Position numbers and translations under genes: made by a program
From: Candidatus Kuenenia stuttgartensis
GTDB taxonomy: Bacteria > Planctomycetota > UBA11346
Assembly: GCA_945876185.1 (NCBI GenBank)
Contig: CAMCMZ010000011.1
Span: forward strand, 3,275 to 67,274
DNA: 64,000 bases
Reading direction: 5' to 3'
Shown: piece by piece, positions 1 to 64,000 of the stretch
Layout of the letters: the number at the start of each line of letters is the position of its first letter
Position numbering within the stretch: position 1 is the stretch's first letter
The notes under the pieces: model-generated
What the model saw: only the letters and a program-made list of their open reading frames with translations
What the model was told of the DNA's origin: nothing
Database searches by the model: none

Positions 1-54
1 TGATGTGATCGAATCACGCCCATTCTTGAAACATTCCCACCGGAAAATCCAACA

Positions 55-154
55 AAAATCGCAAGTGCGCCCCAGATGCAAGGCGGGAGGAAGGAGTGTG
101 GCAGCGCCACATGACTGACGACCAACGCCGCAGCTGGGGTGCAATTGCGATTTT
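55..154 (-). repeat. PRE-1: 100-nt palindromic repeat element, subfamily A
   Basis: The 20-nt terminal inverted arms are aaaatcgcaagtgcgcccca and tggggtgcaattgcgatttt, with a central mini-hairpin tgtggc-agc-gccaca. It is near-identical to the copies at 13735 and 28544. In gene polarity it starts 8 nt after the stop (163-165) of the TPR gene. Confidence 0.9.
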
Positions 155-162
155 TGTGTGAG

Positions 163-921
163 TCAGTTCTTGGCCGGATCGCCGGCGGGGATGAGTGCGG
201 CACATTCGGCGACCACGTCCGGATTCGAACGGTCGCTGCGCAGGCCGGCCTGGTCGGCGATGGCGCGGGCCTGGTCGGCGTTGAGGTCGGTCGCGGCTGG
301 CAGCCCCAACGCAGCGCACGTGCGAGCCAGGCGGGCGAACAGCAGGAAGTCGTATTCGCCGCCCTTGCGGTGATAGGCGCGAAGCATCGCCGCTGATTCC
401 GTCAGCATACCCAGGGCTTCGTTGGGGCGCTTGAGGTCAAGATAGAGCGCGCCGAGGCCGCTGCGGGTGTTGATGATGCCGTTGGGGTCGTGGTGTTCGT
501 GGTAGGCCTTCAGCGCCGCGTCATAGGCCCGGCCGGCGGCGTCGAGGTCCTGGCCACGACGCAGGCAGTCGCCGCGCCGACGGAACATCAGCGGCCAGCC
601 TTGTAGGTCGTTGCTGGCGCGGAAGACACTCGTCGCCGCCTCGAAGCGGCCCAGGGCCTCGTCGCGCCGGCCGAGTTGCTCCAGCACCAGGCCCTGGTTC
701 TGCATGGTCCAGGCCGCCTGCTGCGAATTGTCGCATTCCTGAAAAAGATGCAGCGCCTGGGTGATGCGGTCGAGCGCCGTCGCGTAATCGCCCTGGCGCT
801 GGAGATCCATGCCCTGCGACCGCAAGGCCACCGCCTCGGCGAAACGCAGGCCGTCGCCGGCCCCGGCCCCTGGCCCGGAGAGGCGCACGGCGATGTGGGT
901 GCTGGAGATCGTCTTGCCCAT
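163..921 (-). CDS. TPR-repeat protein
   Basis: The ORF is 163..1113. I chose the internal ATG at 921 (MGKTISS) because the longer extension overlaps the 3' end of the GH10 gene. It carries several TPR-like helical repeats (QGDYATALDRITQALHLF, LGRRDEALGRFEAATSVF, GQDLDAAGRAYDAALKAY). Confidence 0.7.
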   Translation of the reverse strand: MGKTISSTHIAVRLSGPGAGAGDGLRFAEAVALRSQGMDLQRQGDYATALDRITQALHLFQECDNSQQAAWTMQNQGLVLEQLGRRDEALGRFEAATSVFRASNDLQGWPLMFRRRGDCLRRGQDLDAAGRAYDAALKAYHEHHDPNGIINTRSGLGALYLDLKRPNEALGMLTESAAMLRAYHRKGGEYDFLLFARLARTCAALGLPAATDLNADQARAIADQAGLRSDRSNPDVVAECAALIPAGDPAKN

Positions 922-1016
922 GGCTGCCCCCGGCGGGATTTTCCGCCAGGGAAAGATGGCTCCGCAAACCCGGATCCGCAACCCCGCACCGGGATCAGGA
1001 ATGGCCCAGCCGTGAA

Positions 1017-2255
1017 TCAGCCGTGCGTCAGCACCAGCGTCGCCTGCGGCGTCCCATCCAGGCGGAACGTGGCCTGCAGACCTGCCGCGCTGAAGCGGTA
1101 GTCCCCGGTCCAACCCTCAAGTTTCACGCAGCCGTTGGCGTCAGTCAGCAGACTGACCTCGGTGGTCCATTCGTCGACGAGTTCGGCCAGGCGGTGCGCC
1201 GCCGGCAGCGGGGTCCAGTCCTCTACCACCAAGGAGGCAGATCGGCCGAGCCAGTGCGCCTTCGGCCAGAAACCCCAGAGCAGGATCGCCCCCACCGCCG
1301 GATGGGCGTGCGCGGTGCGCAGCATCATCTCCAGGGTGTCCGCTCGGCGCACGTCGTCGTCGGTCTTGCTGCTGACCTCGGTGATGTGGATGGGCAGGCC
1401 GAGCGCCGCCAGGCGGTCGAGCCGGCGCCAGACGTCTTCGTGCACCAATGGCCCGCGCCCGGTGCGCTCGGGGCGTTCGATCTCGTCTGCCGCGATCTTC
1501 AGGTCTGGAGCATAACGCTCGACCGCGTGCTCCTGGATGCCAATACCGCCGACCGGTGCCCCGCGCTGGCGCAGGTCGTCGATCAGGCGCAGGTAGCGCT
1601 CCAGCTTCTCGTCCTGGTCGAGAATGCCGTATTCATTGACGTAGAGCGGGCAGCCCGGATTGGCGTCGTAGGCCGCCTTGAAGATGTCGGCGTGGATCGC
1701 CGGCCCAAGCCGGCCGCCGAAGAAGCCGCCGTCCAACAGTTCGTTGTTCACGTCCCAGGCGATGAGCCGGCCGCGATAGCGCCCGACGAGGTCGCTGATG
1801 CGCGCGAACACGCGGCGGCGCAATTCATCCGGTGCCAGTTCCTGCACCCACGGTTGGGCGAACTTCTGCTTGTCCCAGAACAGGCAGTGCCCCCGCATCG
1901 GCAGGCCGTGAGATTCCGACCACGCCAGTTTCCGGTCGGCATTGGCATAGCCGACCTCATCGCACTGCGGTTCAGTCGCGTACCATTTCATCGCATTTTC
2001 GCATACCGTCGCGTTGAAGTGCCGGCGCACGAAACCCCGGTAGGCTTCGCCGGTGCGACTTTGCTCAAGCAATTGCGGCGCAACGCAGGTGCCGACCAGG
2101 AACGGATTGCGGATCAGCCGCGCCGTGATCCAGGTGCCGGCCAACGGCCGTCCGTCGGGACGGCGCAGGGTGAGCGTGGAGGAACGCCAGCGGTGCTGAC
2201 GGCTGCGGGCGCGACAGGCAGCGCGCCAGTCGGTGGATGAGGTTAAGTAATCCAT
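1017..2255 (-). CDS. Glycoside hydrolase family 10 (endo-1,4-beta-xylanase-like)
   Basis: GH10 signature segments are present: ENAMKWYATEP, WDVNNE (acid/base Glu) and IHITEVS (nucleophile Glu). The start is ATG at 2255. No obvious signal peptide. Confidence 0.8.
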   Translation of the reverse strand: MDYLTSSTDWRAACRARSRQHRWRSSTLTLRRPDGRPLAGTWITARLIRNPFLVGTCVAPQLLEQSRTGEAYRGFVRRHFNATVCENAMKWYATEPQCDEVGYANADRKLAWSESHGLPMRGHCLFWDKQKFAQPWVQELAPDELRRRVFARISDLVGRYRGRLIAWDVNNELLDGGFFGGRLGPAIHADIFKAAYDANPGCPLYVNEYGILDQDEKLERYLRLIDDLRQRGAPVGGIGIQEHAVERYAPDLKIAADEIERPERTGRGPLVHEDVWRRLDRLAALGLPIHITEVSSKTDDDVRRADTLEMMLRTAHAHPAVGAILLWGFWPKAHWLGRSASLVVEDWTPLPAAHRLAELVDEWTTEVSLLTDANGCVKLEGWTGDYRFSAAGLQATFRLDGTPQATLVLTHG

Positions 2256-2299
2256 GATTGACCTTTACGGTTGATCAATGACGTAATGCGACGAATTCA

Positions 2300-3298
2300 T
2301 TATTCCTCATAATCAGTCGACTTTTCAGCAATGTCTATGCTTGCCATCGCGAGAATGACCGAGTCTGGAAGTGGTGAGAATATAGACGATAACTGCGAAC
2401 TTTTTTCTGACAGAGTCAAAGGTGAACGCGTGTCCTTTATCCATTTTATCGCACATTTGACACATCCGCGAAGCGCGCCTATCCGATACCATTCGCTACA
2501 CGAATTCCCCGTGGGATTACTCCTCGAATTCTCCGCGATCAATCCAAGAATATACATGGAAGCATCCGAATTGATTGCCTTTTCAACCTCAGAACAGTTC
2601 TTAAACAATCGTTCAATCAACACGTTGAAATATCGTTTGCCATAATCGCTGTAGATCTCCTTGGACCAAACCTCTAGCAGCGACTGTAGGTCATCAATTG
2701 ACAAACGCTTGCGCTCGTTGATGGCGTGCAGCGTGACGTAAATGTTCAATGCCGACCGGGAATCCTTGATGGCAATTCCTCTAGGTCTCTGTCTTGCAAT
2801 TGCCTGTCGTTTGAATTCATAGGCATCGTCGATGAGAATCGCGATCATCTTTTCATGAATTGCAGTCACATGGCCAAGTATGTCCGCCATGGCAAAGTGT
2901 TTTCGCGCTACTGTCAAAGATCTCTGGAGCCCCATGCCAGTAGCATATTTATGTCCTAGAAAGTGGTGTTCCAACGCGGAGAGATGCTTCTTTCTAATTA
3001 TTCTGGGAAAGCGGTTGTCGTACTGAAGGTTGCGAAACTGGATACAGTTAAGATCTGTCCTCTTCCAACTATAGCCCCATGATCGCAAATGATCAGCCAG
3101 GAGCAGGCAGCCAATATCATCATCCAATTCAAATAGTTTCCAGCAAATGGACTCAACAATCATTTGGGATTTTCGAAGCGAAGCACCCCCATTTTTTCTT
3201 GGGAAATCCTTCACCAGAACATGTTTCAGGTAGAGTGCTTGCAGAGTCGCTTTTTGAGTCCGTATGACACGATTCCCACTTCTTCGATGCCCAATCAT
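2300..3298 (-). CDS. Orphan hypothetical protein on a low-GC islet
   Basis: A 332-334 aa uninterrupted ORF (ATG at 3298, or GTG at 3304 overlapping the alaA stop). Hand-counted 60-nt lines give 35-48% GC against ~65-70% in the flanks. I recognise no motif. Confidence 0.7.
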   Translation of the reverse strand: MIGHRRSGNRVIRTQKATLQALYLKHVLVKDFPRKNGGASLRKSQMIVESICWKLFELDDDIGCLLLADHLRSWGYSWKRTDLNCIQFRNLQYDNRFPRIIRKKHLSALEHHFLGHKYATGMGLQRSLTVARKHFAMADILGHVTAIHEKMIAILIDDAYEFKRQAIARQRPRGIAIKDSRSALNIYVTLHAINERKRLSIDDLQSLLEVWSKEIYSDYGKRYFNVLIERLFKNCSEVEKAINSDASMYILGLIAENSRSNPTGNSCSEWYRIGALRGCVKCAIKWIKDTRSPLTLSEKSSQLSSIFSPLPDSVILAMASIDIAEKSTDYEE

Positions 3299-3300
3299 TC

Positions 3301-4545
3301 TCACCCCCTCGTCCCCCGCCGAGTCCCCCGCGCATATTCATCCAGCAGTTCCTCCATCTTCCCAAACACCTGCCGCATCTGACCCGCCTCGGGCAGCAGC
3401 GTGATGCGAAAGTGGTCGGCATAGGGCACGTTGAAGCCGTGGCCGGGGGTGACCAGGACGTGCTTGCGCTCCAGCAGATCCAACGCGAAGCGCTTGTCGT
3501 CGAAACCAGGCAGCGCCTCGGGTTTCACGCGCAACCAGGCGTAGATCGCGCCCTGCGGCGCGACCACGTCGAAATAGCGGCTGGCGGCGACGCCATCGAC
3601 CACGGCCTTGCGGGTCTCGTAGAGCCGCCCACCCGGTTTGGTGAGATCCCAGATCGATTGATGCCCGCCGAGCGCGGTCTGCACCGCCCACTGGCCGGGC
3701 ACGTTGGAGCAGAGCCTGAGACCTGCGAGCAGATCGAGCGCGAGCAGGTAATCGCGCGCGTGTTCCGTCTCACCGCTGAATGAGACCCAGCCGACGCGGT
3801 AGCCGCAGGCGCGGTAGACCTTGCTCAGGCCGCCGAAAGTGCCGACCAGGGTGCCATGGCAGACGGTAGCCATCGGGATGTAGGTGGCCCCGTCGTACAG
3901 GATCTGGTCGTAGATCTCGTCGCTGAACACCACCAGGCCGTGTTCTTCCGCAATGCGGGCGATGGCTTCCAGGGTGGCGCGCGGGTACACCGCGCCGGTC
4001 GGATTGTTGGGGTTGATCACCACGATCGCCCGCGTCTTCGGCCCGATGAGCGCGGCCAGGGCGGCGACATCAGGCTGATAGCCGAGTTCGCGCGGGCAGG
4101 GGTAGTGGCGCGCAAGGCCGCCGGCGAGCGTCGTCGCCGCCGTCCACAGCGGATAGTCGGGACTCGGGATCAGCACCTCGTCGCCATCGTTGAGCAGCGC
4201 GCGCAGGCACGACGAGATCAGTTCGCTGACCCCGTTGCCGATGAAGACCTCGTCGGCGGTGACGTCCATCACACCGCGGCTCTGCAATTGCATGACCACG
4301 GCCTCGCGCGCCGGGAAGATACCCTTCTGCGGGCCGTAGGCATCGGCCTGGTCGAGGTTCTCGATGATGGCGCGACGCATCGATTCCGGGGCGCGGAATC
4401 CGAAATTCCCAGGGTTTCCGATGTTCAACTTGACGATGTCGTAGCCGCTCTTTTCCAACTCGGCTGCACGCCGGGCGAGCGGGCCACGGATCTCGTAGCG
4501 GACGTTGGTGAGGCTTTGGCTGGGGACGATGGGCGGGGGCGGCAT
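3301..4545 (-). CDS. alaA: Alanine (glutamate-pyruvate) aminotransferase, class I PLP aminotransferase
   Basis: Colinear similarity to E. coli AlaA/YfbQ as I recall it: YEIRGP, KLNIGNP, GNGVSELI, PDYPLWTAA, INPNNPTGAVY, GLSKVYRACGYRVGW, RLCSNVP, GGRLYE. Confidence 0.9.
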   Translation of the reverse strand: MPPPPIVPSQSLTNVRYEIRGPLARRAAELEKSGYDIVKLNIGNPGNFGFRAPESMRRAIIENLDQADAYGPQKGIFPAREAVVMQLQSRGVMDVTADEVFIGNGVSELISSCLRALLNDGDEVLIPSPDYPLWTAATTLAGGLARHYPCPRELGYQPDVAALAALIGPKTRAIVVINPNNPTGAVYPRATLEAIARIAEEHGLVVFSDEIYDQILYDGATYIPMATVCHGTLVGTFGGLSKVYRACGYRVGWVSFSGETEHARDYLLALDLLAGLRLCSNVPGQWAVQTALGGHQSIWDLTKPGGRLYETRKAVVDGVAASRYFDVVAPQGAIYAWLRVKPEALPGFDDKRFALDLLERKHVLVTPGHGFNVPYADHFRITLLPEAGQMRQVFGKMEELLDEYARGTRRGTRG

Positions 4546-4605
4546 GGCGGTCTTCCGGAAACGGTGGTCGGGACGAGGCCCGGCACCCGGACCTCATACG
4601 GATGT

Positions 4606-5094
4606 TCAGCCGGCGGCGAGCTTCTGCAGCCACTCGCCGGACAGGCGGTAGCTCGTCCAGGCGCTGGTCGGCGTCGCGCCGAGGGTCTCGAAGAACTCGA
4701 TCGCCACGGTGTTCCACAGCAGCACGGTGAACTCGACGCGGCCATACTGGCGCTCGACCGCGATCTTGGCGATGTGGCGCAGCAGGTGGGTGGCGATGCC
4801 GAGGTTGCGGTGCTCTTCGCGCACGTAGATGTCCTCCAGGTACATCCCGCGCTTCGCCGCGAAGGTGGAATAACTCTGGAAGAACACGGCAAATCCGACC
4901 GCCTTGCCGTCGAGCAGGGCCAACACCGGCTCGATCACCTTGTCCGGCCGCGACAGTTCCGCCCGCAGGCTGGCCACGCTCGACTGGCTGGGCAGGCGCT
5001 CATACGCAGCGAAGGCCGCGATCATCTCATGGAGGATCTCGGCATCGTCGGCAGTCGCCATCCGGATGACCAGGCCAGGCACAGCGTGCTTCAC
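4606..5094 (-). CDS. GNAT family N-acetyltransferase
   Basis: GNAT core LEDIYVREEHRNLGIATHLLRHIAKIA (acetyl-CoA binding region) with a diamine-acetyltransferase-like layout. The start is ambiguous: GTG 5094, ATG 5061 or ATG 5142. Confidence 0.75.
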   Translation of the reverse strand: MKHAVPGLVIRMATADDAEILHEMIAAFAAYERLPSQSSVASLRAELSRPDKVIEPVLALLDGKAVGFAVFFQSYSTFAAKRGMYLEDIYVREEHRNLGIATHLLRHIAKIAVERQYGRVEFTVLLWNTVAIEFFETLGATPTSAWTSYRLSGEWLQKLAAG

Positions 5095-5251
5095 GGGTTC
5101 TCCTCGCGAGGCGCATCCAACGCCGGAGCCGGGGTGGGTCAAGCGTAGCGTCGGGCTGCACGCGTCGGAGTTTGTGCCAGACCACCTGCGGCCGCGGCGT
5201 TGAACCTCAACGGCTGCGCCGCACCATGCGTTCGCTGATCAAGGAGTCTGC

Positions 5252-8194
5252 ATGGAAGGCATCGTCATCCTGGTCGTCTTGGGGCTTCTCGGACTGCTTC
5301 TCCTGCCGCTCATCCTGGCGATCGTCGCCACCGGTCGCGTCAATCGGCTGCAACGCGAGGTCGAGCAACTGACCATCCGTTTGAGATTTCTCGAGGACCG
5401 CCGGCCCGAACCAGCCGCACGGGCGCAAGAGCCGCTTGGCAAACCGACGATCCTGCCAGCGGCGTCGAAACCAGAGTCTCCACCAAGGGCATCCTCGCCC
5501 CCCGCATGGACCACCGTGCCGACCGTCGCCGATGTGTCAGACACGGCCGAACCCACTGCGGAAGCTGACGCGGCTGCGGTGGCTGCGATACCTGATGTGG
5601 CTGCGGTACTGGCTGCGGAGCGTAGGAAACCTGTGGTTTTTACGTCCGCATCCCCGCTGGATTCACCGATCCCAGCCGCGAAACCAACTCCACTCACCCT
5701 ACCGACCGCCAACGTCTCCGAATCTCCTTCTCTCACCCCAGCTCTGTCCCCCAGGCCGTTTTCAGCGACGCGTTCTCCCGCGCCTGCGGTCGTCACTGCC
5801 GAGCCACGGCAGGACACCCCGCAACGATCCCAGGCCCAGGCCGGATTCGACCTCGAACGGCTCATCGGCCAACGCGGTCTGACCATCGCCGGCGTGGCGG
5901 TGCTGGTGCTCGGTGCCGCGTTCTTCCTCAAATACGCCTATGACCAGGACTGGTTGGGCCGGGTCATCGGACCGCGCATGCGCATCGCCCTCATCGCGGC
6001 GGCGGCGCTGGGCATGGCCGTGGCCGGTTTGCGGCTGCTCGCGCGGATGTCCGCCCTCGGACAGGGTCTGGTTGCAGGCGGGCTTGCCCTCGCCTACCTC
6101 GCGGTCTACGGGGCGCTGAAACCGGCCCTGGGCATCACGCCGGTCGCGCTGATTTCGCCCGGCATCGGTTTCGTCCTGCTCGCCAGCATCACCGCTGCGG
6201 GCGTCGCGGTGGCGGTGCGCAAGGATCTGCTCGCCCTGGCGATCGGGTCGTTGATCGGCGGCCTGGCCGCCCCCGCCCTGGCCAGCACCGGCGGCGGGGA
6301 TCGCGACATCCTGTTCACCTACCTGCTGCTGCTGGATCTCGGCGTGCTCGCCGCCGCCTGGTGGCGGCGCTGGCGCAGCCTGGACTGCCTGGCCTTCGCC
6401 GGCACCGCCCTGTATTTCGCGGTCTGGTACCACCAGCACCAGCTTCCCGAATCTGGCAATGACGCGACCAGCATGCTGATCTGGCTCGGGATCTACCACC
6501 TTGTCTTCCTGGTCATCCCCTTCGCCCACCATTGGCGCCTGGGTACCGCCGTGGCGTTCGAACGCTTCGGTCTCGCGCTGGGCAACCTCGCCTTCGCGCT
6601 CGGTTATGCCGGCGCCCTGTTCGGTCGCGGCACCGCCTTGGGGCTGACCTGCGCCGGCGGTGCGGCCCTGTACCTGGCGTTGGGCCTGATCACCGCCCGC
6701 CGCTGCCCGGACGACGGCACCGCACGGCATGGCTTCCAGACCCTGGCGATCCTGCTCCTCACCCTCGGTCTGCTCTTCCTGCTGCCGGTGGACACCGTGG
6801 CGGTGGCCTGGGCCGCCGAATCCGTGGCGCTGCTCTGGCTGGGCTGGAGGTTCGCCTCGCTGCCGGTGCGGATCTGCGCTGCCGGGGTGCTCGGTGTGAC
6901 CATCCTGCGCGTGCTCATCCTCCATGTTCCGCTTGCCGTTCCGACGGATCCCTTGGTCTTCAACACCTGGTTCCCCACCCTGCTCGCCATCCCTGCCGCC
7001 ACCGCAGCCGCGGCCTGGATCCATCGCTGGCACGGCGCGACCGGCGCCGAGGCCACCTGGAGCCGCATCCTGGCGCACGGCGCTGGTCTGATGCTGCTGA
7101 CCGCTGCGACCGCCGAACTGTGTCGCCATGCAGAAGGCCATGCCCAGGCCTGGGCCGGACTGCCCCTCGGCTCGGTCATCGCCCTGCTCTGGGCGATCGG
7201 GGCCGGCGCTTACGTGGTGGTCGGACAACGCGGACAACGCGCAGGCACCACGCTCTTCGCCCTCGTGCCCGCGCTGATCGCCGGGATCAGTGCTTTCGCG
7301 GCCTATGGCGACGCCTGGGCCTTCAGTCTTCCGGTCGCGAACCTGCGCTTCGCGGCCATCGCTGCGGTGGTCGCCGTCTGGTTGTGGATCGGCCGCGCAA
7401 CCAACGGTACCTGGTCGGTCCTGGCCGAGGTCATCGCCCTCATCGGATCCGCCTTGGCGGTTTCCAGCGAAACCGGGGCCTGGCTGTCCTCGACCAACGA
7501 AACCGCTGCCCGCGCCGGGGCAAGCTGGTCGCAGTACTGGATGTGGTGGACGGCGCTGGGCTGGATCCTGCTCGCCGCCCTGGCCGGCCTGAGTCCGCTG
7601 CGGCATCGCCCGGGTTGGCGCAGCACTGGTCTGGTCCTGCTGCTGCTCGCGGCCCCGCTGACCTTCGGCGGCTACGCCTGCGACTGGCATCCCAACCTGC
7701 CCATCCTCAACCAGCGCTTCCTGCCTCCTGCCCTGCTGGTGCTGGTCCTGGCGCTGCTGGCGCGCAGCGCCAGCGATAGCGGGCCACGCCGCACCCTGGC
7801 CTGGATCGCGATCCTGGGCGGTTTCTGTTTTCTCACCGTGGAACCTCCCGCCTGGGCGCTGGATCATTTCAGCGATCGGGTCGTGGCCGGTCGCATCGCC
7901 ACGTTCAGCGTGACGGCGATCTGGGTGACCCTGGCGGTCGTCGGCCTGACGCTCGGATTCCGCTACCGGATCCGCCTCGCACGTTGGCTCGCGCTCGGCC
8001 TGTTCGGTCTCATCGCGATCAAACTGCTGCTGCTCGACATGCAGGGAGCACAACAGATCTGGCGCATCCTGGCGTTCATCCTCACCGGGGTGGTGCTGAT
8101 CGCGGCATCGTTCGTCTACCACCGGTTGGAGCAGCGTCTGGGCAGTCAACCGGGCCCCACGGCGCCAGGCCGGGATGAGGTTCCGCCGGTCTGA
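5252..8194 (+). CDS. Large polytopic membrane protein (DUF2339-like)
   Basis: AAGGAG lies 6 nt upstream of the ATG at 5252. The protein has an N-terminal TM helix, a short coiled coil (RVNRLQREVEQLTIRLRFLE), a Pro/Ala-rich linker and then more than 20 hydrophobic helices. This architecture matches DUF2339 as I recall it. Confidence 0.8.
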   Translation: MEGIVILVVLGLLGLLLLPLILAIVATGRVNRLQREVEQLTIRLRFLEDRRPEPAARAQEPLGKPTILPAASKPESPPRASSPPAWTTVPTVADVSDTAEPTAEADAAAVAAIPDVAAVLAAERRKPVVFTSASPLDSPIPAAKPTPLTLPTANVSESPSLTPALSPRPFSATRSPAPAVVTAEPRQDTPQRSQAQAGFDLERLIGQRGLTIAGVAVLVLGAAFFLKYAYDQDWLGRVIGPRMRIALIAAAALGMAVAGLRLLARMSALGQGLVAGGLALAYLAVYGALKPALGITPVALISPGIGFVLLASITAAGVAVAVRKDLLALAIGSLIGGLAAPALASTGGGDRDILFTYLLLLDLGVLAAAWWRRWRSLDCLAFAGTALYFAVWYHQHQLPESGNDATSMLIWLGIYHLVFLVIPFAHHWRLGTAVAFERFGLALGNLAFALGYAGALFGRGTALGLTCAGGAALYLALGLITARRCPDDGTARHGFQTLAILLLTLGLLFLLPVDTVAVAWAAESVALLWLGWRFASLPVRICAAGVLGVTILRVLILHVPLAVPTDPLVFNTWFPTLLAIPAATAAAAWIHRWHGATGAEATWSRILAHGAGLMLLTAATAELCRHAEGHAQAWAGLPLGSVIALLWAIGAGAYVVVGQRGQRAGTTLFALVPALIAGISAFAAYGDAWAFSLPVANLRFAAIAAVVAVWLWIGRATNGTWSVLAEVIALIGSALAVSSETGAWLSSTNETAARAGASWSQYWMWWTALGWILLAALAGLSPLRHRPGWRSTGLVLLLLAAPLTFGGYACDWHPNLPILNQRFLPPALLVLVLALLARSASDSGPRRTLAWIAILGGFCFLTVEPPAWALDHFSDRVVAGRIATFSVTAIWVTLAVVGLTLGFRYRIRLARWLALGLFGLIAIKLLLLDMQGAQQIWRILAFILTGVVLIAASFVYHRLEQRLGSQPGPTAPGRDEVPPV

Positions 8195-8204
8195 CGCCTC
8201 ACCC

Positions 8205-10541
8205 CTACCGTTCCACGCCCTGGCTGATTTTTTCCAGGTGATCTGCCATCTCGGCAAGGCGACGGGCGAGGCTGAGGACCTGGTTCGCGCCCTCGGCGGT
8301 GCCACCGACGGCTGTCGTGACCGCCTGGGCGTCGCTGGCGATGCTGCGGCACCCGTCCGCAGCATGCGCGACCTGGCGGCCAATCTCCTGCGCGGTGGCG
8401 GTCTGCTGTTCGACGGCGGCGGCGATGCCGGCTTGGATGCCGTTGATGCGGTCGATGACCTCGGCGATGCGTTTGATCGCGGCCTGGGCGCCCTGCATTT
8501 CACCTTGAATCCCGCTGACGCGGCTGGCGATGCCGTTGGAGGCCTCGGCCGTCTTGCGGGCAAGCGCCTTGACCTCGTTGGCGACCACGGTGAAGCCGCG
8601 TCCGGCCTCGCCGGCGCGGGCGGCCTCGATGGTGGCGTTGAGCGCGAGCAAGTTGGTCTGCTCCGCGATGCTGGTGATCAGCTTGGTGACCTTGCCGATT
8701 TCGACGCCGGCCTCGCCCAGGCGGCCCATGGTGCCGGCCGCGTCGGCGGCCAGGCGCACCGCTTCGCCGGCGATCTGGGCCGCTTCCGTGGCGCTGGTGC
8801 TGATCTCGCGGATGCTGGCGCCCATCTCTTCCGACGCCGCCGCAACCGACGAGATGTCGCGCCCGACGCTGCTGCTGGCCTCGGCGCTCTTGGCGGCGCT
8901 GTCGCGCGAACGGCCGGCCTCGCTGGTGACCTGGCCGCTGGTGCTGGTGAGCTGCTGCGCCGCCTTGGCGAGTTCCCCGGTGCTGGCCTGGACCGTCGCG
9001 ACCATGCCGCGCAGGCGTTCAGCCCCGGCCTGGGCCTCGGCTTCGCTGGTGAGGATGGCGCTGGTGATCTTGCGACCGATCAGAAGGATGACGCCGACCG
9101 CGACCAATCCGACCACGACCAGTGAAATTGCCGACGACAGGCTATGGAAAGCGACGCTGCTCATCGCTCTTTCCAGGGATTTCCCTGACTGGGCAAGGTG
9201 TTCACCGACCTGCCGCACCACCTCGGCCCCGGTTGCAGCGGCAGCGGTGGCAGCAGCGCCACGACTGATCCGGGCGCGTTCGACCGCGAGGGCGGCCTCG
9301 ATGACCCCGCCTTCGGCAAGCAGGGTCTTCTCGACCTCGGGTACCAGCACCACGACCTTGGCGACCAGTTCGGTATCAGTCGGGCGATTGAGGCCGGACA
9401 GGCCGGACGAACAGACCTTCAGCACGCGGTTCAATTCAGCGAGCGAGGCTGCGACCCGGCGACGCAGATCGCCAAGTCTGTTTTCACTGCCGCCGACCTG
9501 GGCCTGGAGGGCGGCGCTGACCAGATCCTGGGCCCGGTCGTTGACCGCGCCGGCGGCTGCTGCCACTCCGGCGACAGCTCCCAGGCTGCGCGAAGCGGCC
9601 GCGATGGCGAGGTCGGCCTTCACCACCGCCAGCGCGAGCGGATCGATCGACTCGCTCAATCGGTTGAGGCCTGCATCAATGCTCTCTTGCAGGGTTTTCG
9701 CCGCCTTGGCGCAGGCGGGTTTGGCCTCGGCCGGAGCGTCGGTGGCGAGTGCGGCGGCGCGCAAGGTCAGAAGACCCGTCTCCTTGTCACTGTAGCCGGT
9801 CTCCAATCCATCGATGATCGCCTTGAACTCGGGATCAGCGACCACCGATCCGGACTGATCGCGCAAGGCCTCCAAGGCGGCCTTGAAGCGATCGTTGAGC
9901 GGATTCAGGCGGAATCGGCTTTCGATCGCGAAGACCTGCGCCACCAGGCCGCGCATCTCGGCCAGCTTTTCCCGCGCGATATGCAATTCGCGGATGCGTT
10001 TCCAGCCATCGCGGCTGCGCTCCTGCGCCTGGGCGAGCGAGGCCTGCGCCTCGCCGCGAGCCTTGGTCATGGCCGTATCCAGGCCGGCGCAGCCGTGCTG
10101 AATTGCATCGTTGGACTTCTTCAAGGCCACCAGGGCGGTCGCCATGCGGCCGGTCGCATCCAGGCGCGCCGATTCAGCCGTGTGGCGCGAGGCGAGCACG
10201 CGGCCGAGATCCACCAACAGATCGTCGGGGATGCCGGGCTGGATCCGTTTGAGTTCGGCCAACCGCGCTGAACCCTGATCCAGGGCATTGCGGAGCTCGG
10301 AATCCAAGCTCGCCAAGGCCGCAGTCGTCTCGCAGGTCGACATCGCCGCCGCGCTGCCCAGGGCGCGTTCGACCGTCTGGGCCAAACTTGCCAGCGCGGC
10401 CTGCATCGGCTGGTCGTGGCGGATCACCGTCTGGGTCTGGACCCGCACGATCACGGAGGCAGCACCACCCACCACCAGCACCAGGGCGAGAGCGGCGATG
10501 AATGCGACGATCAGCTGCCGCAGGCGCTGACGGATGCTCAT
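8205..10541 (-). CDS. Methyl-accepting chemotaxis protein with a large helical sensor domain
   Basis: The C-terminal signalling hairpin is [37 protein letters not shown]. Two TM helices flank a region of ~400 aa. It starts 25 nt downstream of the solute-binding protein gene. Confidence 0.9.
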
Positions 10542-10566
10542 GGTTCGGCGCGTCCCGGACAGCGGT

Positions 10567-11727
10567 TCAGGGCTTCAGAGCGGCGGTGGGCTTGGCCTCG
10601 CCACCGCCGACCTGGGTCAGGTAGACCTGGGACAGGGCCTGGTGGTTGTCCTTGGTGAAGGTCACCGACACCCCGCCAACATCAGCTTTTTGCAACGATT
10701 CCAAGGCGGCGACCAAACCGGGACGGGAAAGGTCCTTGCCGGCCTTGTCCAGGCCGGTGATCAGCACGCGGCCGCCGAGGTAACCTTCCAGGCTGCCGTA
10801 AGTCGGCTTGGCTGCCGTATCGACCGCCTTCAGTGCAGCTTGGAAATCCTTGACCAGCGGAATAGAGGCATCGGCCGGCGATGGCACGACCTGCGAGATG
10901 ATCAGGCCATCCGCGTCGGCGGCGAGTTCGCTGATCAGGCTTTCGGTGCCGACGAACGAGATGGTGGCGAACGGAACTTTCAGCCCGGTGCTGCGCGCCT
11001 CCTTCACGAAGGCGGCGATCGGCTTGTACGGCCCGACCATCACCACTGCGTCGGGCTGACCGGCGAGGATCTGCGCCAGGCCAGCCTTCACCGCCACGGT
11101 GTTGCGTTCGAATGTGCCCTTGGCGGCCAGGGCCATGCTGCGCTTGGTCAGGGCCTTCTCGGTGCCGCTGAGTCCGGCTTGGCCGAAGCTGTCGTTCTGG
11201 AAGAACACCGCGATCTTCTTCGCCCCCAGATCCTTGGTCAGGCGCTCGACCAGCAATTCGGTCTCGTCGTCGTAGCTGGCGCGGACATTGAATATCCACG
11301 GATTGACCGGCTTGCGGAACAGCCCGGCGCCGGTGAACAGGCCGACCAGTGGCACCTGCTTTTCGGTGATCACCGGGATCGCCGCCTTGCCGGTCGGGGT
11401 GCCGACGTAGCCGGCGAGGCAGAATACCTTGGATTCCTCCAGCAGTTTCAGCGTCCCATCGACGCACTGGTCGGGATCGTAGCCGTCGTCGACCGCGATC
11501 AGCTTGAGCTTGCGGCCATGCACGCCGCCCTTGGCGTTGGCTTCGTCGAAACAGGCGCGCAGGCCGAGGTTCATGTTGGTGCCCAGCCCAGCGGCCGGAC
11601 CTTTGAGCGCGGCGCATTGGCCGATCAACAGTTCGGTGTCACTGACGCCGTCGGCGGCAGCAAGGGTGCCGACGGCGAGCGTGACCGTCATGACAAAGGA
11701 CAGGATGGGGGTCAGGAGGTTGGGCAT
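10567..11727 (-). CDS. Periplasmic solute-binding protein, LivJ/LivK (branched-chain amino acid, Peripla_BP_6) family
   Basis: It has a signal peptide ([27 protein letters not shown]). Family-typical segments are [36 protein letters not shown] and LAGYVGTPT. No ABC permease or ATPase gene is adjacent. Confidence 0.85.
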
Positions 11728-11880
11728 GAGGGAAACTCCGGCGGAGGAAAGGTGGTGGGGGTCAGAATTTCAAATCGAGACCAGCATACCTCGCATTCCG
11801 TCCTGGCCGCAAGTTCGACTCCCACACACGTCAAAGCCTGTCCTTGCCAAGACGTGTCGCCTGAGGTTCAATGATGGACC

Positions 11881-13728
11881 ATGACCGCTTCCAACGCTGC
11901 GTGCTGCCCAAATTCTTCCTGCCCTTCCCTCCTTCCGGCCCTGCTCGGCATCGCCGTCGGTGCGGCCCTGCCGGTCCTCCAGGTCGGAGGTGGCACCGGC
12001 TGGATCCTCGCCGGCGAACTGGTCGCGTTGGGTCTGGGTCTGACCATGTGGATGCGCTGGCAATCACGGCGGTCGGCAACCCGTGCCACCGACGTGCAAG
12101 CACTGGCCGTCGCTGCTGACTCGGTAGCTGGCTCGGTAGCTGGCTCGGTAACAGGCCAGGCAACCGGCCCCAGCAGCCCGGCTGCGCTGCGCGTCGGCGC
12201 GCTCTCGCTGCTAGGCACCAGCAGTGAACTCATGGACCGCGCTGAATTGACCACCGAACACGCAGGAAAAGTTGCAGAAAACGCCAAGCTGGCCAGCACC
12301 GGTATCCAGTCGGTAGCGGCCGCCGCAGAAGAGATGGCGGCCTCAGTGAAGGAAATCGCCGCGTCTTCAGCGCGGGCCTCGGTGGTCAGCGCCGATGCCG
12401 CCGCGCGCTCGGCCGAAGTCGATGCCGCCGTGCAGCGCCTGGCCACCAGTTCATCCGCGATCGGCTCGGTGGTCCAGACTATCGCCTCGATCGCCGGCCA
12501 GACCAATCTGCTGGCGCTCAACGCCACCATCGAGGCTGCCCGCGCCGGCGAAGCCGGACGCGGCTTCGCGGTGGTGGCGAGCGAGGTCAAGGCGCTGGCG
12601 CAGCAGACCGCCCAGGCGACCCAGGATGTCGGCAAGCGCATCGCCGCGATCCAGCAGGACACCAGCGCCGCTGCGGCAGCCGTGGCCGCGATCAGCACCC
12701 TGATCAAGGAACTCGACGGTCTGCAGCAGTCGGCCGCCGGGGCTGCCGAAGAACAAGCCGCGACCACCAGCGAGATGACCCGGTCGATCTCCGATTCCGC
12801 CACCGGCGTGCAGCACATCGCCAGCGAGATCGCCACCATTGCGGTTGATGCCAGGATCTTCTCGATGTCCGCCCTGAAGGTGAATGAGGCCGGACGGGAA
12901 ATGACCGCGCAGTTGGCCGCCCACCGGACTGACGACCACGGACTGATCCCGACAGCGGTCGCCGACAAGGCGATCCGCGCCCATCTCGCCTGGCGTCTGC
13001 GCTTGCTGGCGGCAACCATCACCGGTCAACCGATCGACCGCACCAAGGCCTGCGACCACACCGCCTGCGTGCTGGGCGCCTGGATGAAGTCCGTCGACGC
13101 CAACATCGCCGGGCACCCCACCTTCAAACAGCTCGATGGCCATCACCGGGCCTTCCATGCCGAAGTCGGCCGGATCATCGATCTGCTGGGCGCCGGCAAG
13201 ATCGACGAGGTCCGCCGCCAGTTCGTCGAGGGCGAATTCGTTCGACTATCAGCCGCCGTGGTGGGCGACCTGGCGGAACTGCGCCGCGACGACGATGATC
13301 TTCATGGTCGGATCAACTTCGCCTGGCGCGACGCCTACGCCACCGGCCACGCCGCCATCGACGGCCAGCACCGCGAACTCTTCCATCGCGCTGGAGACCT
13401 CTACCTGGCGATGCAAAGCGGCGATGGCCAGGCCAAGGCGAAGGAGCTGCTCGACCATCTCACCGCCTACGTGCAGACCCACTTCCACGACGAAGAGGCC
13501 ATCATGGCCAAGGCCGGCTACACCGACCTTCCCGCGCATCAGCGCCTGCACCAGGACCTCGTGCGTCAGGTGATGGAACTCTACGCCAGCATCAAACGCG
13601 GTGAACCGCTCAAAACCCTGGACGTCAGCGCCTTCCTCAGCCGCTGGCTGAGCGAGCACATCCTCAAGCACGACCACGCCTACATCGGCGCGCTGCGCGG
13701 GGCGGGACTCATCACGGCTCAGAAATAA
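11881..13728 (+). CDS. Chemoreceptor fusion: MCP signalling domain + CZB zinc-binding domain + hemerythrin domain
   Basis: There are two N-terminal TM helices with almost no loop between them. The MCP hairpin is [40 protein letters not shown]-type motifs are HLAW...CVLGAWM...HHRAFH. Hemerythrin motifs are [33 protein letters not shown] and [10 protein letters not shown]. Confidence 0.9.
12121..12156 (+). repeat. 12-nt tandem repeat x3 inside the chemoreceptor linker
   Basis: The units are tcggtagctggc, tcggtagctggc and tcggtaacaggc, encoding [12 protein letters not shown]. Confidence 0.9.
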
Positions 13729-13734
13729 CACGGA

Positions 13735-13834
13735 AAAATCGCAATTGCACCCCATCTGCGGCGTTGGTCGTCAGTCATGTGGCGCTGCCACACTCCTTCC
13801 TCCCGCCTTGCATCTGGGGCGCACTTGCGATTTT
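13735..13834 (+). repeat. PRE-2: 100-nt palindromic repeat element, subfamily A
   Basis: The arms are aaaatcgcaattgcacccca and tggggcgcacttgcgatttt, with central hairpin tgtggc-gct-gccaca. It starts 6 nt after the TAA stop (13726-13728) of the MCP-hemerythrin gene. A ~25-nt conserved tail follows (cctgaattttccc..). Confidence 0.9.
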
Positions 13835-13924
13835 TCCTGAATTTTCCCTGTTGATATATTACGAAGACGGTCGTGTTGCGAGCGCTCGAAGCTCGCGAAC
13901 GGTTGACACCTACGGACGCTGAGA

Positions 13925-13966
13925 GCCGACGACCAACGCAGCAGATGGGGCGCTATGGCCGGTTTT
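13925..13966 (-). repeat. PRE half-copy (5' arm plus ~20 nt), ccgg-arm variant
   Basis: The minus strand reads aaaaccggccatagcgccccatctgctgcgttggtcgtcgg and then diverges. It starts 5 nt after the rplM stop (13972-13974) in gene polarity. Confidence 0.7.
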
Positions 13967-13971
13967 AAAGC

Positions 13972-14406
13972 TCAGACGCCGGGAAGGGGCTTCGGGGCCT
14001 GGGCCTGGTGCGGGTGCGCGGGGCCCTTGTACATCTTCAGGCGCTTGAGCTGGTGCCGGGCCTGGATGTTCTTCGGCATCATGCGGCGCACCGCCAGCAT
14101 CAGGATGCGATCCGGGTGGCGGCTTTGCAGGTCGGCGAAGGTGTACTCGTTCAGGCCGCCGAAATAGCCGGTGTGGAAGGCGTAGATTTTCTTCTCCGCC
14201 TTGTTGCGCGTGACCACCAGGCCTTCGACATCAGTGATGACCACGAAGTTGCCGTTGTCGGCGTTCGGGGTGAAGTTCGGGTTGCCACGGCCCATCAGGG
14301 CGCGCGCGACTTCCACCGCGAACTGGCCGAGGACCTTGCCCTTCGCGCTGGCAACGTACCAGTCGTGGGTGGTCTGTTCATTCTTGAGGAGGGTAGTCTG
14401 GTTCAT
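13972..14406 (-). CDS. rplM: 50S ribosomal protein L13
   Basis: Segments WYVASAKGKVLGQFAVEVARAL and YAFHTGYFGGL...RMMPKN are typical of L13. I prefer ATG at 14406 over TTG at 14415. Confidence 0.9.
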   Translation of the reverse strand: MNQTTLLKNEQTTHDWYVASAKGKVLGQFAVEVARALMGRGNPNFTPNADNGNFVVITDVEGLVVTRNKAEKKIYAFHTGYFGGLNEYTFADLQSRHPDRILMLAVRRMMPKNIQARHQLKRLKMYKGPAHPHQAQAPKPLPGV

Positions 14407-14501
14407 GGGGTCCAATCCCGAGAAGGCTGGCGGCGGGTCGTCGCTGCAAGCGGAGGTAGGTGTGGCGGTGGTCGTGCGGCAGGTGACTGGTCAGCTGGAG
14501 C

Positions 14502-14705
14502 TCAAACCTTCAGGCGGAGGAATCCCTGCTCGATTTCCTGCACGATGAGGTCGATCTTGTCGTAGTTGCGCTCGTCCGGGGGCATCACCATCGGCGGTTC
14601 GCCGTTGTTGAGCTCCTTCAGCCGGCGGTTGATCAGGGTCACGAAATTGTAGTAACCCCCGACCTTGGCGATGGCCTCGGCGTATTGCGTGTTGACCAAG
14701 GTCAT
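14502..14705 (-). CDS. rpoZ: DNA-directed RNA polymerase subunit omega (planctomycete-type)
   Basis: A 67-aa product starts at ATG 14705 with GGGGGGAG just upstream. The pattern KVGGYYNFVTLINRRLKELNNG...DLIVQEIEQGFL matches RpoZ of PVC bacteria as I recall it. The longer ORF extension runs into PRE-3. Confidence 0.65.
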   Translation of the reverse strand: MTLVNTQYAEAIAKVGGYYNFVTLINRRLKELNNGEPPMVMPPDERNYDKIDLIVQEIEQGFLRLKV

Positions 14706-14788
14706 AGTCGCTCCCCCCCGCTTTCGCGGGGTGCCGTACTTACAGGCAGCCACGGGAACGTCAATCGCCAGGTGGCAGGGAACCAGAA

Positions 14789-14888
14789 AAAATCGCAATT
14801 GCACCCCATCTGCGGCGTTGGTCGTCGGTCATTTGGCGCTGCCAAACTCCCTCCTCCCGCCTTGCATCTGGGGTACACTTGCGATTTT
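14789..14888 (+). repeat. PRE-3: 100-nt palindromic repeat element, subfamily B
   Basis: The arms are aaaatcgcaattgcacccca and tggggtacacttgcgatttt, with central hairpin tttggc-gct-gccaaa. It is the only copy not adjacent to a stop codon, lying 83 nt from both the trpS stop and the rpoZ start, and it is reversed relative to those genes. Confidence 0.9.
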
Positions 14889-14971
14889 TCCGCAAAATCT
14901 GTAGCCGGTTTGTCTGGGGGATCCCAACCGAGCTAAACTCTTTGTTCCAGGCAGCATCCGTAGGCGCGCGC

Positions 14972-15958
14972 CTATGCCAAACCGCACGCCGCGCGCGCGC
15001 GGTCGGTGGTGCGGCGCACGATGGCGCGGGCGCGATCGGCACCCTGGCGCAAAGCGGCGTCGACGGCGGCGGGATCGGCCATGAGCTCAGCGCGGCGGCG
15101 GCGGGCGGGGCCGAAGTGGTCGAGGATGAGACCGAGCAGAGCCAGCTTGGCGTGGCCGTAGCCGAAGCCCTGCGGGCCGGGTTCACGGTAGCGGACGGCG
15201 AGGTCGATGGTGCGTTGGTCGTTCTTGCCGGCGATGGCGCGGAAGATGCGGAAGACGTTGCAGGTCTCGGGATCCTTCGCGTCGGTCAGGCCCTTGCCGT
15301 CGGTCTTGATCGACATCACGCGCTTTTTCAGCGGATTTTCGTCCTCGAACGGATCGATGGTATTGCCGTAGCTTTTCGACATTTTCTCGCCATCGACACC
15401 GGGCAGGACTTCAGCCTCAGGCACCAGGCGATGCGCCGGCAGCTTGAAGACCGGCGCCTGGAACTCCTCGTTGAAGCGGGCGGCGAGGTCGCGGGTGATC
15501 TCGATGTGCTGGACCTGGTCACGGCCGACCGGCACCAGATCGGCATCGACGGACAGAATGTCGGCCGCCTGCAGGATTGGGTAGTTGAACAGGCCGACGT
15601 TGGGCGAGATGCCCTTGGCGAGCTTGTCCTTGTAGCCGACCATCTTTTCCATCCACGCCATCGGGCACACGCACGAGATCAGCCAGGCCAGCTCCGCGAC
15701 CTCGGGCACGTCATGCTGCAGGTACAGCGCCGTGCGCGCCGGATCGAGTCCGAACGCGAGCAGATCCGTCGCCAACTGCCGGATCGTCGCCCGATACGCT
15801 GGTGCATCGCGCTGGGTGGTCAGCGCGTGGTAGCTGGCGACGAAGATGAATTGTTCGTGGCCAAGTTCCTGAAGATCCACCCACTGGCGCACCGCGCCGC
15901 AGTAGTTGCCAAGATGGATCCGCCCGGAGGGCTGGATGCCGGAGAGGATGCGGGGCAT
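14972..15958 (-). CDS. trpS: Tryptophan--tRNA ligase
   Basis: Class I aaRS motifs are present: GIQPSGRIHLGNY (HIGH-like) and KMSKS (GEKMSKSYGN). Full-length colinearity with TrpRS. Confidence 0.9.
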   Translation of the reverse strand: MPRILSGIQPSGRIHLGNYCGAVRQWVDLQELGHEQFIFVASYHALTTQRDAPAYRATIRQLATDLLAFGLDPARTALYLQHDVPEVAELAWLISCVCPMAWMEKMVGYKDKLAKGISPNVGLFNYPILQAADILSVDADLVPVGRDQVQHIEITRDLAARFNEEFQAPVFKLPAHRLVPEAEVLPGVDGEKMSKSYGNTIDPFEDENPLKKRVMSIKTDGKGLTDAKDPETCNVFRIFRAIAGKNDQRTIDLAVRYREPGPQGFGYGHAKLALLGLILDHFGPARRRRAELMADPAAVDAALRQGADRARAIVRRTTDRARAACGLA

Positions 15959-15962
15959 GGGG

Positions 15963-16679
15963 TCAATGCAAGTAGTTGAAGGATTGGTAGCAGAGGAAAC
16001 CGAGCATCACCGCCAAGAAGGTGTCATGGTTGACTGCGCCGGTCTCGGGATTGTAGCAGCGATAGGCGTAATATGCGATCGATCCGAGGATCGCGACCAC
16101 CAGACATATCTTGGCGGCGATGCGCACATCGATCAGGCTGCGCAGGGTATGGAAGACGATCTGGCCACCATCGAGGGGAAAGATCGGCAGGATATTGAAA
16201 AAGAACAGGAGTTCATTCACGAACATCGTGACCACCAGAAAATGCAGGACGAACGGCAGTTCGAGGAATTCTCGTGGAGCCCAATGCAAGGCTGCCCACG
16301 ACCCGATCCACAGTCCCAGGCTGACCAGAGGACCGCACGCGAGAATGAAGATCTCGCGGCCGGCATGCACGATGTCCCGGCGTGAACTGCACAGACCACC
16401 TAGCGCCCATAAGGTAATCGAGATGCCGGTGGCACCCATGAGTCGCGCCGCCAAGCCATGTCCGAGTTCGTGGAGCAAAATGGCCATGATCAGGACGAAC
16501 AAATGAATCGATGCCCAATACATGCTGAAATGCTCACCCCGAGGGATGAGCACCAACCCAACTAGGATCACGAACGTCCAATGAAGGTAGATGGGTATCG
16601 ACCCCAGATGCCCGAGGTACCAACTTTGCCGTTGATCGATCACGGCGCGGACGCTAGCGGGCATTCCGGGTTTGGCCAT
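15963..16679 (-). CDS. Site-2 protease family zinc metalloprotease (peptidase M50)
   Basis: HELGHGLAARLMG (HExxH) sits within a TM helix, with several further TM helices and a PLDGG-type motif (FPLDGGQIV). ATG 16679 is chosen as start; the ORF extends to 16739. Confidence 0.8.
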   Translation of the reverse strand: MAKPGMPASVRAVIDQRQSWYLGHLGSIPIYLHWTFVILVGLVLIPRGEHFSMYWASIHLFVLIMAILLHELGHGLAARLMGATGISITLWALGGLCSSRRDIVHAGREIFILACGPLVSLGLWIGSWAALHWAPREFLELPFVLHFLVVTMFVNELLFFFNILPIFPLDGGQIVFHTLRSLIDVRIAAKICLVVAILGSIAYYAYRCYNPETGAVNHDTFLAVMLGFLCYQSFNYLH

Positions 16680-16710
16680 TCCCGGGGCTGCGGCCGGCCC
16701 GGCCGCACGT

Positions 16711-16769
16711 CGATGTGGACATCGACGCTCCCTTCGCATGGCCTCTTAGGAGCGGCGATGTCCACATCG
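16711..16769. repeat. 14-bp perfect inverted repeat whose arms are themselves near-palindromes
   Basis: cgatgtggacatcg (16711-16724) and cgatgtccacatcg (16756-16769) are separated by a 31-nt spacer. The repeat lies just upstream of the M50 protease start. Confidence 0.85.
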
Positions 16770-16872
16770 CCGTCGAGGGCGAACGATACGAATGAGATGG
16801 ACGTCTACGCCCCATGCACCTGGCCGCAGCCGACGCCTGGGACCGCCGGTTTGTAACCGGCCGCTGGCCCTG

Positions 16873-16945
16873 AGGCAGTCCGACCATGGCCGAGAAAGTC
16901 CCGGGAATTACCGGGAGAATGCGATTGGCCATGGTCGGATTGCCT
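16873..16945. other. Strongly structured 73-nt intergenic element (19-bp stem enclosing a nested 6-bp hairpin), candidate ncRNA or REP-like element
   Basis: aggcagtccgaccatggcc (16873-16891) pairs with ggccatggtcggattgcct (16927-16945) with one G.U pair. The inner hairpin is tcccgg-gaatta-ccggga (16899-16916). Twin hairpins gccggtt-NNN-aaccggc flank it at 16845-16861 and 16986-17002. Confidence 0.5.
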
Positions 16946-16975
16946 GACCATCCCGAGCGCTGACCATCCCGAGCG
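16944..16975. repeat. 16-nt perfect tandem duplication
   Basis: ctgaccatcccgagcg occurs twice (16944-16959 and 16960-16975) in the trpF / M50 protease intergenic region. Confidence 0.9.
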
Positions 16976-17013
16976 CCAATCCCCTGCCGGTTGAAAACCG
17001 GCGGTCCCAGGCC

Positions 17014-17727
17014 TCAGCCGACGCTGCGCACCGCCGCCACGAACGCGGCCATGCGTGCGGGATCCTTGAGGGCCGGCGCGGATTCAATGCCACTGGCGAC
17101 GTCGACGGCCCAAGGGCGCACGATGTGCACGGCGTCAGCCACGTTGTCAGGGGTAAGGCCGCCGGCGAGGATCAGCGGCGTAGCGAGTCCCGCGCCAACC
17201 ATAGCGCGATAGTTCCAGCTTTCGCCCGCGCCGCCGCCCTTGGCGGTGTCATTGCCGGGGGCCGGAGCGTCGATCAGCACGGCATCGGCGGGATAGCCGT
17301 GCGCTGCGTCCAGACCTGACGGCCCGGCGAAGGCCTTGACCACCGGGCAGTGTCGGCGCAGGGCGACGGCGAACGCCGGAGGTTCATTGCCGTGCAGTTG
17401 GATGGCGATCCGCGCGGATGATCCCAGCGCGGTGGCGACGGCGTCGAACGCAGCCAGCACCGTGGTTTCAGGCGCATCGACGACGAGCAGCACCACCGTG
17501 ACGCCGGGTGCAACGTAGCGGGCGAGTTCCACCGCATGAGCCAAGTCGATGCGACGCGGGCCGCGTGCGAGATTGAATCCGATGGCATCAACGCCAAGTG
17601 CGCAGGCCGCCTCGACATCGGCCGCGCGGGTCAGGCCGCAGAACTTGATCCGCACCCCGGCAACGGTGGCCGCCGCAGGTGAACCCTCGGCCGAAAGGAC
17701 GGACGTCGCAACAGGAAACAGCGCCAT
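17014..17727 (-). CDS. trpF: Phosphoribosylanthranilate isomerase
   Basis: Segments RIKFCGLTRAADV, DAIGFNL, IQLHGNE, LILAGGLTPDNV and VDVASGIE are typical of TrpF. ATG at 17727 is chosen as start. Confidence 0.85.
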   Translation of the reverse strand: MALFPVATSVLSAEGSPAAATVAGVRIKFCGLTRAADVEAACALGVDAIGFNLARGPRRIDLAHAVELARYVAPGVTVVLLVVDAPETTVLAAFDAVATALGSSARIAIQLHGNEPPAFAVALRRHCPVVKAFAGPSGLDAAHGYPADAVLIDAPAPGNDTAKGGGAGESWNYRAMVGAGLATPLILAGGLTPDNVADAVHIVRPWAVDVASGIESAPALKDPARMAAFVAAVRSVG

Positions 17728-17826
17728 GCTTGGGTTTCTCTGCTGATTCAGCAGCGACACAAGAAGGCGCGAACCTTGACCAGCGACCCACGTTCGTCCC
17801 GTGGCCACTCAGCGAAAGGATCCGCC

Positions 17827-19524
17827 ATGCGCCCTGCACCCGTTTCCACGCCCGTTCACGCTTCGGTTACCCCACCTGGACCCGCCTCCGCGACCGCAAC
17901 CGCCAGCACGGTTTCCGATCGCCTCGCTGGGCAGGATCATGCTCCCGACCACGACGCCAAGCTCGGCGCGACCGGCTGGTTGATCTCGGGCGCGACGCAC
18001 CTCGGCCTGATCGTGCTGCTGGCTTCGATCATCATCGCCGGCCGCACGGATAAGGTCGATCAGGTCACCACCCGCGTTGCCTCCATCCCGGTGCCGCTGG
18101 CGATCGAGCCGCCGAACAAGCTGGACCCGTTCACCAAAAAGGAACCGCCGACGATCCCGCACGACAAGCAGATCACGAGCGACGAAACCGTCATCAACCT
18201 GCCGGAGCTACTCATCGACCCTGATGCTGGAAATCCAGATGGTGAATCCCCGGTCGTCGACGCGGCGGAGGGACGGCCGGATGCCAGAGATAAATCGGAG
18301 ATGGGAGGATTCTCATTCATGAAGTCCATTGGCACCGCTGAAGGCGGTGCCGGCCCATTCAGTAAACGCAAAGGTCGGGGAAAAATCGGCATCATCGCCA
18401 ATAAATATGGTATTTACGCCCCGCAGACGGTCACCGTCATCGACTCCGGTCTCCGCTGGCTCGCCCGGCACCAGTCGCCCAACGGCATGTGGGACGCAGC
18501 AAACTACTTCCAGAACTGCGCTGATGCCGGCCCCAAGTGCGAACCCGGCAAGATCGTCCCCGGCGCGAACGAAGCCGTCACCGGCTATGCGCTGCTGTGC
18601 TTCCTCGGCTACGGCTTCGATCATCGGTCACCCAGCCACTTCAAATCCAAGGTCCAGCGCGGGCTCGACTACCTGCTCTCGATACAGCAGGCCAACGGGC
18701 TGATCGGCTCGCGCAACTATGAGCACGCGGTCTGCGCCATGGCTCTCGCCGAGGCCTACGGCATGACCGCGGATCCGGCGCTCAAGGATCCGGCCCAGCG
18801 CGCGATCGACGTGATCCTGGCGCGGCAGAATCAGGATCCGCAGGCGGCTGATACCGCTTATGCCGGGCTCGGCTGGGACTACATCGGGCCGAACCAGCGC
18901 AACGACTCCAGCGTCAGCGGCTGGAACGTGATGGCGCTCAAGTCCGGCCTCGCCGCCGGCCTGGACGTGAAGAACGGCATCAACGGCAGCAAGACCTGGC
19001 TCGACCGCGCCTGGAAGGCGGCGAATCCCAATTGGAAGAATCTCGATCCGTACGGAACTTCGGTCTTCCCCTACACCTGGAATCCCGCCAGCGACAAGGC
19101 CGACAAGGATCATCTGTCCTTCATCGGCGCCTGCGCCGCCGTGTTCCTCGGCCATCAGGCCGGCGACCCGCTGCTGGAGACGTTGCTCAACGACATGGAC
19201 AAGCGCTGGCTCGACAGCGGCGCGTGGAAGACGAACTCCTACTGCATCTACTACGCTTCGATGGCCGCCTTCCAGGCAGGCGGCAAGCACTGGGACGCCT
19301 GGATGAACGCCTACCTGCCCTGGCTCAACCAGACCATGAACACCGACGCCGACGGCGGCTGCCTGGCCGGAACCTGGAAATACCCGGCCCAGTCCTTCCA
19401 CGGCGGCGACACCTCGCGCGTGCTGGTGCATTGCTACCAATTGCTCGCCCTGGAGGTCGCGGTGCGCTACCAGTTGGTGCAGACCAATGCGAAGAAGGGG
19501 TTGGGGAAGGGCGGCGGGCATTGA
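17827..19524 (+). CDS. Membrane-anchored prenyltransferase/squalene-oxidase-repeat (terpenoid-cyclase-fold) protein
   Basis: One TM helix (WLISGATHLGLIVLLASIIIAG) is followed by repeats of the type GLRWLARHQSPNGMWD, GLDYLLSIQQANGLIG and ILARQNQD...GWDY. I prefer ATG 17827, preceded by AGGA; the alternative is TTG at 17776. Confidence 0.6.
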   Translation: MRPAPVSTPVHASVTPPGPASATATASTVSDRLAGQDHAPDHDAKLGATGWLISGATHLGLIVLLASIIIAGRTDKVDQVTTRVASIPVPLAIEPPNKLDPFTKKEPPTIPHDKQITSDETVINLPELLIDPDAGNPDGESPVVDAAEGRPDARDKSEMGGFSFMKSIGTAEGGAGPFSKRKGRGKIGIIANKYGIYAPQTVTVIDSGLRWLARHQSPNGMWDAANYFQNCADAGPKCEPGKIVPGANEAVTGYALLCFLGYGFDHRSPSHFKSKVQRGLDYLLSIQQANGLIGSRNYEHAVCAMALAEAYGMTADPALKDPAQRAIDVILARQNQDPQAADTAYAGLGWDYIGPNQRNDSSVSGWNVMALKSGLAAGLDVKNGINGSKTWLDRAWKAANPNWKNLDPYGTSVFPYTWNPASDKADKDHLSFIGACAAVFLGHQAGDPLLETLLNDMDKRWLDSGAWKTNSYCIYYASMAAFQAGGKHWDAWMNAYLPWLNQTMNTDADGGCLAGTWKYPAQSFHGGDTSRVLVHCYQLLALEVAVRYQLVQTNAKKGLGKGGGH

Positions 19525-19588
19525 TTGAGCCATGGACGCGACGCGGACGGGGAACCCTCGTTCATCACCAACCGCATCGCTCAACGCT

Positions 19589-20236
19589 TCAGGGCTGGCT
19601 TGGCGTCGCTGGAGTCTCTATCTTCTTATCGCTGGCCTCTGCCACCAACTCCTTGAGGTCGCCTTCTTCGACTTCGATCGATTTGCCGCCGTCCAAGGTC
19701 ACAAAGCACTTGGTTCCCAGCTTTGCAGTGATCTTCGCCCAGACTTCGCCGGTGCCGGTGATCCGATACCTTTTGAAGCCCTTGGCCAGCAGGCGATCCA
19801 GCTTGAACTTCTCGTAGTCCGCTGCGTCGATCTTCTTCGTGCCTTTGCAGGCGGGACAGGTGATGCGGGACTTTCCTTGGCATTTCTTGCAGGTGACCCG
19901 GGTGGTCCTTTTGCAGATCGGGCAATCCGCAAGGGTGGATTGCCCGTTGGGAAGCTCATAGATTTGGCCAAGATGGCCATCGGATATCCGGCGGCCGCCG
20001 CCAACTTCTTGCCACCGCTTGCCATCTGGACCACGCTGACTCCAGGTTCCAACCTCGATCTTCAGGCATTTCCCCGGACACAGCACCTTGCCATCCTTGC
20101 ACCGAGCTGAGCAGGCGATGTCGCCTTTGCTCTCGCATTCGGGGCAATCGATCTCGGCGGCGGACAAGAAAATCGGGCACAGCAACATGAGACAACCGAT
20201 GAAAAGGTTGATGGGATTGGGGACGACTAAAGGCAT
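19589..20236 (-). CDS. Secreted Cys-rich protein with DnaJ-like CxxCxG zinc-finger motifs
   Basis: It has a signal peptide (LFIGCLMLLCPIFLSAAE). There are four CxxC(x)G-type motifs: CPECESKG, CPICKRT, CKKCQGKS and CPACKGTK. GC is lower than in the neighbours. Confidence 0.6.
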   Translation of the reverse strand: MPLVVPNPINLFIGCLMLLCPIFLSAAEIDCPECESKGDIACSARCKDGKVLCPGKCLKIEVGTWSQRGPDGKRWQEVGGGRRISDGHLGQIYELPNGQSTLADCPICKRTTRVTCKKCQGKSRITCPACKGTKKIDAADYEKFKLDRLLAKGFKRYRITGTGEVWAKITAKLGTKCFVTLDGGKSIEVEEGDLKELVAEASDKKIETPATPSQP

Positions 20237-20284
20237 TGCTAACCCTTCATCCTTTTTCGATGGTGGGAAACGAAGGCAATGGAT

Positions 20285-20932
20285 TCAGTGCTCTTCCAGG
20301 TTGCGCCGGATCAATTCCCTGATGAGCGGCAGGATGCGCGTACGGTAGACTTCATCGGATTCGTCACCTTGGGGTGGAACATGGATGAATCCGGCGACCG
20401 GGACGGTGGTGGACGCGATGGCGAAAAGCGCCTCGTTGCAAAGGTATCCACCAGCGTTGCGACTGTGTTTCAGGGGGACCGGCGAGGAAACTTTCCAGGT
20501 CAGATCCAGACGGAAGCGTGCGGATAGTTCCGCCGGGCCGTTGGCAGCCAGGCGATCGGATACTGGAAGATGACCCGCGTTATCAGCAACAGGGATGGCG
20601 CGGTTGGCGGCGATTGCTTCCACCTTTATCGCATCCGGATGCCCTTCGCCCAGACCCAGGATGGCAATGGGATGGCAGGCTGCGACCTGCTGCGGGATCG
20701 CACGGGTCGGTTCGCCCCACTGCACCGGCAGGATGACGGTCTGAACGATCGCGCCGGCGATCTCCGTCTTGTCCAAAGCGTTGGCCAAGGTGCTGCTGCC
20801 GTTTACGGTACGACCGGCGAAAGGAGCAAAACCGGTCACCAGGATGACCGGTTTTGCGCGTACATCGGCCGTGGCCGTGGCCGCCGTCGCGGCCATCACC
20901 ACTATCAGCAGCAACGCAGTGGCCAGCCTCAT
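20285..20932 (-). CDS. pcp: Pyroglutamyl-peptidase I (peptidase C15) with a signal peptide
   Basis: Segments ILVTGFAPF, EAIAANR (Glu), AGGYLCNEALF (Cys) and GFIHVP (His) fit the C15 family. The N-terminal MRLATALLLIVVMAATAATATA looks like a secretion signal. The start abuts the acnB stop. Confidence 0.8.
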   Translation of the reverse strand: MRLATALLLIVVMAATAATATADVRAKPVILVTGFAPFAGRTVNGSSTLANALDKTEIAGAIVQTVILPVQWGEPTRAIPQQVAACHPIAILGLGEGHPDAIKVEAIAANRAIPVADNAGHLPVSDRLAANGPAELSARFRLDLTWKVSSPVPLKHSRNAGGYLCNEALFAIASTTVPVAGFIHVPPQGDESDEVYRTRILPLIRELIRRNLEEH

Positions 20933-23554
20933 TTAGGCGACGGCAAAGTCAGGAACCCGCGCGCTCATCTGGGTGAAGTCGAGATACTTGTAGATCGACG
21001 CGGCGAACGGCGAGACGCAGGTGGCCATGCGGTCGCGGTATTCCTGTGGCGTCGGCAGGCGGCCGAGGATGGAGGTAACAGCAGCGAGTTCGGCGCTGCC
21101 AAGATACACCTGAGCGTCGCGGCCCATGCGGTTGTCGAAGTTGCGGGTGCTGGTACTGAAGACGTGTGCGCCGGGACGGACGCGGGCCTGGTTACCCATG
21201 CACAGACTGCAGCCGGGGATCTCGCGGCGGGCGCCGATCTGGCCGAAGAGGGAATAGATGCCTTCCTGGTTCAAGACGGCCTCGTCCATGCGCGTCGGCG
21301 GGCAGATCCAGGTGGTGGCGTTGAGGTAGTCGACCTTGCTGTGCTTGTAGACGTTGGCGAGGGCGCGGAAGTGCCCGATGTTGGTCATGCAGGAACCAAC
21401 GAAGACCTCGTCGATCTTGGCGTTCTGCACTTCGCCAAGGGTGGCGATCTTGTCGGGGTCGTTGGGCAGCGCGAGCAGCGGTTCGTCGATCGCTGTGAGG
21501 TCGATGGTGAAGACGCGGGCGTAGCGTTTGTCCTTGGCGTTGGCGACGCTGCCGACGACGCGGCCCTGGGCGTCCGTGATCGGCTGGGCGTCGACGAGTT
21601 CCAGGCCGCCGTCGGCGCGCAGCAGGTGCGGGTGGTTCAGCCATTCCTGCATCGCTCGGATGCGTTGTTCCAACGTGGCCTTGGATCCGTACCCGTCCGC
21701 GATCATCGCCGACAACAAGGCGATGTTGGAACGCAGGTAACCGGCGACCGATTCCTGCGACAGATTGACGGTGCAGGCGGCGGCGCTGCGTTCGGCGCTG
21801 GCGTCGGACAGTTCGAAGGCCTGTTCGGCGGTGAGGTGCTCCAGCCCTTCGATTTCCAGGATGCGGCCGTTGTAGACGTTCTTCTTGCCCTTCTTTTCGA
21901 GCGTCAGTTCGCCGGTGCGCAACGCGACCCAGGGAATGGCGTTGACCAGATCGCGCAGGGTGATGCCGGGATGCAGGGCACCGGTGAAGCGGACGAGAAC
22001 CGATTCCGGCACATCAAGCGGCAGGTAGCCGATCGCGGCGGCGAAGGCGACCAGGCCAGATCCGCCGGGGAAGCTGATGCCGATCGGGAAGCGGGTATGG
22101 CTGTCGCCGCCGGTGCCGACGGTGTCGGGCAGGCACATGCGGTTGAGCCAGGAATGGATGATGCCGTCGCCGGGGCGCAGGGCGACGCCGTTGCGCTCGA
22201 CGATGAATTCCGGCAGCCAGCGGTGCATCTTCGCATCCTTGGCGTTGGGATAGGCGGCGGTGTGGCAGAAGCTTTGCAGCACGAGATCCGAGGAGAACCG
22301 CAGGCAGGCGAGTTCCTTGAGTTCATCGGCGGTCATCGGGCCGGTGGTGTCCTGGCTGCCGACGGTGGTGGCTTTGGCTTCGATCGACATGCCGGGGCGG
22401 ACGCCGGTGACCCCGCAGGCGCGGCCGAGCATCTTTTGCGCCAGGGTGTAGCCCTTGCCGTCGTCGCCGGGCAGGACGGGTTTCGCGAAGTTGCCCGGAT
22501 AGGCGCGCTTCAGGTGGTCGCAGGCTTTCCACGTGAGGGCGCGGCCGATAATCAGGTTGGTGCGGCCGCCGGCGCGGAATTCATCAAAAACCGTTGGCGA
22601 CTTGACGCTGCCGGTGGCGATGACGGCGCCATTCTTCAACACCTCGCCAGTGCGGGTGCGGACGGTGACGACATCACCGGTGGCGAGCTTCGCCACGTCG
22701 ACAACGTAGGCCATGCCTCCGGCGTCACGGAAGGTATCAAGGAAGATCGGCGCGATGATCCCGGCCAGAACAAAGGCACCGGTGCGCTTGTTGGGGACGT
22801 GCGGGATATCGCGGCCGCTGTACCACATCACGGAGTTGGTCGCGGATTTGCGCGACGATCCGGTGCCGTAGACATCACCGACCAGGATCGGGCGCTTGCC
22901 CTCAGCGAGCAGTTTGTTCAGCGCTGGCACCGCGTTGGGGTCTTTCGTGCGGTACATCTCCAGCCCATGGAGCGGGATGTCAGGACGCGACACCGCCGCC
23001 TGGGCGGGCGACAGGTCATCGGTGTTGGTCTCGCCAGGGATGCGGTAGACGACGCCGGTGACTTCGGGTTCGATCTCGGGCCGGCTGGTGAACCATTCGG
23101 CATCGGCCCAGCGCTGGATCAACCGCGCGGCGATGGCGTTGCCTTCGGCAGCGAGCTTGGCCACCACGGCGAAGTTGTCGAAGATGAGCACGGTGCGGGC
23201 GAGCTGGTCGGCGGCAAGCTCAGCGTGCGGCCCTTCGAGTTCGCGGGTCAGAAACGGCACGTTGTAACCGCCAAGCATGGTGCCGAGCAGGCGGATGGCA
23301 TGGTCGGGCGCGATGACTGGGCTCGACTTTTCGCCATGCGCGATGGCACCCAGCCATTCGGCTTTCACCTTCGCTGCCGGATCGACGCCGGGGCTGACGC
23401 GATCGACCAGCAGCGCAAGCAGAAAGGCGGACTCGCCGGCAGGGGGATTTTCCAGGAGCGCGCACACCTCGCCGGTCTGCTTGGCATCCAACGGCAGCGG
23501 TGGAATGAGCAGCTTGGCGCGTTCATCGACGTGGGCGCGGTAAGTGGCGAGCAT
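20933..23554 (-). CDS. acnB: Aconitate hydratase B / 2-methylisocitrate dehydratase
   Basis: From ATG 23554 the N-terminus MLATYRAHVDERAKLLIPPLPLDAKQ..LLENPPAGE parallels E. coli AcnB (MLEEYRKHVAERAAEGIAPKPLDANQ..LLKNPPAGE). The length of 873 aa fits. Confidence 0.9.
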   Translation of the reverse strand: MLATYRAHVDERAKLLIPPLPLDAKQTGEVCALLENPPAGESAFLLALLVDRVSPGVDPAAKVKAEWLGAIAHGEKSSPVIAPDHAIRLLGTMLGGYNVPFLTRELEGPHAELAADQLARTVLIFDNFAVVAKLAAEGNAIAARLIQRWADAEWFTSRPEIEPEVTGVVYRIPGETNTDDLSPAQAAVSRPDIPLHGLEMYRTKDPNAVPALNKLLAEGKRPILVGDVYGTGSSRKSATNSVMWYSGRDIPHVPNKRTGAFVLAGIIAPIFLDTFRDAGGMAYVVDVAKLATGDVVTVRTRTGEVLKNGAVIATGSVKSPTVFDEFRAGGRTNLIIGRALTWKACDHLKRAYPGNFAKPVLPGDDGKGYTLAQKMLGRACGVTGVRPGMSIEAKATTVGSQDTTGPMTADELKELACLRFSSDLVLQSFCHTAAYPNAKDAKMHRWLPEFIVERNGVALRPGDGIIHSWLNRMCLPDTVGTGGDSHTRFPIGISFPGGSGLVAFAAAIGYLPLDVPESVLVRFTGALHPGITLRDLVNAIPWVALRTGELTLEKKGKKNVYNGRILEIEGLEHLTAEQAFELSDASAERSAAACTVNLSQESVAGYLRSNIALLSAMIADGYGSKATLEQRIRAMQEWLNHPHLLRADGGLELVDAQPITDAQGRVVGSVANAKDKRYARVFTIDLTAIDEPLLALPNDPDKIATLGEVQNAKIDEVFVGSCMTNIGHFRALANVYKHSKVDYLNATTWICPPTRMDEAVLNQEGIYSLFGQIGARREIPGCSLCMGNQARVRPGAHVFSTSTRNFDNRMGRDAQVYLGSAELAAVTSILGRLPTPQEYRDRMATCVSPFAASIYKYLDFTQMSARVPDFAVA

Positions 23555-23718
23555 GGGATCTCCGGTGATGGGTCGGCACCGTAGACCTTGCTGGCGCGGG
23601 ACAAGGCGCGCGCGTTGGCGGTTTGCGCAGCAGCGATGAACTGCCAGCCTGCGGGCATGGCCAGACACCTGTTCTCATCACGTCCGTGGATGGGCACAGA
23701 TTTCCCTGGGCTGCGGGC

Positions 23719-24939
23719 TCAGGCGCGCACCAACACCGCGGCGTAGCCGCCACCGCTCCAGGCATCGGGCCAGCGCAGACGTTCGCCGAGCAGACGCCAG
23801 CCAGGCAGGGTGTGGGCGATGCCCTGGTTCTCGGCCGGGGACAGGCTGCACGTGGCGTAGATCAGGCGGCCGTCCGGGCGGGCCAACCCGGCAGCGGAGG
23901 TCAGCAAGCCGCGCTGGATGGTCGCGAGGCTCGCGAGGTGGCGTTCGTCGTAGCGTTGCTTGGCCTCGGGCCGGCGGGCGAAGACGCCGCTGTTGGAACA
24001 GGGCGCATCGACCAGCACCACGTCGAACGCCTGGGCCAGGGCGGGATGCAGGCCATCCTGGGCCAGGCGCAAGGGCAGGTCGTGGACAAGAGTGTCGAGA
24101 TCGCGCAGGCGTTCGCGGCTCGCATCCGCCGCGACCACGCGGCAACCAATATCCGCGAGGGCGAGGGATTTTCCTCCGGGTGCGGCGCAGAGATCCAAGA
24201 CCAAAGTGCCGGGGCCGGCAAGACCGACGCTGGCCGCAAGATCGGCGACCTCGCCCTGGCTGCGGTCTTGCACCATGCACACGCCGTCTGCGACCCAGGC
24301 CAGGGCTTCGGCGGGATCCTCCCACCAGGTCCAGGGGCCGTCGCGACGGAGGATGGAATGGCCGATCGGATCCGGCCGGCGCGGCCGGGTGCGGGTGCAG
24401 AGCGGGGCGCGACGGTTGAGGTCACTCAAGCGGCGGGCGGGGTCGGCGTCGAGGAGCGGCGCGAGCTCGCGCACCAGGAGCGCCGGTAAACTGTGCGCCA
24501 AACCCGAATCCCCGGGCCTAACTTCCAGACGCAGACGACCGACTGGCCCAGAGTCGCCGTCGCGCGCATCCAACCGCAGTTCCGACAACCGGCGCAGCAC
24601 GGCGTTCGCCACCGACACCAGTTTTGGCCCGCCGGCATCACGCAATCCGGCGACGGTTTCGGACACCGCCGCGTGCGGCGGGACGCGATCGAGCGCGAAC
24701 AGTTGATGGCAGCCGACGCGCAGGGCCATGGTCAGCAGCGGCGGCTGCGGCCGCGGTTGCAGGAAACGCGCGGCCAAGTGGTCGTACAAGCGATAGTGCA
24801 GGTTGGCTCCGGCGACCAGCTCGCGCACCAGGGCGTCATCGCGAGCATCGGAACCGGCGGGGCCGATCGCTGGCTGCGTGCGTTCACCCGGCGGGGTGCC
24901 GGCAAGAATGGCGATCGCCTGGGCGCGGGGGGAGGTCAA
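23719..24939 (-). CDS. rsmB: 16S rRNA m5C methyltransferase, RsmB / NOL1-NOP2-Sun family
   Basis: SAM-MTase motifs are VLDLCAAPGGKS, VDAPCSNSGV and YATCSL. The TTG start at 24939 overlaps the upstream stop (TTGA). Confidence 0.75.
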   Translation of the reverse strand: MTSPRAQAIAILAGTPPGERTQPAIGPAGSDARDDALVRELVAGANLHYRLYDHLAARFLQPRPQPPLLTMALRVGCHQLFALDRVPPHAAVSETVAGLRDAGGPKLVSVANAVLRRLSELRLDARDGDSGPVGRLRLEVRPGDSGLAHSLPALLVRELAPLLDADPARRLSDLNRRAPLCTRTRPRRPDPIGHSILRRDGPWTWWEDPAEALAWVADGVCMVQDRSQGEVADLAASVGLAGPGTLVLDLCAAPGGKSLALADIGCRVVAADASRERLRDLDTLVHDLPLRLAQDGLHPALAQAFDVVLVDAPCSNSGVFARRPEAKQRYDERHLASLATIQRGLLTSAAGLARPDGRLIYATCSLSPAENQGIAHTLPGWRLLGERLRWPDAWSGGGYAAVLVRA

Positions 24940-26225
24940 TGGTTCATCAACTTGATGCGCTCGTCATTGATGTTGCGCATCAGCATATTGACGTCGGAAG
25001 CGTTGAGCTGGCTCAACTGAGTATTTACGTTTTCCTCGGTCCATTTCTGTTCGGTCCGCATGCGCTTTTCAAATTTGTTGATCGCTTCTTTGAATTCCAT
25101 GAGCGAAGCACGCGCCTTGTTGAGTTCGTCCAGGTTTTTCGGCTCTCGGTTGAGTGCTGTTGTCGCGTCACTACGGGCTTTTTCTAACTGCACATTCAAT
25201 TCAGACAGATAGTTGATCACCCGTGGCGGTTCCTGCTGCCGCGGCTTGCGATCCTGCAATAAGCTGATGACCAGGAATATCGCGAGCAGCGCCGCGATCC
25301 CGACCACACTGAACGCCAGCAGCTTGCGGTCTTTGTTCGAGAACTTGCGCCCGGATTGCTGGCCGGTCTTGCCCCGGCCGGTGGCCGCGCGACCTGGGGT
25401 CGGGGTGCGGTTGCTGCTGCTGCTCGGGCTTGGCGTCCGGGCGCCGGACTTGGTGGCGGCTGCAGACCGTGAAGCGGTCGACGAGCGCGACGCCGTGGAC
25501 GGACGCGCTGTGGTCGCCGGGCGGTTCGCCGGCGACGAGGGAGGCGGGACGCGATCTGCGCGCACGGTGGCCTTGGTCGGCGGCTTGGACTTCGCTGATT
25601 CGGCGGCGGATTCCTCGTCCGAGAGTTGTACCGCCTCCAAACCAATGTCGGTCTCGTGCTTGCCCGGAGTGGTGGCATCCGCCGCCGCGTCGGTCAATTC
25701 AGCCGTCGCTGTCTTGCTGTTTTCCTTGTTCTTCTCCAAACGGTGGGTGTCCGATTTGAGGTCTGGGGCGTCGGCGCCGTCGATGAGATCGTCGGCCGAG
25801 AACGCATCGCGGGCCGCCGCTGCGCGCTCCGGGTTGGCGATCGGTTGCGACATGGCGCTGAAACCGCTGACCGCCGCCGACAGATCCTGCGACCGCGCTG
25901 GCAACCGGGCGGTGTTCTCGCCGGATTTCTCGGACTCGCGCGCGGCGGGGGCCGACGCTGGCGGCACAACGACAGCGGGTGCAGGAGTCTTGACCGCTGC
26001 CGGTTGCGCGGGTGCGGATGCGATCGATGCAGGCGCGGGCGCGGCGGGCGCGGGCGCTGAAACCACTGGCGCGGGCGCCGGCGGCGACAGCACACCGGGC
26101 GTGCCCTTGCCTTTGTTGACACAATCCGGGCAGAAGACCTCGGTCTTGCGCCGCACCCCGTGGCCGCTGCGCAGATCGGTCTCGGTCACCCGAATGCCGC
26201 AACCATCGCAGAAGAAGATATTCAT
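24936..26225 (-). CDS. Zinc-ribbon, Pro/Ala-rich, single-pass membrane coiled-coil protein (hypothetical)
   Basis: ATG 26225 overlaps the holA stop (ATGA). The N-terminus is FFCDGCG...FCPDC, followed by ~250 aa of low complexity, a TM helix (LLAFSVVGIAALLAIFLVISLL) and a C-terminal coiled coil. The longer ORF to 26852 is the antisense shadow of holA. Confidence 0.7.
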   Translation of the reverse strand: MNIFFCDGCGIRVTETDLRSGHGVRRKTEVFCPDCVNKGKGTPGVLSPPAPAPVVSAPAPAAPAPASIASAPAQPAAVKTPAPAVVVPPASAPAARESEKSGENTARLPARSQDLSAAVSGFSAMSQPIANPERAAAARDAFSADDLIDGADAPDLKSDTHRLEKNKENSKTATAELTDAAADATTPGKHETDIGLEAVQLSDEESAAESAKSKPPTKATVRADRVPPPSSPANRPATTARPSTASRSSTASRSAAATKSGARTPSPSSSSNRTPTPGRAATGRGKTGQQSGRKFSNKDRKLLAFSVVGIAALLAIFLVISLLQDRKPRQQEPPRVINYLSELNVQLEKARSDATTALNREPKNLDELNKARASLMEFKEAINKFEKRMRTEQKWTEENVNTQLSQLNASDVNMLMRNINDERIKLMNH

Positions 26226-33175: not shown

Positions 33176-36100
33176 ATGGGATTCGCCGGAAACCTACGGA
33201 CCTTGTCGCTGGGCGAGGTGCTCCAGACCCTCAACCGCATCCAAGCGACGGGCACCCTGAAGCTCGCGTCGTCGGACGGTGGCCGCGAGGTCTTCTTCGA
33301 CAAAGGCGAAATTATCGGCGTCGGCTACCGGCCCGGATCAGAGCGTCAGGCCCTGCTGCGCCGGCTCATCCTCGAAGGCACGATCTCGCCTGAAGACGCG
33401 GCGAACATCTCGTCTGACGGCCGCGACGACCACATCGTCGCCTCGTTGCTGGACGACGGCATCATCAATCCCGCCGACCTCGCCGAGGCGCAGCACCGCC
33501 AGAGCGAGGACGAACTCTACAACCTGACCACCTGGGAGCACGCCGACTTCGTCTTCCACGACGCCGGGCCAGAAACTCCCGAGGTTGAGGCGCAGATCGC
33601 CTCCGCGCGCACCGTGCCGATGACCATCCCGCTGAATTCGCTCCTGATGGAGGCCGCGCGCCGGCTTGACGAATGGGACCGGCACAAGCTGGTGATCACC
33701 CACGACGAGATCATCTTCGGCCCGGCCGAGGGCCACGAGGCCGACCTGGCCAAGGCGGCCGAGGAATACCCGGCCAAGGCGGTGGTGCCGCTGGTCGATG
33801 CGGTGCGCACGGTGGGCGAGATCATCAGCGACTGCGTCGCGACCCGGCTCGACGTCTACGCGGTACTGGCGGAACTCTACCAGGCAAAACACCTCGCCCT
33901 GCTGTCGCGCGAGGACATCATCTACCATGGCGACTACCTGGTCAGCCAAAGCCTATGGGCGAAGGCGGCCAAGCTCTTCCGTCAGGCCCTGGCCGAGGAC
34001 GCCGCCGACACCGAGACCACCGCCAAGCTGGCGAGCTGCCTGGAAAAAGTAGGCGGCGGTCCCGAGGCCGCCGCGTGCTACGGCCAGCTCGCGCTGGCGC
34101 ACCTGGCTGACAGCCGGCCCGATCAGGCCGCTGATTTGGCGCGCAAGGCGATCAACCTGTCGCCCGACGACCTCCACCTGCGCCTCAGTCTGGTGCGCTG
34201 CCTGCTCGGCCAAGACGACCACGCCGGCGCGATCCTGGAACTGCGCGAACTGGTGGTGCGCTACCAGCACCTCGGCCAACTTGAGGACGCGCGCGGCACC
34301 TGCCTCAAGATCCTCGAAATCGACGGCAAGGACGTGCAGGCCCGGCGCGAACTGGCGCGCATCTATTCCGAGGCTGGCAACGACCCCGACAGCGAGGACG
34401 TGGTGGTCTGCGTCGGCTGTGGCCAGGTCAACCACCGCGAGGCGGCGAATTGCGAGAAATGCAAGGCATCTTTGCACCTGAGCTGCCTGTCGTGCGGCCG
34501 GGTGGTCGGGGTGTCGGACCGCATCTGCATCTTCTGCGGTGCCGATCCGCACAACCGTTCGCAGCGCGGCCAGCGGCGCGAGGCCGGTGGCAGCCCGGCG
34601 ACCTCGCGCGTGATCAGCCCAGAACACGTGCGCAGCGCCGTCGATTCGGCTATCGCCGAGGCCGCAGCCTCGGCGGCGGGTGGAGTAGGTGGAGTGGGCG
34701 CAGTGGGAGGAGGCAGCGGACTCCAGCCCAAGGTGCTGGCCCCGGGGCAGCGATTCCGCAATGAACTCGAAGAAAACATCTCCAAGTCCAGCCTGGCCGA
34801 GGCCGAGGGCGACGTGCAGCTTGCGCTCGACCACTGGAAGGCCGTGGTCAAGATCCAGCCGGAAAGCCCCGAAGTGCAGGCGCGCCTGCGCCATCTCGAG
34901 GCGCTGGTCCACGACGTCTACATCGAAAAAGAGATCGAACGCGGGCACCAGCTCAAACGGGTGCGCCGGCTATGGGCGGCCAGCAAGGCCTATCGCAACG
35001 CCCTGTCCGGCCTGACCAGCGACGACCCACGCGTGCCGCGCCTGCGCGAGATCCTCGCCGCGACGGTGCGCAACCAGCAGATCATTGCCGTGGTCTATGC
35101 CGCCGGATTCCTGGTCCTGCTCGCCGGGGCCTATGTGGTGGCCAAGCCCTACCAGGTCATGCGCAACTTCCGGCGCGACGTGACCGAGGTCGAGGCTTGG
35201 GTAAGCGAACGTGAAAATCTTGACGCCCGCTCGTTGATCGGCACCAAAGGCGACGTCGACCGCATCCTCGACGCCGCAGAGAAGCTGCCGTCGAGTAAGC
35301 GGACCGAGGGCAAGCGCCTGGCCGATGATCTCGAAGCGCGCTTCCGCATCGCCCGAATCAGGAAGGCCGCCGCCGCACGCGAGGACATCGGCAAGAGCCT
35401 CGACCGCGAGGATCTGGTCAAGGCGGCGCAGGGCCTGCACGAGTACCGCCAGGTCTTCAAGGACGAGGGGGGATCGCCGGCGATCATCCACCTCGGTGAA
35501 CGCCTGACCGCCCTCAATACCCAGCGATCGTCCCGCGAGACGCAGCTCCAAGACGCCCCGGTGCGCCTCGCCGCGGCAGAGGTCTCTGAGCAGGAGGGCC
35601 GCCTGGCCAAGGCGTTGTCCGACTACCGCGGCCTGAGCCAGAGCATCAGCCCTGAGGTCGCCGTGAAGGCGAAGGAATCGGCGGTTCGACTTGAGACGCT
35701 GGAGCGCGCGTTCCTCCAGGAATGGAAGAACGTCCTCGCCGGCACCGACCTGACCCGGATCGCCGCCGCCCTCGACGGGCTGGAGCCCAAGGCGAAGCAG
35801 TGGGCGCGCAGCGAAGAACTGGCGGCCCGGCGGGCCGAGGTGAAGCGGCGCCTGGATGGCGCTGCCAGCGCATTCCTCCTCCTGGCCGACAGCAACGATC
35901 CCGCCAGCCTTGAGACGTTCATCACCGCCCATGCCGGGACGCCGCAGGTCGAACCGGCGCGCACGAAGCTCGCCGCCCTGCGTCTGCGCGGCCAGGTGCG
36001 GGACCAGGCGGTCGCACGGTTCAACGGGTTGATGGAGCAGAAAGAGTGGGAAAAAGCCTGGCAGGCCGGGCGCGACCTGATCGCCACCCACGGTTCCGCC

Positions 36101-37360
36101 CTGCCCGCAGGAAGCGTCAAACTGCCGCTCGTGATCGAATGCTTCCCGCCCGGAGCAACCGTCAGGCTGGATGGCAGGAACCTCGGCCCGGCGCCGGTGG
36201 TGGTTACTTACTCGCCCGCCTCGCCCACCTCGCCCGGTGCGACGGGAGCGACCGGCACGGTCACCCTGGAACTGTCTGGGTTCATCCCGATCAGCCGGCC
36301 GCTCGCGGAACTGACGACAGCCTGGCGAACCAGCGCGGTCCTCGTGCGCCAGTCGCGCTGGAAGACCGACCTCGGCAAGCCGGCGTTCCTCGCCCATCCG
36401 CTCGCGCTTCCCAACGCAAACAGCGGTCTGCTGATCAGTTCGGGCGAGGCGCTCTGCCTGCTCGACGTGGCAGGAACGGTGCAGTGGCGCGTCAGCCTGG
36501 GTGGCGACGAGCTCTCCGATCCGGGCCGCAGCCGCTACCAGCACGTGCCCGTCCTCCTGCCCGATGGTCGTCTGGTGGTAGGTGCGCCGGGGCGCGGAGT
36601 GGTGATCCTCGACCGCAACGGCCGTGAACTGCACCGCCAGTCCACCACGGCCCAGGTGCGTGGCCGGCCGCTGGTCTACGTCAACGATTCCTTCGGACCC
36701 GGACAGCGCCTCGCCTATGCCGCCGAAAGCGTTTCCAGCGGCGAACTCGGATCAGCTCCGACGTTCCGCTTTCCGCTCGACCGGCCGGCGCTCGCCGGCC
36801 CGCTCGCGATCACGCGCGGTCTGGACCAGATCCTGGTGGTGGTCACGGTCGACTGCCAGGTCATCGGTCTGGTCGAACTTGCCTCGACGAAACGGCCGGT
36901 CTGGAGCCTGAACCTGCAGGCCGGCGAGGTCGGCCAGCTGAATCCGCTTGGCAACGACGGGGCGCTGGCCGTGCTTGATGGCAGCCGCCTGGTCTGCCTG
37001 CAACTGCGCCCCGATGGGGCCAGCATCCGCTGGAGCCAGCAGCTGTCGGCCCCGGCGGTTGGCGAGCCGGCGGTCGCCAACGGCATCGTCTACCTCGCCG
37101 GCGGCCGGCGGGTGGAACGCATCGGCGTCGATGGTGGTCCGCTCGAATCGCTCCTGCTGCCTGCGCCCGCCTCGTCCCCTGCGGCCGCCCGTGACAACGT
37201 GGTCGCGGTCGGCTGCACCGATGGCACCCTCGCAGTCTTCCGTGCGGGCAAGCCGGCCTGGACGACGCCGTGCGGTGCCGCCGTCACCACCGTCGCGGTG
37301 ACCGCCGAGGCCGTCGTCGCCGGCCTGGCGAACGGCCAGGTCGTGGCATATTCCCCCTGA
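33176..37360 (+). CDS. Giant membrane protein: DUF4388(PATAN-like)-TPR-double zinc ribbon-TM-coiled coil-PEGA-beta-propeller
   Basis: The N-terminus MGFAGNLRTLSLGEVLQTLNRIQATGTLKL...VFFDKGEIIGV fits the DUF4388 pattern. TPR-like repeats follow, then CVGCG..CEKC..CLSCG..CIFCG (~34400-34560). The TM helix is IIAVVYAAGFLVLLAGAYVV (~35081-35150). A PEGA-like segment LPLVIECFPPGATVRLDGRNLGPAP lies at ~36121. The C-terminal PQQ/BamB-like repeats end ...ANGQVVAYSP. Confidence 0.8.
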   Translation: MGFAGNLRTLSLGEVLQTLNRIQATGTLKLASSDGGREVFFDKGEIIGVGYRPGSERQALLRRLILEGTISPEDAANISSDGRDDHIVASLLDDGIINPADLAEAQHRQSEDELYNLTTWEHADFVFHDAGPETPEVEAQIASARTVPMTIPLNSLLMEAARRLDEWDRHKLVITHDEIIFGPAEGHEADLAKAAEEYPAKAVVPLVDAVRTVGEIISDCVATRLDVYAVLAELYQAKHLALLSREDIIYHGDYLVSQSLWAKAAKLFRQALAEDAADTETTAKLASCLEKVGGGPEAAACYGQLALAHLADSRPDQAADLARKAINLSPDDLHLRLSLVRCLLGQDDHAGAILELRELVVRYQHLGQLEDARGTCLKILEIDGKDVQARRELARIYSEAGNDPDSEDVVVCVGCGQVNHREAANCEKCKASLHLSCLSCGRVVGVSDRICIFCGADPHNRSQRGQRREAGGSPATSRVISPEHVRSAVDSAIAEAAASAAGGVGGVGAVGGGSGLQPKVLAPGQRFRNELEENISKSSLAEAEGDVQLALDHWKAVVKIQPESPEVQARLRHLEALVHDVYIEKEIERGHQLKRVRRLWAASKAYRNALSGLTSDDPRVPRLREILAATVRNQQIIAVVYAAGFLVLLAGAYVVAKPYQVMRNFRRDVTEVEAWVSERENLDARSLIGTKGDVDRILDAAEKLPSSKRTEGKRLADDLEARFRIARIRKAAAAREDIGKSLDREDLVKAAQGLHEYRQVFKDEGGSPAIIHLGERLTALNTQRSSRETQLQDAPVRLAAAEVSEQEGRLAKALSDYRGLSQSISPEVAVKAKESAVRLETLERAFLQEWKNVLAGTDLTRIAAALDGLEPKAKQWARSEELAARRAEVKRRLDGAASAFLLLADSNDPASLETFITAHAGTPQVEPARTKLAALRLRGQVRDQAVARFNGLMEQKEWEKAWQAGRDLIATHGSALPAGSVKLPLVIECFPPGATVRLDGRNLGPAPVVVTYSPASPTSPGATGATGTVTLELSGFIPISRPLAELTTAWRTSAVLVRQSRWKTDLGKPAFLAHPLALPNANSGLLISSGEALCLLDVAGTVQWRVSLGGDELSDPGRSRYQHVPVLLPDGRLVVGAPGRGVVILDRNGRELHRQSTTAQVRGRPLVYVNDSFGPGQRLAYAAESVSSGELGSAPTFRFPLDRPALAGPLAITRGLDQILVVVTVDCQVIGLVELASTKRPVWSLNLQAGEVGQLNPLGNDGALAVLDGSRLVCLQLRPDGASIRWSQQLSAPAVGEPAVANGIVYLAGGRRVERIGVDGGPLESLLLPAPASSPAAARDNVVAVGCTDGTLAVFRAGKPAWTTPCGAAVTTVAVTAEAVVAGLANGQVVAYSP

Positions 37361-37365
37361 ACCTG

Positions 37366-37438
37366 ATCGCTTTCCCGTTTCATCCCCCGTTTCTTCGCCC
37401 GTGTCATCTCCCGCTCCTTCGCCTGTTTTTTTCGCCCG
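37366..37438 (+). repeat. Pyrimidine-rich tract with ~12-nt periodicity between the two giant genes
   Basis: The successive units are cgctttcccg, tttcatcccccg, tttcttcgcccg, tgtcatctcccg, ctccttcgcctg and tttttttcgcccg. The plus strand is almost devoid of purines apart from the terminal g of each unit. Confidence 0.7.
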
Positions 37439-37522
37439 TACTTTTACCAGGCCATCGCTTGTCCTGCCACTGCTCCTACGCTTTCTACGCCGCCTGCATC
37501 TCCTGCCGTCGCTGAGGATCCC

Positions 37523-40500
37523 ATGCTGAACCAGGTCACGGTCGACCACATCCAAACGGTCCACCAAAAGCGTCAGAGCGGCACCCTGTGGGTCGCTGGC
37601 GCCGGATTCCGCATGCGGCTGTGCTTCCAGGACGGCAACCCGGTCGCGATCGACCTCGGACGCGACAAGGAAGCGCTGCTTGCCGACACCTTCCTCGAAT
37701 ACCACAAGATCCAACCCGAACTGCACCGCATGCTTGGCGATGTGCTCGCCTCGGCCAAGGGCGGCGAGCATCATTCCCCGGTCACCGAATTCATCCGCCA
37801 GCAGCAGGCCGCCAGCGATGAGGAGATCACCCAGATTTTGCAGGCGATGGTCGAGGAAGCGCTTGTGCGCATTCTCACCGGCGAGGTCAAAACCATCCAT
37901 TTCAGCCCTGGCGAAGGCATCGAGGCCTTCGACTTCGAGCACAGCTCCTTGCGCATGCGCCTCGATACCAAGGTGCTGCTGAGCACGGTCGGCGCGCGGG
38001 TCGCCGAGGACGACGCCACCCGAACCGCCATCGGCACGGGGGCCAGCATCTTCATGCTCGCCGAGGTCGAGCACCCCTCCGCTAACCTGACGGTGTGGGA
38101 CAAAGGCGTCCTCGAATGGATCGATGGCCAGCGTACGGTCGACGACATCGCCACCGGCCTGCGTGAGCACACCATCCAGGTCGGCCACGTCCTGCGCCAG
38201 CTCGCCGCCAAGGGCATCATCCGACGGCAAGCGAGCACCAGTACCCGTGCACGTTTCTCGTTCGAGCAGACCCGCCCCAGTGCTGAGCCGTCAACGGCGG
38301 CGCGCGGAACCGCACCGGCGGCCGTGCCGGTCGCTCCCCCGCGGCCCGCCAGGCGTTCGCGCCCCCTGCTGGTGATCAGCTTGATCTTCATCCTCTTCCT
38401 TGCGGCCGGGGTGTGGTATTTGGTGAAGGAGTCCAAGGAGCGTGAAAGCGCGATCGAACGTCTGAACGCCGATGTCCGTTCCGCGATCGCCAGCCGCAAC
38501 TGGGACGGCAGCCGGACCCTGGTCAGCGAGGCAGAGCAGAAAGCAGGCTCCGACGTGGTGGCCAAAGAGCGCATCAAGAAGCTCCAGGCCGAGATCCAGA
38601 CGGCGCTCGCCAAGGAGACCGAGGAGATCCGCAAAGCCATTGCCGCAGATGATTTCGCCATCAAGACGCGCATCGATTCCCTGCCGGCCGAACTCGCAAG
38701 CGCACTCCAGGGCGAGCTTGCGGCCGAGAAGGAACGATTCGGCAAGCGCAGCGACAGCCTTGCCAACCAGGCCGACCAGGCCCTCGCCCACGATGGCCAT
38801 GCCGAGGTCGCGGCGCTGATCGCCGCCAATCCGGGCGCGGTGTCGGGCGAGGCCGCGAAGCGGCTGGAGAACTGGCGCACCTCGCGCCTGGGCCAGGCCG
38901 CCGCCGCCGGGCCGCTCGCGCGCCGCAGCGCCGCCATGGCTCTGGTCAAGGCGTCGAATCCGCGCCCGCATGAAAAGCAGCGCCTGACGGACATCGAACA
39001 GGACATCAACCGCCTCTACAACCGCACCGCCGACGATTTCCGCCGCCTGCGCACCGACGCCGATGCCGGCGCCTGGAAATCGGTGCTCGACGAGACCAGC
39101 CAGAGCGGTCTCGCCGACCTGGTGAAGGGCACCACCTTCGACAACGATCTCGCCGCCCTGCGCAAACGCTGCGACGGCGTGCGCGACGAACTGGCCGCCT
39201 ACCTTGATGGCCTGCCCGAGGTCGTGGCGAACGGTTCCGCCAAGCCTTTGGCCGACCGGCTTGCCGCAGGGGAAAAACTCAGCGCCACCTATCCCAAGGC
39301 CGCGAACGCCGCCGAAATCACGGGATCGGTCGACGTGCTGCGTCGCCTGGGCGAGATCCTGGGCAAGGCCACCGCCGCCGATCAGGTCAACGCGATCGAT
39401 CTCTGGCTGAAGGATGCGAAACTTGGTGAAGTCCTGACTGCGGCGGTAACTCGGAGGCGCGACGAACTCAAGGGCCTGGAGGCCTCGGCGCAGGCGAACC
39501 TCGAATCCGCACGTCGCCTGGTGGTGCAGAACGACCTCGACGGCGCATTCAAGGCGCTGGAGGCGTTCTTGTCCCGGCCCGAGATTCGCATCACCTCTTC
39601 TCGCGCGGCGGCGGAACAGCTCATCGCCGAGGTCAAGGCGCAGTTGGATGCGCGCAGCCGCAAGAACACAGATCTTGAAGCAGCGCTGAAGGCCGGCGAC
39701 ATCGCCAAGGCGCGCGCCCTGGCGGCCGAACTCGGCCAGAAAGATTTGCCGCTCCAGGTCGACAGCACCCCGGCCGGGGCCGAGATCCACCGCGACGGCA
39801 AGCTGATCGGGCGCACCCCGCTCGTCCTGCGCCTGTCGGCGGGTGAACGCAACGAGACCGTGTTCGAGATCAGGCTGAACGGCTATGTGCCCAAGCGCCT
39901 GCAAGGATCGAAAGCAGAGGACGGCTGGCGCCTGCGCGCGGCGCTCGAACGATCGCCCTCGGCCAGCACCGATCTCAAGACCGCGCTCAGTGCCAAACCG
40001 GCGGTTGTCGACGAGCGGGTCTGGCTTGCGGGCAATTCCCTCATCGCCTCGGTGGGCGTTGACGGCCAGGTCGTGCGCTTCGCCCTCGACTCGGCCGGTG
40101 GCGCGCTGTCGCAACCGGTCTATGCGGCGGCGGCCAAGCTGTCTGACGGCGTGTATTTTTCGACCCGCAACGGCTTCGCCCTGCGCCTGGCCGCGAACCA
40201 GACCCAGCCCGAACGGGTGGCCCTGGGGGCGCAGAGCGACCTCGCCCCGGTGCTCTACCGCAGCCCGCTGGTCATCGACCGCAACTACCTGATCGCAGCC
40301 GGTACCGACGGCATCCTGCGCGCCGTGAACCTGGCCAAGCCGCTCGACACCTGGGTGGCGACCGCCGGCGATCCGCTCGCCTGCGCGCCAGTCCTGCTGG
40401 GCGAATCGCTGCGCCTGGTCCGCCGCAATGGTCGCCTGGAGGCGCTGTCCGCCGACGACGGCAGGATCCAGGCGCGTGCTGACCTCGGTCAGGCCGTCGT

Positions 40501-40903
40501 CGCCGCCTGGGCCACGCCCAAAGGCTTGGCGGGCTACAGTGCCAACACCCTGTGGACCTGGGAGGACGAAAAACCTGAACGCGAGGAGTTGCCCGCCACT
40601 CCGGCCGTGGGCGGCCCGACCGCCTTCATCAGCAGCGGCGGCCGGGCCTTCATCCGCAACCGGGGCGACGCCGCCAAGCCGTGGATCGAGGCTGAACCCG
40701 GGCGGGTGCTCGACGCCAAGCCCACCGGTGAACCCGTGGCCTGGAACGGCCATGTCGCCGTCGCCACCGGCACCAGCGTCAAGGTGGTCGGGCCGCAGCC
40801 GTTCTCGTGCGAAACCGACGCCGACATGCTCGACCCGGTGGTGCTGAACGGACACCTCGTCATCATCGCCACCAACGGCCGGGTCTGGATCTATAAACCC
40901 TGA
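37523..40903 (+). CDS. Giant membrane protein, architectural paralog: DUF4388-like-TM-long coiled coil-PEGA-beta-propeller
   Basis: The N-terminus is QKRQSGTLWVAGAGFRMRLCFQDGNPVAIDL. The TM helix is LLVISLIFILFLAAGVWYLV (~38366-38430), followed by ~430 aa of Ala/Glu/Lys-rich helices. The PEGA segment is LPLQVDSTPAGAEIHRDGKLIGRTPLVLRL (~39745). The C-terminal beta-propeller-like repeats end ...TNGRVWIYKP. Confidence 0.8.
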   Translation: MLNQVTVDHIQTVHQKRQSGTLWVAGAGFRMRLCFQDGNPVAIDLGRDKEALLADTFLEYHKIQPELHRMLGDVLASAKGGEHHSPVTEFIRQQQAASDEEITQILQAMVEEALVRILTGEVKTIHFSPGEGIEAFDFEHSSLRMRLDTKVLLSTVGARVAEDDATRTAIGTGASIFMLAEVEHPSANLTVWDKGVLEWIDGQRTVDDIATGLREHTIQVGHVLRQLAAKGIIRRQASTSTRARFSFEQTRPSAEPSTAARGTAPAAVPVAPPRPARRSRPLLVISLIFILFLAAGVWYLVKESKERESAIERLNADVRSAIASRNWDGSRTLVSEAEQKAGSDVVAKERIKKLQAEIQTALAKETEEIRKAIAADDFAIKTRIDSLPAELASALQGELAAEKERFGKRSDSLANQADQALAHDGHAEVAALIAANPGAVSGEAAKRLENWRTSRLGQAAAAGPLARRSAAMALVKASNPRPHEKQRLTDIEQDINRLYNRTADDFRRLRTDADAGAWKSVLDETSQSGLADLVKGTTFDNDLAALRKRCDGVRDELAAYLDGLPEVVANGSAKPLADRLAAGEKLSATYPKAANAAEITGSVDVLRRLGEILGKATAADQVNAIDLWLKDAKLGEVLTAAVTRRRDELKGLEASAQANLESARRLVVQNDLDGAFKALEAFLSRPEIRITSSRAAAEQLIAEVKAQLDARSRKNTDLEAALKAGDIAKARALAAELGQKDLPLQVDSTPAGAEIHRDGKLIGRTPLVLRLSAGERNETVFEIRLNGYVPKRLQGSKAEDGWRLRAALERSPSASTDLKTALSAKPAVVDERVWLAGNSLIASVGVDGQVVRFALDSAGGALSQPVYAAAAKLSDGVYFSTRNGFALRLAANQTQPERVALGAQSDLAPVLYRSPLVIDRNYLIAAGTDGILRAVNLAKPLDTWVATAGDPLACAPVLLGESLRLVRRNGRLEALSADDGRIQARADLGQAVVAAWATPKGLAGYSANTLWTWEDEKPEREELPATPAVGGPTAFISSGGRAFIRNRGDAAKPWIEAEPGRVLDAKPTGEPVAWNGHVAVATGTSVKVVGPQPFSCETDADMLDPVVLNGHLVIIATNGRVWIYKP

Positions 40904-40915
40904 TCCCAGCATGGC

Positions 40916-40941
40916 GAAAACCATATAAATTGATGGTTTTC
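40916..40941. promoter_or_regulatory. AT-rich 9-bp inverted repeat in the cysH upstream region (weak terminator or operator candidate)
   Basis: The sequence is gaaaaccat-ataaattg-atggttttc. It lies 13 nt after the giant-gene stop and 47 nt before the cysH ATG, in the most AT-rich intergenic stretch of this part of the window. Confidence 0.35.
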
Positions 40942-40987
40942 CAGGCGTCTTATTGACTGAAATTTCCTTCGTTATATTGAAGGGGCG

Positions 40988-41737
40988 ATGACCACTCCCC
41001 CTTCCCTTGCCGCCGACCTGGCCCAGGTCGCAGGCGCCGCGCCGGAAAGGATCCTGGCCTGGGCGGCCGAGCGCTTCCCCGGTCGGGTGGCCTTCGCGAG
41101 CAGCCTCGGCATCGAGGATCAGGTCGTCGTCCACCACATCGCTACCGCCGGCCTGCCGATCCCGGTGTTCACCCTCGACACCGGTCGGCTGTTCCCTGAG
41201 ACCTACGACCTGATCGCGGCAACGCGCGAGCGCTATGGCCTGCCGATCCGGGTGTATTCGCCCGAAGCGGCAGCGGTCGAGACGCTGGTGAACGAGCACG
41301 GCGTCGATTGCTACCGGCAGTCGGTCGACCTGCGCAAGACCTGCTGCGGCGTGCGCAAGCTCCAGCCGCTCAAACGCGCGCTGGCCGGGCTGGAGGCCTG
41401 GATCTGCGGCCTGCGCCGGGGCCAGGGTCCGACCCGCGCCGAGGTTCAGGAACTCGAATGGGATGCGGGCAATCGCCTCATCAAAATCAACCCGCTTGCT
41501 GGCTGGGATGCGGAGCGCGTGCGCGCCTTCGCGCTTGAGCACGGCGTGCCAGTGAATCCGCTGCACGCGCGCGGGTTTCCGTCGATCGGCTGCGCCTGCT
41601 GCACCCGCGCCATCGAACCCGGCGAAGACGAACGCGCCGGGCGCTGGTGGTGGGAACTGCCGGAACAAAAGGAATGCGGCCTGCATTTCAAGGATGGCAA
41701 GCTGGTGCGTGCGAAAACCCTGGAAACCAAACCATGA
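40988..41737 (+). CDS. cysH: Adenylylsulfate (APS)/PAPS reductase, thioredoxin-dependent, Fe-S type
   Basis: The KECGLH C-terminal motif is present, plus the cysteine set RKTCCGVRK and SIGCACCT (CC...CxxC) that is characteristic of bacterial APS reductases. Confidence 0.85.
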
Positions 41738-42687
41738 CGGCTGTTGCTGCCCCTTCCCCTGCTTCCGCCCCACCCGCGACGACCATGGATCAGCTCGACC
41801 AGTTGGAGGCGCAGAGCGTCTACATCCTGCGCGAGGCCTACCGCCACTTCGAGCGTTTGTGCATGCTCTGGTCGATCGGCAAGGATTCGACCGTGATGCT
41901 GTGGCTGGCGCGCAAGGCCTTCTTCGGGCACGTGCCGTTCCCGCTCATGCACATCGACACCAGTTACAAGCTGCCCGAGATGATCGCCTACCGCGACCGT
42001 CTCGCGCGCGAGTTTAATCTGCGCATGATCGTCGGCGCCGACGCTGCTGCCGTGAAGGAAGGACGCACCTTTCCGCTCACCCAGCACCTGCCGGACGGCG
42101 ACCCGCGCAAGCTCACCCGCGTCCAGTGCTGCGGCATCCTCAAGCGCGACGCGCTCAATTCGACCCTGTCGGGTGAACGCCAGCGCCAGCGCCTGAACCT
42201 GACCACCGGCGTCTATGAGCCCGATCCGGATCGCGAACCCTACCACGGCGTCATCGCCGGCGTGCGCGCCGATGAAGAAGGCAGCAGATCGAAGGAGCGC
42301 TATTTCTCGCCGCGCGACAAATCCGGCACTTGGGACGTGGGCGACCAGCCGCCTGAGTTCTGGAACCAGTTCAAGACCGACTACGCGCCCGGCACCCACG
42401 TCCGCATCCATCCGCTGCTCGATTGGACGGAATTGACCATCTGGGAATACATCAAACGCGAGAACATCCCGGTGGTGTCGCTGTATTTCGACCAGGGCCA
42501 GGGCACCCGCTACCGCTCGCTCGGCTGCGGTCCCTGCCAGTCGCCGATACGGTCGAACGCCAAAAACCTCGATGATGTGATCGCTGAACTGAAATCCGGT
42601 CAGTTGCGCAGCATCGCCGAACGTTCGGGCCGTTTGCAGGATGGTAAACACGGGTTGGAGGAATTGCGGCGTGAAGGCTACATGTAG
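41734..42687 (+). CDS. cysD: Sulfate adenylyltransferase subunit 2
   Basis: Segments [47 protein letters not shown] and [10 protein letters not shown] fit CysD. The ATG overlaps the cysH stop (ATGA). Confidence 0.9.
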
Positions 42688-42734
42688 CCTGGGACTGCCC
42701 ACCTTTCGTTGCCCAAAAGCCCAGAAAAAGATCC

Positions 42735-44546
42735 ATGTCCACCCGCGAACAAATGTCCATCGTCATCGTCGGCCACGTCGACCACGGCAAGAGCACCGTG
42801 GTCGGGCGCCTCTTCGCCGACACCGGCAGTCTGCCGGACGGCAAATTGGCCGCAGTACGGGCGGAATGCGAACGCACCGGCAAGGTGTTCGAGTACGCCT
42901 TCCTGCTTGATGCGCTGACTGATGAACAAGACCAGGGCATCACCATCGACACCGCGCGCTGCTTCTTCAAGACGCAGCGGCGCGACTACGTGATCATCGA
43001 CGCGCCCGGCCACATCGAGTTCCTCAAGAACATGATCTCGGGCGCCGCGCGCGCCGAGGCTGCGGTGCTGGTGATCGACGCGAAGGAGGGCGTGCGCGAG
43101 AACTCGCGCCGGCACGGCTGGCTGCTCGGCATGCTCGGCGTGCGCCAGGTCGTGGTCTGCGTCAACAAGATGGATCTGGCCGACTGGCGTGAAGACCGCT
43201 TCGCGTCGATCGAGAAGGAATACCGCGAATTCCTCGCCGGCATCGGCGCCCCGCCGCCGGTGCGCTTCATCCCGATCGCCGCCCTGCACGGCGCCAACCT
43301 GGCGACCAAGGGCAGCGAGATGCCCTGGTACACCGGGCCGACGCTGCTCGAAACCCTCGACGGCTTCACCAAGTCACCAGCAGCGCAGCACCGGCCGCTC
43401 CGCCTGCCGGTGCAGGCGGTCTACAAGTTCACGGATGGCGGCGACGACCGCCGCATCGTCGCCGGACGGATCGAGTCGGGATCCGTCACGGTGGGCGATG
43501 AGGTGGTGTTCAGTCCATCGAACAAACGCGCACGCATCCGCTCGATCGAATCTTTCAACACGACCGAGCGCACTCGCGTCTGCGCCGGCCATTCGACCGG
43601 ATTCACCCTCGATACCGAGATCTTCGTCACGCGCGGCGAGATCATGAGCCGGGTCGACAGCGCGCCGCAGGTCGGCACGCGCCTGCGCGCCAACCTGGTC
43701 TGGCTCGGGCGCAAGCCGATGGAGACCAGCCGCGACTACAAGATCAAGCTCCACACCGCCGCCCTGCCGGTGCGCATCCATCGCCTGATCTCGGTGCGCG
43801 ATGCCTCGACGCTCGACCCGGGCGCGGGCGCCGACCGCATCGGACGTCACGAAGTCGCCGATGTGGAGCTGGAGACCCGTCAGCCGGTCGCGTTCGACCT
43901 GGCGGAGCAGGACCAGGCGACCGGGCGCTTCGTCATCGTCGATGGATTCGACATCGCCGGCGGTGGCATCATCACCGCTACCGTGGCCGACGATCAGGAG
44001 GGCTTCCGCCTGGAGTCGCGCCTGCGCGATTTCCGCTGGATTTCTGGCGGCGTTTCGCCGTCTGAACGCCGCGCGTTGTTCCACCATGCGCCGGCCCTGG
44101 TGCTGTTCACCGGCAAGCACGGCGTCGGCAAGCACCGCTATGCACGCGCGCTCGAACAGGCGCTCTTCCGCGCCCGCATCGCCACGTACCTGCTCGACGG
44201 CGCCAACCTGCTGCTGGGCGTCGGCAACGATCTCGCGGCCGAATCAGCCCGGCACGAACTGGTGCGCCGCTTCGGCGAAATCGCCCACCTGCTGACCGAT
44301 GCCGGCCTGGTGGTGGTGTCGACCAGCAACGCCATCGGGTTGTCAGACCATGCCAGCGTGCGCACCCTGCTGGGTGACCGCCCCCTGCTGACCATCGACA
44401 TCGATCCCGCCGGCACCGCGACCAGCGACTGCGACCTGCGCCTGCGCGGCGACGAATCCGAACTGACCGTGGTGACCCGGATCACCGGCCTGCTGCGCGA
44501 TCGCGGCGTGATCGGGCTGAACGACACCACCCACACCGACCTCTGA
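42735..44546 (+). CDS. cysN: Sulfate adenylyltransferase subunit 1 (GTPase) fused to a divergent APS-kinase-like domain
   Basis: GTPase motifs are [14 protein letters not shown] and NKMD. The C-terminal ~170 aa aligns with CysC ([15 protein letters not shown].. / YLLDGANLL / [11 protein letters not shown]) but differs at catalytic-motif positions. Confidence 0.85.
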
Positions 44547-44547
44547 C

Positions 44548-45771
44548 GTGGATGCGATCATTCTCATCGGGCACGGCAGCACAGTCGCGGGCGCGAGTCG
44601 CGACATGCAGCGCGTGGTCGCCGCCCTGACCCGGCGCGACCGCCCGGTGCAGTTCTGCTTCGTCGATCAGGCGGCCGAACGGCTGCCGGCGCTGGTGGCC
44701 GAGCTGGCCACTACCGGCGTCACCCATGTGGTGGTGCTGCCGTGGCTCTTGCAGCTGGGCAAGCATCTGCGCGAGGACATCCCGCGCGCGATTGCGGCAA
44801 CATTCCTCTCGACGCCGGAGGTCGCGGTGGCGCTCGCGGATCCGCTCGGCTTCGATGAAACGTTGGTGCAATTGGCGGAGCGGCGCGTGGCAGAAGCGCA
44901 GCTTTCGGTTGCGAAACTTTCGGCTGCGCAGGTTTTTGCTACGAAGGTTTCGGCTGCGCAGCATGAGTCAGCACAGCTTGGATCCGGAACCGCCACTACC
45001 CCCGGCAGCGTCACCGTGCATCTGGTCGGCGCCGGTCCCGGCGATCCCGGCATGGTGACGGTGCGCGCGAGAGAACTCATCGCCACCTGCGATTGCCTGA
45101 TCTACGACCGCCTTGTCGCCCCGGAACTGCTCGCCCTCGTGCCTGCCAAGGCCGAGCGCCACGAGGTCGGCAAGACCGGCTGGGGACCGGGCCGGGGCCA
45201 GGCCGATATCAATCAGTTGATCGTTGCGTGCGGCCGACGCTTCCGCCGCGTGGTGCGCCTGAAAGGCGGCGATCCGCTGGTCTTCGGCCGGGGTGGAGAA
45301 GAGCTCGCCGCCCTGGCCGAGGCCGGCCTGCCCGCCGAGGTCGTGCCCGGCGTCACCAGCGCGCTCGGGGCCGCCGCCGCGTTGCAGTTGCCGCTGACGC
45401 TGCGACGCAGCGCCTCGACGCTCGCCTTCGCCACCGGTCACGGTTGCGTCGATGGCCACGTGCCCGACTTCAAGGCGCTCGCCGGCATCGACACCCTGGC
45501 GCTCTACATGGGCCTGCGGCAGTTGCCGGAACTGTGCGCCAGCCTGATCGCGCACGGCCGGCCAGCGACGACCCCAGCCTGCGCCATCGAGTGGGCGACC
45601 CGACCGAATCAGCGCGTGGTGGAATGCACCCTGGCCGATCTGGCGCAGCGCGTGCAGGAGGCTGGGCTTGCTTCGCCGACGCTGGTGGTGGTGGGCGAAG
45701 TGGTGCGCGAACGCATCCGAGTCGCTGCCGTGCGCGCGGCGGTGGACTCCGAAGCGACGCAAGAAACCTGA
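44548..45771 (+). CDS. Fusion: CbiX/SirB-type sirohydrochlorin chelatase + uroporphyrinogen-III C-methyltransferase
   Basis: The N-terminus AIILIGHGSTVAGASRDM...VVVLPWLLQLGKHLREDIP is CbiX-like. The C-terminus VHLVGAGPGDPGMVTVRA...LKGGDPLVFGRGGEE...VPGVTSA is SUMT/CobA. The start is GTG, 1 nt after the cysN stop. Confidence 0.8.
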   Translation: MDAIILIGHGSTVAGASRDMQRVVAALTRRDRPVQFCFVDQAAERLPALVAELATTGVTHVVVLPWLLQLGKHLREDIPRAIAATFLSTPEVAVALADPLGFDETLVQLAERRVAEAQLSVAKLSAAQVFATKVSAAQHESAQLGSGTATTPGSVTVHLVGAGPGDPGMVTVRARELIATCDCLIYDRLVAPELLALVPAKAERHEVGKTGWGPGRGQADINQLIVACGRRFRRVVRLKGGDPLVFGRGGEELAALAEAGLPAEVVPGVTSALGAAAALQLPLTLRRSASTLAFATGHGCVDGHVPDFKALAGIDTLALYMGLRQLPELCASLIAHGRPATTPACAIEWATRPNQRVVECTLADLAQRVQEAGLASPTLVVVGEVVRERIRVAAVRAAVDSEATQET

Positions 45772-45775
45772 CGCG

Positions 45776-46639
45776 ATGGCCAGGGTGGTCATCCTGGGCT
45801 GCGGCCGGCTTGGGGCAGCCGTGGGGGCGCAACTCGCCGCAGCCGGGCACCAGGTCGTCGGCGTGCGCCGGTCAGTTGGGGGAAATCCCGGGTTTCCACT
45901 CCTGATTGGCGATCTCAGCGACGCGGATGCGCTCGCCGGACTGCCCCGAGCCGACGTCATCCTGCTCGCGGCGACGCCGGGCCTGCGCCGGGGCCGCGAC
46001 CACGGCCTTGCGATCGGTGTCGGGCTGCTCAACCGCCTGCAACCCCAGGCGCGCCTCGTCTACACCAGCACCACCGCCGTCTATGCCGACGCGGGCGGGG
46101 GGTGGGTCGACGAATCCGGAGCAGTGGGCGGTGACGACGCCGTGCGCGCCCTGCTCGCCATCGAAGCCGCCGTGCTGGAGCGCGCTGATTTCCTCGTCCT
46201 GCGCTGCCCAGCCCTGACCGGGCCCGGACGCGGCGCGGCTGCCAAGGTCGCCACCGGTGCAGTGACCATCGCCGGCGATCCGCTGCGGCCGTGTTCCCAT
46301 ATCGATGCCGGCGATCTGGCCGCCGTCTGCGTCCACTCCCTCCTGGATGACCGCGGGATCGGGCGGCAGCGGGGCATCCTGAACGCCGCGCATCCGCAGC
46401 CGGTCGCGATCCAGGACCTGTACCTTGCCTGCGCACGTGAACTCGGTGTTGCCTGCACTATCACCAGCAACACCACCGGCATCACCATCGGCGACACGCA
46501 ACCGGTGCGCAGCCTGCGCGTGGATGCGCGCCGGCTGCACGCACTGCTGCCTGACCTTTCCTGGCACGCGATTGCCTCGACGTTGCCGTCCTCCACCGTG
46601 CCCTTTCCCAAGGAATTACCATGCATTTCGACACTCTGA
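45776..46639 (+). CDS. NAD(P)-binding Rossmann-fold protein (SDR/epimerase-like)
   Basis: The N-terminus MARVVILGCGRLGAAVGAQLAAAGHQVVGVRRS contains GxGxxG, and RLVYTSTTAVYAD is epimerase-like. The function is unassigned. Confidence 0.6.
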   Translation: MARVVILGCGRLGAAVGAQLAAAGHQVVGVRRSVGGNPGFPLLIGDLSDADALAGLPRADVILLAATPGLRRGRDHGLAIGVGLLNRLQPQARLVYTSTTAVYADAGGGWVDESGAVGGDDAVRALLAIEAAVLERADFLVLRCPALTGPGRGAAAKVATGAVTIAGDPLRPCSHIDAGDLAAVCVHSLLDDRGIGRQRGILNAAHPQPVAIQDLYLACARELGVACTITSNTTGITIGDTQPVRSLRVDARRLHALLPDLSWHAIASTLPSSTVPFPKELPCISTL

Positions 46640-47763
46640 CCATCCACGCCGGACCCCAGGCCGATCCCGCCTTCGGCGCGGTGATGCCGCCGATCTACCA
46701 GGTCTCGACCTTCGCCTTCAAGGGCGTCAAGCAGCCGGGGCCGTTCGACTACTCGCGTTCAGGCAACCCGACCCGCCGGGTGCTGGAAGACACCCTCGCC
46801 GCGCTGGACAACGGCACGCGCGGCTTCGCCTTCGCCACTGGCATGGCCGCTGAGGCGACGGTACTCGCGCTGCTGTCATCCGGCGACCACCTGATCATCC
46901 ATGATGACCTGTACGGCGGCACCTATCGCCTCGCCACCGCCGTCACCGCGCGCCAGGGCGTCGCGGTCGAGTTCGTCAACCTGCGCGACCCGGCCGCGCT
47001 CGCACGCGCGATCCGGCCGAACACCCGGATGATCTGGCTCGAATCGGTGACCAATCCGCTCATGAACGTGCTGGACCTCGCCGCCGTCGCGGCGGTGGCG
47101 AAGCCCAAGGGGATCACCACCGTCTGTGACAATACCTTCCTGTCGCCCTGCGGCGTCAAACCGCTCGACCTTGGCATCGACATCGTCCTGCATTCGACCA
47201 CCAAGTACCTCAACGGCCATTCCGACGTGGTCGGCGGTGCGGCGGTGGTGCGCGACGCGAAATTCGCGGAACAGCTCTTCAACCTGCAGAACACCATGGG
47301 GACGTGCGCAGGGCCGCAGGACAGCTACTTGGTGCTGCGCGGCATCCGCACCCTGCCGTTACGCATGGAACGCCACCACAGCAACGCGCTGGCAGTGGCG
47401 GCGTTTCTCGAAACCCACCCCAAGATCAGCCGGGTCCTGCATCCCGGACTCGCCAGCCATCCGCAGCACGACCTAGCCAAGCGGCAGTTCCGCAATTTCG
47501 GCGGCACGTTCTCGTTCAAGGTCAAGGGCGGCGAAGAAGCCGTCTTCCGCCTGCTCACTGCGGTGAAGCTGCACATTCTTGCCGAATCGCTGGGTGGCGT
47601 CGAATCCCTCATCGAACACCCGTGGACGATGACCCATGTCTCCATGCCCGAGGACGCTCGCGCCGCCGCCGGCATCACCAAGGACCTGGTCCGCATCTCG
47701 GTCGGGCTTGAACACATCGACGACCTGATCGCAGACCTGAAGCAGGCGCTCGACCAGGTCTGA
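46621..47763 (+). CDS. Cys/Met-metabolism PLP enzyme (cystathionine gamma-synthase / beta-lyase / O-acylhomoserine sulfhydrylase family)
   Basis: Segments TLTIHAG, YSRSGNPTR and the PLP lysine motif HSTTKYLNGHSDVVGG are present. It overlaps the previous gene by 19 nt. Confidence 0.85.
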   Translation: MHFDTLTIHAGPQADPAFGAVMPPIYQVSTFAFKGVKQPGPFDYSRSGNPTRRVLEDTLAALDNGTRGFAFATGMAAEATVLALLSSGDHLIIHDDLYGGTYRLATAVTARQGVAVEFVNLRDPAALARAIRPNTRMIWLESVTNPLMNVLDLAAVAAVAKPKGITTVCDNTFLSPCGVKPLDLGIDIVLHSTTKYLNGHSDVVGGAAVVRDAKFAEQLFNLQNTMGTCAGPQDSYLVLRGIRTLPLRMERHHSNALAVAAFLETHPKISRVLHPGLASHPQHDLAKRQFRNFGGTFSFKVKGGEEAVFRLLTAVKLHILAESLGGVESLIEHPWTMTHVSMPEDARAAAGITKDLVRISVGLEHIDDLIADLKQALDQV

Positions 47764-47884
47764 GGGGTCGACCCGGCCGGCGGGACGCCCTCCTCTCTGC
47801 CCGCCTTGCGCAGTCACTGATCCGCCCTGGATCAGCTTCCCGGCGGGGGGTTGCCTGGATTGCCCGTGCTACTTCAATGCCGCC

Positions 47885-49771
47885 ATGTTCGAGTTGGTCT
47901 TCCTGAGCGGACCCAAGGCGGGAGTGGTGGTTCCGATCGACAAGCCGCTTGTGGCTGGTCGCAGCCCGGACTGTTCTCTTGAAGTTCCCGATCCGAACGC
48001 CAGCCGGCAGCATGCGCGCATCCAGATGGACGGGACCGGGGTCGTCTTCACCGACAACAACTCGTCCAACGGGACCTGGATCAACGACCAGCGCATCAGC
48101 AGCGTGATCGGCAAGCCCGGCGACGTGCTGCGCCTGGGCGAAACGAAGCTGCGCCTGCAGCAGCGCCAGGCGACGAACAATGAAGAGGTCGGCTCGAGTT
48201 CGGTCTTCGGCTTCAAGGAGGTCGAAGCCGACCTCAGCCAGTCGATCGTCCTGCCGGTTGCCGACGCGGCCCCGATCGAACGCGGCCCCGAGGTCATCGG
48301 CCAGCGCCTCGCCGCGGTGCTCAAGGTCTCGAAAGCCCTGGTCAACATCAGCAATCTCGACCAGGTGCTCAACGACATCCTCGACACCCTGTTTGAGGTC
48401 TTCCCCCAGGCCGACCGTGGCTTCATCATGCTGGGCGCCGAGGTCAGCCGGCTTGAGGCCAAGGCGATCCGCCAGCGCAATCCGCGCGGCGATGAACTGC
48501 CCACGGTGTCGAATTCGATCTGCCGCCGGGCCCTGACCAGCAAGAGCGCGTTCATCTTCAATGAAGGCGCGCAGAACGACTTCGACCAGGGCCTGTCGAT
48601 CGTCTCGCTCAAGATCCGCAGCGCGATGACGGTGCCGCTGATGGTCGAAAGCGAGATCCAGGGGCTGGTCCAGATCGACACGCCCGACCGCAACCGCGCC
48701 TTCGCCGCCGAGGACCTCGAACTCGCCCTCGCCATCGCCCAGACTGCCGCCATCGCCATCCACAACGCGAAGATGCTGAAGCGGCTGGAGCGCGAGACCA
48801 CCACGCGCCAGAACCTCTGCCGCTTCCTGCCGGGTCCGCTCGCCGAGCAGGCGATGGCCGGGCAGCTCGATCTCGGCCTCGGCGGCCGGACCTATCCGGG
48901 CACCATCCTGTTCAGCGACGTGGTCGGCTTCACCCGCCTCACCGAGTCGCTTCCGCCAGGCGAGGTCGTCGCCCTGATGAACGGCTACTTCGACCGCATG
49001 GTGCCGTGCATCCTACGCGATGGCGGCGCGATCGATAAATTCATCGGCGACGCGATCATGGCCTTTTGGGGCGTGCCGATCGATCGCGGCGATTCCGCCC
49101 TGCACGCCTGCGCCGCCGGGCTGGGCATGCAGATCGGCCTGATCGGCTTCAACAGCCTGCAGGCGGCGCGTGGCAAGACCCTGCTCAGCCACGGCATCGG
49201 CATCAACAGCGGGCCGGTGGTCGCCGGCAACATCGGTTCGTCGTCCTCGCAGATCAGCTACACCCTGCTCGGCGACACCGTGAACACCGCCTCGCGCATC
49301 GAGCACGCGGCAAATCCAGGGCAGGTGCTGATCGCGCACGACACCATGGAACAACTCGGCGGACGCGGCTTCGGTCTGCGCATGCCGCCGCTGAGCGCAC
49401 GCAACAAGAGCGAACCGCTCCAGGTCTTCAGCCTGCGCGGGCTCAAGCATTCCGGCGAAGAAGTCGTTCTCTACCTGCCTGCCACCTCGGGCCCGCACGC
49501 GGTGGTGCTGATCCGCCGCCTGTCCGACCTGAGCTTCATCGCGCTGCACCCGCAGGGCTGCGATCTGGGCGCGGCCGACCTGGTCACCGCGACCGCTGAC
49601 TGGCCCAAGGTCGTGCTCGGCCGGCCCCAGGTGACGGCGGTGCTGCCAACCCAGGCCGGCGATGGCCACCTGCTGCGCGGCCAATTCAAGCTCCCTGATG
49701 CGACCCTGGCCGGGCTGATTTCCAACCAGCCGCTGACCTGCCCGGTCGGTTGGGACGCGCTGGTGCGGTGA
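47885..49771 (+). CDS. FHA domain - GAF domain - class III adenylate/guanylate cyclase with an uncharacterised C-terminal extension
   Basis: The FHA domain is GRSPDCSLEVPDPNASRQHARI...SSNGTWIND and the GAF-like region is LKVSKALVNISNLDQVLNDIL. The cyclase core is ILFSDVVGFTRLTE...KFIGDAIMAFWG...GDTVNTASRIE. About 140 aa follow with no motif I can assign. Confidence 0.85.
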   Translation: MFELVFLSGPKAGVVVPIDKPLVAGRSPDCSLEVPDPNASRQHARIQMDGTGVVFTDNNSSNGTWINDQRISSVIGKPGDVLRLGETKLRLQQRQATNNEEVGSSSVFGFKEVEADLSQSIVLPVADAAPIERGPEVIGQRLAAVLKVSKALVNISNLDQVLNDILDTLFEVFPQADRGFIMLGAEVSRLEAKAIRQRNPRGDELPTVSNSICRRALTSKSAFIFNEGAQNDFDQGLSIVSLKIRSAMTVPLMVESEIQGLVQIDTPDRNRAFAAEDLELALAIAQTAAIAIHNAKMLKRLERETTTRQNLCRFLPGPLAEQAMAGQLDLGLGGRTYPGTILFSDVVGFTRLTESLPPGEVVALMNGYFDRMVPCILRDGGAIDKFIGDAIMAFWGVPIDRGDSALHACAAGLGMQIGLIGFNSLQAARGKTLLSHGIGINSGPVVAGNIGSSSSQISYTLLGDTVNTASRIEHAANPGQVLIAHDTMEQLGGRGFGLRMPPLSARNKSEPLQVFSLRGLKHSGEEVVLYLPATSGPHAVVLIRRLSDLSFIALHPQGCDLGAADLVTATADWPKVVLGRPQVTAVLPTQAGDGHLLRGQFKLPDATLAGLISNQPLTCPVGWDALVR

Positions 49772-49782
49772 GCGGACACGTC

Positions 49783-50601
49783 ATGGATCCCCAGCCCATT
49801 CCGACGCGTTCCGAGAGCTGGCTGGCCGAAATCGTGCGCAGCATGCAGGCGGCCGAGCAGGTGGCGCTCGCGCGCGACCTCGACCCCGAAGACGAGGACC
49901 ACGAATGGTTCCTCTGCGTGGCCGAGGAGGCCGTGCGCCTCGCCCGTGCCGCGCGTGGCATTGAAGAACCTTTCGCTGATCCCGACGCCAGCATGGACGA
50001 GGTCACCGACCTCACGGTGGAACTCCGGCGCCAGGCTCCGGGCGATCCTGACAACCACCACATCAACGAACTCCAGCATTTCCTCCTGTATTACCTCGCC
50101 GCCCACGTCCATGCCGACCTTCTGCCAGCGCCGGCGGCGGGCGCGGTGGTGCATGCCTGCTGGCTCGCCCCGGTGCCGGGCGCAGATGACGACGAGGATG
50201 AAGACGCGACCGAAGTCTGGCCTATCGCCAATCCGCCCCCGGAATCCGTCCAGGCCTGGATCGATGAACTGTTGGAGGTGTGGCCATCGTGCCAGCCGGC
50301 CGCCGCCCCGGCCGGCAAGCCGCAGCGCAAGCTGCTTCAAGCCGCCGTTGCCGCCGCCTTGGCGCAGCGTGGCGTGACGGCCAAGCAGACGGCGACCGAG
50401 GAACTCGTCACGGTCATCAGTGGCATGGAGGCCGATCTGCGCCGCGAAGGGCCGGAGGTCGAGCGCCTGACCCGGTTCGCCCCCGCCGCTTTCGCGATCT
50501 ACTACCTCTGGACCCACATCGCGATCGGCCACGCCGACGAGGACCTGGCGATGACGGTGGTCCAGGCGATTGGGTCGCAGCTCGACGAATTCGAGGCCTG
50601 A
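49783..50601 (+). CDS. Hypothetical acidic protein
   Basis: An uninterrupted ORF begins 12 nt after the cyclase stop. It is Asp/Glu-rich and I recognise no motif. Degenerate PRE-7 follows directly after its stop. Confidence 0.5.
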   Translation: MDPQPIPTRSESWLAEIVRSMQAAEQVALARDLDPEDEDHEWFLCVAEEAVRLARAARGIEEPFADPDASMDEVTDLTVELRRQAPGDPDNHHINELQHFLLYYLAAHVHADLLPAPAAGAVVHACWLAPVPGADDDEDEDATEVWPIANPPPESVQAWIDELLEVWPSCQPAAAPAGKPQRKLLQAAVAAALAQRGVTAKQTATEELVTVISGMEADLRREGPEVERLTRFAPAAFAIYYLWTHIAIGHADEDLAMTVVQAIGSQLDEFEA

Positions 50602-50604
50602 ACC

Positions 50605-50697
50605 AAAAAGGGCCGTTGCGCCCCATCTGGGACCTTGGTCGTGCTCTGCTGGCGCTGCCACGGTGTCTCACCCATCTGCGGATGGTGACCGGATTTA
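50605..50697 (+). repeat. PRE-7: degenerate PRE relic
   Basis: aaaaagggccgttgcgccccatctgg..ttggtcgt..ctggcgctgccac..cacccatctgcgg retains the A-tract, ccccatctg, ttggtcgt and the central tggc-gct-gcca core. It starts 3 nt after the TGA at 50599-50601. The right arm is eroded. Confidence 0.45.
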
Positions 50698-50831
50698 TCC
50701 GGCAAGGCCTCCATTCGTGAGGCATCTCTGTCTGACGTCCGCATATCGGCGCGTCAGAAGGACAGCCCACGAAATATTATGTATCATACGATTCAACTCC
50801 CGTATCATCATGTGGTTCTGCGTTTCATCGC

Positions 50832-52169
50832 GTGGCATTGTGGTGCCTGGTCGCTCCGGTACGTTCCGGCCCAGCCAGCCATCCGGCGGCACAAGGCCTG
50901 CGGTCCGTGACCACCTCCATCCCTAATCCGGCAACTTCCTCATTTGATGAGGATTTCCGCTATGGCCAGCTCGCCATCGAAGGCCGGCTGATCACGCCGG
51001 ACCAGTTCGACGTGGCGATGGACAAGGTGAAGTCGCTGGGCAAGCCACTGGCCGAGATCCTGGTCGACGAAGGCACCGTCGACGCCCAGACCTCCGACCG
51101 GCTGACCAAGGCGCTGAAGCGCATCCTGCGCGACGAGCGCGCCAAGTCTGAGGGCGGCGTGCTGATGAAGAAGCAGATCGGCGGCTATAAGCTGGTGCGC
51201 CGGATCGGCGAAGGCGGCATGGGCGAGGTCTACCTCGCGGAACAGTTGTCGATGCACCGCACCGTCGCGCTCAAGATCCTGCACAGCAAATGGGCCGACG
51301 ATGAGGAATTCCGCAAGCGATTCCTGCTTGAGGCGCGCGCCGCCGGCAAGCTGTCGCACCAGAACCTGATTTCGGTCTACGACGTCGGCAAATACCAGGG
51401 CTATTACTACTTCGCGATGGAATTCATCGACGGCGTCACCGTCGACGACATGATTCGCCACGACGGCGTGATCCCGATTGAAAAAATCATCGACATCTGC
51501 CTTCAGGTGTGCGAGGCGCTCGAATACCTGAGCCAGCACAATATCGTCCACCGCGACATCAAGCCGGCCAACGTGATGATCACCAAGGACGGGGTGGTGA
51601 AGCTCGGCGACTTCGGGTTCATCCAGTCGGTGTGGGACAACGAACTACTGCAGGAAGGTACGACCATCGGCACGCCGGACTACATCAGTCCCGAGCAGGC
51701 CCGGGGCGAACGCAACCTCGATGTGCGCAGCGACATCTATTCGCTTGGTGCGACGCTGTTCCACATGCTGTCGGGCCAGACCCTGTTCACGGGCTCATGC
51801 TCGGCGGTGATGCGCAACCACATCGAGACCGTGCCGCCCGACATCGGCAAGCTGCGCAAGGACCTGCCCAAGGACCTGATCCGCATCCTCCAGCGCATGC
51901 TGACCAAGGATCCGATCGACCGCTACCAGACCCCGGATGAACTCATCAAGGAGTTCGAGCTGCTGAAGCTCAACGTCGCCGGGGTCGAGGGCCAGCTGCC
52001 CAGTTCGCGCAGCCAGATCATGAACGTGATCAGCGCCGAGAAGGCCCGCATCGGCCAGCTCGAACGCGAAATCGCCAATGAACGGCAGCGGACCATCCTC
52101 TTCGCCGTCCTTGCCGGCATGGGCTGGCTCGCGGCGGTGGCCTTGCTGACGCTGTGCCTGGTCCGCTGA
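50832..52169 (+). CDS. Ser/Thr protein kinase, C-terminally membrane anchored
   Basis: Kinase motifs are GEGGMGEVYLA, VALKIL, HRDIKPANVMI, DFG and GTPDYISPE. The C-terminal TM helix is ILFAVLAGMGWLAAVALLTLCLV. The N-terminal ~60 aa resembles a T2SSE_N/MshEN-like repeat. The start is uncertain: GTG 50832 or GTG 50907. Confidence 0.85.
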   Translation: MALWCLVAPVRSGPASHPAAQGLRSVTTSIPNPATSSFDEDFRYGQLAIEGRLITPDQFDVAMDKVKSLGKPLAEILVDEGTVDAQTSDRLTKALKRILRDERAKSEGGVLMKKQIGGYKLVRRIGEGGMGEVYLAEQLSMHRTVALKILHSKWADDEEFRKRFLLEARAAGKLSHQNLISVYDVGKYQGYYYFAMEFIDGVTVDDMIRHDGVIPIEKIIDICLQVCEALEYLSQHNIVHRDIKPANVMITKDGVVKLGDFGFIQSVWDNELLQEGTTIGTPDYISPEQARGERNLDVRSDIYSLGATLFHMLSGQTLFTGSCSAVMRNHIETVPPDIGKLRKDLPKDLIRILQRMLTKDPIDRYQTPDELIKEFELLKLNVAGVEGQLPSSRSQIMNVISAEKARIGQLEREIANERQRTILFAVLAGMGWLAAVALLTLCLVR

Positions 52170-52294
52170 CGCTGGCTCTCGTCCGCTGACGCGCTCCCAA
52201 GCGATCCACTGAGGCAATCACCCTGCCCCCGACCTGAGATCGGGGGGTCGACGGGGCGCGAATCGCGGTGCATCCTCCCCTACCGGAGGCCCCC

Positions 52295-53950
52295 ATGTCC
52301 ACGCCCGTTGCCCGGCTGTCACATTGCTTCAGCGCGATCGCCCTGGCGCTGACGGTCCTCCCGTTGGGTACCAACCGCCTGGATGCCACGGAAACTCCGC
52401 TCCTGATCCCGGGCGAAGGCACCAACTACGCGGCCCAGATCAGCCCGTCCCAGGGTTCGATCACCATGTTCTCGGTCGAGGACACCCGCCTCATCCGCAA
52501 GGGCAGCGCGAACTTTTTCGCCGACCAGGAACTGTATTCCAAATGGGTGATCGCCACCATCAACAGCGCCCCGTGGTCGCTGTTGCGCACCGGCAGTGAC
52601 GCGACCTATGGCGGGTTCTGGAACAACAAGCCGACCGGCCGCGACCTGATGGAACAGATCGCCAAGGTTTATCCCTACACGAAGGAAGACCAGGCGGCGG
52701 AGCTCAAGAAGCCGCTGGAACGCATGTACGAACTGGAGGACAACTTCTGGAAGATCGTCCCGGCCTATGACGGGGTGGTGCGGGCGGCGCTGGCGCGCGA
52801 GCACCTGCTGATCGCGATCCCGAGCCGGCACACCCTGATGTTCTATCGCATCGAAGGTGAGTCCTTCAAGGCGGTGGGCTGGCGCAACTATGGGCCGGAA
52901 TTGTTCGTGCCGAACTCGCTGAACTCGGAACCTTCCCTGCAGCGGCTGCTCCAGACCCTGCCAGCATCTCCGCGCAAGGCCGAGATCGAAAAGACCTTGT
53001 CCGCCTGCGGCCGCCTGCCGGCCGGCGGTGCGACGCCCAAGAGCGACGTCTGGGTCGCCGCGATGGCGAACGAATCCTTCATCGTGGTCGACGTGCCGAA
53101 CCAGCGCGTGATGGCCTATCAGCTTCCGGGCAAGAACATCGAACTGCGCGCGGTGCGCAATCTGCAGGCGGATCTTCTGTTGCCGGACCTGCTCGGCGAA
53201 TCGTATTCCTCCACGCCAGCGGAACGCGATCTGGTGGCCCAGCTCGCCAAGGATCCCAGACGCGTGGAGCAGGCCCAGCGCCACGGCATCACCATCGACC
53301 GCGACAGCCTGATCGCGCTGGCGGCGCAATCCAAGCAACCCGGCGCCGGGGCGGGGGCCCTGCAGGCGACGATCACGAACCAGCGCATCCTGCTCGACTT
53401 CACCGAGCAGCGGAAGCTGGTCGAACTCGATTTCCGCGGCCAGACCCAATTGCTGCTGGTGTCGGTGCGCAGCTATGCCCTCGACGCTGGCGTCGCGGCG
53501 CTTGAGGCGCTCTTCACCAGCATCGCCAACGCCCGGCACGTCTTCACCAGCGCCCAGCAGGCCGCCGCCAAGCACAACACCACGGCAGCGATGCTCAATC
53601 TCAAGCTCGCGCTCCAACTCGACCCGTTTCTACTGAAAGACTGCGAGAATGCGGCCGCGTTCATCGAAGTGCGCAGGCATGCCGATTGGCAGGCGACGAT
53701 GAATGCGACCATCCTCGTCCTCGACGAGCTGAAACTGAAGCAGGCCAAGCGCCAGTTCGCCGTGGCGCGCAGCCAGGCCGAGCGCCACAACCTCAAGGAT
53801 GCCCTGGCCAACCTGCGCGCGGCGCTGAAACTGGCCCCGAGCCTCGCCTCTGAGGCTGAATCGCTTCCCGAAGAACTGCGCCAAGCGCCTGAATTCGCCG
53901 AGATCATCAGCAACGCCCGCAAGGGTGTCGAAGCCCCCAAAGGCCCTTGA
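52295..53950 (+). CDS. Hypothetical secreted protein (551 aa)
   Basis: It has a signal peptide (MSTPVARLSHCFSAIALALTVLPLG). The C-terminal third is TPR-like/helical (NTTAAMLNLKLALQLDP, HNLKDALANLRAALKLAP). I cannot assign a family. Confidence 0.6.
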   Translation: MSTPVARLSHCFSAIALALTVLPLGTNRLDATETPLLIPGEGTNYAAQISPSQGSITMFSVEDTRLIRKGSANFFADQELYSKWVIATINSAPWSLLRTGSDATYGGFWNNKPTGRDLMEQIAKVYPYTKEDQAAELKKPLERMYELEDNFWKIVPAYDGVVRAALAREHLLIAIPSRHTLMFYRIEGESFKAVGWRNYGPELFVPNSLNSEPSLQRLLQTLPASPRKAEIEKTLSACGRLPAGGATPKSDVWVAAMANESFIVVDVPNQRVMAYQLPGKNIELRAVRNLQADLLLPDLLGESYSSTPAERDLVAQLAKDPRRVEQAQRHGITIDRDSLIALAAQSKQPGAGAGALQATITNQRILLDFTEQRKLVELDFRGQTQLLLVSVRSYALDAGVAALEALFTSIANARHVFTSAQQAAAKHNTTAAMLNLKLALQLDPFLLKDCENAAAFIEVRRHADWQATMNATILVLDELKLKQAKRQFAVARSQAERHNLKDALANLRAALKLAPSLASEAESLPEELRQAPEFAEIISNARKGVEAPKGP

Positions 53951-54101
53951 GCCAGCGCGGGAAGTCCTGCCAGACGCACCCGCATCCACCCGCACAAGGG
54001 GCGGGACTTGTGGAGCGCCCGTCTGTTATTCATGCTCCCGCAATGCTTGCTCGCTGTCGTCCCTTTGAGGTGGGCCCTGGGCCCGTTGACGCGGACCGGC
54101 G

Positions 54102-54866
54102 ATGATCCTGGGACTGATCAGCGACATCCATGGCAACCTCGCCGCCCTCAAGGCGGTGCTCGCCGACATGGAGCAAAGCGGGGCTGAAAAGGTGCTCTGC
54201 CTCGGCGATGTGGTCGGCTACGGCCCCTTTCCGGGCGAATGCCTGGATCTGGTCCGCCGCTGCGGCGCGGTGCTGATGGGCAACCATGAGGAAGCCCTGC
54301 TCTACGGCGCCGAAAACTTCAATCCCCGCGCCCGCCGGGCGATCGACTGGACGCGCGAGCACCTGCAAACTGATGGCGATGAACAAACCCGCGAGTACCG
54401 CTGGCGCATCCTGCGCAACCTGCAACTGCACGCCCAGGACGGGCCGTTCCTGTTCACCCACGCCAGCCCGCGCCAGCCGACGCGCGAATACGTGCTGCCC
54501 AAGGACATCCACAACCACGCGAAGATGCAGGAGATTTTCAGCCTCATCCCGCAGGTCTGCTTCGTCGGCCACACCCACATCCCGGGCGTCTTCCTGCCCG
54601 ACCTGACCTTCACCCCGCCGAGCCAGCTCTGGGCCTCGACCTACTTCATCGAGCCGGGCGAAAAAGCGCTGGTCAACATCGGCTCGGTCGGCCAGCCCCG
54701 CGACGGCGACGTGCGGGCGTGCTACGTCCTCCTCGACACCGATCCGGGCGCACCGCGAGTGGTCTACCGGCGCATCGCCTACGATGTCGAAGCGACCGCG
54801 ATGGCGATTGAGGCCAACCCGAACCTCGATCATTACCTCGCTGAACGCCTTCGCCTCGGCCGCTGA
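54102..54866 (+). CDS. Metallophosphoesterase (calcineurin-like phosphoesterase) family protein
   Basis: Motifs SDIHGN, GDVVGYG, GNHE and GHTH appear in canonical order. Confidence 0.85.
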   Translation: MILGLISDIHGNLAALKAVLADMEQSGAEKVLCLGDVVGYGPFPGECLDLVRRCGAVLMGNHEEALLYGAENFNPRARRAIDWTREHLQTDGDEQTREYRWRILRNLQLHAQDGPFLFTHASPRQPTREYVLPKDIHNHAKMQEIFSLIPQVCFVGHTHIPGVFLPDLTFTPPSQLWASTYFIEPGEKALVNIGSVGQPRDGDVRACYVLLDTDPGAPRVVYRRIAYDVEATAMAIEANPNLDHYLAERLRLGR

Positions 54867-55000
54867 ACGCTGTCCGGGCCGATCGATGCCGGCAGCGCAT
54901 CGTCTACGATAAGAACCCACCACGCGCGCATCATCCTGCCCAGCCAACGCTGGCCTGACCGCCGGTGCCGCCCAGCATCCCGCACCACAGGAGTCACCCC

Positions 55001-56080
55001 ATGCCCCGCGTCTTCAATTTCAGCGCCGGTCCCGCCATGCTGCCCACGGAAGTGCTCGAAGCCTCCGCCAAGGCGCTACTCGACTTCCAGGGCAAAGGAT
55101 TCGGCATCGCGGAATGCTCGCACCGCGGCAAGGAATTTGACGGCGTCATCGACGAGGCCATCGCCCGCACGAAGTCGCTGCTCGGTCTCGGCGACACCCA
55201 CGACGTGCTCTTCTTGCAAGGCGGCGCCACCGCGCTGTTCAGCCAGATTCCGCAGAACATCGCCAACGGACCGATCGACATCCTGGTTTCGGGCGAGTGG
55301 TCGCAGAAGGCCGCCAAGGTCGCCAAGGAGGCCGGCCTGAAGGTCAACGTGGTGGCCACCAGCGAAGGCACCAACTTCGACCGCAGTCCGCTGCCCGGCG
55401 AGTGGAAGCTCAGCCCCGATGCCGCGTATTTCCACGTCTGCAGCAACGAAACCGTGCACGGCCATCGCCTCACCACCTGGCCCGAGCACGCAAATCTGGT
55501 GGTCGACGCGTCATCAGAATTCATGTCGCGCCCGCATCCGGTCAACCGCGCCGCCGTGGTCTACGCCGGGGCGCAGAAGAACCTCGGCCCGGCTGGCGTC
55601 GTCCTGGTTCTGGTGCGCAAGGATCTCTACCCGCGCATCCCGAAGTCCGTGCCCGGCCTGTTCAATCTGCAGAAGCTGGCCGAGAGCAAGAGCATGATCA
55701 ACACCCCGCCGACGTTCGGGATCTACATCCTGCTCGAAACCTTCCGCTGGCTCGAACGCCAGGGTGGCCTCGCCGGCCTGGAAGCCCGCAATGCCGAGAA
55801 AGCCAACCTGCTCTACCAGGCGATCGACGGATCCGGCGGCTGGTACACCGGCACCGTGGCGGTGAAGGAACAGCGCAGCCACATGAACGTGACCTTCCGC
55901 CTGCCAAGCGAGGAACTCACCGACCGCTTCGTCAAGGAAGCCGCCCTCCAGGGCATGGTCGCGCTCAAGGGCTACCGCACCGTCGGCGGTATTCGCGCCT
56001 CGATCTACAACGCCTTACCGCTTGAAGGCGCCAAGGCGCTGGCGCAGTTCATGAAGGATTTCCAGAAAAAAGCCGGTTGA
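55001..56080 (+). CDS. serC: Phosphoserine aminotransferase
   Basis: AGGAG lies 7 nt upstream of ATG 55001. FNFSAGPAMLP, ECSHRGKEF, QGGATA and KNLGPAGV are typical of SerC. Confidence 0.9.
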   Translation: MPRVFNFSAGPAMLPTEVLEASAKALLDFQGKGFGIAECSHRGKEFDGVIDEAIARTKSLLGLGDTHDVLFLQGGATALFSQIPQNIANGPIDILVSGEWSQKAAKVAKEAGLKVNVVATSEGTNFDRSPLPGEWKLSPDAAYFHVCSNETVHGHRLTTWPEHANLVVDASSEFMSRPHPVNRAAVVYAGAQKNLGPAGVVLVLVRKDLYPRIPKSVPGLFNLQKLAESKSMINTPPTFGIYILLETFRWLERQGGLAGLEARNAEKANLLYQAIDGSGGWYTGTVAVKEQRSHMNVTFRLPSEELTDRFVKEAALQGMVALKGYRTVGGIRASIYNALPLEGAKALAQFMKDFQKKAG

Positions 56081-56104
56081 TAGAGCGAATTTTGCGAATG
56101 GGCC

Positions 56105-56230
56105 GAAGGCGGGGCAACGCAGCGCTCCCCGCCGCCATCCGGCAAGCGTGACAGCCTCCCGCAAGTCGAAGGTGGGGCAGCGCAGCGCCCCCCGCCGCCA
56201 TCCGGGCAACCGTCTCGACCGCGCAAGGAC
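56105..56230. repeat. 63-nt tandem direct repeat x2 (~80% identical), each unit containing a GC hairpin
   Basis: Unit 1 (56105-56167) begins gaaggcggggcaacgcagcgctccccgccgccatccgg. Unit 2 (56168-56230) begins gaaggtggggcagcgcagcgccccccgccgccatccggg. The stem is ggcgggg/ccccgcc. Confidence 0.85.
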
Positions 56231-56368
56231 GCGGTGAAAAGGTCATGCCGGGCAACCACGGGGTCCAGGGCCATTGGCCCTGGCAGGGCGTGGCGGGACA
56301 GCGTCCCGCTGATAACAGGAAACGACGCTCCCAATCCCGGAATCAGACCCACACTCACGGCCACGCCC

Positions 56369-58114
56369 ATGCTCACCCCGACCCGCACCTGGAAGGCCCG
56401 GCAGCCGCCCGAGGACATCGTCCGGGAACTGGAACATGACCTTGGGGTGTCGGCGCTGACGGCAAGGCTGCTGGCCGCGCGTGGGGTGCAGGGCGGCACG
56501 GATGCGCGCACCTACCTCGGGCACCGCCTCGCCGACCTGCATGCGCCGGAACTCATGGCCGGGATGGCCGACGCCGCCCGGCTGTTCGCTGAGGCGATCG
56601 CGGGCCGCAAGCGCATCCTCATCCATGGCGATTACGACGTCGACGGATCCACCGCTGCGTCGCTGCTCGCACTGTTCGCCCGCGCTTGCGGGCACGAGGC
56701 CATCGTCTTCATCCCGCACCGGCGCATCGACGGCTACGGCCTGGGCGAAGCCAGCTTGGCGGCGGTGGTCGAACAGCGCGCCGAACTGATGATCACGGTG
56801 GATTGCGGCATCAGCGATGCCGGCTTTGGCGCCCGCATCGAAGCCGAGACTGGCTGCGTGGTGGTGATCACTGACCACCATCTGCCTCCTGCCACGCTGC
56901 CGAACGTGCGGGCGGTGTGCAATCCGAACCGGACGGACTGCACCTACCCCGACAAGGCCCTCGCCGGCGTCGGGGTGGCCTGGAAGCTGGCCTGGGCGAC
57001 CGCGAAGGTGCTGTCCGGCTCGGTCGAAACCGACGGCAAGGTCAGCCCCCGGCTGCGTGAATTCCTCCTCGATTCCACCGCCCTGGTCGCGCTGGGCACC
57101 ATTTCCGACTGCGCCGCGCTGACCGGCGAGAACCGCATCCTGGTGCACCATGGCCTGCTCGCGCTCGCTCGCAGCGGCAGTCCCGGACTGCGCGCGCTGC
57201 TTGTCCAGGCGCGGATGGACGGCGCGATCGAGGCCACCGATGTCGGTTGGCGGCTTGGCCCGCTGCTCAATGCCGCCGGCCGGGTCGGCAGCGCGATGGA
57301 CAACATCACCCTGCTCACCGCGACCAGTGCCGACGTGGCCGGGGCGGCGCTGGCCGGCATCGTGAGCGAAAACGAGGAGCGCAAGCGGCTCACCCTGGCG
57401 CTCACGGCGGAACTCACCGCCCGCGCGGCCCAGCCCGAGTCCGCCGCGCGCAGCAGCCTGGTTTTTGCCGGCGAAAACTGGCACCAGGGCGTGGTCGGCA
57501 TCGTCGCCGGACGCCTGTGCGAGCAGTTCGCCAAGCCCGCCTGCGTGATCGCGATCAACGACGGGGTCGGTAAGGGCAGCCTGCGCACCACCGCCCTGGT
57601 GCCGCTCGATCAGGCGCTCAACGCCTGCCGGGCGCACCTCATCAAGGGCGGCGGCCACGCGATGGCGGCGGGGATCTCGATCGAGCCCGGCAAGGTCGCG
57701 GATTTCTCTGCCGCTTTCGAGGCCTTCGTCGCGGCGCGCACCGGTTCGGCGCACGGCCCGCACACCGAGCACGACGGACACGCCCAGATCGGCGAACTCG
57801 ACAGCGACTTCTTCACCGCGCTCGCCGGCATGGCACCGTTCGGCATCGCCAACCCGGAACCGCTCCTGCGCATCGATGACGTCGCCTTCGTCACCCGGCC
57901 GCGCCTGTTCGGCGCGACCGGCGACCATGTCCGAGGCGCGGTGTCGGATCGCGGCGGTGGCCTGCGCGAACTCCTGGCCTGGCGCGGCAAGGATCTTTTT
58001 CCCGGCTTCAGCGCCCAGGGCGCCCGTTTCGACCTGCTGGTGCGGCCGAAGAGCGAAACCTGGCGCGGCGCGGTGCAGACGCGCCTGGTCTACGTGGACG
58101 GACGCACGCGATGA
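56369..58114 (+). CDS. recJ: Single-stranded-DNA-specific exonuclease RecJ
   Basis: DHH family motifs are IHGDYDVDGSTAA, VDCG, VITDHH and GGHAMAAG. I chose ATG 56369; the longer ORF runs from 56234. Confidence 0.85.
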   Translation: MLTPTRTWKARQPPEDIVRELEHDLGVSALTARLLAARGVQGGTDARTYLGHRLADLHAPELMAGMADAARLFAEAIAGRKRILIHGDYDVDGSTAASLLALFARACGHEAIVFIPHRRIDGYGLGEASLAAVVEQRAELMITVDCGISDAGFGARIEAETGCVVVITDHHLPPATLPNVRAVCNPNRTDCTYPDKALAGVGVAWKLAWATAKVLSGSVETDGKVSPRLREFLLDSTALVALGTISDCAALTGENRILVHHGLLALARSGSPGLRALLVQARMDGAIEATDVGWRLGPLLNAAGRVGSAMDNITLLTATSADVAGAALAGIVSENEERKRLTLALTAELTARAAQPESAARSSLVFAGENWHQGVVGIVAGRLCEQFAKPACVIAINDGVGKGSLRTTALVPLDQALNACRAHLIKGGGHAMAAGISIEPGKVADFSAAFEAFVAARTGSAHGPHTEHDGHAQIGELDSDFFTALAGMAPFGIANPEPLLRIDDVAFVTRPRLFGATGDHVRGAVSDRGGGLRELLAWRGKDLFPGFSAQGARFDLLVRPKSETWRGAVQTRLVYVDGRTR

Positions 58115-59067
58115 GCCGCGACATCCTGCGGCGCTGGCCGCGGGTGCGGCGGTTCTGCTGGAAGCTGGCGACCTCGGCGTCGAAGCGCATCCCGCTCAAC
58201 GCCACGCGCTTCCTCGCGCATTGCGCCGGGGTCGCGGCCTACCGTCTGGATGCGCGCGGGCGCAAGCGCGTGCGGCGCAACCTGGCCAACCTGGTGCCGC
58301 GCGGCTGCGACGAGGCGCTCGACCGGGTGACGCGCCGGTCCTACACCCATTTCGCGGTCGCCACCGCCGAATCGCTGCGCATCGGCCGCCTGCCCCGGCG
58401 CTTTTTCGGCGCCGAACGCCTGGAGGTGCGCGATCCCTTCGGGGTGCTCCAGCAAACTCCGATCCCGGGGCCGGCGATCCTGGTCACGGTGCACGCGAAC
58501 TGGGAACTGTTGGCCGCAGCGTTGCACCACCTGGGGCTGATGCGCGAAGCGGTGACCATCGCCCTCGGCCATGGCGATCCCTTCATTGACCACGTCTTTG
58601 AACGCCTGCGCGCCTCGGTAGGCTGCGAGAGCGTGCTCATCGACCGCGGCCCGTTGGCGGCGCTACGCGCCCTGCACGACGGCAAACTGCTGCTGCTCGC
58701 CGGCGACCGCGATTACGCCGGCAGCGGTCCACAGGTGCCCATGGCCGGCCGGCCAATGCGCCTGCCCATCGGCCCGGCCGCGCTCGCGGTACAGACCGGC
58801 GCCCCGATCATTCCGCTTTACCTGGGAAAACGCTCGGCGCGGCGCTTCACCCTGATCGCGGGCCGGCCGCTCTACGCCCACCCCGACGCGCCCAAACATG
58901 AAGAGGCCCCGCGCCTCACCGCCGAACTCGGCCAGGCCCTGGCGCGCTTCCTGCTCGCCGCCCCGGCGCAGTGGGCGGCGTTCCATCCGGTGTGGGATGA
59001 CGATCCCGGATCAACGGGCAGCGGCGCGAGCGGGCGTCAGAGCGGCCGGACGGCAACCGTTGGTTGA
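58111..59067 (+). CDS. Lipid A biosynthesis (lauroyl/myristoyl) acyltransferase family protein
   Basis: The ATG overlaps the recJ stop (ATGA). The HANWE motif (HX4E-type) and the overall LpxL/HtrB-like layout are present. Confidence 0.65.
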   Translation: MSRDILRRWPRVRRFCWKLATSASKRIPLNATRFLAHCAGVAAYRLDARGRKRVRRNLANLVPRGCDEALDRVTRRSYTHFAVATAESLRIGRLPRRFFGAERLEVRDPFGVLQQTPIPGPAILVTVHANWELLAAALHHLGLMREAVTIALGHGDPFIDHVFERLRASVGCESVLIDRGPLAALRALHDGKLLLLAGDRDYAGSGPQVPMAGRPMRLPIGPAALAVQTGAPIIPLYLGKRSARRFTLIAGRPLYAHPDAPKHEEAPRLTAELGQALARFLLAAPAQWAAFHPVWDDDPGSTGSGASGRQSGRTATVG

Positions 59068-59525
59068 ACCGGCACCTGCATCAATCCCTTGGCGCGGCAG
59101 GCGGCGCACCAGCCATAGAGTTCGAGCCGATGCGAGGCGAGCACGAAGTCCAACTCGCGCGCGACGTCCTCCTGGATGGCCTCGATGATGTCGCGCTGGA
59201 ATTCGCGAATCGTGCCGCAACCCAGACAGACCAGATGATCGTGGTGCGGCTTGTCGAGGTTCGGTTCGAAGGTCGAAGATCCGTCGCCGAACTGGCGCTT
59301 GGCGGCGACGCCGATCTCGACCAACAGGTTGAGCGTGCGGTAGACCGTCGCGGCGCTGACCGTGCCGTCGCTGAGACGCGCGCGGCGGTGGATCTCCTCG
59401 ACCGTGAGGTGATCTCCGCTCGCGACGAAGGCCTCGACGATGGTCTGGCGCTGGCTCGTCCAGCGCACGCCGCGCCGGCGGGCCTCGGCGCGGACGAACT
59501 GGATGACCTCGGCCGGTTCGCGCAT
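59037..59525 (-). CDS. fur: Fur family transcriptional regulator
   Basis: The winged helix is TSQRQTIVEAF...HLTVEEI...VSAATVYRTLNLL. Metal sites are HHDHLVCLGCG...C..C. Its 3' end overlaps the convergent acyltransferase gene by 31 nt. Confidence 0.85.
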   Translation of the reverse strand: MREPAEVIQFVRAEARRRGVRWTSQRQTIVEAFVASGDHLTVEEIHRRARLSDGTVSAATVYRTLNLLVEIGVAAKRQFGDGSSTFEPNLDKPHHDHLVCLGCGTIREFQRDIIEAIQEDVARELDFVLASHRLELYGWCAACRAKGLMQVPVQPTVAVRPL

Positions 59526-59682
59526 GGCGGCAGCGTGGCTGCGACGGCGCTGGCCTCAAGCCTCCGGATCGGACATGGATGCGGCAGCGGACGCCCGCGT
59601 GCCTCTTGGCGCAGCCAAGATGGGTGTAGGGTGACGCAGCCGGCCGGACGCCGGCGCCAACCTCCTACCCTCGGGGAACCAC

Positions 59683-60675
59683 ATGCCCAAACCCATCCGT
59701 GTCGCCGTCACCGGTGCTGCCGGTCAGATCGCCTACAGCCTCCTTCCGCGCATCGCCTCGGGCGAAATGCTTGGCAAGGACGTGCCCGTCATTCTGCATC
59801 TGCTCGACATTCCCGTGGAAAAAGCCCAGTTGGCACTGAAGGGCGTGGCGATGGAGCTCGACGACTGCGCGTTCCCGCTGCTCCAGGGGATCGTCTGCAC
59901 CGACAAGCCCGAAGTCGCCTTCAAGGATGCCAACTGGTGTCTGCTCGTCGGCGCCAAGCCGCGCGGCCCCGGCATGGAGCGCGCCGACTTGCTGAAAGAC
60001 AACGGCCGCATCTTTATCAGCCAGGGCAAGGCGATCGACGAGAACGCCGCCGATGACTGCCGCATCGCGGTGGTCGGCAATCCCTGCAACACCAACTGCA
60101 TGATCGCTGCGGCCCAGGCCAAGCGCCTGCCGCGCGAGCGCTTCACCGCGATGACCCGGCTCGACCAGAACCGCGCCTACACCCAGCTCGCCAAGAAGGC
60201 CGGCGTCGCGGTGACCGCGATCAGCGACCTGGTGATCTACGGCAACCACTCGCCGACGATGTACAGCGACTTCTACCACGCGACCATCGCCGGCAAGCCG
60301 CTGACCGAGGTCATCACCGATGAGAAGTGGCTCCAGGAAACCCTCCAGTCCACCGTCGGCAAGCGCGGAGCCGAGATCATCGCAGCGCGCGGCGCGTCGT
60401 CGGCCTTCTCGGCCGCCAACGCCCTGATCGACCACGTCCGCGCCCTGGTGACGGTCAGCCCGGCTCTGCATTCGATCGCCGTGCCAAGCGATGGCAGCTA
60501 CGGCTTCAGCGCCGGCGTCTGGGCCTCGGTGCCGGTCCGCACCACCGCCTACGGCACCTACACCGTCGACAAGTCGTACAGCCACAACGAATGGGCCCAG
60601 GGCAAGATCAAGGCCACCAACGCCGAACTGGTCGGCGAACGCGACACCATCAAGGATTTCCTGGGCGACGCCTGA
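59683..60675 (+). CDS. mdh: Malate dehydrogenase (LDH-like MDH family 2)
   Basis: [40 protein letters not shown] and TRLDQNRA are typical of MDH. Confidence 0.9.
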
Positions 60676-60684
60676 ATCAGACTA

Positions 60685-60784
60685 AAAATCGCAATTGCAC
60701 CCCATCTGCGGCGTTGGTCGTCAGTCATTTGGCGCTGCCAAACTCCTTCCTCCCGCCTTGCATCTGGGGTACACTTGCGATTTT
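60685..60784 (+). repeat. PRE-6: 100-nt palindromic repeat element, subfamily B
   Basis: The arms are aaaatcgcaattgcacccca and tggggtacacttgcgatttt, with central hairpin tttggc-gct-gccaaa. It starts 9 nt after the mdh TGA (60673-60675). Confidence 0.9.
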
Positions 60785-60931
60785 TCCAAAAGATGAGGAA
60801 GGATCAGCGACGCCAGCATGCGCTGGATGACGACGTCGCCTTGCCCGGGGCGGCGTCGGTCACGCTGGGTTGTCTGCCGGATCTTTCCACTCGGTGAACC
60901 GGGGTTCGCAAGTATTCTCCTGGCAGATTCC

Positions 60932-63070
60932 ATGCCTCGCCTCCCCGCATCGCGCCTCGTACTGCTCGGTCTTGCCACCCTCACCGCGGTCATCGCGGGT
61001 GAACCCGACCTGCGCCAGCAGGCGCGCAAGACTTACGGCGATTGCGCCAAGGCCGGCGACCTGTGGTCGCAGTTCCGCCTGGAAAGCTGGGGCCGCAAGC
61101 AGACTCCGGCGGTACCATTTGGCCCGGCCTTGAGCGAATGCGAAATCACCGGCGAGGCGCTGTTCGCCTTTCCGGCCTGGATCAACCGGCACTGGGACCT
61201 GGGTTCGAGCCTGGTCGTGGCAGCGCAGCGGCGCATCCACATTCTGGCCCCGGACGGCCGGGTGTTGTTCCCGTCGGTCAACCTGCGCCTCGGCACCGAC
61301 CACGTGGGCCTGTCCAGCGACGGCAAATTTGTTTCCTGCGCCGACAACCGTGGCGGCGCGCTCAACCTGGGCGTGGTCGCGATTCCGGGCGGAACGGAAC
61401 GCTTCACCGCCACCTTTGAGGAATCGCTGGGCTGGTGGAGCGGAGCGTCGGTGGTGGCCGACGACGGCAGCGCCGCCGCCTGCGAGATCTACTGGAACCG
61501 CGAACTCAATGCCCCGCCCCGGTCCCGGATTGGCATCGCCGTGCGCGCAGACGCGTTCACTGAACAACCGCGCCTGCTTGAGAATTTCCACCGGGTGCTC
61601 GCGATCGGCCCCGACGCCCGCTGGCTCGCCGCGATGCCCAACGGGCAGAACCGCCCGACCCTGGTCGTAGCGGGCCAGGCCGGACCGAGCCTGTTCCACC
61701 TCGCCACCGGCGCCGGCTTGGGGGCCTGCATCACCGATGACAAACAACCGGTGGTGAAACTCATCCAGGGCGATGGATCGCTGAGTGACCTCAACGTCCC
61801 GATGGGCCTGGGCAGCAACGATCCCAAGGTGATGACCCTCGGCGCGTGGCTGGTGGTGGGATCGGGCTGGAATGGGCTGACCCGCGAATCGCGCGACGCG
61901 ATCGACAACCTTATCCCCGGCGGCCAGCCGCAGCCGTACACCATCGCCTGCTGGCGCTGGGCCGATCTGGCAGCCAATCCGAAAGCCGCGCCGGTGCGCG
62001 TCCTCGCGACCCCCCTGTCGCGGGCCGATGCGGAATGCGCGGCGATCTACCGATGGAACGGTCCGGTGGTGAAACTGCTCGATTTCAGCGGCAAGGAGTT
62101 GGCAGAGCGTCCGCTCGTGACCGCGCCGTTCGACGTTGAGCACGTCGACGAGCAGCACCACCGCACCCGGATCCGCATGCGTGGCGGTGAATGGCTGATC
62201 ACCGATCGCGACGCGAACGAGATCTGGCGCGGCCCATCGGCGTGGTTCGACGTCCAGGACCGCACCTGGGGCGTGGCCCACCTCGGCCCCGACGCCACGC
62301 GCACCTGCAAAGTGGTGCGGCTCGACCGCGATCCCGCCAAACGGAAGACCATCGACCTGGAGCTGGAACCAGGTCGCACCAACCTCGACCTCGATCGCCT
62401 CGGGCGCCGGTTCCTTGCCACCCGCAACGGCGAATGGATCGAGCTTTCCCCCACCGGCAAACGGATCCGCAGCGCCCCGGACGACCGGGACAATCCCCGT
62501 CCCGCCGTCTGGCGCCTCTGGGGCCAACCGTCGCGCTGGTACCAGCTCGACGCCCGGCTGGTGGACAAGCAGTTGGGAGAGGAAGGCCAGCCGCGCGCAG
62601 CCAGCCTCTGCCCGATCGATGCCTGGCGCTTCGAAGGCAATCTCATCACCGTCGAACCCCATGGCAGAGTCCTGGCCGGCAGCACGCGCCGGCCACCTGC
62701 CGGCAAGAAACCCGGCGAAATGATGGAAATCGGCCGCCAGAATGGGGCCGACCGCTTCAGCCTGCTCGGTCGCTTCGATGTCGGGGTCGCGGAATCCGGC
62801 AACCGCATCCTGGCCCTGCTCGCCACCGGACCGGTGCTGAAACCGCAGACGAAGTCCGACCAGGGCAAAGATCCCATCGGCGTCGGCTGGCGGCTCGACA
62901 ACGGCAATTTCTGCCGCTCGGGCCAGCCGCCGCTGCGCTGGGACGAAGCCCGCACCGGCTTCCGACCCGCGCGATTGCGCAGCCCCGACCAAGGCGGTTT
63001 GCTGGTGATCACCCCGTCGCTGATCATCGACCTTGATCCCGGCATGGCGAGAACCGTGGGAAAACGCTGA
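60932..63070 (+). CDS. Hypothetical secreted protein (712 aa), beta-rich orphan
   Basis: ATG 60932 gives a signal peptide (MPRLPASRLVLLGLATLTAVIAG). It is a long uninterrupted ORF with codon usage like its neighbours. I recognise no motif. Confidence 0.6.
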   Translation: MPRLPASRLVLLGLATLTAVIAGEPDLRQQARKTYGDCAKAGDLWSQFRLESWGRKQTPAVPFGPALSECEITGEALFAFPAWINRHWDLGSSLVVAAQRRIHILAPDGRVLFPSVNLRLGTDHVGLSSDGKFVSCADNRGGALNLGVVAIPGGTERFTATFEESLGWWSGASVVADDGSAAACEIYWNRELNAPPRSRIGIAVRADAFTEQPRLLENFHRVLAIGPDARWLAAMPNGQNRPTLVVAGQAGPSLFHLATGAGLGACITDDKQPVVKLIQGDGSLSDLNVPMGLGSNDPKVMTLGAWLVVGSGWNGLTRESRDAIDNLIPGGQPQPYTIACWRWADLAANPKAAPVRVLATPLSRADAECAAIYRWNGPVVKLLDFSGKELAERPLVTAPFDVEHVDEQHHRTRIRMRGGEWLITDRDANEIWRGPSAWFDVQDRTWGVAHLGPDATRTCKVVRLDRDPAKRKTIDLELEPGRTNLDLDRLGRRFLATRNGEWIELSPTGKRIRSAPDDRDNPRPAVWRLWGQPSRWYQLDARLVDKQLGEEGQPRAASLCPIDAWRFEGNLITVEPHGRVLAGSTRRPPAGKKPGEMMEIGRQNGADRFSLLGRFDVGVAESGNRILALLATGPVLKPQTKSDQGKDPIGVGWRLDNGNFCRSGQPPLRWDEARTGFRPARLRSPDQGGLLVITPSLIIDLDPGMARTVGKR

Positions 63071-63090
63071 GCGTTCAGATAGATCACCCG

Positions 63091-63684
63091 ATGGACCATC
63101 CCCTGCGCCACGCCACCAAAGCCGTCCGTCGCGCCGCGGTCGGAACCCTGCCCGCCGATCTGCGCACCGCCGTCTTCCGTCCGATCGGCGTGGTGCGCTC
63201 GCCCTTCACCTGGCGCGAAGAGGCCCCGCGTCAACCGGACTTGGCCACCAGCGACGGCGAGATCCGGCTCCTCGCCGGGCACCACAACTGCCTCAAGGAC
63301 CTCGCCGGCTTCGATCGCATCTGGGTGCTCGCCTGGTTCCACCGCTCGCACGGCTGGAAGCCGCAGATCGTGCCCCCGCGCGACCGGGTGAAACGCGGCG
63401 TCCTCGCCACCCGCGCCCCCGACCGCCCCAACCCGATTGGCCTTTCGTGCGTCCGCCTGGTCGCCGTCTACGGCGGTTCGATCCTCATCCGCGACCACGA
63501 CCTGCTCGACGGCACCCCTGTGCTGGACATCAAACCGTACATCCCTGCCTACGACGCCCACCCGGATGCAAACGCCGGTTGGGTTGGCGCGCTGGCTGCG
63601 CCTGGTCCCGACCATCGTCTGCCCGAGGGCGGCTGGCTGCCAGGGCGCGGGCCGGCGCCGCGTTCGGAAAAGCCTGAAGCCTGA
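63091..63684 (+). CDS. trmO: tRNA (t6A37-N6)-methyltransferase TrmO/TsaA family
   Basis: RPIGVVRSPF, DRIWVLAWFH, TRAPDRPNPIGLSCVRL and LLDGTPVLDIKPYIPAYD are typical of the TsaA/YaeB family. Confidence 0.8.
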   Translation: MDHPLRHATKAVRRAAVGTLPADLRTAVFRPIGVVRSPFTWREEAPRQPDLATSDGEIRLLAGHHNCLKDLAGFDRIWVLAWFHRSHGWKPQIVPPRDRVKRGVLATRAPDRPNPIGLSCVRLVAVYGGSILIRDHDLLDGTPVLDIKPYIPAYDAHPDANAGWVGALAAPGPDHRLPEGGWLPGRGPAPRSEKPEA

Positions 63685-63861
<177 letters not shown>

Positions 63862-64000
63862 CTACCGCCGAGGCGGGGTCACGCCATTCGCCGCAGCGGT
63901 CTACCTGGGGTCTGGATGCCAACCGGGTCAGGTCCGGCGGTTGCTGGCTCGGTGCGTGGGAATGGGTCTGCATCATGCGGCTGCGCGGAGCGCTGGTGAC

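Follow-up and report, generated by a model that had tools for sequence, protein, structure and literature searches.

The palindromic repeats that recur in the 64-kb stretch of DNA analyzed here (the window) are probably the conserved 5' module of small, non-coding elements of the MITE type, with a hairpin that is under a structural constraint of its own. The elements themselves are mobile and non-coding; they are bordered by duplications of about 8 bp in which the stop codon of a host gene is embedded, and they carry a conserved, co-varying hairpin at the gene-proximal end. A preliminary description of the window had left the choice between a non-autonomous element resembling MITEs or REPs and a structured RNA module. 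The duplications and the imperfect inverted termini described below bear out the mobile, MITE-like form of that proposal, but not the form that invokes REP elements and a RAYT enzyme.

An nhmmer profile built from six copies recovers all six in the window, with E-values of 1e-28 to 1e-33, and nhmmer together with alignment places the six full copies, a 5' half copy, and an eroded relic where the preliminary description had put them (Table 1). A covariance model run without filters yields zero additional copies across the window. The family does extend beyond it: at least 37 further copies are present in the metagenome-assembled genome CAZZJC01, referred to here as the second genome, and a locus from a microbial mat also carries the hairpin (individual loci are given L numbers). 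The window belongs to a 93-kb metagenome contig of ENA (ERZ27280287:k141_2410403), the source contig. In copy 1 (L045), the entire element is ~240 nt long, runs from 12102 to ~12342 of the source contig, and occupies the whole gap between two convergent stops; its tail can be aligned with tails of the second genome. The half copy has been aligned to the long hairpin variants of loci L014, L029, L002, and L009. It begins 5 nt past the TGA of rplM (13972-14415, minus strand; Pfam Ribosomal_L13) and lies head-on with the tail of copy 2. In the case of copy 4, the convergent gene stops 20 nt past the 3' end of the hairpin.

Table 1. Repeat copies of the window, their tails, and adjoining genes
Feature	Position	Strand	Evidence and context
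Copy 1, first 54 nt of tail	1-54	-	Remaining ~86 nt lie beyond the window start on the source contig
Copy 1, hairpin module	55-154	-	nhmmer E = 3.8e-33; covariance model 119 bits
Copy 1, 5' neighbor	163-165	-	TGA of a TPR-repeat gene, 8 nt before the hairpin; TPR Pfam hits; junction sequence
MCP-hemerythrin chemoreceptor gene	11881-13728 (TAA stop, 13726-13728)	+	Pfam MCPsignal, CZB, Hemerythrin
Copy 2, hairpin module	13735-13834	+	nhmmer E = 2.7e-33; 6 nt downstream of the chemoreceptor TAA
Copy 2, truncated tail (~55-60 nt)	13835-13895	+	Aligns as a homologue of the second genome's G1 tail
Half copy, 5' part of long-variant hairpin (~197 nt)	13906-13966	-	nhmmer 13926-13965, E = 6e-6
Copy 3, hairpin module	14789-14888	+	Antisense, flanked by trpS (stop at 14972) and an rpoZ-like gene (start ~14707)
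Copy 4, hairpin module	28544-28643	+	HemN-like radical-SAM gene (27316-28539) ends in TGA 4 nt upstream
Copy 4, start of tail	28644-28690	+	Weakly similar to other tails; reaches into the convergent gene's 3' end
Copy 5, hairpin module	31971-32072	-	nhmmer 31972-32071; LD-carboxypeptidase gene (32077-32976, minus) ends in TGA 4 nt upstream
Eroded relic	50605-50697	+	nhmmer E = 6.7e-4 over 50606-50661; 3 nt past the TGA of ORF 49750-50601
Copy 6, hairpin module	60685-60784	+	9 nt past the TGA of malate dehydrogenase (59683-60675)

The repeat unit had been taken to be about 100 nt long. That length holds for the hairpin module, but the whole element is longer, typically 240-275 nt; complete elements of 316 and 409 nt also occur, as does a single tandem duplication of 494 nt. 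Its parts follow one another in a fixed order: a left terminus, C/T-AAAAATCGCA; the imperfect hairpin of ~100 nt; a tail of 140-180 nt; and a right terminus that ends in TGCGAnnTTTAGG. A short 3' tail common to copies 1, 2, and 4 had already been noticed; it is genuine and proves to be the opening of this much longer tail module. The tail itself is nearly unstructured. A single weak hairpin of 6 bp is predicted in it, and the idea that the tail is a structured RNA was dropped on that ground. The tails, 52% conserved, have no common ORF; by inspection, there is only one of 25 codons, in a single stem variant. An antisense small ORF was also considered, in which a GGGAGGAAGGAG block is followed by a hairpin and an ATG, and was rejected for its inconsistent ORF end. 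Being non-coding and below ~500 bp, the element falls within the size range of MITEs. Its left terminus reads CAAAAATCGCA, and the right one, when reverse-complemented, reads CCTAAACCTCGCA; the two have an A-run and TCGCA in common, and the inverted repeat is imperfect and only ~11-13 bp long. All copies were found via the hairpin, an ascertainment bias by which tail-only or hairpin-less relatives would be missed.

The decisive evidence for transposition comes from a duplication test that was anchored at the element junctions of 14 composite copies. In these, the 8 nt past the 3' terminus match the copy's own 5' flank at 6.29 of 8 positions on average, compared with a mean of 5.07 of 8 when the flanks of different copies are matched with each other. 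The match is perfect (8/8) in L020 (GATGATCC), L030 (GCTGAAGC), L002 (GTGATCCA), and L005 (GTTGAACC, lying inside a 10-nt match, CGGTTGAACC). None of the 182 cross pairs reaches 8/8, and not one of 50,000 permutations attains the observed total (p<2e-5). A narrower anchored test confined to eight copies was not significant (p = 0.12), and a generic k-mer search for duplications was uninformative. The short-tailed copies 3, 5, and 6 have weak candidate duplications only, and the ends of copy 1 match at 4/8. Because the flanking repeats vary from copy to copy, they are target-site duplications rather than a fixed recombination core; because the duplication includes the stop codon of the host gene, the spacing between stop and hairpin is near constant. 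Duplications and imperfect inverted termini together point to a MITE that is moved in trans by a transposase making staggered cuts.

The placement of the copies is strongly polar. When coding frames and gene calls are assigned by a GC3-based test, 33 of the 43 copies of the window and the second genome have a same-strand, coding-like ORF whose end lies no more than 15 nt from their 5' end. The mirror test, in which an ORF on the opposite strand would have to end no more than 15 nt from the 3' end, finds 0 of 43. The covariance model likewise scores family copies at ~115-120 bits in the sense orientation versus ~45 bits in antisense (120 versus 47 bits for copy 2). The most frequent arrangement is a stop codon, then 4-5 nt, then the A-run, and the spacing falls between 3 and 9 nt in nearly every copy. 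Within the window, seven of the eight copies stand behind a same-strand stop. The exception is copy 3, the sole full or partial copy there without such a stop upstream, in which GGA is found where the others carry TGA. The genes that precede the window copies (TPR, MCP-hemerythrin, HemN-like, LD-carboxypeptidase, mdh, rplM, and ORF 49750-50601) are unrelated in function, and the genes that lie downstream may be either convergent or co-directional. The host gene is not truncated by the insertion: the C-terminus of the malate dehydrogenase that precedes copy 6 equals those of its homologues in length.

Several simple explanations of this placement were tried and rejected. Specificity for TGA is ruled out, since the stops that adjoin the element are TGA, TAA, and TAG in background proportions. 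An extended DNA target upstream of the stop was likewise discarded, as the base preceding the stop is not enriched relative to background. Finally, the element might have filled pre-existing terminators of the form TGA-N4-A-run, but element-free gene ends do not have such a pattern. The copies that do not follow a gene stop carry GGA, AGA, or TGG and then wyC at the "stop" position. We infer a loose target preference at the level of DNA (kGAwyC, at best rTGAwCC), combined with purifying selection against intragenic insertions; these two explain the strict orientation only in part. DDE transposases normally have a symmetric target consensus, and orientation-specific insertion by them is unusual. 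Given such symmetry, the polarity may partly stem from selection rather than from targeting.

Every full copy of the window forms one extended imperfect hairpin whose z-scores relative to shuffled sequences range from -5.5 to -8.3 (for copy 2, -45.4 kcal/mol and z = -6.2), and in nearly all copies a hairpin of -41 to -51 kcal/mol is followed by T5. Paired cells amount to 93.6% over 33 full copies. The stems had been said to co-vary, and in these copies both sides have changed in 13 of 37 pairs, whereas column shuffles give 6.7±1.2, with none of 500 attaining 13 two-sided pairs, and controls in which the partner is slid give 1-4. Pair (13,90) is UA in 19 copies and AU in 13; pair (40,64) is AU in 17, GC in 14, and GU in 2, with zero A·C; pair (46,58) is UA in 19 and GC in 11; and pair (47,57) is UA in 17 and GC in 14. 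The three versions of the central stem that had been reported (TGTGGC/GCCACA, TTTGGC/GCCAAA, and TTGGGC/GCCCAA) are seen as described, and the microbial-mat locus (L043, L044) adds a fourth compensated version, TGGGGC/GCCCCA. In copy 5, too, the earlier reading of the terminal arms is correct: they are rewritten on both sides, here as CCGGCG/CGCCGG, and the two conserved mismatch positions are retained. The same arm type is present in L004 and L043, and, by inspection only, a candidate outer end of copy 5 seems to mirror it. In the long variant (~197 nt), the apical 6-bp hairpin is replaced by a domain of 115 nt that is closed by a co-varying stem of 14 bp.

Substitutions of this kind might merely mark a few clonal subfamilies. 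However, when the central-stem pairs are treated as one site, 10 of the 12 combinations of three co-varying sites occur, and all of them pair; the substitutions are therefore more than markers of a few such subfamilies. The combinations reflect either recurrent double changes or short-patch exchange among copies. The strand that folds is less plainly written in the alignment. The antisense strand of copy 2 folds better, at -58 versus -45 kcal/mol. The persistent mismatches (15,88) and (16,87) become G·U on the antisense strand only; at pair (40,64), the G·U intermediates belong to the sense strand, and the sporadic mismatches favor neither strand. An attempt to read the folding strand from wobble pairs (41 A·C versus 10 G·T on the sense strand) was given up, because two sites dominate the count and pair (40,64) contradicts it. 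Hairpin-templated repair at the level of DNA, rather than selection on an RNA, could be the force that maintains the compensated stems.

The hairpin is far better conserved than the sequence that is inserted along with it. Among nine elements compared, identity is 0.90 in the hairpin versus 0.52 in the tail, and within one tail type, it is 0.91 versus 0.66. Copy 2 and L026, which come from two different assemblies (G+C ~66% and 69%), differ at 1 of 100 hairpin positions, and the near-identity of hairpins in two genomes may be due to selection or to recent transfer. Within the hairpin, the unpaired columns are less variable than the paired ones (0.061 versus 0.096). As far as the alignments can tell, conserved loops combined with co-varying stems are the pattern of a functional folded nucleic acid, and the constraint on the hairpin appears to exceed what binding of a transposase to the termini would need. 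If the elements are indeed MITEs, this difference between hairpin and tail within one element provides a rare internal control for selection on a structure that they carry.

A model that accommodates these findings runs as follows. A DDE-type, staggered-cutting transposase would act in trans. Insertion copies ~8 bp of target, with a preferred sequence of roughly n-r-T-G-A-w-C-C that contains the stop triplet; the left copy of the duplication retains the stop of the host gene, and the hairpin follows a few bases later in a single orientation. Insertions at the same motif within genes would be cleared by purifying selection. The hairpin would then be co-transcribed with the upstream gene to give a gene-end RNA hairpin, composed of an A-tract, a long stem, and a U-tract, that would terminate transcription and/or protect the 3' end. 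Its A·U base would lie close enough to the stop for contact with a terminating ribosome. An element that brings such a hairpin along would do less harm when it parts a gene from its native terminator, so that insertions could be tolerable or even useful. This putative role as a gene-end RNA hairpin is the most likely reason for the constraint. Like Rho-independent (bidirectional) terminators, the hairpin module consists of a stable stem-loop between an A-tract and a T-tract and immediately follows a gene. Unlike them, it has a stem that is 5-10 times longer, with conserved internal loops, and it is repeated and mobile; its terminator function is a prediction. A consensus terminator scan does not call the hairpin, whose stem and loop exceed the definition used by the tool.

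The model can be taken a step further, to a transposon that would seek out stop codons, always in one orientation, and leave 4-5 nt past the stop a ready-made RNA hairpin that is selected for its structure and kept for a function on the side of the host rather than for transposition. This extension is offered tentatively, as a possibility that we consider somewhat unlikely, although the superior conservation of the hairpin relative to the tail and the near-identical hairpins of two assemblies are consistent with selection for a host function. If it is true, the element would in effect be a gene-end module that is mobile and insulates itself. In dozens to hundreds of unrelated genes, it would rewrite how transcription ends, how stable the 3' end of the mRNA is, and possibly how translation ends. 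Should the favored MITE model hold, the family would offer a clear natural case of a duplication that embeds a host stop and of the same large hairpin placed at a fixed distance from the terminating ribosome, and with it a natural experiment on how RNA structure close to the 3' end affects termination, mRNA decay, and ribosome release. Palindromes that hug stop codons would gain an explanation beyond selection alone. Gene-end signals have barely been studied in the Planctomycetota, the probable host phylum. In metagenome-assembled genomes, elements of this sort also break assemblies and lead to spurious ORF calls; neither Rfam nor standard annotation includes them.

It may be asked whether mobility is incidental and the repeat is primarily a structured RNA of the host that has spread for its usefulness, for instance as a regulatory or terminator module of 3'-UTRs, or as a 3'-UTR-derived small RNA in which the pyrimidine block CUCCUUCCUCCC would mimic an anti-Shine-Dalgarno sequence. 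Much of the evidence given above would suit such an RNA: the unpaired nucleotides are the most conserved and the stems co-vary, the hairpin is better conserved than the co-inserted tail, the copies stand in sense orientation behind genes, copy 2 and its counterpart in the other assembly are almost the same, and the A-tract, stem, and U-tract resemble the design of a bidirectional terminator. However, Rfam gives 0 matches at the gathering score for the window and seven loci, and 0 even at E up to 5 for the complete element and the long variant; the duplications and modular tails show that the repeat has spread as DNA; the flanking genes have no common function; and it is the antisense strand that folds better. 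We therefore regard a primarily host-functional RNA as rather improbable, although it is compatible with the MITE explanation and does not exclude it.

Another account holds that the repeat is a REP or REPIN moved by a RAYT, or a palindromic derivative of IS200/IS605, in which a hairpin of single-stranded DNA is cut by an HUH enzyme near TGA. There is a real likeness to the REP/BIME/REPIN group in that the repeats are multi-copy, extragenic palindromes with compensated stems and a REP-like distribution. Moreover, the short, constant distance from a conserved triplet to the foot of the hairpin would suit such an enzyme, and the conserved mismatch positions could aid strand discrimination. Many REP families likewise keep close to upstream stops, clustering no more than 20 bp from the ends of the preceding ORFs (PMC3733652), and in E. 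coli, REPs positioned within 15 nt of a stop stall ribosomes, according to Liang et al. 2015 as cited in PMC12306157. Yet the unit is 100 or ~197 nt long with A- and T-run termini, rather than a pair of inverted short REPs of 20-40 nt tagged with GTAG/CGTC; the foot of the stem has neither GTAG nor CGTC, the latter being internal only. To our knowledge, HUH transposases (RAYT, IS200/IS605) leave no target duplication, which is at odds with the copy-specific duplications of ~8 bp found here. In addition, the use of TAA and TAG at background proportion means that TGA is no obligatory cleavage motif. For these reasons, a RAYT or an IS200/IS605-type tnpA, which the preliminary description had put forward as a possible partner, is disfavored, and movement by such an enzyme is very improbable.

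The search for an enzyme is in keeping with this view of the RAYT. No ORF with an HUH/Y1 (RAYT) motif was found by a crude regular-expression scan of the examined sequence, and the window has no Pfam match to Y1_Tnp. More generally, the earlier observation that the 64 kb hold neither a transposase nor an integrase stands for all sizeable ORFs with a Pfam match; a handful of ORFs match none. Across ~0.4 Mb of sequence, including the window, a further 9 kb of its contig, and 33 loci of the second genome, no transposase bounded by matching termini was found, and the examined loci contain neither extra termini nor an autonomous copy. We know of no parent IS for this hairpin element family.

A role as sites of site-specific recombination, similar to the attC sites of integrons or to Xer/dif sites and used by a tyrosine recombinase at gene ends, is close to refuted: imperfect palindromes of 100-200 nt directly behind ORFs, with conserved mismatched or extra-helical positions and a structure better conserved than the stem sequence, are indeed reminiscent of such sites, but the copies are dispersed on both strands behind housekeeping genes (mdh, rplM) rather than gathered in a one-directional cassette array, the RYYYAAC/GTTRRRY core sites are absent, the flanking repeats are specific to each copy whereas conservative recombination requires a common core, and the window has no integrase.

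If the repeats are, as we favor, parts of MITE-like elements, their closest parallels should be sought among the bacterial MITEs that form long hairpins within transcribed intergenic DNA. The Correia elements of Neisseria, the ERIC/IRU elements of enterobacteria, and the RUP elements of pneumococci are of this kind; co-transcribed with adjoining genes, they are known to serve as terminators, processing sites, or stability determinants. Like these, the present element is small, non-coding, and multi-copy, with target-site duplications; its termini are imperfectly inverted, and it would be mobilized in trans. Unlike these, it has a duplication of ~8 bp instead of TA and a target that embeds a stop and is entered in one orientation (33 versus 0), and its conserved part is a 100-nt hairpin at one end rather than the termini, with a tail that is variable and modular. 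The PATEs, which derive from IS200/IS605, have similar hairpins at both ends and insert, without duplication, on the 3' side of a fixed tetra- or pentanucleotide. The present element resembles them in its asymmetric ends, in a sub-terminal hairpin next to a short conserved flank motif, and in orientation-specific insertion, but it differs in the duplication of ~8 bp, in having only one large hairpin, and in the use of TAA and TAG besides TGA. Judged by the features that define each class, the family is not a REP/REPIN, a PATE, an attC site, or a member of any Rfam family. Even for a MITE, a duplication that embeds a stop, polar insertion, and an internal hairpin module under separate constraint are unusual.

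The family looks narrow in host range, with three assemblies among the matches listed. When one genome per species was scanned with a 23-nt core, at least 33 stretches were found, 32 of those listed being in CAZZJC01, and a scan of metagenomes gave one microbial-mat locus on two contigs, L043 and L044. A blastn comparison with plasmid and phage collections produced zero matches. The family is also absent from the mdh loci of four other Planctomycetota-like genomes, which were considered as empty sites and set aside as too divergent. Copy 6 and L022 had been candidates for one and the same site behind mdh, until tblastn showed that the upstream gene of L022 is not mdh; L010 and L040-L042, which came from pattern scans, were discarded as chance matches. 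Although CAZZJC01 is labelled Candidatus Kuenenia, its loci have ~67-71% G+C (first twelve measured), which makes that label doubtful. In the window, the gene content includes DUF4388 giants, Ser/Thr kinases, a giant PATR/cadherin protein, and an FGE-sulfatase. Even the nearest homologues of the malate dehydrogenase of the window do not exceed 80% identity, and those that carry a name bear the label Planctomycetota; these homologues and the gene content suggest that the host probably belongs to that phylum.

Members of the family, a probably MITE-like non-coding repeat built on an approximately 100-nt hairpin module with a variable tail, occur both head-on and in tandem. At 13735-13966 of the window, two elements face each other between convergent genes, copy 2 lying behind a chemoreceptor gene and a truncated copy of the long variant behind rplM. 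Each of these elements abuts the stop codon of its own gene, and both tails are truncated at the point where they meet. In the tandem arrangement, found at a locus outside the window (L030), a single pair of 8-bp target-site repeats, GCTGAAGC, flanks both units together; therefore, the element either duplicated once it had inserted or moved in its already duplicated form, as one unit.

Features outside the single family copies
Feature	Source	Position	Details
Tandem duplication, two units	L030	1822-2312 (minus strand)	unit: hairpin plus tail of about 117-129 nt
GTAG-type hairpin, not of the ~100-nt repeat family	window	33021-33090	arms CGTAGCGCCGGCTTCAGCCGGC / GCCGGCTGAAGCCGGCGCTACG
Two further long hairpins, unrelated	window	16707-16773 and 16873-16945	around the start of an M50-peptidase gene
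Nested palindrome, ~210 nt	L047 (GCA_038231435.1, JBBRLJ010000001.1)	3984-4200	TTGGGGGGCTACGGCCCCCCAA...
Low-G+C island 1	window	2001-4000	G+C 0.55 vs about 0.66
Low-G+C island 2	window	30001-32000	G+C 0.56 vs about 0.66

Long intergenic palindromes are abundant in the genome of the window. The GTAG-type hairpin, which lies in the divergent region between an LD-carboxypeptidase gene and a giant DUF4388 gene, has perfectly complementary 22-bp arms around a 26-nt spacer and folds at -54.8 kcal/mol (z = -8.5). Because GTAG stands at the start of its arms and a small palindrome lies within each of them, it looks like a classical GTAG-type REP doublet (REPIN). The hairpins at the M50-peptidase gene (z = -6.1 and -11.1) are each single-copy within the window; one has 25-nt arms with 92% complementarity and the other has nearly perfect arms of 19-21 bp. 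In another Planctomycetota-like genome, the nested palindrome of L047 is located directly 3' of the mdh TAG and is unrelated in sequence to the hairpin repeats of the window. Palindromes that abut stop codons may be a general habit of this Planctomycetota-like group.

On its antisense strand, every copy (for example, the minus strand of window 13834-13735) has a strong Shine-Dalgarno-like run, GGGAGGAAGGAG, as the complement of the pyrimidine block; the small central hairpin comes next, and then an ATG. The reading frame from this ATG is open through the end of the element, and it was dropped as a candidate gene because the copies lack a common stop. The sense-strand block, CUCCUUCCUCCC, is similar to the anti-Shine-Dalgarno sequence.

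The second genome with the family, MAG CAZZJC01 (L001-L033), was deposited under 'uncultured Candidatus Kuenenia sp.' Its loci have a G+C content of about 67-71% (measured on the first twelve), while that of Kuenenia is about 41%, and the label is probably wrong. Four loci that pattern scans picked up in three metagenome contigs and a MAG of Anaerolineae (L010, L040, L041, and L042) match the short core alone and were rejected as chance hits rather than members of the family.

Copy 5 adjoins low-G+C island 2. This island, which encodes an HTH_3 protein at 29575-30135 and a PRMT-like methyltransferase at 30173-31117, may represent DNA acquired horizontally.

Follow-up and report, generated by a model that had tools for sequence, protein, structure and literature searches.

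Genes A and B, two consecutive genes on the forward strand of the 64,000-nucleotide stretch of DNA analysed here (the window), are genuine, selected and distantly paralogous genes. We tentatively propose that their products may form a heteromeric, non-enzymatic adaptor or scaffold across the envelope, with a cytoplasmic face that would recruit chemosensory or pilus-motor partners and a propeller that would anchor or sense.

33176..37360, + strand: gene A, 1394 aa, PATAN, winged helix (wHTH), TPR, double zinc ribbon, TM, helical repeats, PEGA and 8-bladed propeller; bitopic (ORF, Pfam, AF2)
37523..40903, + strand: gene B, 1126 aa, shorter paralogue, PATAN, wHTH, TM, helical repeats, PEGA and propeller, no TPR or zinc ribbon (ORF, Pfam)

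Conservation of the gene pair

The first-pass annotation had placed two forward-strand open reading frames at these positions, and both were confirmed: GC contents at the three codon positions are of coding type (0.73/0.48/0.84 in A and 0.69/0.49/0.83 in B), and comparison with an 87-89%-identical relative (L087) gave dN/dS values of 0.16 for A and 0.18 for B, indicating purifying selection. Within A, the same comparison gave 0.08 for the cytoplasmic half and 0.24 for the periplasmic half. The reading frame of A opens at TTG 33140; since the N-terminus MGFAGNL is conserved, we place the start at ATG 33176. That the two proteins are paralogues, as had been claimed, is supported by a BLASTP match of 29% identity over 217 aa at the helical/PEGA junction (E = 1e-10) and by hhalign comparison of the two family profiles (99.9% probability, E = 8e-36).

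Full-length orthologues of A number about 114 (30-46% identity). Clustering at 50% leaves roughly 30-35 full-length B proteins, and orthologues of B (25-35% identity) are located downstream of A. The expected co-occurrence in other genomes was found, with A and B side by side at 19 of the 25 related loci that could be evaluated; these all come from uncultured Planctomycetota. As this adjacency reaches the deepest-branching loci, B is ancestral; in six loci A has no adjacent B. In one MAG (L022) the two genes are fused in frame, which, if real, clashes with the proposed topology.

37361..37522, + strand: A-B spacer, 162 nt, pyrimidine-rich, unstructured, with a GAGGA Shine-Dalgarno-like motif at its 3' end

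The spacer had been described as peculiar. It is indeed pyrimidine-rich, but it is unstructured (fold z = +2.65) and the gap ranges from 10 to 540 nt across other loci. No Rfam match, terminator or promoter-like site was found in it, its conservation relative to L087 is limited to the last ~40 nt next to the Shine-Dalgarno-like motif, and there is no evidence that it is a separate functional element. Since it has no terminator or promoter-like site and the gap shrinks to 10-42 nt in several relatives, A and B are likely to be co-transcribed.

The variable spacer, together with the six loci in which A stands without B, and the faster evolution of B and its lack of the TPR/zinc-ribbon block, would also suit independent tandem duplicates with no physical partnership, whose adjacency is a relic of an ancient duplication. 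We consider this unlikely, if still worth weighing, because adjacency and order persist down to 27-31% identity for A and 25-28% for B, a divergence at which gene order not under selection has usually long decayed, and because complementary domain contents (B being A minus its recruiting block) are what is typically seen where paralogues work as a heteromer, as in GltG/GltJ.

Domain organization of the two proteins

33185..33676, + strand: A, PATAN/DUF4388 domain, residues 4-167 (PF14332, 86.6 bits, cut-off 25, E = 1.7e-24)
33701..33907, + strand: A, winged-helix-like domain, residues 176-244, net acidic (AF2 E180-183, H188-236, E240-242)
33908..34381, + strand: A, TPR array, residues 245-402, ~10 helices (Pfam TPR_19, TPR_14, TPR_2; AF2)
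34397..34549, + strand: A, double zinc ribbon, residues 408-458 (PF12773 at residues 412-455, 27.2 bits against a cut-off of 27.3)
34550..35065, + strand: A, disordered linker (459-522) and juxtamembrane helical region (523-630) (AF2)
35081..35143, + strand: A, single TM helix, residues 636-656 (hydropathy peak 2.4)
35150..36109, + strand: A, extracytoplasmic alpha-helical repeat region, residues 659-978 (AF2, pLDDT ~75-90)
36122..36340, + strand: A, PEGA-type beta-sandwich, residues 983-1055 (Pfam 17.3 bits, under the cut-off of 20.8)
36350..37357, + strand: A, 8-bladed BamB/PQQ-like propeller, residues 1059-1394 (PQQ_2, 48 bits, cut-off 27.6)
37544..38230, + strand: B, PATAN (residues 8-170) and winged-helix-like domain (171-236) (PF14332, 39 bits)
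38369..38425, + strand: B, single TM helix, residues 283-301 (hydropathy 2.68)
38432..39736, + strand: B, predicted alpha-helical region on the extracytoplasmic side, residues 304-738 (by homology with the corresponding part of A)
39737..39967, + strand: B, PEGA, residues 739-815 (Pfam 19.7 bits, under the cut-off of 20.8)
39968..40900, + strand: B, BamB-like beta-propeller, residues 816-1126 (B-family profile against BamB structures, E = 4.5e-10)

The domain order proposed by the annotation was right according to Pfam, AF2, Foldseek and profile searches, and its DUF4388, PEGA and propeller assignments were upheld, with sub-threshold Pfam calls rescued by phmmer, the family profile and AF2/Foldseek. 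The PATAN domain of A carries a four-helix insertion, with helices at residues 55-117 in the AF2 secondary structure. Its mean pairwise identity in the family alignment (0.50) is second in A to that of the zinc ribbons (0.63), the best-conserved segment of the protein. The TPRs and double zinc ribbon that had been noted in the first protein were also found: Pfam TPR matches extend over residues ~299-402, the array matches OGT and consensus TPR proteins by Foldseek and profile search, and all eight zinc-ribbon cysteines (C412, C415, C426, C429, C437, C440, C451 and C454) are invariant both in 19 and in 40 A orthologues. In the linker that follows, pLDDT falls under 50 over residues 461-482 and 502-522, and gaps make up 40% of this linker in the family alignment; helices at residues 523-612 come next in the AF2 model.

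Profile scans with Pfam and TIGRFAM-type models detected no catalytic, kinase, cyclase, classical HTH output or MCP domain in A or B. The earlier statement that the cytoplasmic part has no enzymatic or classical HTH output therefore stands, but it had overlooked the winged-helix-like domain behind PATAN. This domain of A aligns to B residues 171-236, and the whole PATAN/winged-helix part of B to A residues 11-243 (hhalign).

33020..33090, no strand: perfect 22-bp inverted repeat in the divergent intergenic region upstream of A (-59.9 kcal/mol, z = -7.5)

A winged-helix-like fold after PATAN in both proteins, with a weak Pfam PaaA-like_N match in B, raises the question of whether A and B could be membrane-tethered regulators like ToxR or CadC, in which the winged helix binds DNA under the control of the periplasmic module. 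The order of a cytoplasmic N-terminal wHTH, one TM helix and a periplasmic sensor is that of ToxR, and the promoter region of A contains the perfect inverted repeat. We regard this as very improbable. Across all orthologues the winged helix carries a net acidic charge (-2 to -11 for A, in 19 orthologues, and 0 to -3 for B), it matches neither Trans_reg_C nor a DNA-binding HTH family, and the inverted repeat is degenerate even in the 89%-identical L087. Moreover, a study of PatA-type proteins argues against DNA binding (bioRxiv 10.1101/2021.06.11.447907).

Each protein has one strong hydrophobic helix, scored at residues 636-654 in A and 283-301 in B, and its position is kept within each family: in A it belongs to a long AF2 helix and is maintained in the orthologues scored, and in B it is conserved in 12 orthologues. 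Lysine and arginine counts are alike on either side, so that the positive-inside rule leaves the topology unsettled; summed over the B family, the net charge is +22 on the N-terminal flank and +7 on the other.

The region after the TM helix, annotated as a long coiled coil, is instead modelled by AF2 in A as ~12 helices of 10-39 residues joined by short turns. It is the least conserved part of A (mean pairwise identity 0.25). TPR_6 and YfiO matches occur at this region in relatives, and the model suggests helical hairpins or a TPR-like fold. The PEGA region of A has seven AF2 strands and aligns with that of B, where residues ~730-790 match bona fide multi-PEGA proteins with E-values down to 4e-35 (phmmer). 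The proposed resemblance to the sensor portions of Ser/Thr kinases holds for the single PEGA domain and not for the rest; Pkinase is present in one of seven PEGA-repeat matches.

The AF2 model of A residues 625-1394 (pLDDT 88.5) shows a seven-strand sandwich followed by ~31 strands, consistent with eight blades. In Foldseek it matches BamB (E = 4e-14, TM 0.69) and the 8-bladed designed proteins Cake8 (TM 0.81), and a profile search against the PDB also supports the propeller. For B, PQQ_2 is sub-threshold (15 bits) and TIGR03300 weak; its propeller is further supported by paralogy with that of A.

Chemosensory and cell-wall genes at the locus

In 8 of 15 evaluable relatives, belonging to two separate clades, cheA-cheW lies directly 3' of B on the same strand. 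Where the distance could be measured cleanly, ~70-170 nt separate B from cheA; the cheA and cheW genes overlap. In the six loci without B, cheA-cheW is never beside A. The annotation's description of the module as kinase-less thus holds for both polypeptides but not for the locus. In the window, the place after B is occupied by a cys operon, no che, pil or mgl gene adjoins A-B, and no CheA was found in the 64 kb. As cheA-cheW comes directly after the conserved pair in roughly half of the evaluable relatives, an envelope-spanning adaptor of a chemosensory pathway is the likeliest role. An independent association in another phylum is seen in Gemmatimonadota, where PATAN-TPR proteins cluster with CheA. 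The CheA beside B carries a single Hpt domain and lacks REC. As this is unlike pilus-type CheAs such as ChpA and PixL, a pilus-related reading is weakened. UvrA and an LD-carboxypeptidase are conserved nearby as well, so some of the shared neighbourhood is plain synteny, and cheA-cheW could accordingly lie next to the pair through inheritance and not for a functional reason.

The same loci would accommodate a pair of sensory receptors that replaces a methyl-accepting chemoreceptor, with the propeller/PEGA module sensing a ligand or the state of the envelope and PATAN-TPR signalling to the co-encoded CheA-CheW. The A-B-cheA-cheW loci encode no membrane or sensor-like protein besides A and B, and one of these loci (L004) has no MCP or CheY gene within +/-10 kb. 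Extracytoplasmic modules made of a beta-propeller, PEGA and helices are characteristic of sensors, and sequence change has been quicker in the periplasmic halves than in the cytoplasmic half of A, a pattern often shown by ligand-binding regions. We nevertheless find such a receptor pair rather improbable: neither protein carries an MCP signalling hairpin, a HAMP or a known CheW/CheA-binding domain, one TM helix per subunit and a disordered juxtamembrane linker of 40-60 residues are poor conduits for conformational signals, ordinary MCPs are encoded nearby in the window genome, and cheA-cheW is not adjacent in the window or in seven other evaluable loci.

32077..32976, - strand: LD-carboxypeptidase (peptidase S66), divergent from A (Pfam)
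31160..32137, - strand: prepilin-type N-methyl (DUF1559-like) protein, recurrent upstream neighbour (Pfam N_methyl)

On the upstream side, the S66 gene immediately precedes A in the window and in 18 related loci, the most distant included, and a similar prepilin-type gene adjoins A or S66 in 8 related loci. Since S66 belongs to a peptidoglycan-recycling family, one may ask whether A-B is a scaffold for the envelope, peptidoglycan or division, with propeller and PEGA contacting envelope machinery and PATAN contacting proteins of division or elongation in the cytoplasm. PatA, itself a PATAN protein, has ZipN and SepF of the divisome as binding partners (PMC7380572), BamB proteins are the nearest natural structural matches of the propeller, and the periplasmic helical region of distant relatives gives weak BamD-like (YfiO) matches. 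We doubt this interpretation strongly. S66 enzymes work in the cytoplasm, where a scaffold of this kind is not needed, and because UvrA beyond S66 is also syntenic in six loci, the conservation of S66 is in part plain synteny. The likeness to BamB is at the level of fold, with no lipoprotein signal and TIGR03300 at 25 bits against a cut-off of 285; the YfiO matches are sub-threshold and generic for TPR, and no further cell-wall gene recurs in the neighbourhood.

Proposed mode of action and related systems

We argue that in an A-B adaptor the PATAN/TPR/zinc-ribbon face could bind a cytoplasmic CheA/CheW kinase module and/or a PilB/PilC-type motor, and the periplasmic propeller/PEGA module could attach the assembly to some structure or partner in the envelope. 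Because its cytoplasmic face would bind partners while the propeller/PEGA module anchors it to the envelope, the pair would position or gate the partner machinery and perform no catalysis. A, with its highly constrained cytoplasmic half, may be the main recruiting subunit, and B a faster-evolving co-subunit.

Single-pass polar landmarks such as FimV/HubP and ZitP join a periplasmic domain that binds the envelope to TPR or zinc-ribbon recruitment modules in the cytoplasm, and position pili, flagella or chemotaxis arrays. They carry LysM and a FimV C-terminal domain, or DUF3426, and profile scans detected no homology to A or B.

The closest comparison for the cytoplasmic end is with the PatA-type PATAN-REC regulators (cyanobacterial PatA, PixG, PixE and LsiR), which share with A and B an N-terminal PATAN/DUF4388 domain with a helical insertion and an association with chemosensory CheA/CheW systems. 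In these regulators PATAN is a protein-binding output at the inner membrane, and by analogy it may act likewise in A and B. For cyanobacterial PATAN domains, PilB/PilC-type partners are experimental: the domain alone binds the N-terminal domains of PilB1 and PilC, is membrane-localised, is the output of chemosensory PatA-type regulators, and itself evolved from chemosensory systems (bioRxiv 10.1101/2021.06.11.447907). Genes for mglA/mglB also occur near PATAN genes (PMC4316618). Unlike the PatA-type regulators, A and B come from Planctomycetota, are integral membrane proteins without a receiver domain, and add a wHTH, a TPR/zinc-ribbon block (in A) and an extracytoplasmic module of 700-800 residues.

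A parallel for the pairing is offered by GltJ and GltG of the Agl-Glt gliding system in Myxococcus xanthus, bitopic ZnR-/FHA-bearing paralogues that link the cytoplasmic polarity platform to the periplasmic complex (PMC11135422, PMC11761067) and to outer-membrane parts. Like A and B in their proposed topology, they form an N-in/C-out pair in the inner membrane, with cytoplasmic adaptor domains that are not enzymes (GltJ has a zinc ribbon) and a flexible linker before the TM helix. They are unrelated in sequence, bearing GYF or FHA and a TonB-C-like periplasmic domain in place of PATAN, PEGA and propeller, and no Agl motor or Glt genes lie near A-B. BamB (YfgL) has the same 8-bladed PQQ-like fold but is a lipoprotein, whereas A and B carry the propeller as the C-terminal domain of a protein with a TM helix; TIGR03300 scores 25 and 17 bits on A and B.

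The literature yielded neither a known family of this domain architecture nor a paper reporting it, and in every source the proteins are named only as hypothetical, DUF4388, TPR or BamB. The same is true of a wider set of PATAN-TPR-TM-(TPR)-PEGA-PQQ proteins of 800-1270 aa from other Planctomycetales, Ca. Schekmanbacteria and metagenomes, annotated merely as hypothetical, BamB or TPR. They share with A and B the PATAN N-terminus and the propeller at the C-terminal end, and most have TPR and PEGA in the middle, but they are shorter, have no zinc ribbons, are single genes as far as seen, and match B no better than at E-values of 1e-15 to 1e-6.

Gene models and domain anatomy of the pair

The analysis concerns two consecutive genes, here called A and B.

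33176-37360, + strand: gene A, 1394 aa
37523-40903, + strand: gene B, 1126 aa

A 93-kb ENA metagenome contig matches the window sequence identically. The GC content of the window is ~67% and long spurious ORFs are found on both strands; one of them, of 1160 aa, is antisense to B and overlaps it. That the plus-strand ORFs are genuine genes, as held by the first-pass annotation, is supported by the coding pattern of their codon-position GC (GC1/GC2/GC3 of 0.73/0.48/0.84 for A and 0.69/0.49/0.83 for B), by their Pfam domains and many homologues, and by purifying selection on both (dN/dS of 0.16 for A and 0.18 for B against a relative of 87-89% identity). The ORF of A is open from a TTG at 33140; the near-invariant N-terminus MGFAGNL among orthologues shows that the annotated ATG at 33176 is the correct start.

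In A, the PATAN domain (DUF4388, PF14332) scored 86.6 bits in Pfam against a gathering cut-off of 25, with the 122-position model stretched over residues 4-167. We built AlphaFold2 models of residues 1-640 (pLDDT 82) and 625-1394 (pLDDT 88.5) with a 40-sequence alignment. The first model opens with a beta-sheet PATAN core that is split by an alpha-helical insertion of four helices (residues 55-117) between beta-strands. It is followed by a winged-helix-like unit (180-242), ten TPR-type helices (245-401; Pfam places TPRs at approximately 299-402), two zinc ribbons modelled as four short beta-hairpins, a disordered linker (461-522) and then a helical juxtamembrane region. The double zinc ribbon (PF12773, residues 412-455) scored 27.2 bits, just short of the cut-off of 27.3; both CxxC...CxxC knuckle pairs are present and none of the eight cysteines varies among 40 orthologues. 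The second model begins with the transmembrane helix and continues with ~12 helices, each 10-39 residues long and separated from the next by a short turn, so that the predicted periplasmic segment is a helical-hairpin region rather than the long coiled coil proposed earlier. A seven-strand sandwich at 983-1055 occupies the place where PEGA was expected, and ~31 C-terminal strands are consistent with eight propeller blades. In Foldseek searches, the propeller matched designed proteins with eight blades (TM 0.81), and its matches to natural structures included BamB (E = 4e-14, TM 0.69) and YxaL; the cytoplasmic model matched TPR proteins only. The sequences of A and B had no match in the PDB, and profile searches against it matched the TPR and propeller parts but neither the PATAN nor the winged-helix regions.

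B has the order PATAN (39.0 bits against the cut-off of 25), a winged-helix unit as in A, a transmembrane helix (283-301), a helical region longer than that of A, PEGA and propeller. The domain assignments of the first-pass annotation thus have full HMM support for DUF4388 in both proteins and for the propeller of A (PQQ_2, 48 bits), and sub-threshold matches for PEGA in both (PF08308, 17.3 bits in A and 19.7 in B, under the gathering score of 20.8) and for the propeller of B. These weaker assignments are otherwise backed by the modelled sandwich in A, by phmmer matches of B residues ~730-790 to authentic PEGA-repeat proteins (E down to 4e-35), and by the match of the B-family profile to BamB structures (E = 4.5e-10). 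B corresponds to A minus its TPR, zinc-ribbon and juxtamembrane block. BLASTP aligned the two across the helical/PEGA junction (E = 1e-10) and profile-profile comparison gave a probability of 99.9%; judged from their sequences, A and B are true, distant paralogues.

Both A and B contain one hydrophobic helix, at a position conserved within each family. Positive-inside analysis gave no decision on topology. Domain logic suggests an N-in/C-out arrangement, since the zinc ribbons, TPRs and PATAN belong inside and PEGA and the BamB-like propeller outside. Conservation in A, measured as mean pairwise identity, is highest in the zinc ribbons (0.63) and PATAN (0.50) and lowest in the periplasmic helices (0.25), and dN/dS is 0.08 in the cytoplasmic half vs 0.24 outside.

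Comparison with known systems

All parts of A and B are known domains and analogues of their layout exist, FimV/HubP being one. PatA-type response regulators share the PATAN domain, but their C-terminal receiver is missing from A and B: Pfam gave no Response_reg match at E <= 1, and a winged-helix-like domain follows PATAN instead. Hanks-type receptor kinases with PEGA/propeller sensors differ by their kinase domain. Pkinase had no match in A or B, and all nine proteins tested among the matches to the PATAN or PEGA/propeller region of B combine PATAN with a propeller, none having a kinase domain. The claimed likeness to Ser/Thr-kinase sensors therefore holds for the PEGA domain and for nothing else, while the description of the pair as kinase-less is right for both polypeptides but misses the cheA-cheW linkage in relatives described below. 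BamB has the propeller fold in common with A and B but neither a full-length match, as TIGR03300 matched A and B partially at 25.1 and 16.7 bits against a cut-off of 285, nor the expected form of precursor, as the propeller stands C-terminal to a transmembrane helix, unlike in a lipoprotein.

Myxococcus GltJ and GltG, bitopic proteins with a cytoplasmic zinc ribbon or FHA domain, join a cytoplasmic polarity platform to a periplasmic complex, and the zinc-ribbon membrane protein ZitP, another layout analogue, regulates Caulobacter pili (PMC11135422, PMC11761067). The likeness of GltJ/GltG to A and B is one of layout only, as GYF, FHA and TonB_C had no Pfam match in either protein. The winged helix might suggest a ToxR-like membrane-bound transcription factor. 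However, Trans_reg_C, which has a basic surface in ToxR-like factors, had no Pfam match in A or B, and the winged helix is net acidic in every ortholog and matches no DNA-binding family; this reading is therefore disfavoured and we regard it as extremely improbable.

Distribution and gene neighbourhood

About 114 clusters of full-length orthologues, at 30-46% identity, make up the A family. Within the GTDB species set, complete copies of A are confined to uncultured Planctomycetota MAGs, and two A-bearing MAGs carry the depositors' label Ca. Brocadiaceae; a metagenome scan with the A alignment brought in only 4-5 more full-length loci. B orthologues were collected by tblastn in the loci fetched through A and by exhaustive HMMER search; the family has ~30-35 full-length representatives at 50% clustering. 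B evolves faster than A (31% vs 42% identity for the same genome pair). That the two genes co-occur in other genomes was borne out by tblastn over all fetched loci: of the 25 whose sequence reaches far enough downstream, 19 have a B ortholog directly after A. The other six (L005, L006, L014, L018, L020 and L089) have no B at that position. It is fairly unlikely, in our judgement, that A and B are independent duplicates. As the pair is found in the deepest branches of the neighbour-joining tree of A (L007, L021 and L022), the A-B duplication is ancestral. In L022 (MAG SLQH01000419.1, 4443-12083), the two orthologues lie in one uninterrupted frame of 2546 codons, with an 18-codon bridge and a GAGG motif ahead of the ATG of B. 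We set this fusion aside as a Rosetta-stone link, for, if real, it would clash with the N-in/C-out topology, and it comes from a single MAG; it probably reflects a lost, erroneous or mis-called stop codon.

A wider superfamily includes nine more proteins of 800-1270 aa from other Planctomycetales, Ca. Schekmanbacteria and metagenomes, with an N-terminal PATAN, a C-terminal PQQ-type propeller and, in most, TPR and PEGA in between. Source names of homologues are all generic (hypothetical, DUF4388, TPR or BamB), and searches of the literature on DUF4388, PATAN, PEGA in Planctomycetes, or PATAN with CheA/CheW turned up no account of the A/B architecture.

All-against-all clustering of the genes around A in 27 loci, with tblastn checks, yielded four recurrent neighbours. 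In 8 of 15 evaluable loci, cheA-cheW directly follows B on the same strand, with a B-cheA gap of ~70-170 nt where cleanly measured and an overlap of cheA with cheW. The encoded CheA has Hpt, dimerisation, HATPase and CheW-like domains and no receiver. These loci fall into two separate clades (L004, L008, L010, L016 and L019; L011, L012 and L017), the former being sister to the window lineage, which has a sulfate-assimilation operon (cysH, cysD, cysNC, sirohaem) in place of cheA-cheW; the window's own copy of A-B is thus without che neighbours. None of the six B-less loci has cheA-cheW next to A, and in L004 genes for MCPs and CheY are absent within 10 kb. This linkage raises the reading that A-B is a true non-MCP receptor for CheA, which we consider unlikely; the MCPsignal hairpin of MCPs (PF00015) is absent from A and B in Pfam.

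The next gene upstream of A, divergently transcribed, encodes an LD-carboxypeptidase (S66) in the window as in 18 other loci, and a gene for a prepilin-type N-methyl protein adjoins A or S66 upstream in the window and eight others. It is very doubtful that A-B is an envelope or division scaffold linked to its S66 neighbour. A UvrA gene on the far side of S66 is conserved in six loci, which shows that some of the conserved gene order around A is plain inherited synteny and that caution is due. PATAN genes tend to neighbour mglA/mglB (PMC4316618); among the clustered loci no pilus, Mgl or T2SS neighbour was recurrent, a T2SSE ATPase being found in L005 alone. T6SS parts (IcmF/TssM, Hcp), a SprA-related protein and MreB are encoded within 10 kb upstream in L004 (1-5200).

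Independent of A/B, soluble PATAN-TPR proteins cluster with a CheA in Gemmatimonadota. The cluster, conserved in L059 and ~20 other loci (e.g. L035, L052-L060, L078-L084), encodes CheA, two TPR proteins, a PATAN-TPR protein of 349 aa, a DnaA-type ATPase-domain protein of 658 aa and a PATAN-TPR protein of 554 aa; the two PATAN-TPR proteins are a soluble pair within a che-like gene group. CheA is rare near the other distant PATAN proteins in metagenome loci (4 of 75).

Possible function of the pair

PATAN domains are widespread, with >8000 DUF4388-annotated proteins counted, and those from outside cyanobacteria are essentially unstudied (bioRxiv 10.1101/2021.06.11.447907). They have been studied so far only as soluble PatA-type regulators in cyanobacteria, which descend from chemosensory systems (bioRxiv 10.1101/2021.06.11.447907) and steer pilus motors and cell division. 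The PATAN of Synechocystis PixE, the only one known to bind PilB/PilC, is enough on its own for binding to the pilus ATPase PilB1 (at its N-terminal domain) and to PilC (at its cytoplasmic, N-terminal domain), for membrane localisation and for phototaxis reversal (bioRxiv 10.1101/2021.06.11.447907); PatA has the divisome proteins ZipN and SepF as binding partners (PMC7380572).

Our best reading, held tentatively and at somewhat less than even confidence, is that A-B is a heteromeric trans-envelope adaptor that may recruit or gate cytoplasmic machinery, a mechanism we infer from context only. It is based on paired, non-catalytic single-pass paralogues with a constrained cytoplasmic interaction face, an extracytoplasmic helical/PEGA/propeller module and frequent cheA-cheW linkage. 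A and B would form the heteromer, the PATAN/TPR/zinc-ribbon face would recruit or gate a CheA-CheW module and/or a PilB/PilC-type motor, and the propeller/PEGA end would be held by, or report on, an envelope partner. It is quite improbable that A-B represents a novel type of chemoreceptor-like input to a CheA-CheW kinase, or of array-organising module for it, in which the heteromeric PATAN transmembrane pair would couple an extracytoplasmic PEGA/propeller sensor to the chemosensory histidine kinase with no methyl-accepting chemoreceptor involved.

A membrane-anchored, receiver-less PATAN pair that has a PEGA/propeller ectodomain and is linked to cheA-cheW without an MCP is undescribed. The locus shows PATAN fused to a large extracytoplasmic module and maintained in two neighbouring paralogues, and it offers a specific hypothesis, open to testing, about what PATAN does beyond the cyanobacteria. 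Planctomycete cell biology, with its polar budding and stalks, is poorly understood at the molecular level. If A-B is a scaffold or receptor for CheA, it would show how planctomycetes tie envelope position or state to chemosensory and motility machinery, and PATAN would gain a general role as a membrane-proximal adaptor. As all carriers are uncultured, practical value is limited for now.

Turning to the surrounding sequence, the 162-nt spacer between A and B, earlier called peculiar, is an ordinary intergenic leader. It has no Rfam match, terminator or promoter and folds worse than its shuffles (z = +2.65); against the closest relative only its ends are conserved, including a GAGGA ribosome-binding site, and the A-B gap is 10-540 nt in other lineages. 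Poor folding, poor conservation, variable length and the lack of an Rfam match rule it out as an RNA element. A second non-coding feature lies in the divergent intergenic region between S66 and A.

33020-33090: perfect 22-bp inverted repeat (arms 33022-33042 and 33069-33089)

As RNA, this repeat would have a folding energy of -59.9 kcal/mol (z = -7.5). The window contains no other copy; Rfam gave only spurious miRNA-like matches, and in L087, a relative of 89% identity, the repeat is degenerate.

The window has two MCP genes, at 8205-10541 (-) and 11881-13728 (+), so the organism has canonical chemoreceptors; a periplasmic binding protein gene (10567-11727) stands between them, and one of the two MCPs bears hemerythrin and CZB zinc-binding domains. 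Genes for an FHA-GAF-adenylate/guanylate cyclase (47885-49771), syntenic in L087, and a Hanks-type Ser/Thr kinase (50832-52169) lie 7-10 kb downstream of A-B, to which no link was found. A two-gene island at 29575-31117 (GC 0.56 vs ~0.67 around), also found in L087, codes for an HTH_3 (XRE-type) protein and a PRMT-like methyltransferase. A second low-GC stretch (0.55) at 2001-4000 contains a 334-aa ORF (2300-3304, -) with no Pfam match, and the gene for a 980-aa DUF2339 membrane protein (5252-8194) coincides with an extreme AT skew (-0.32).
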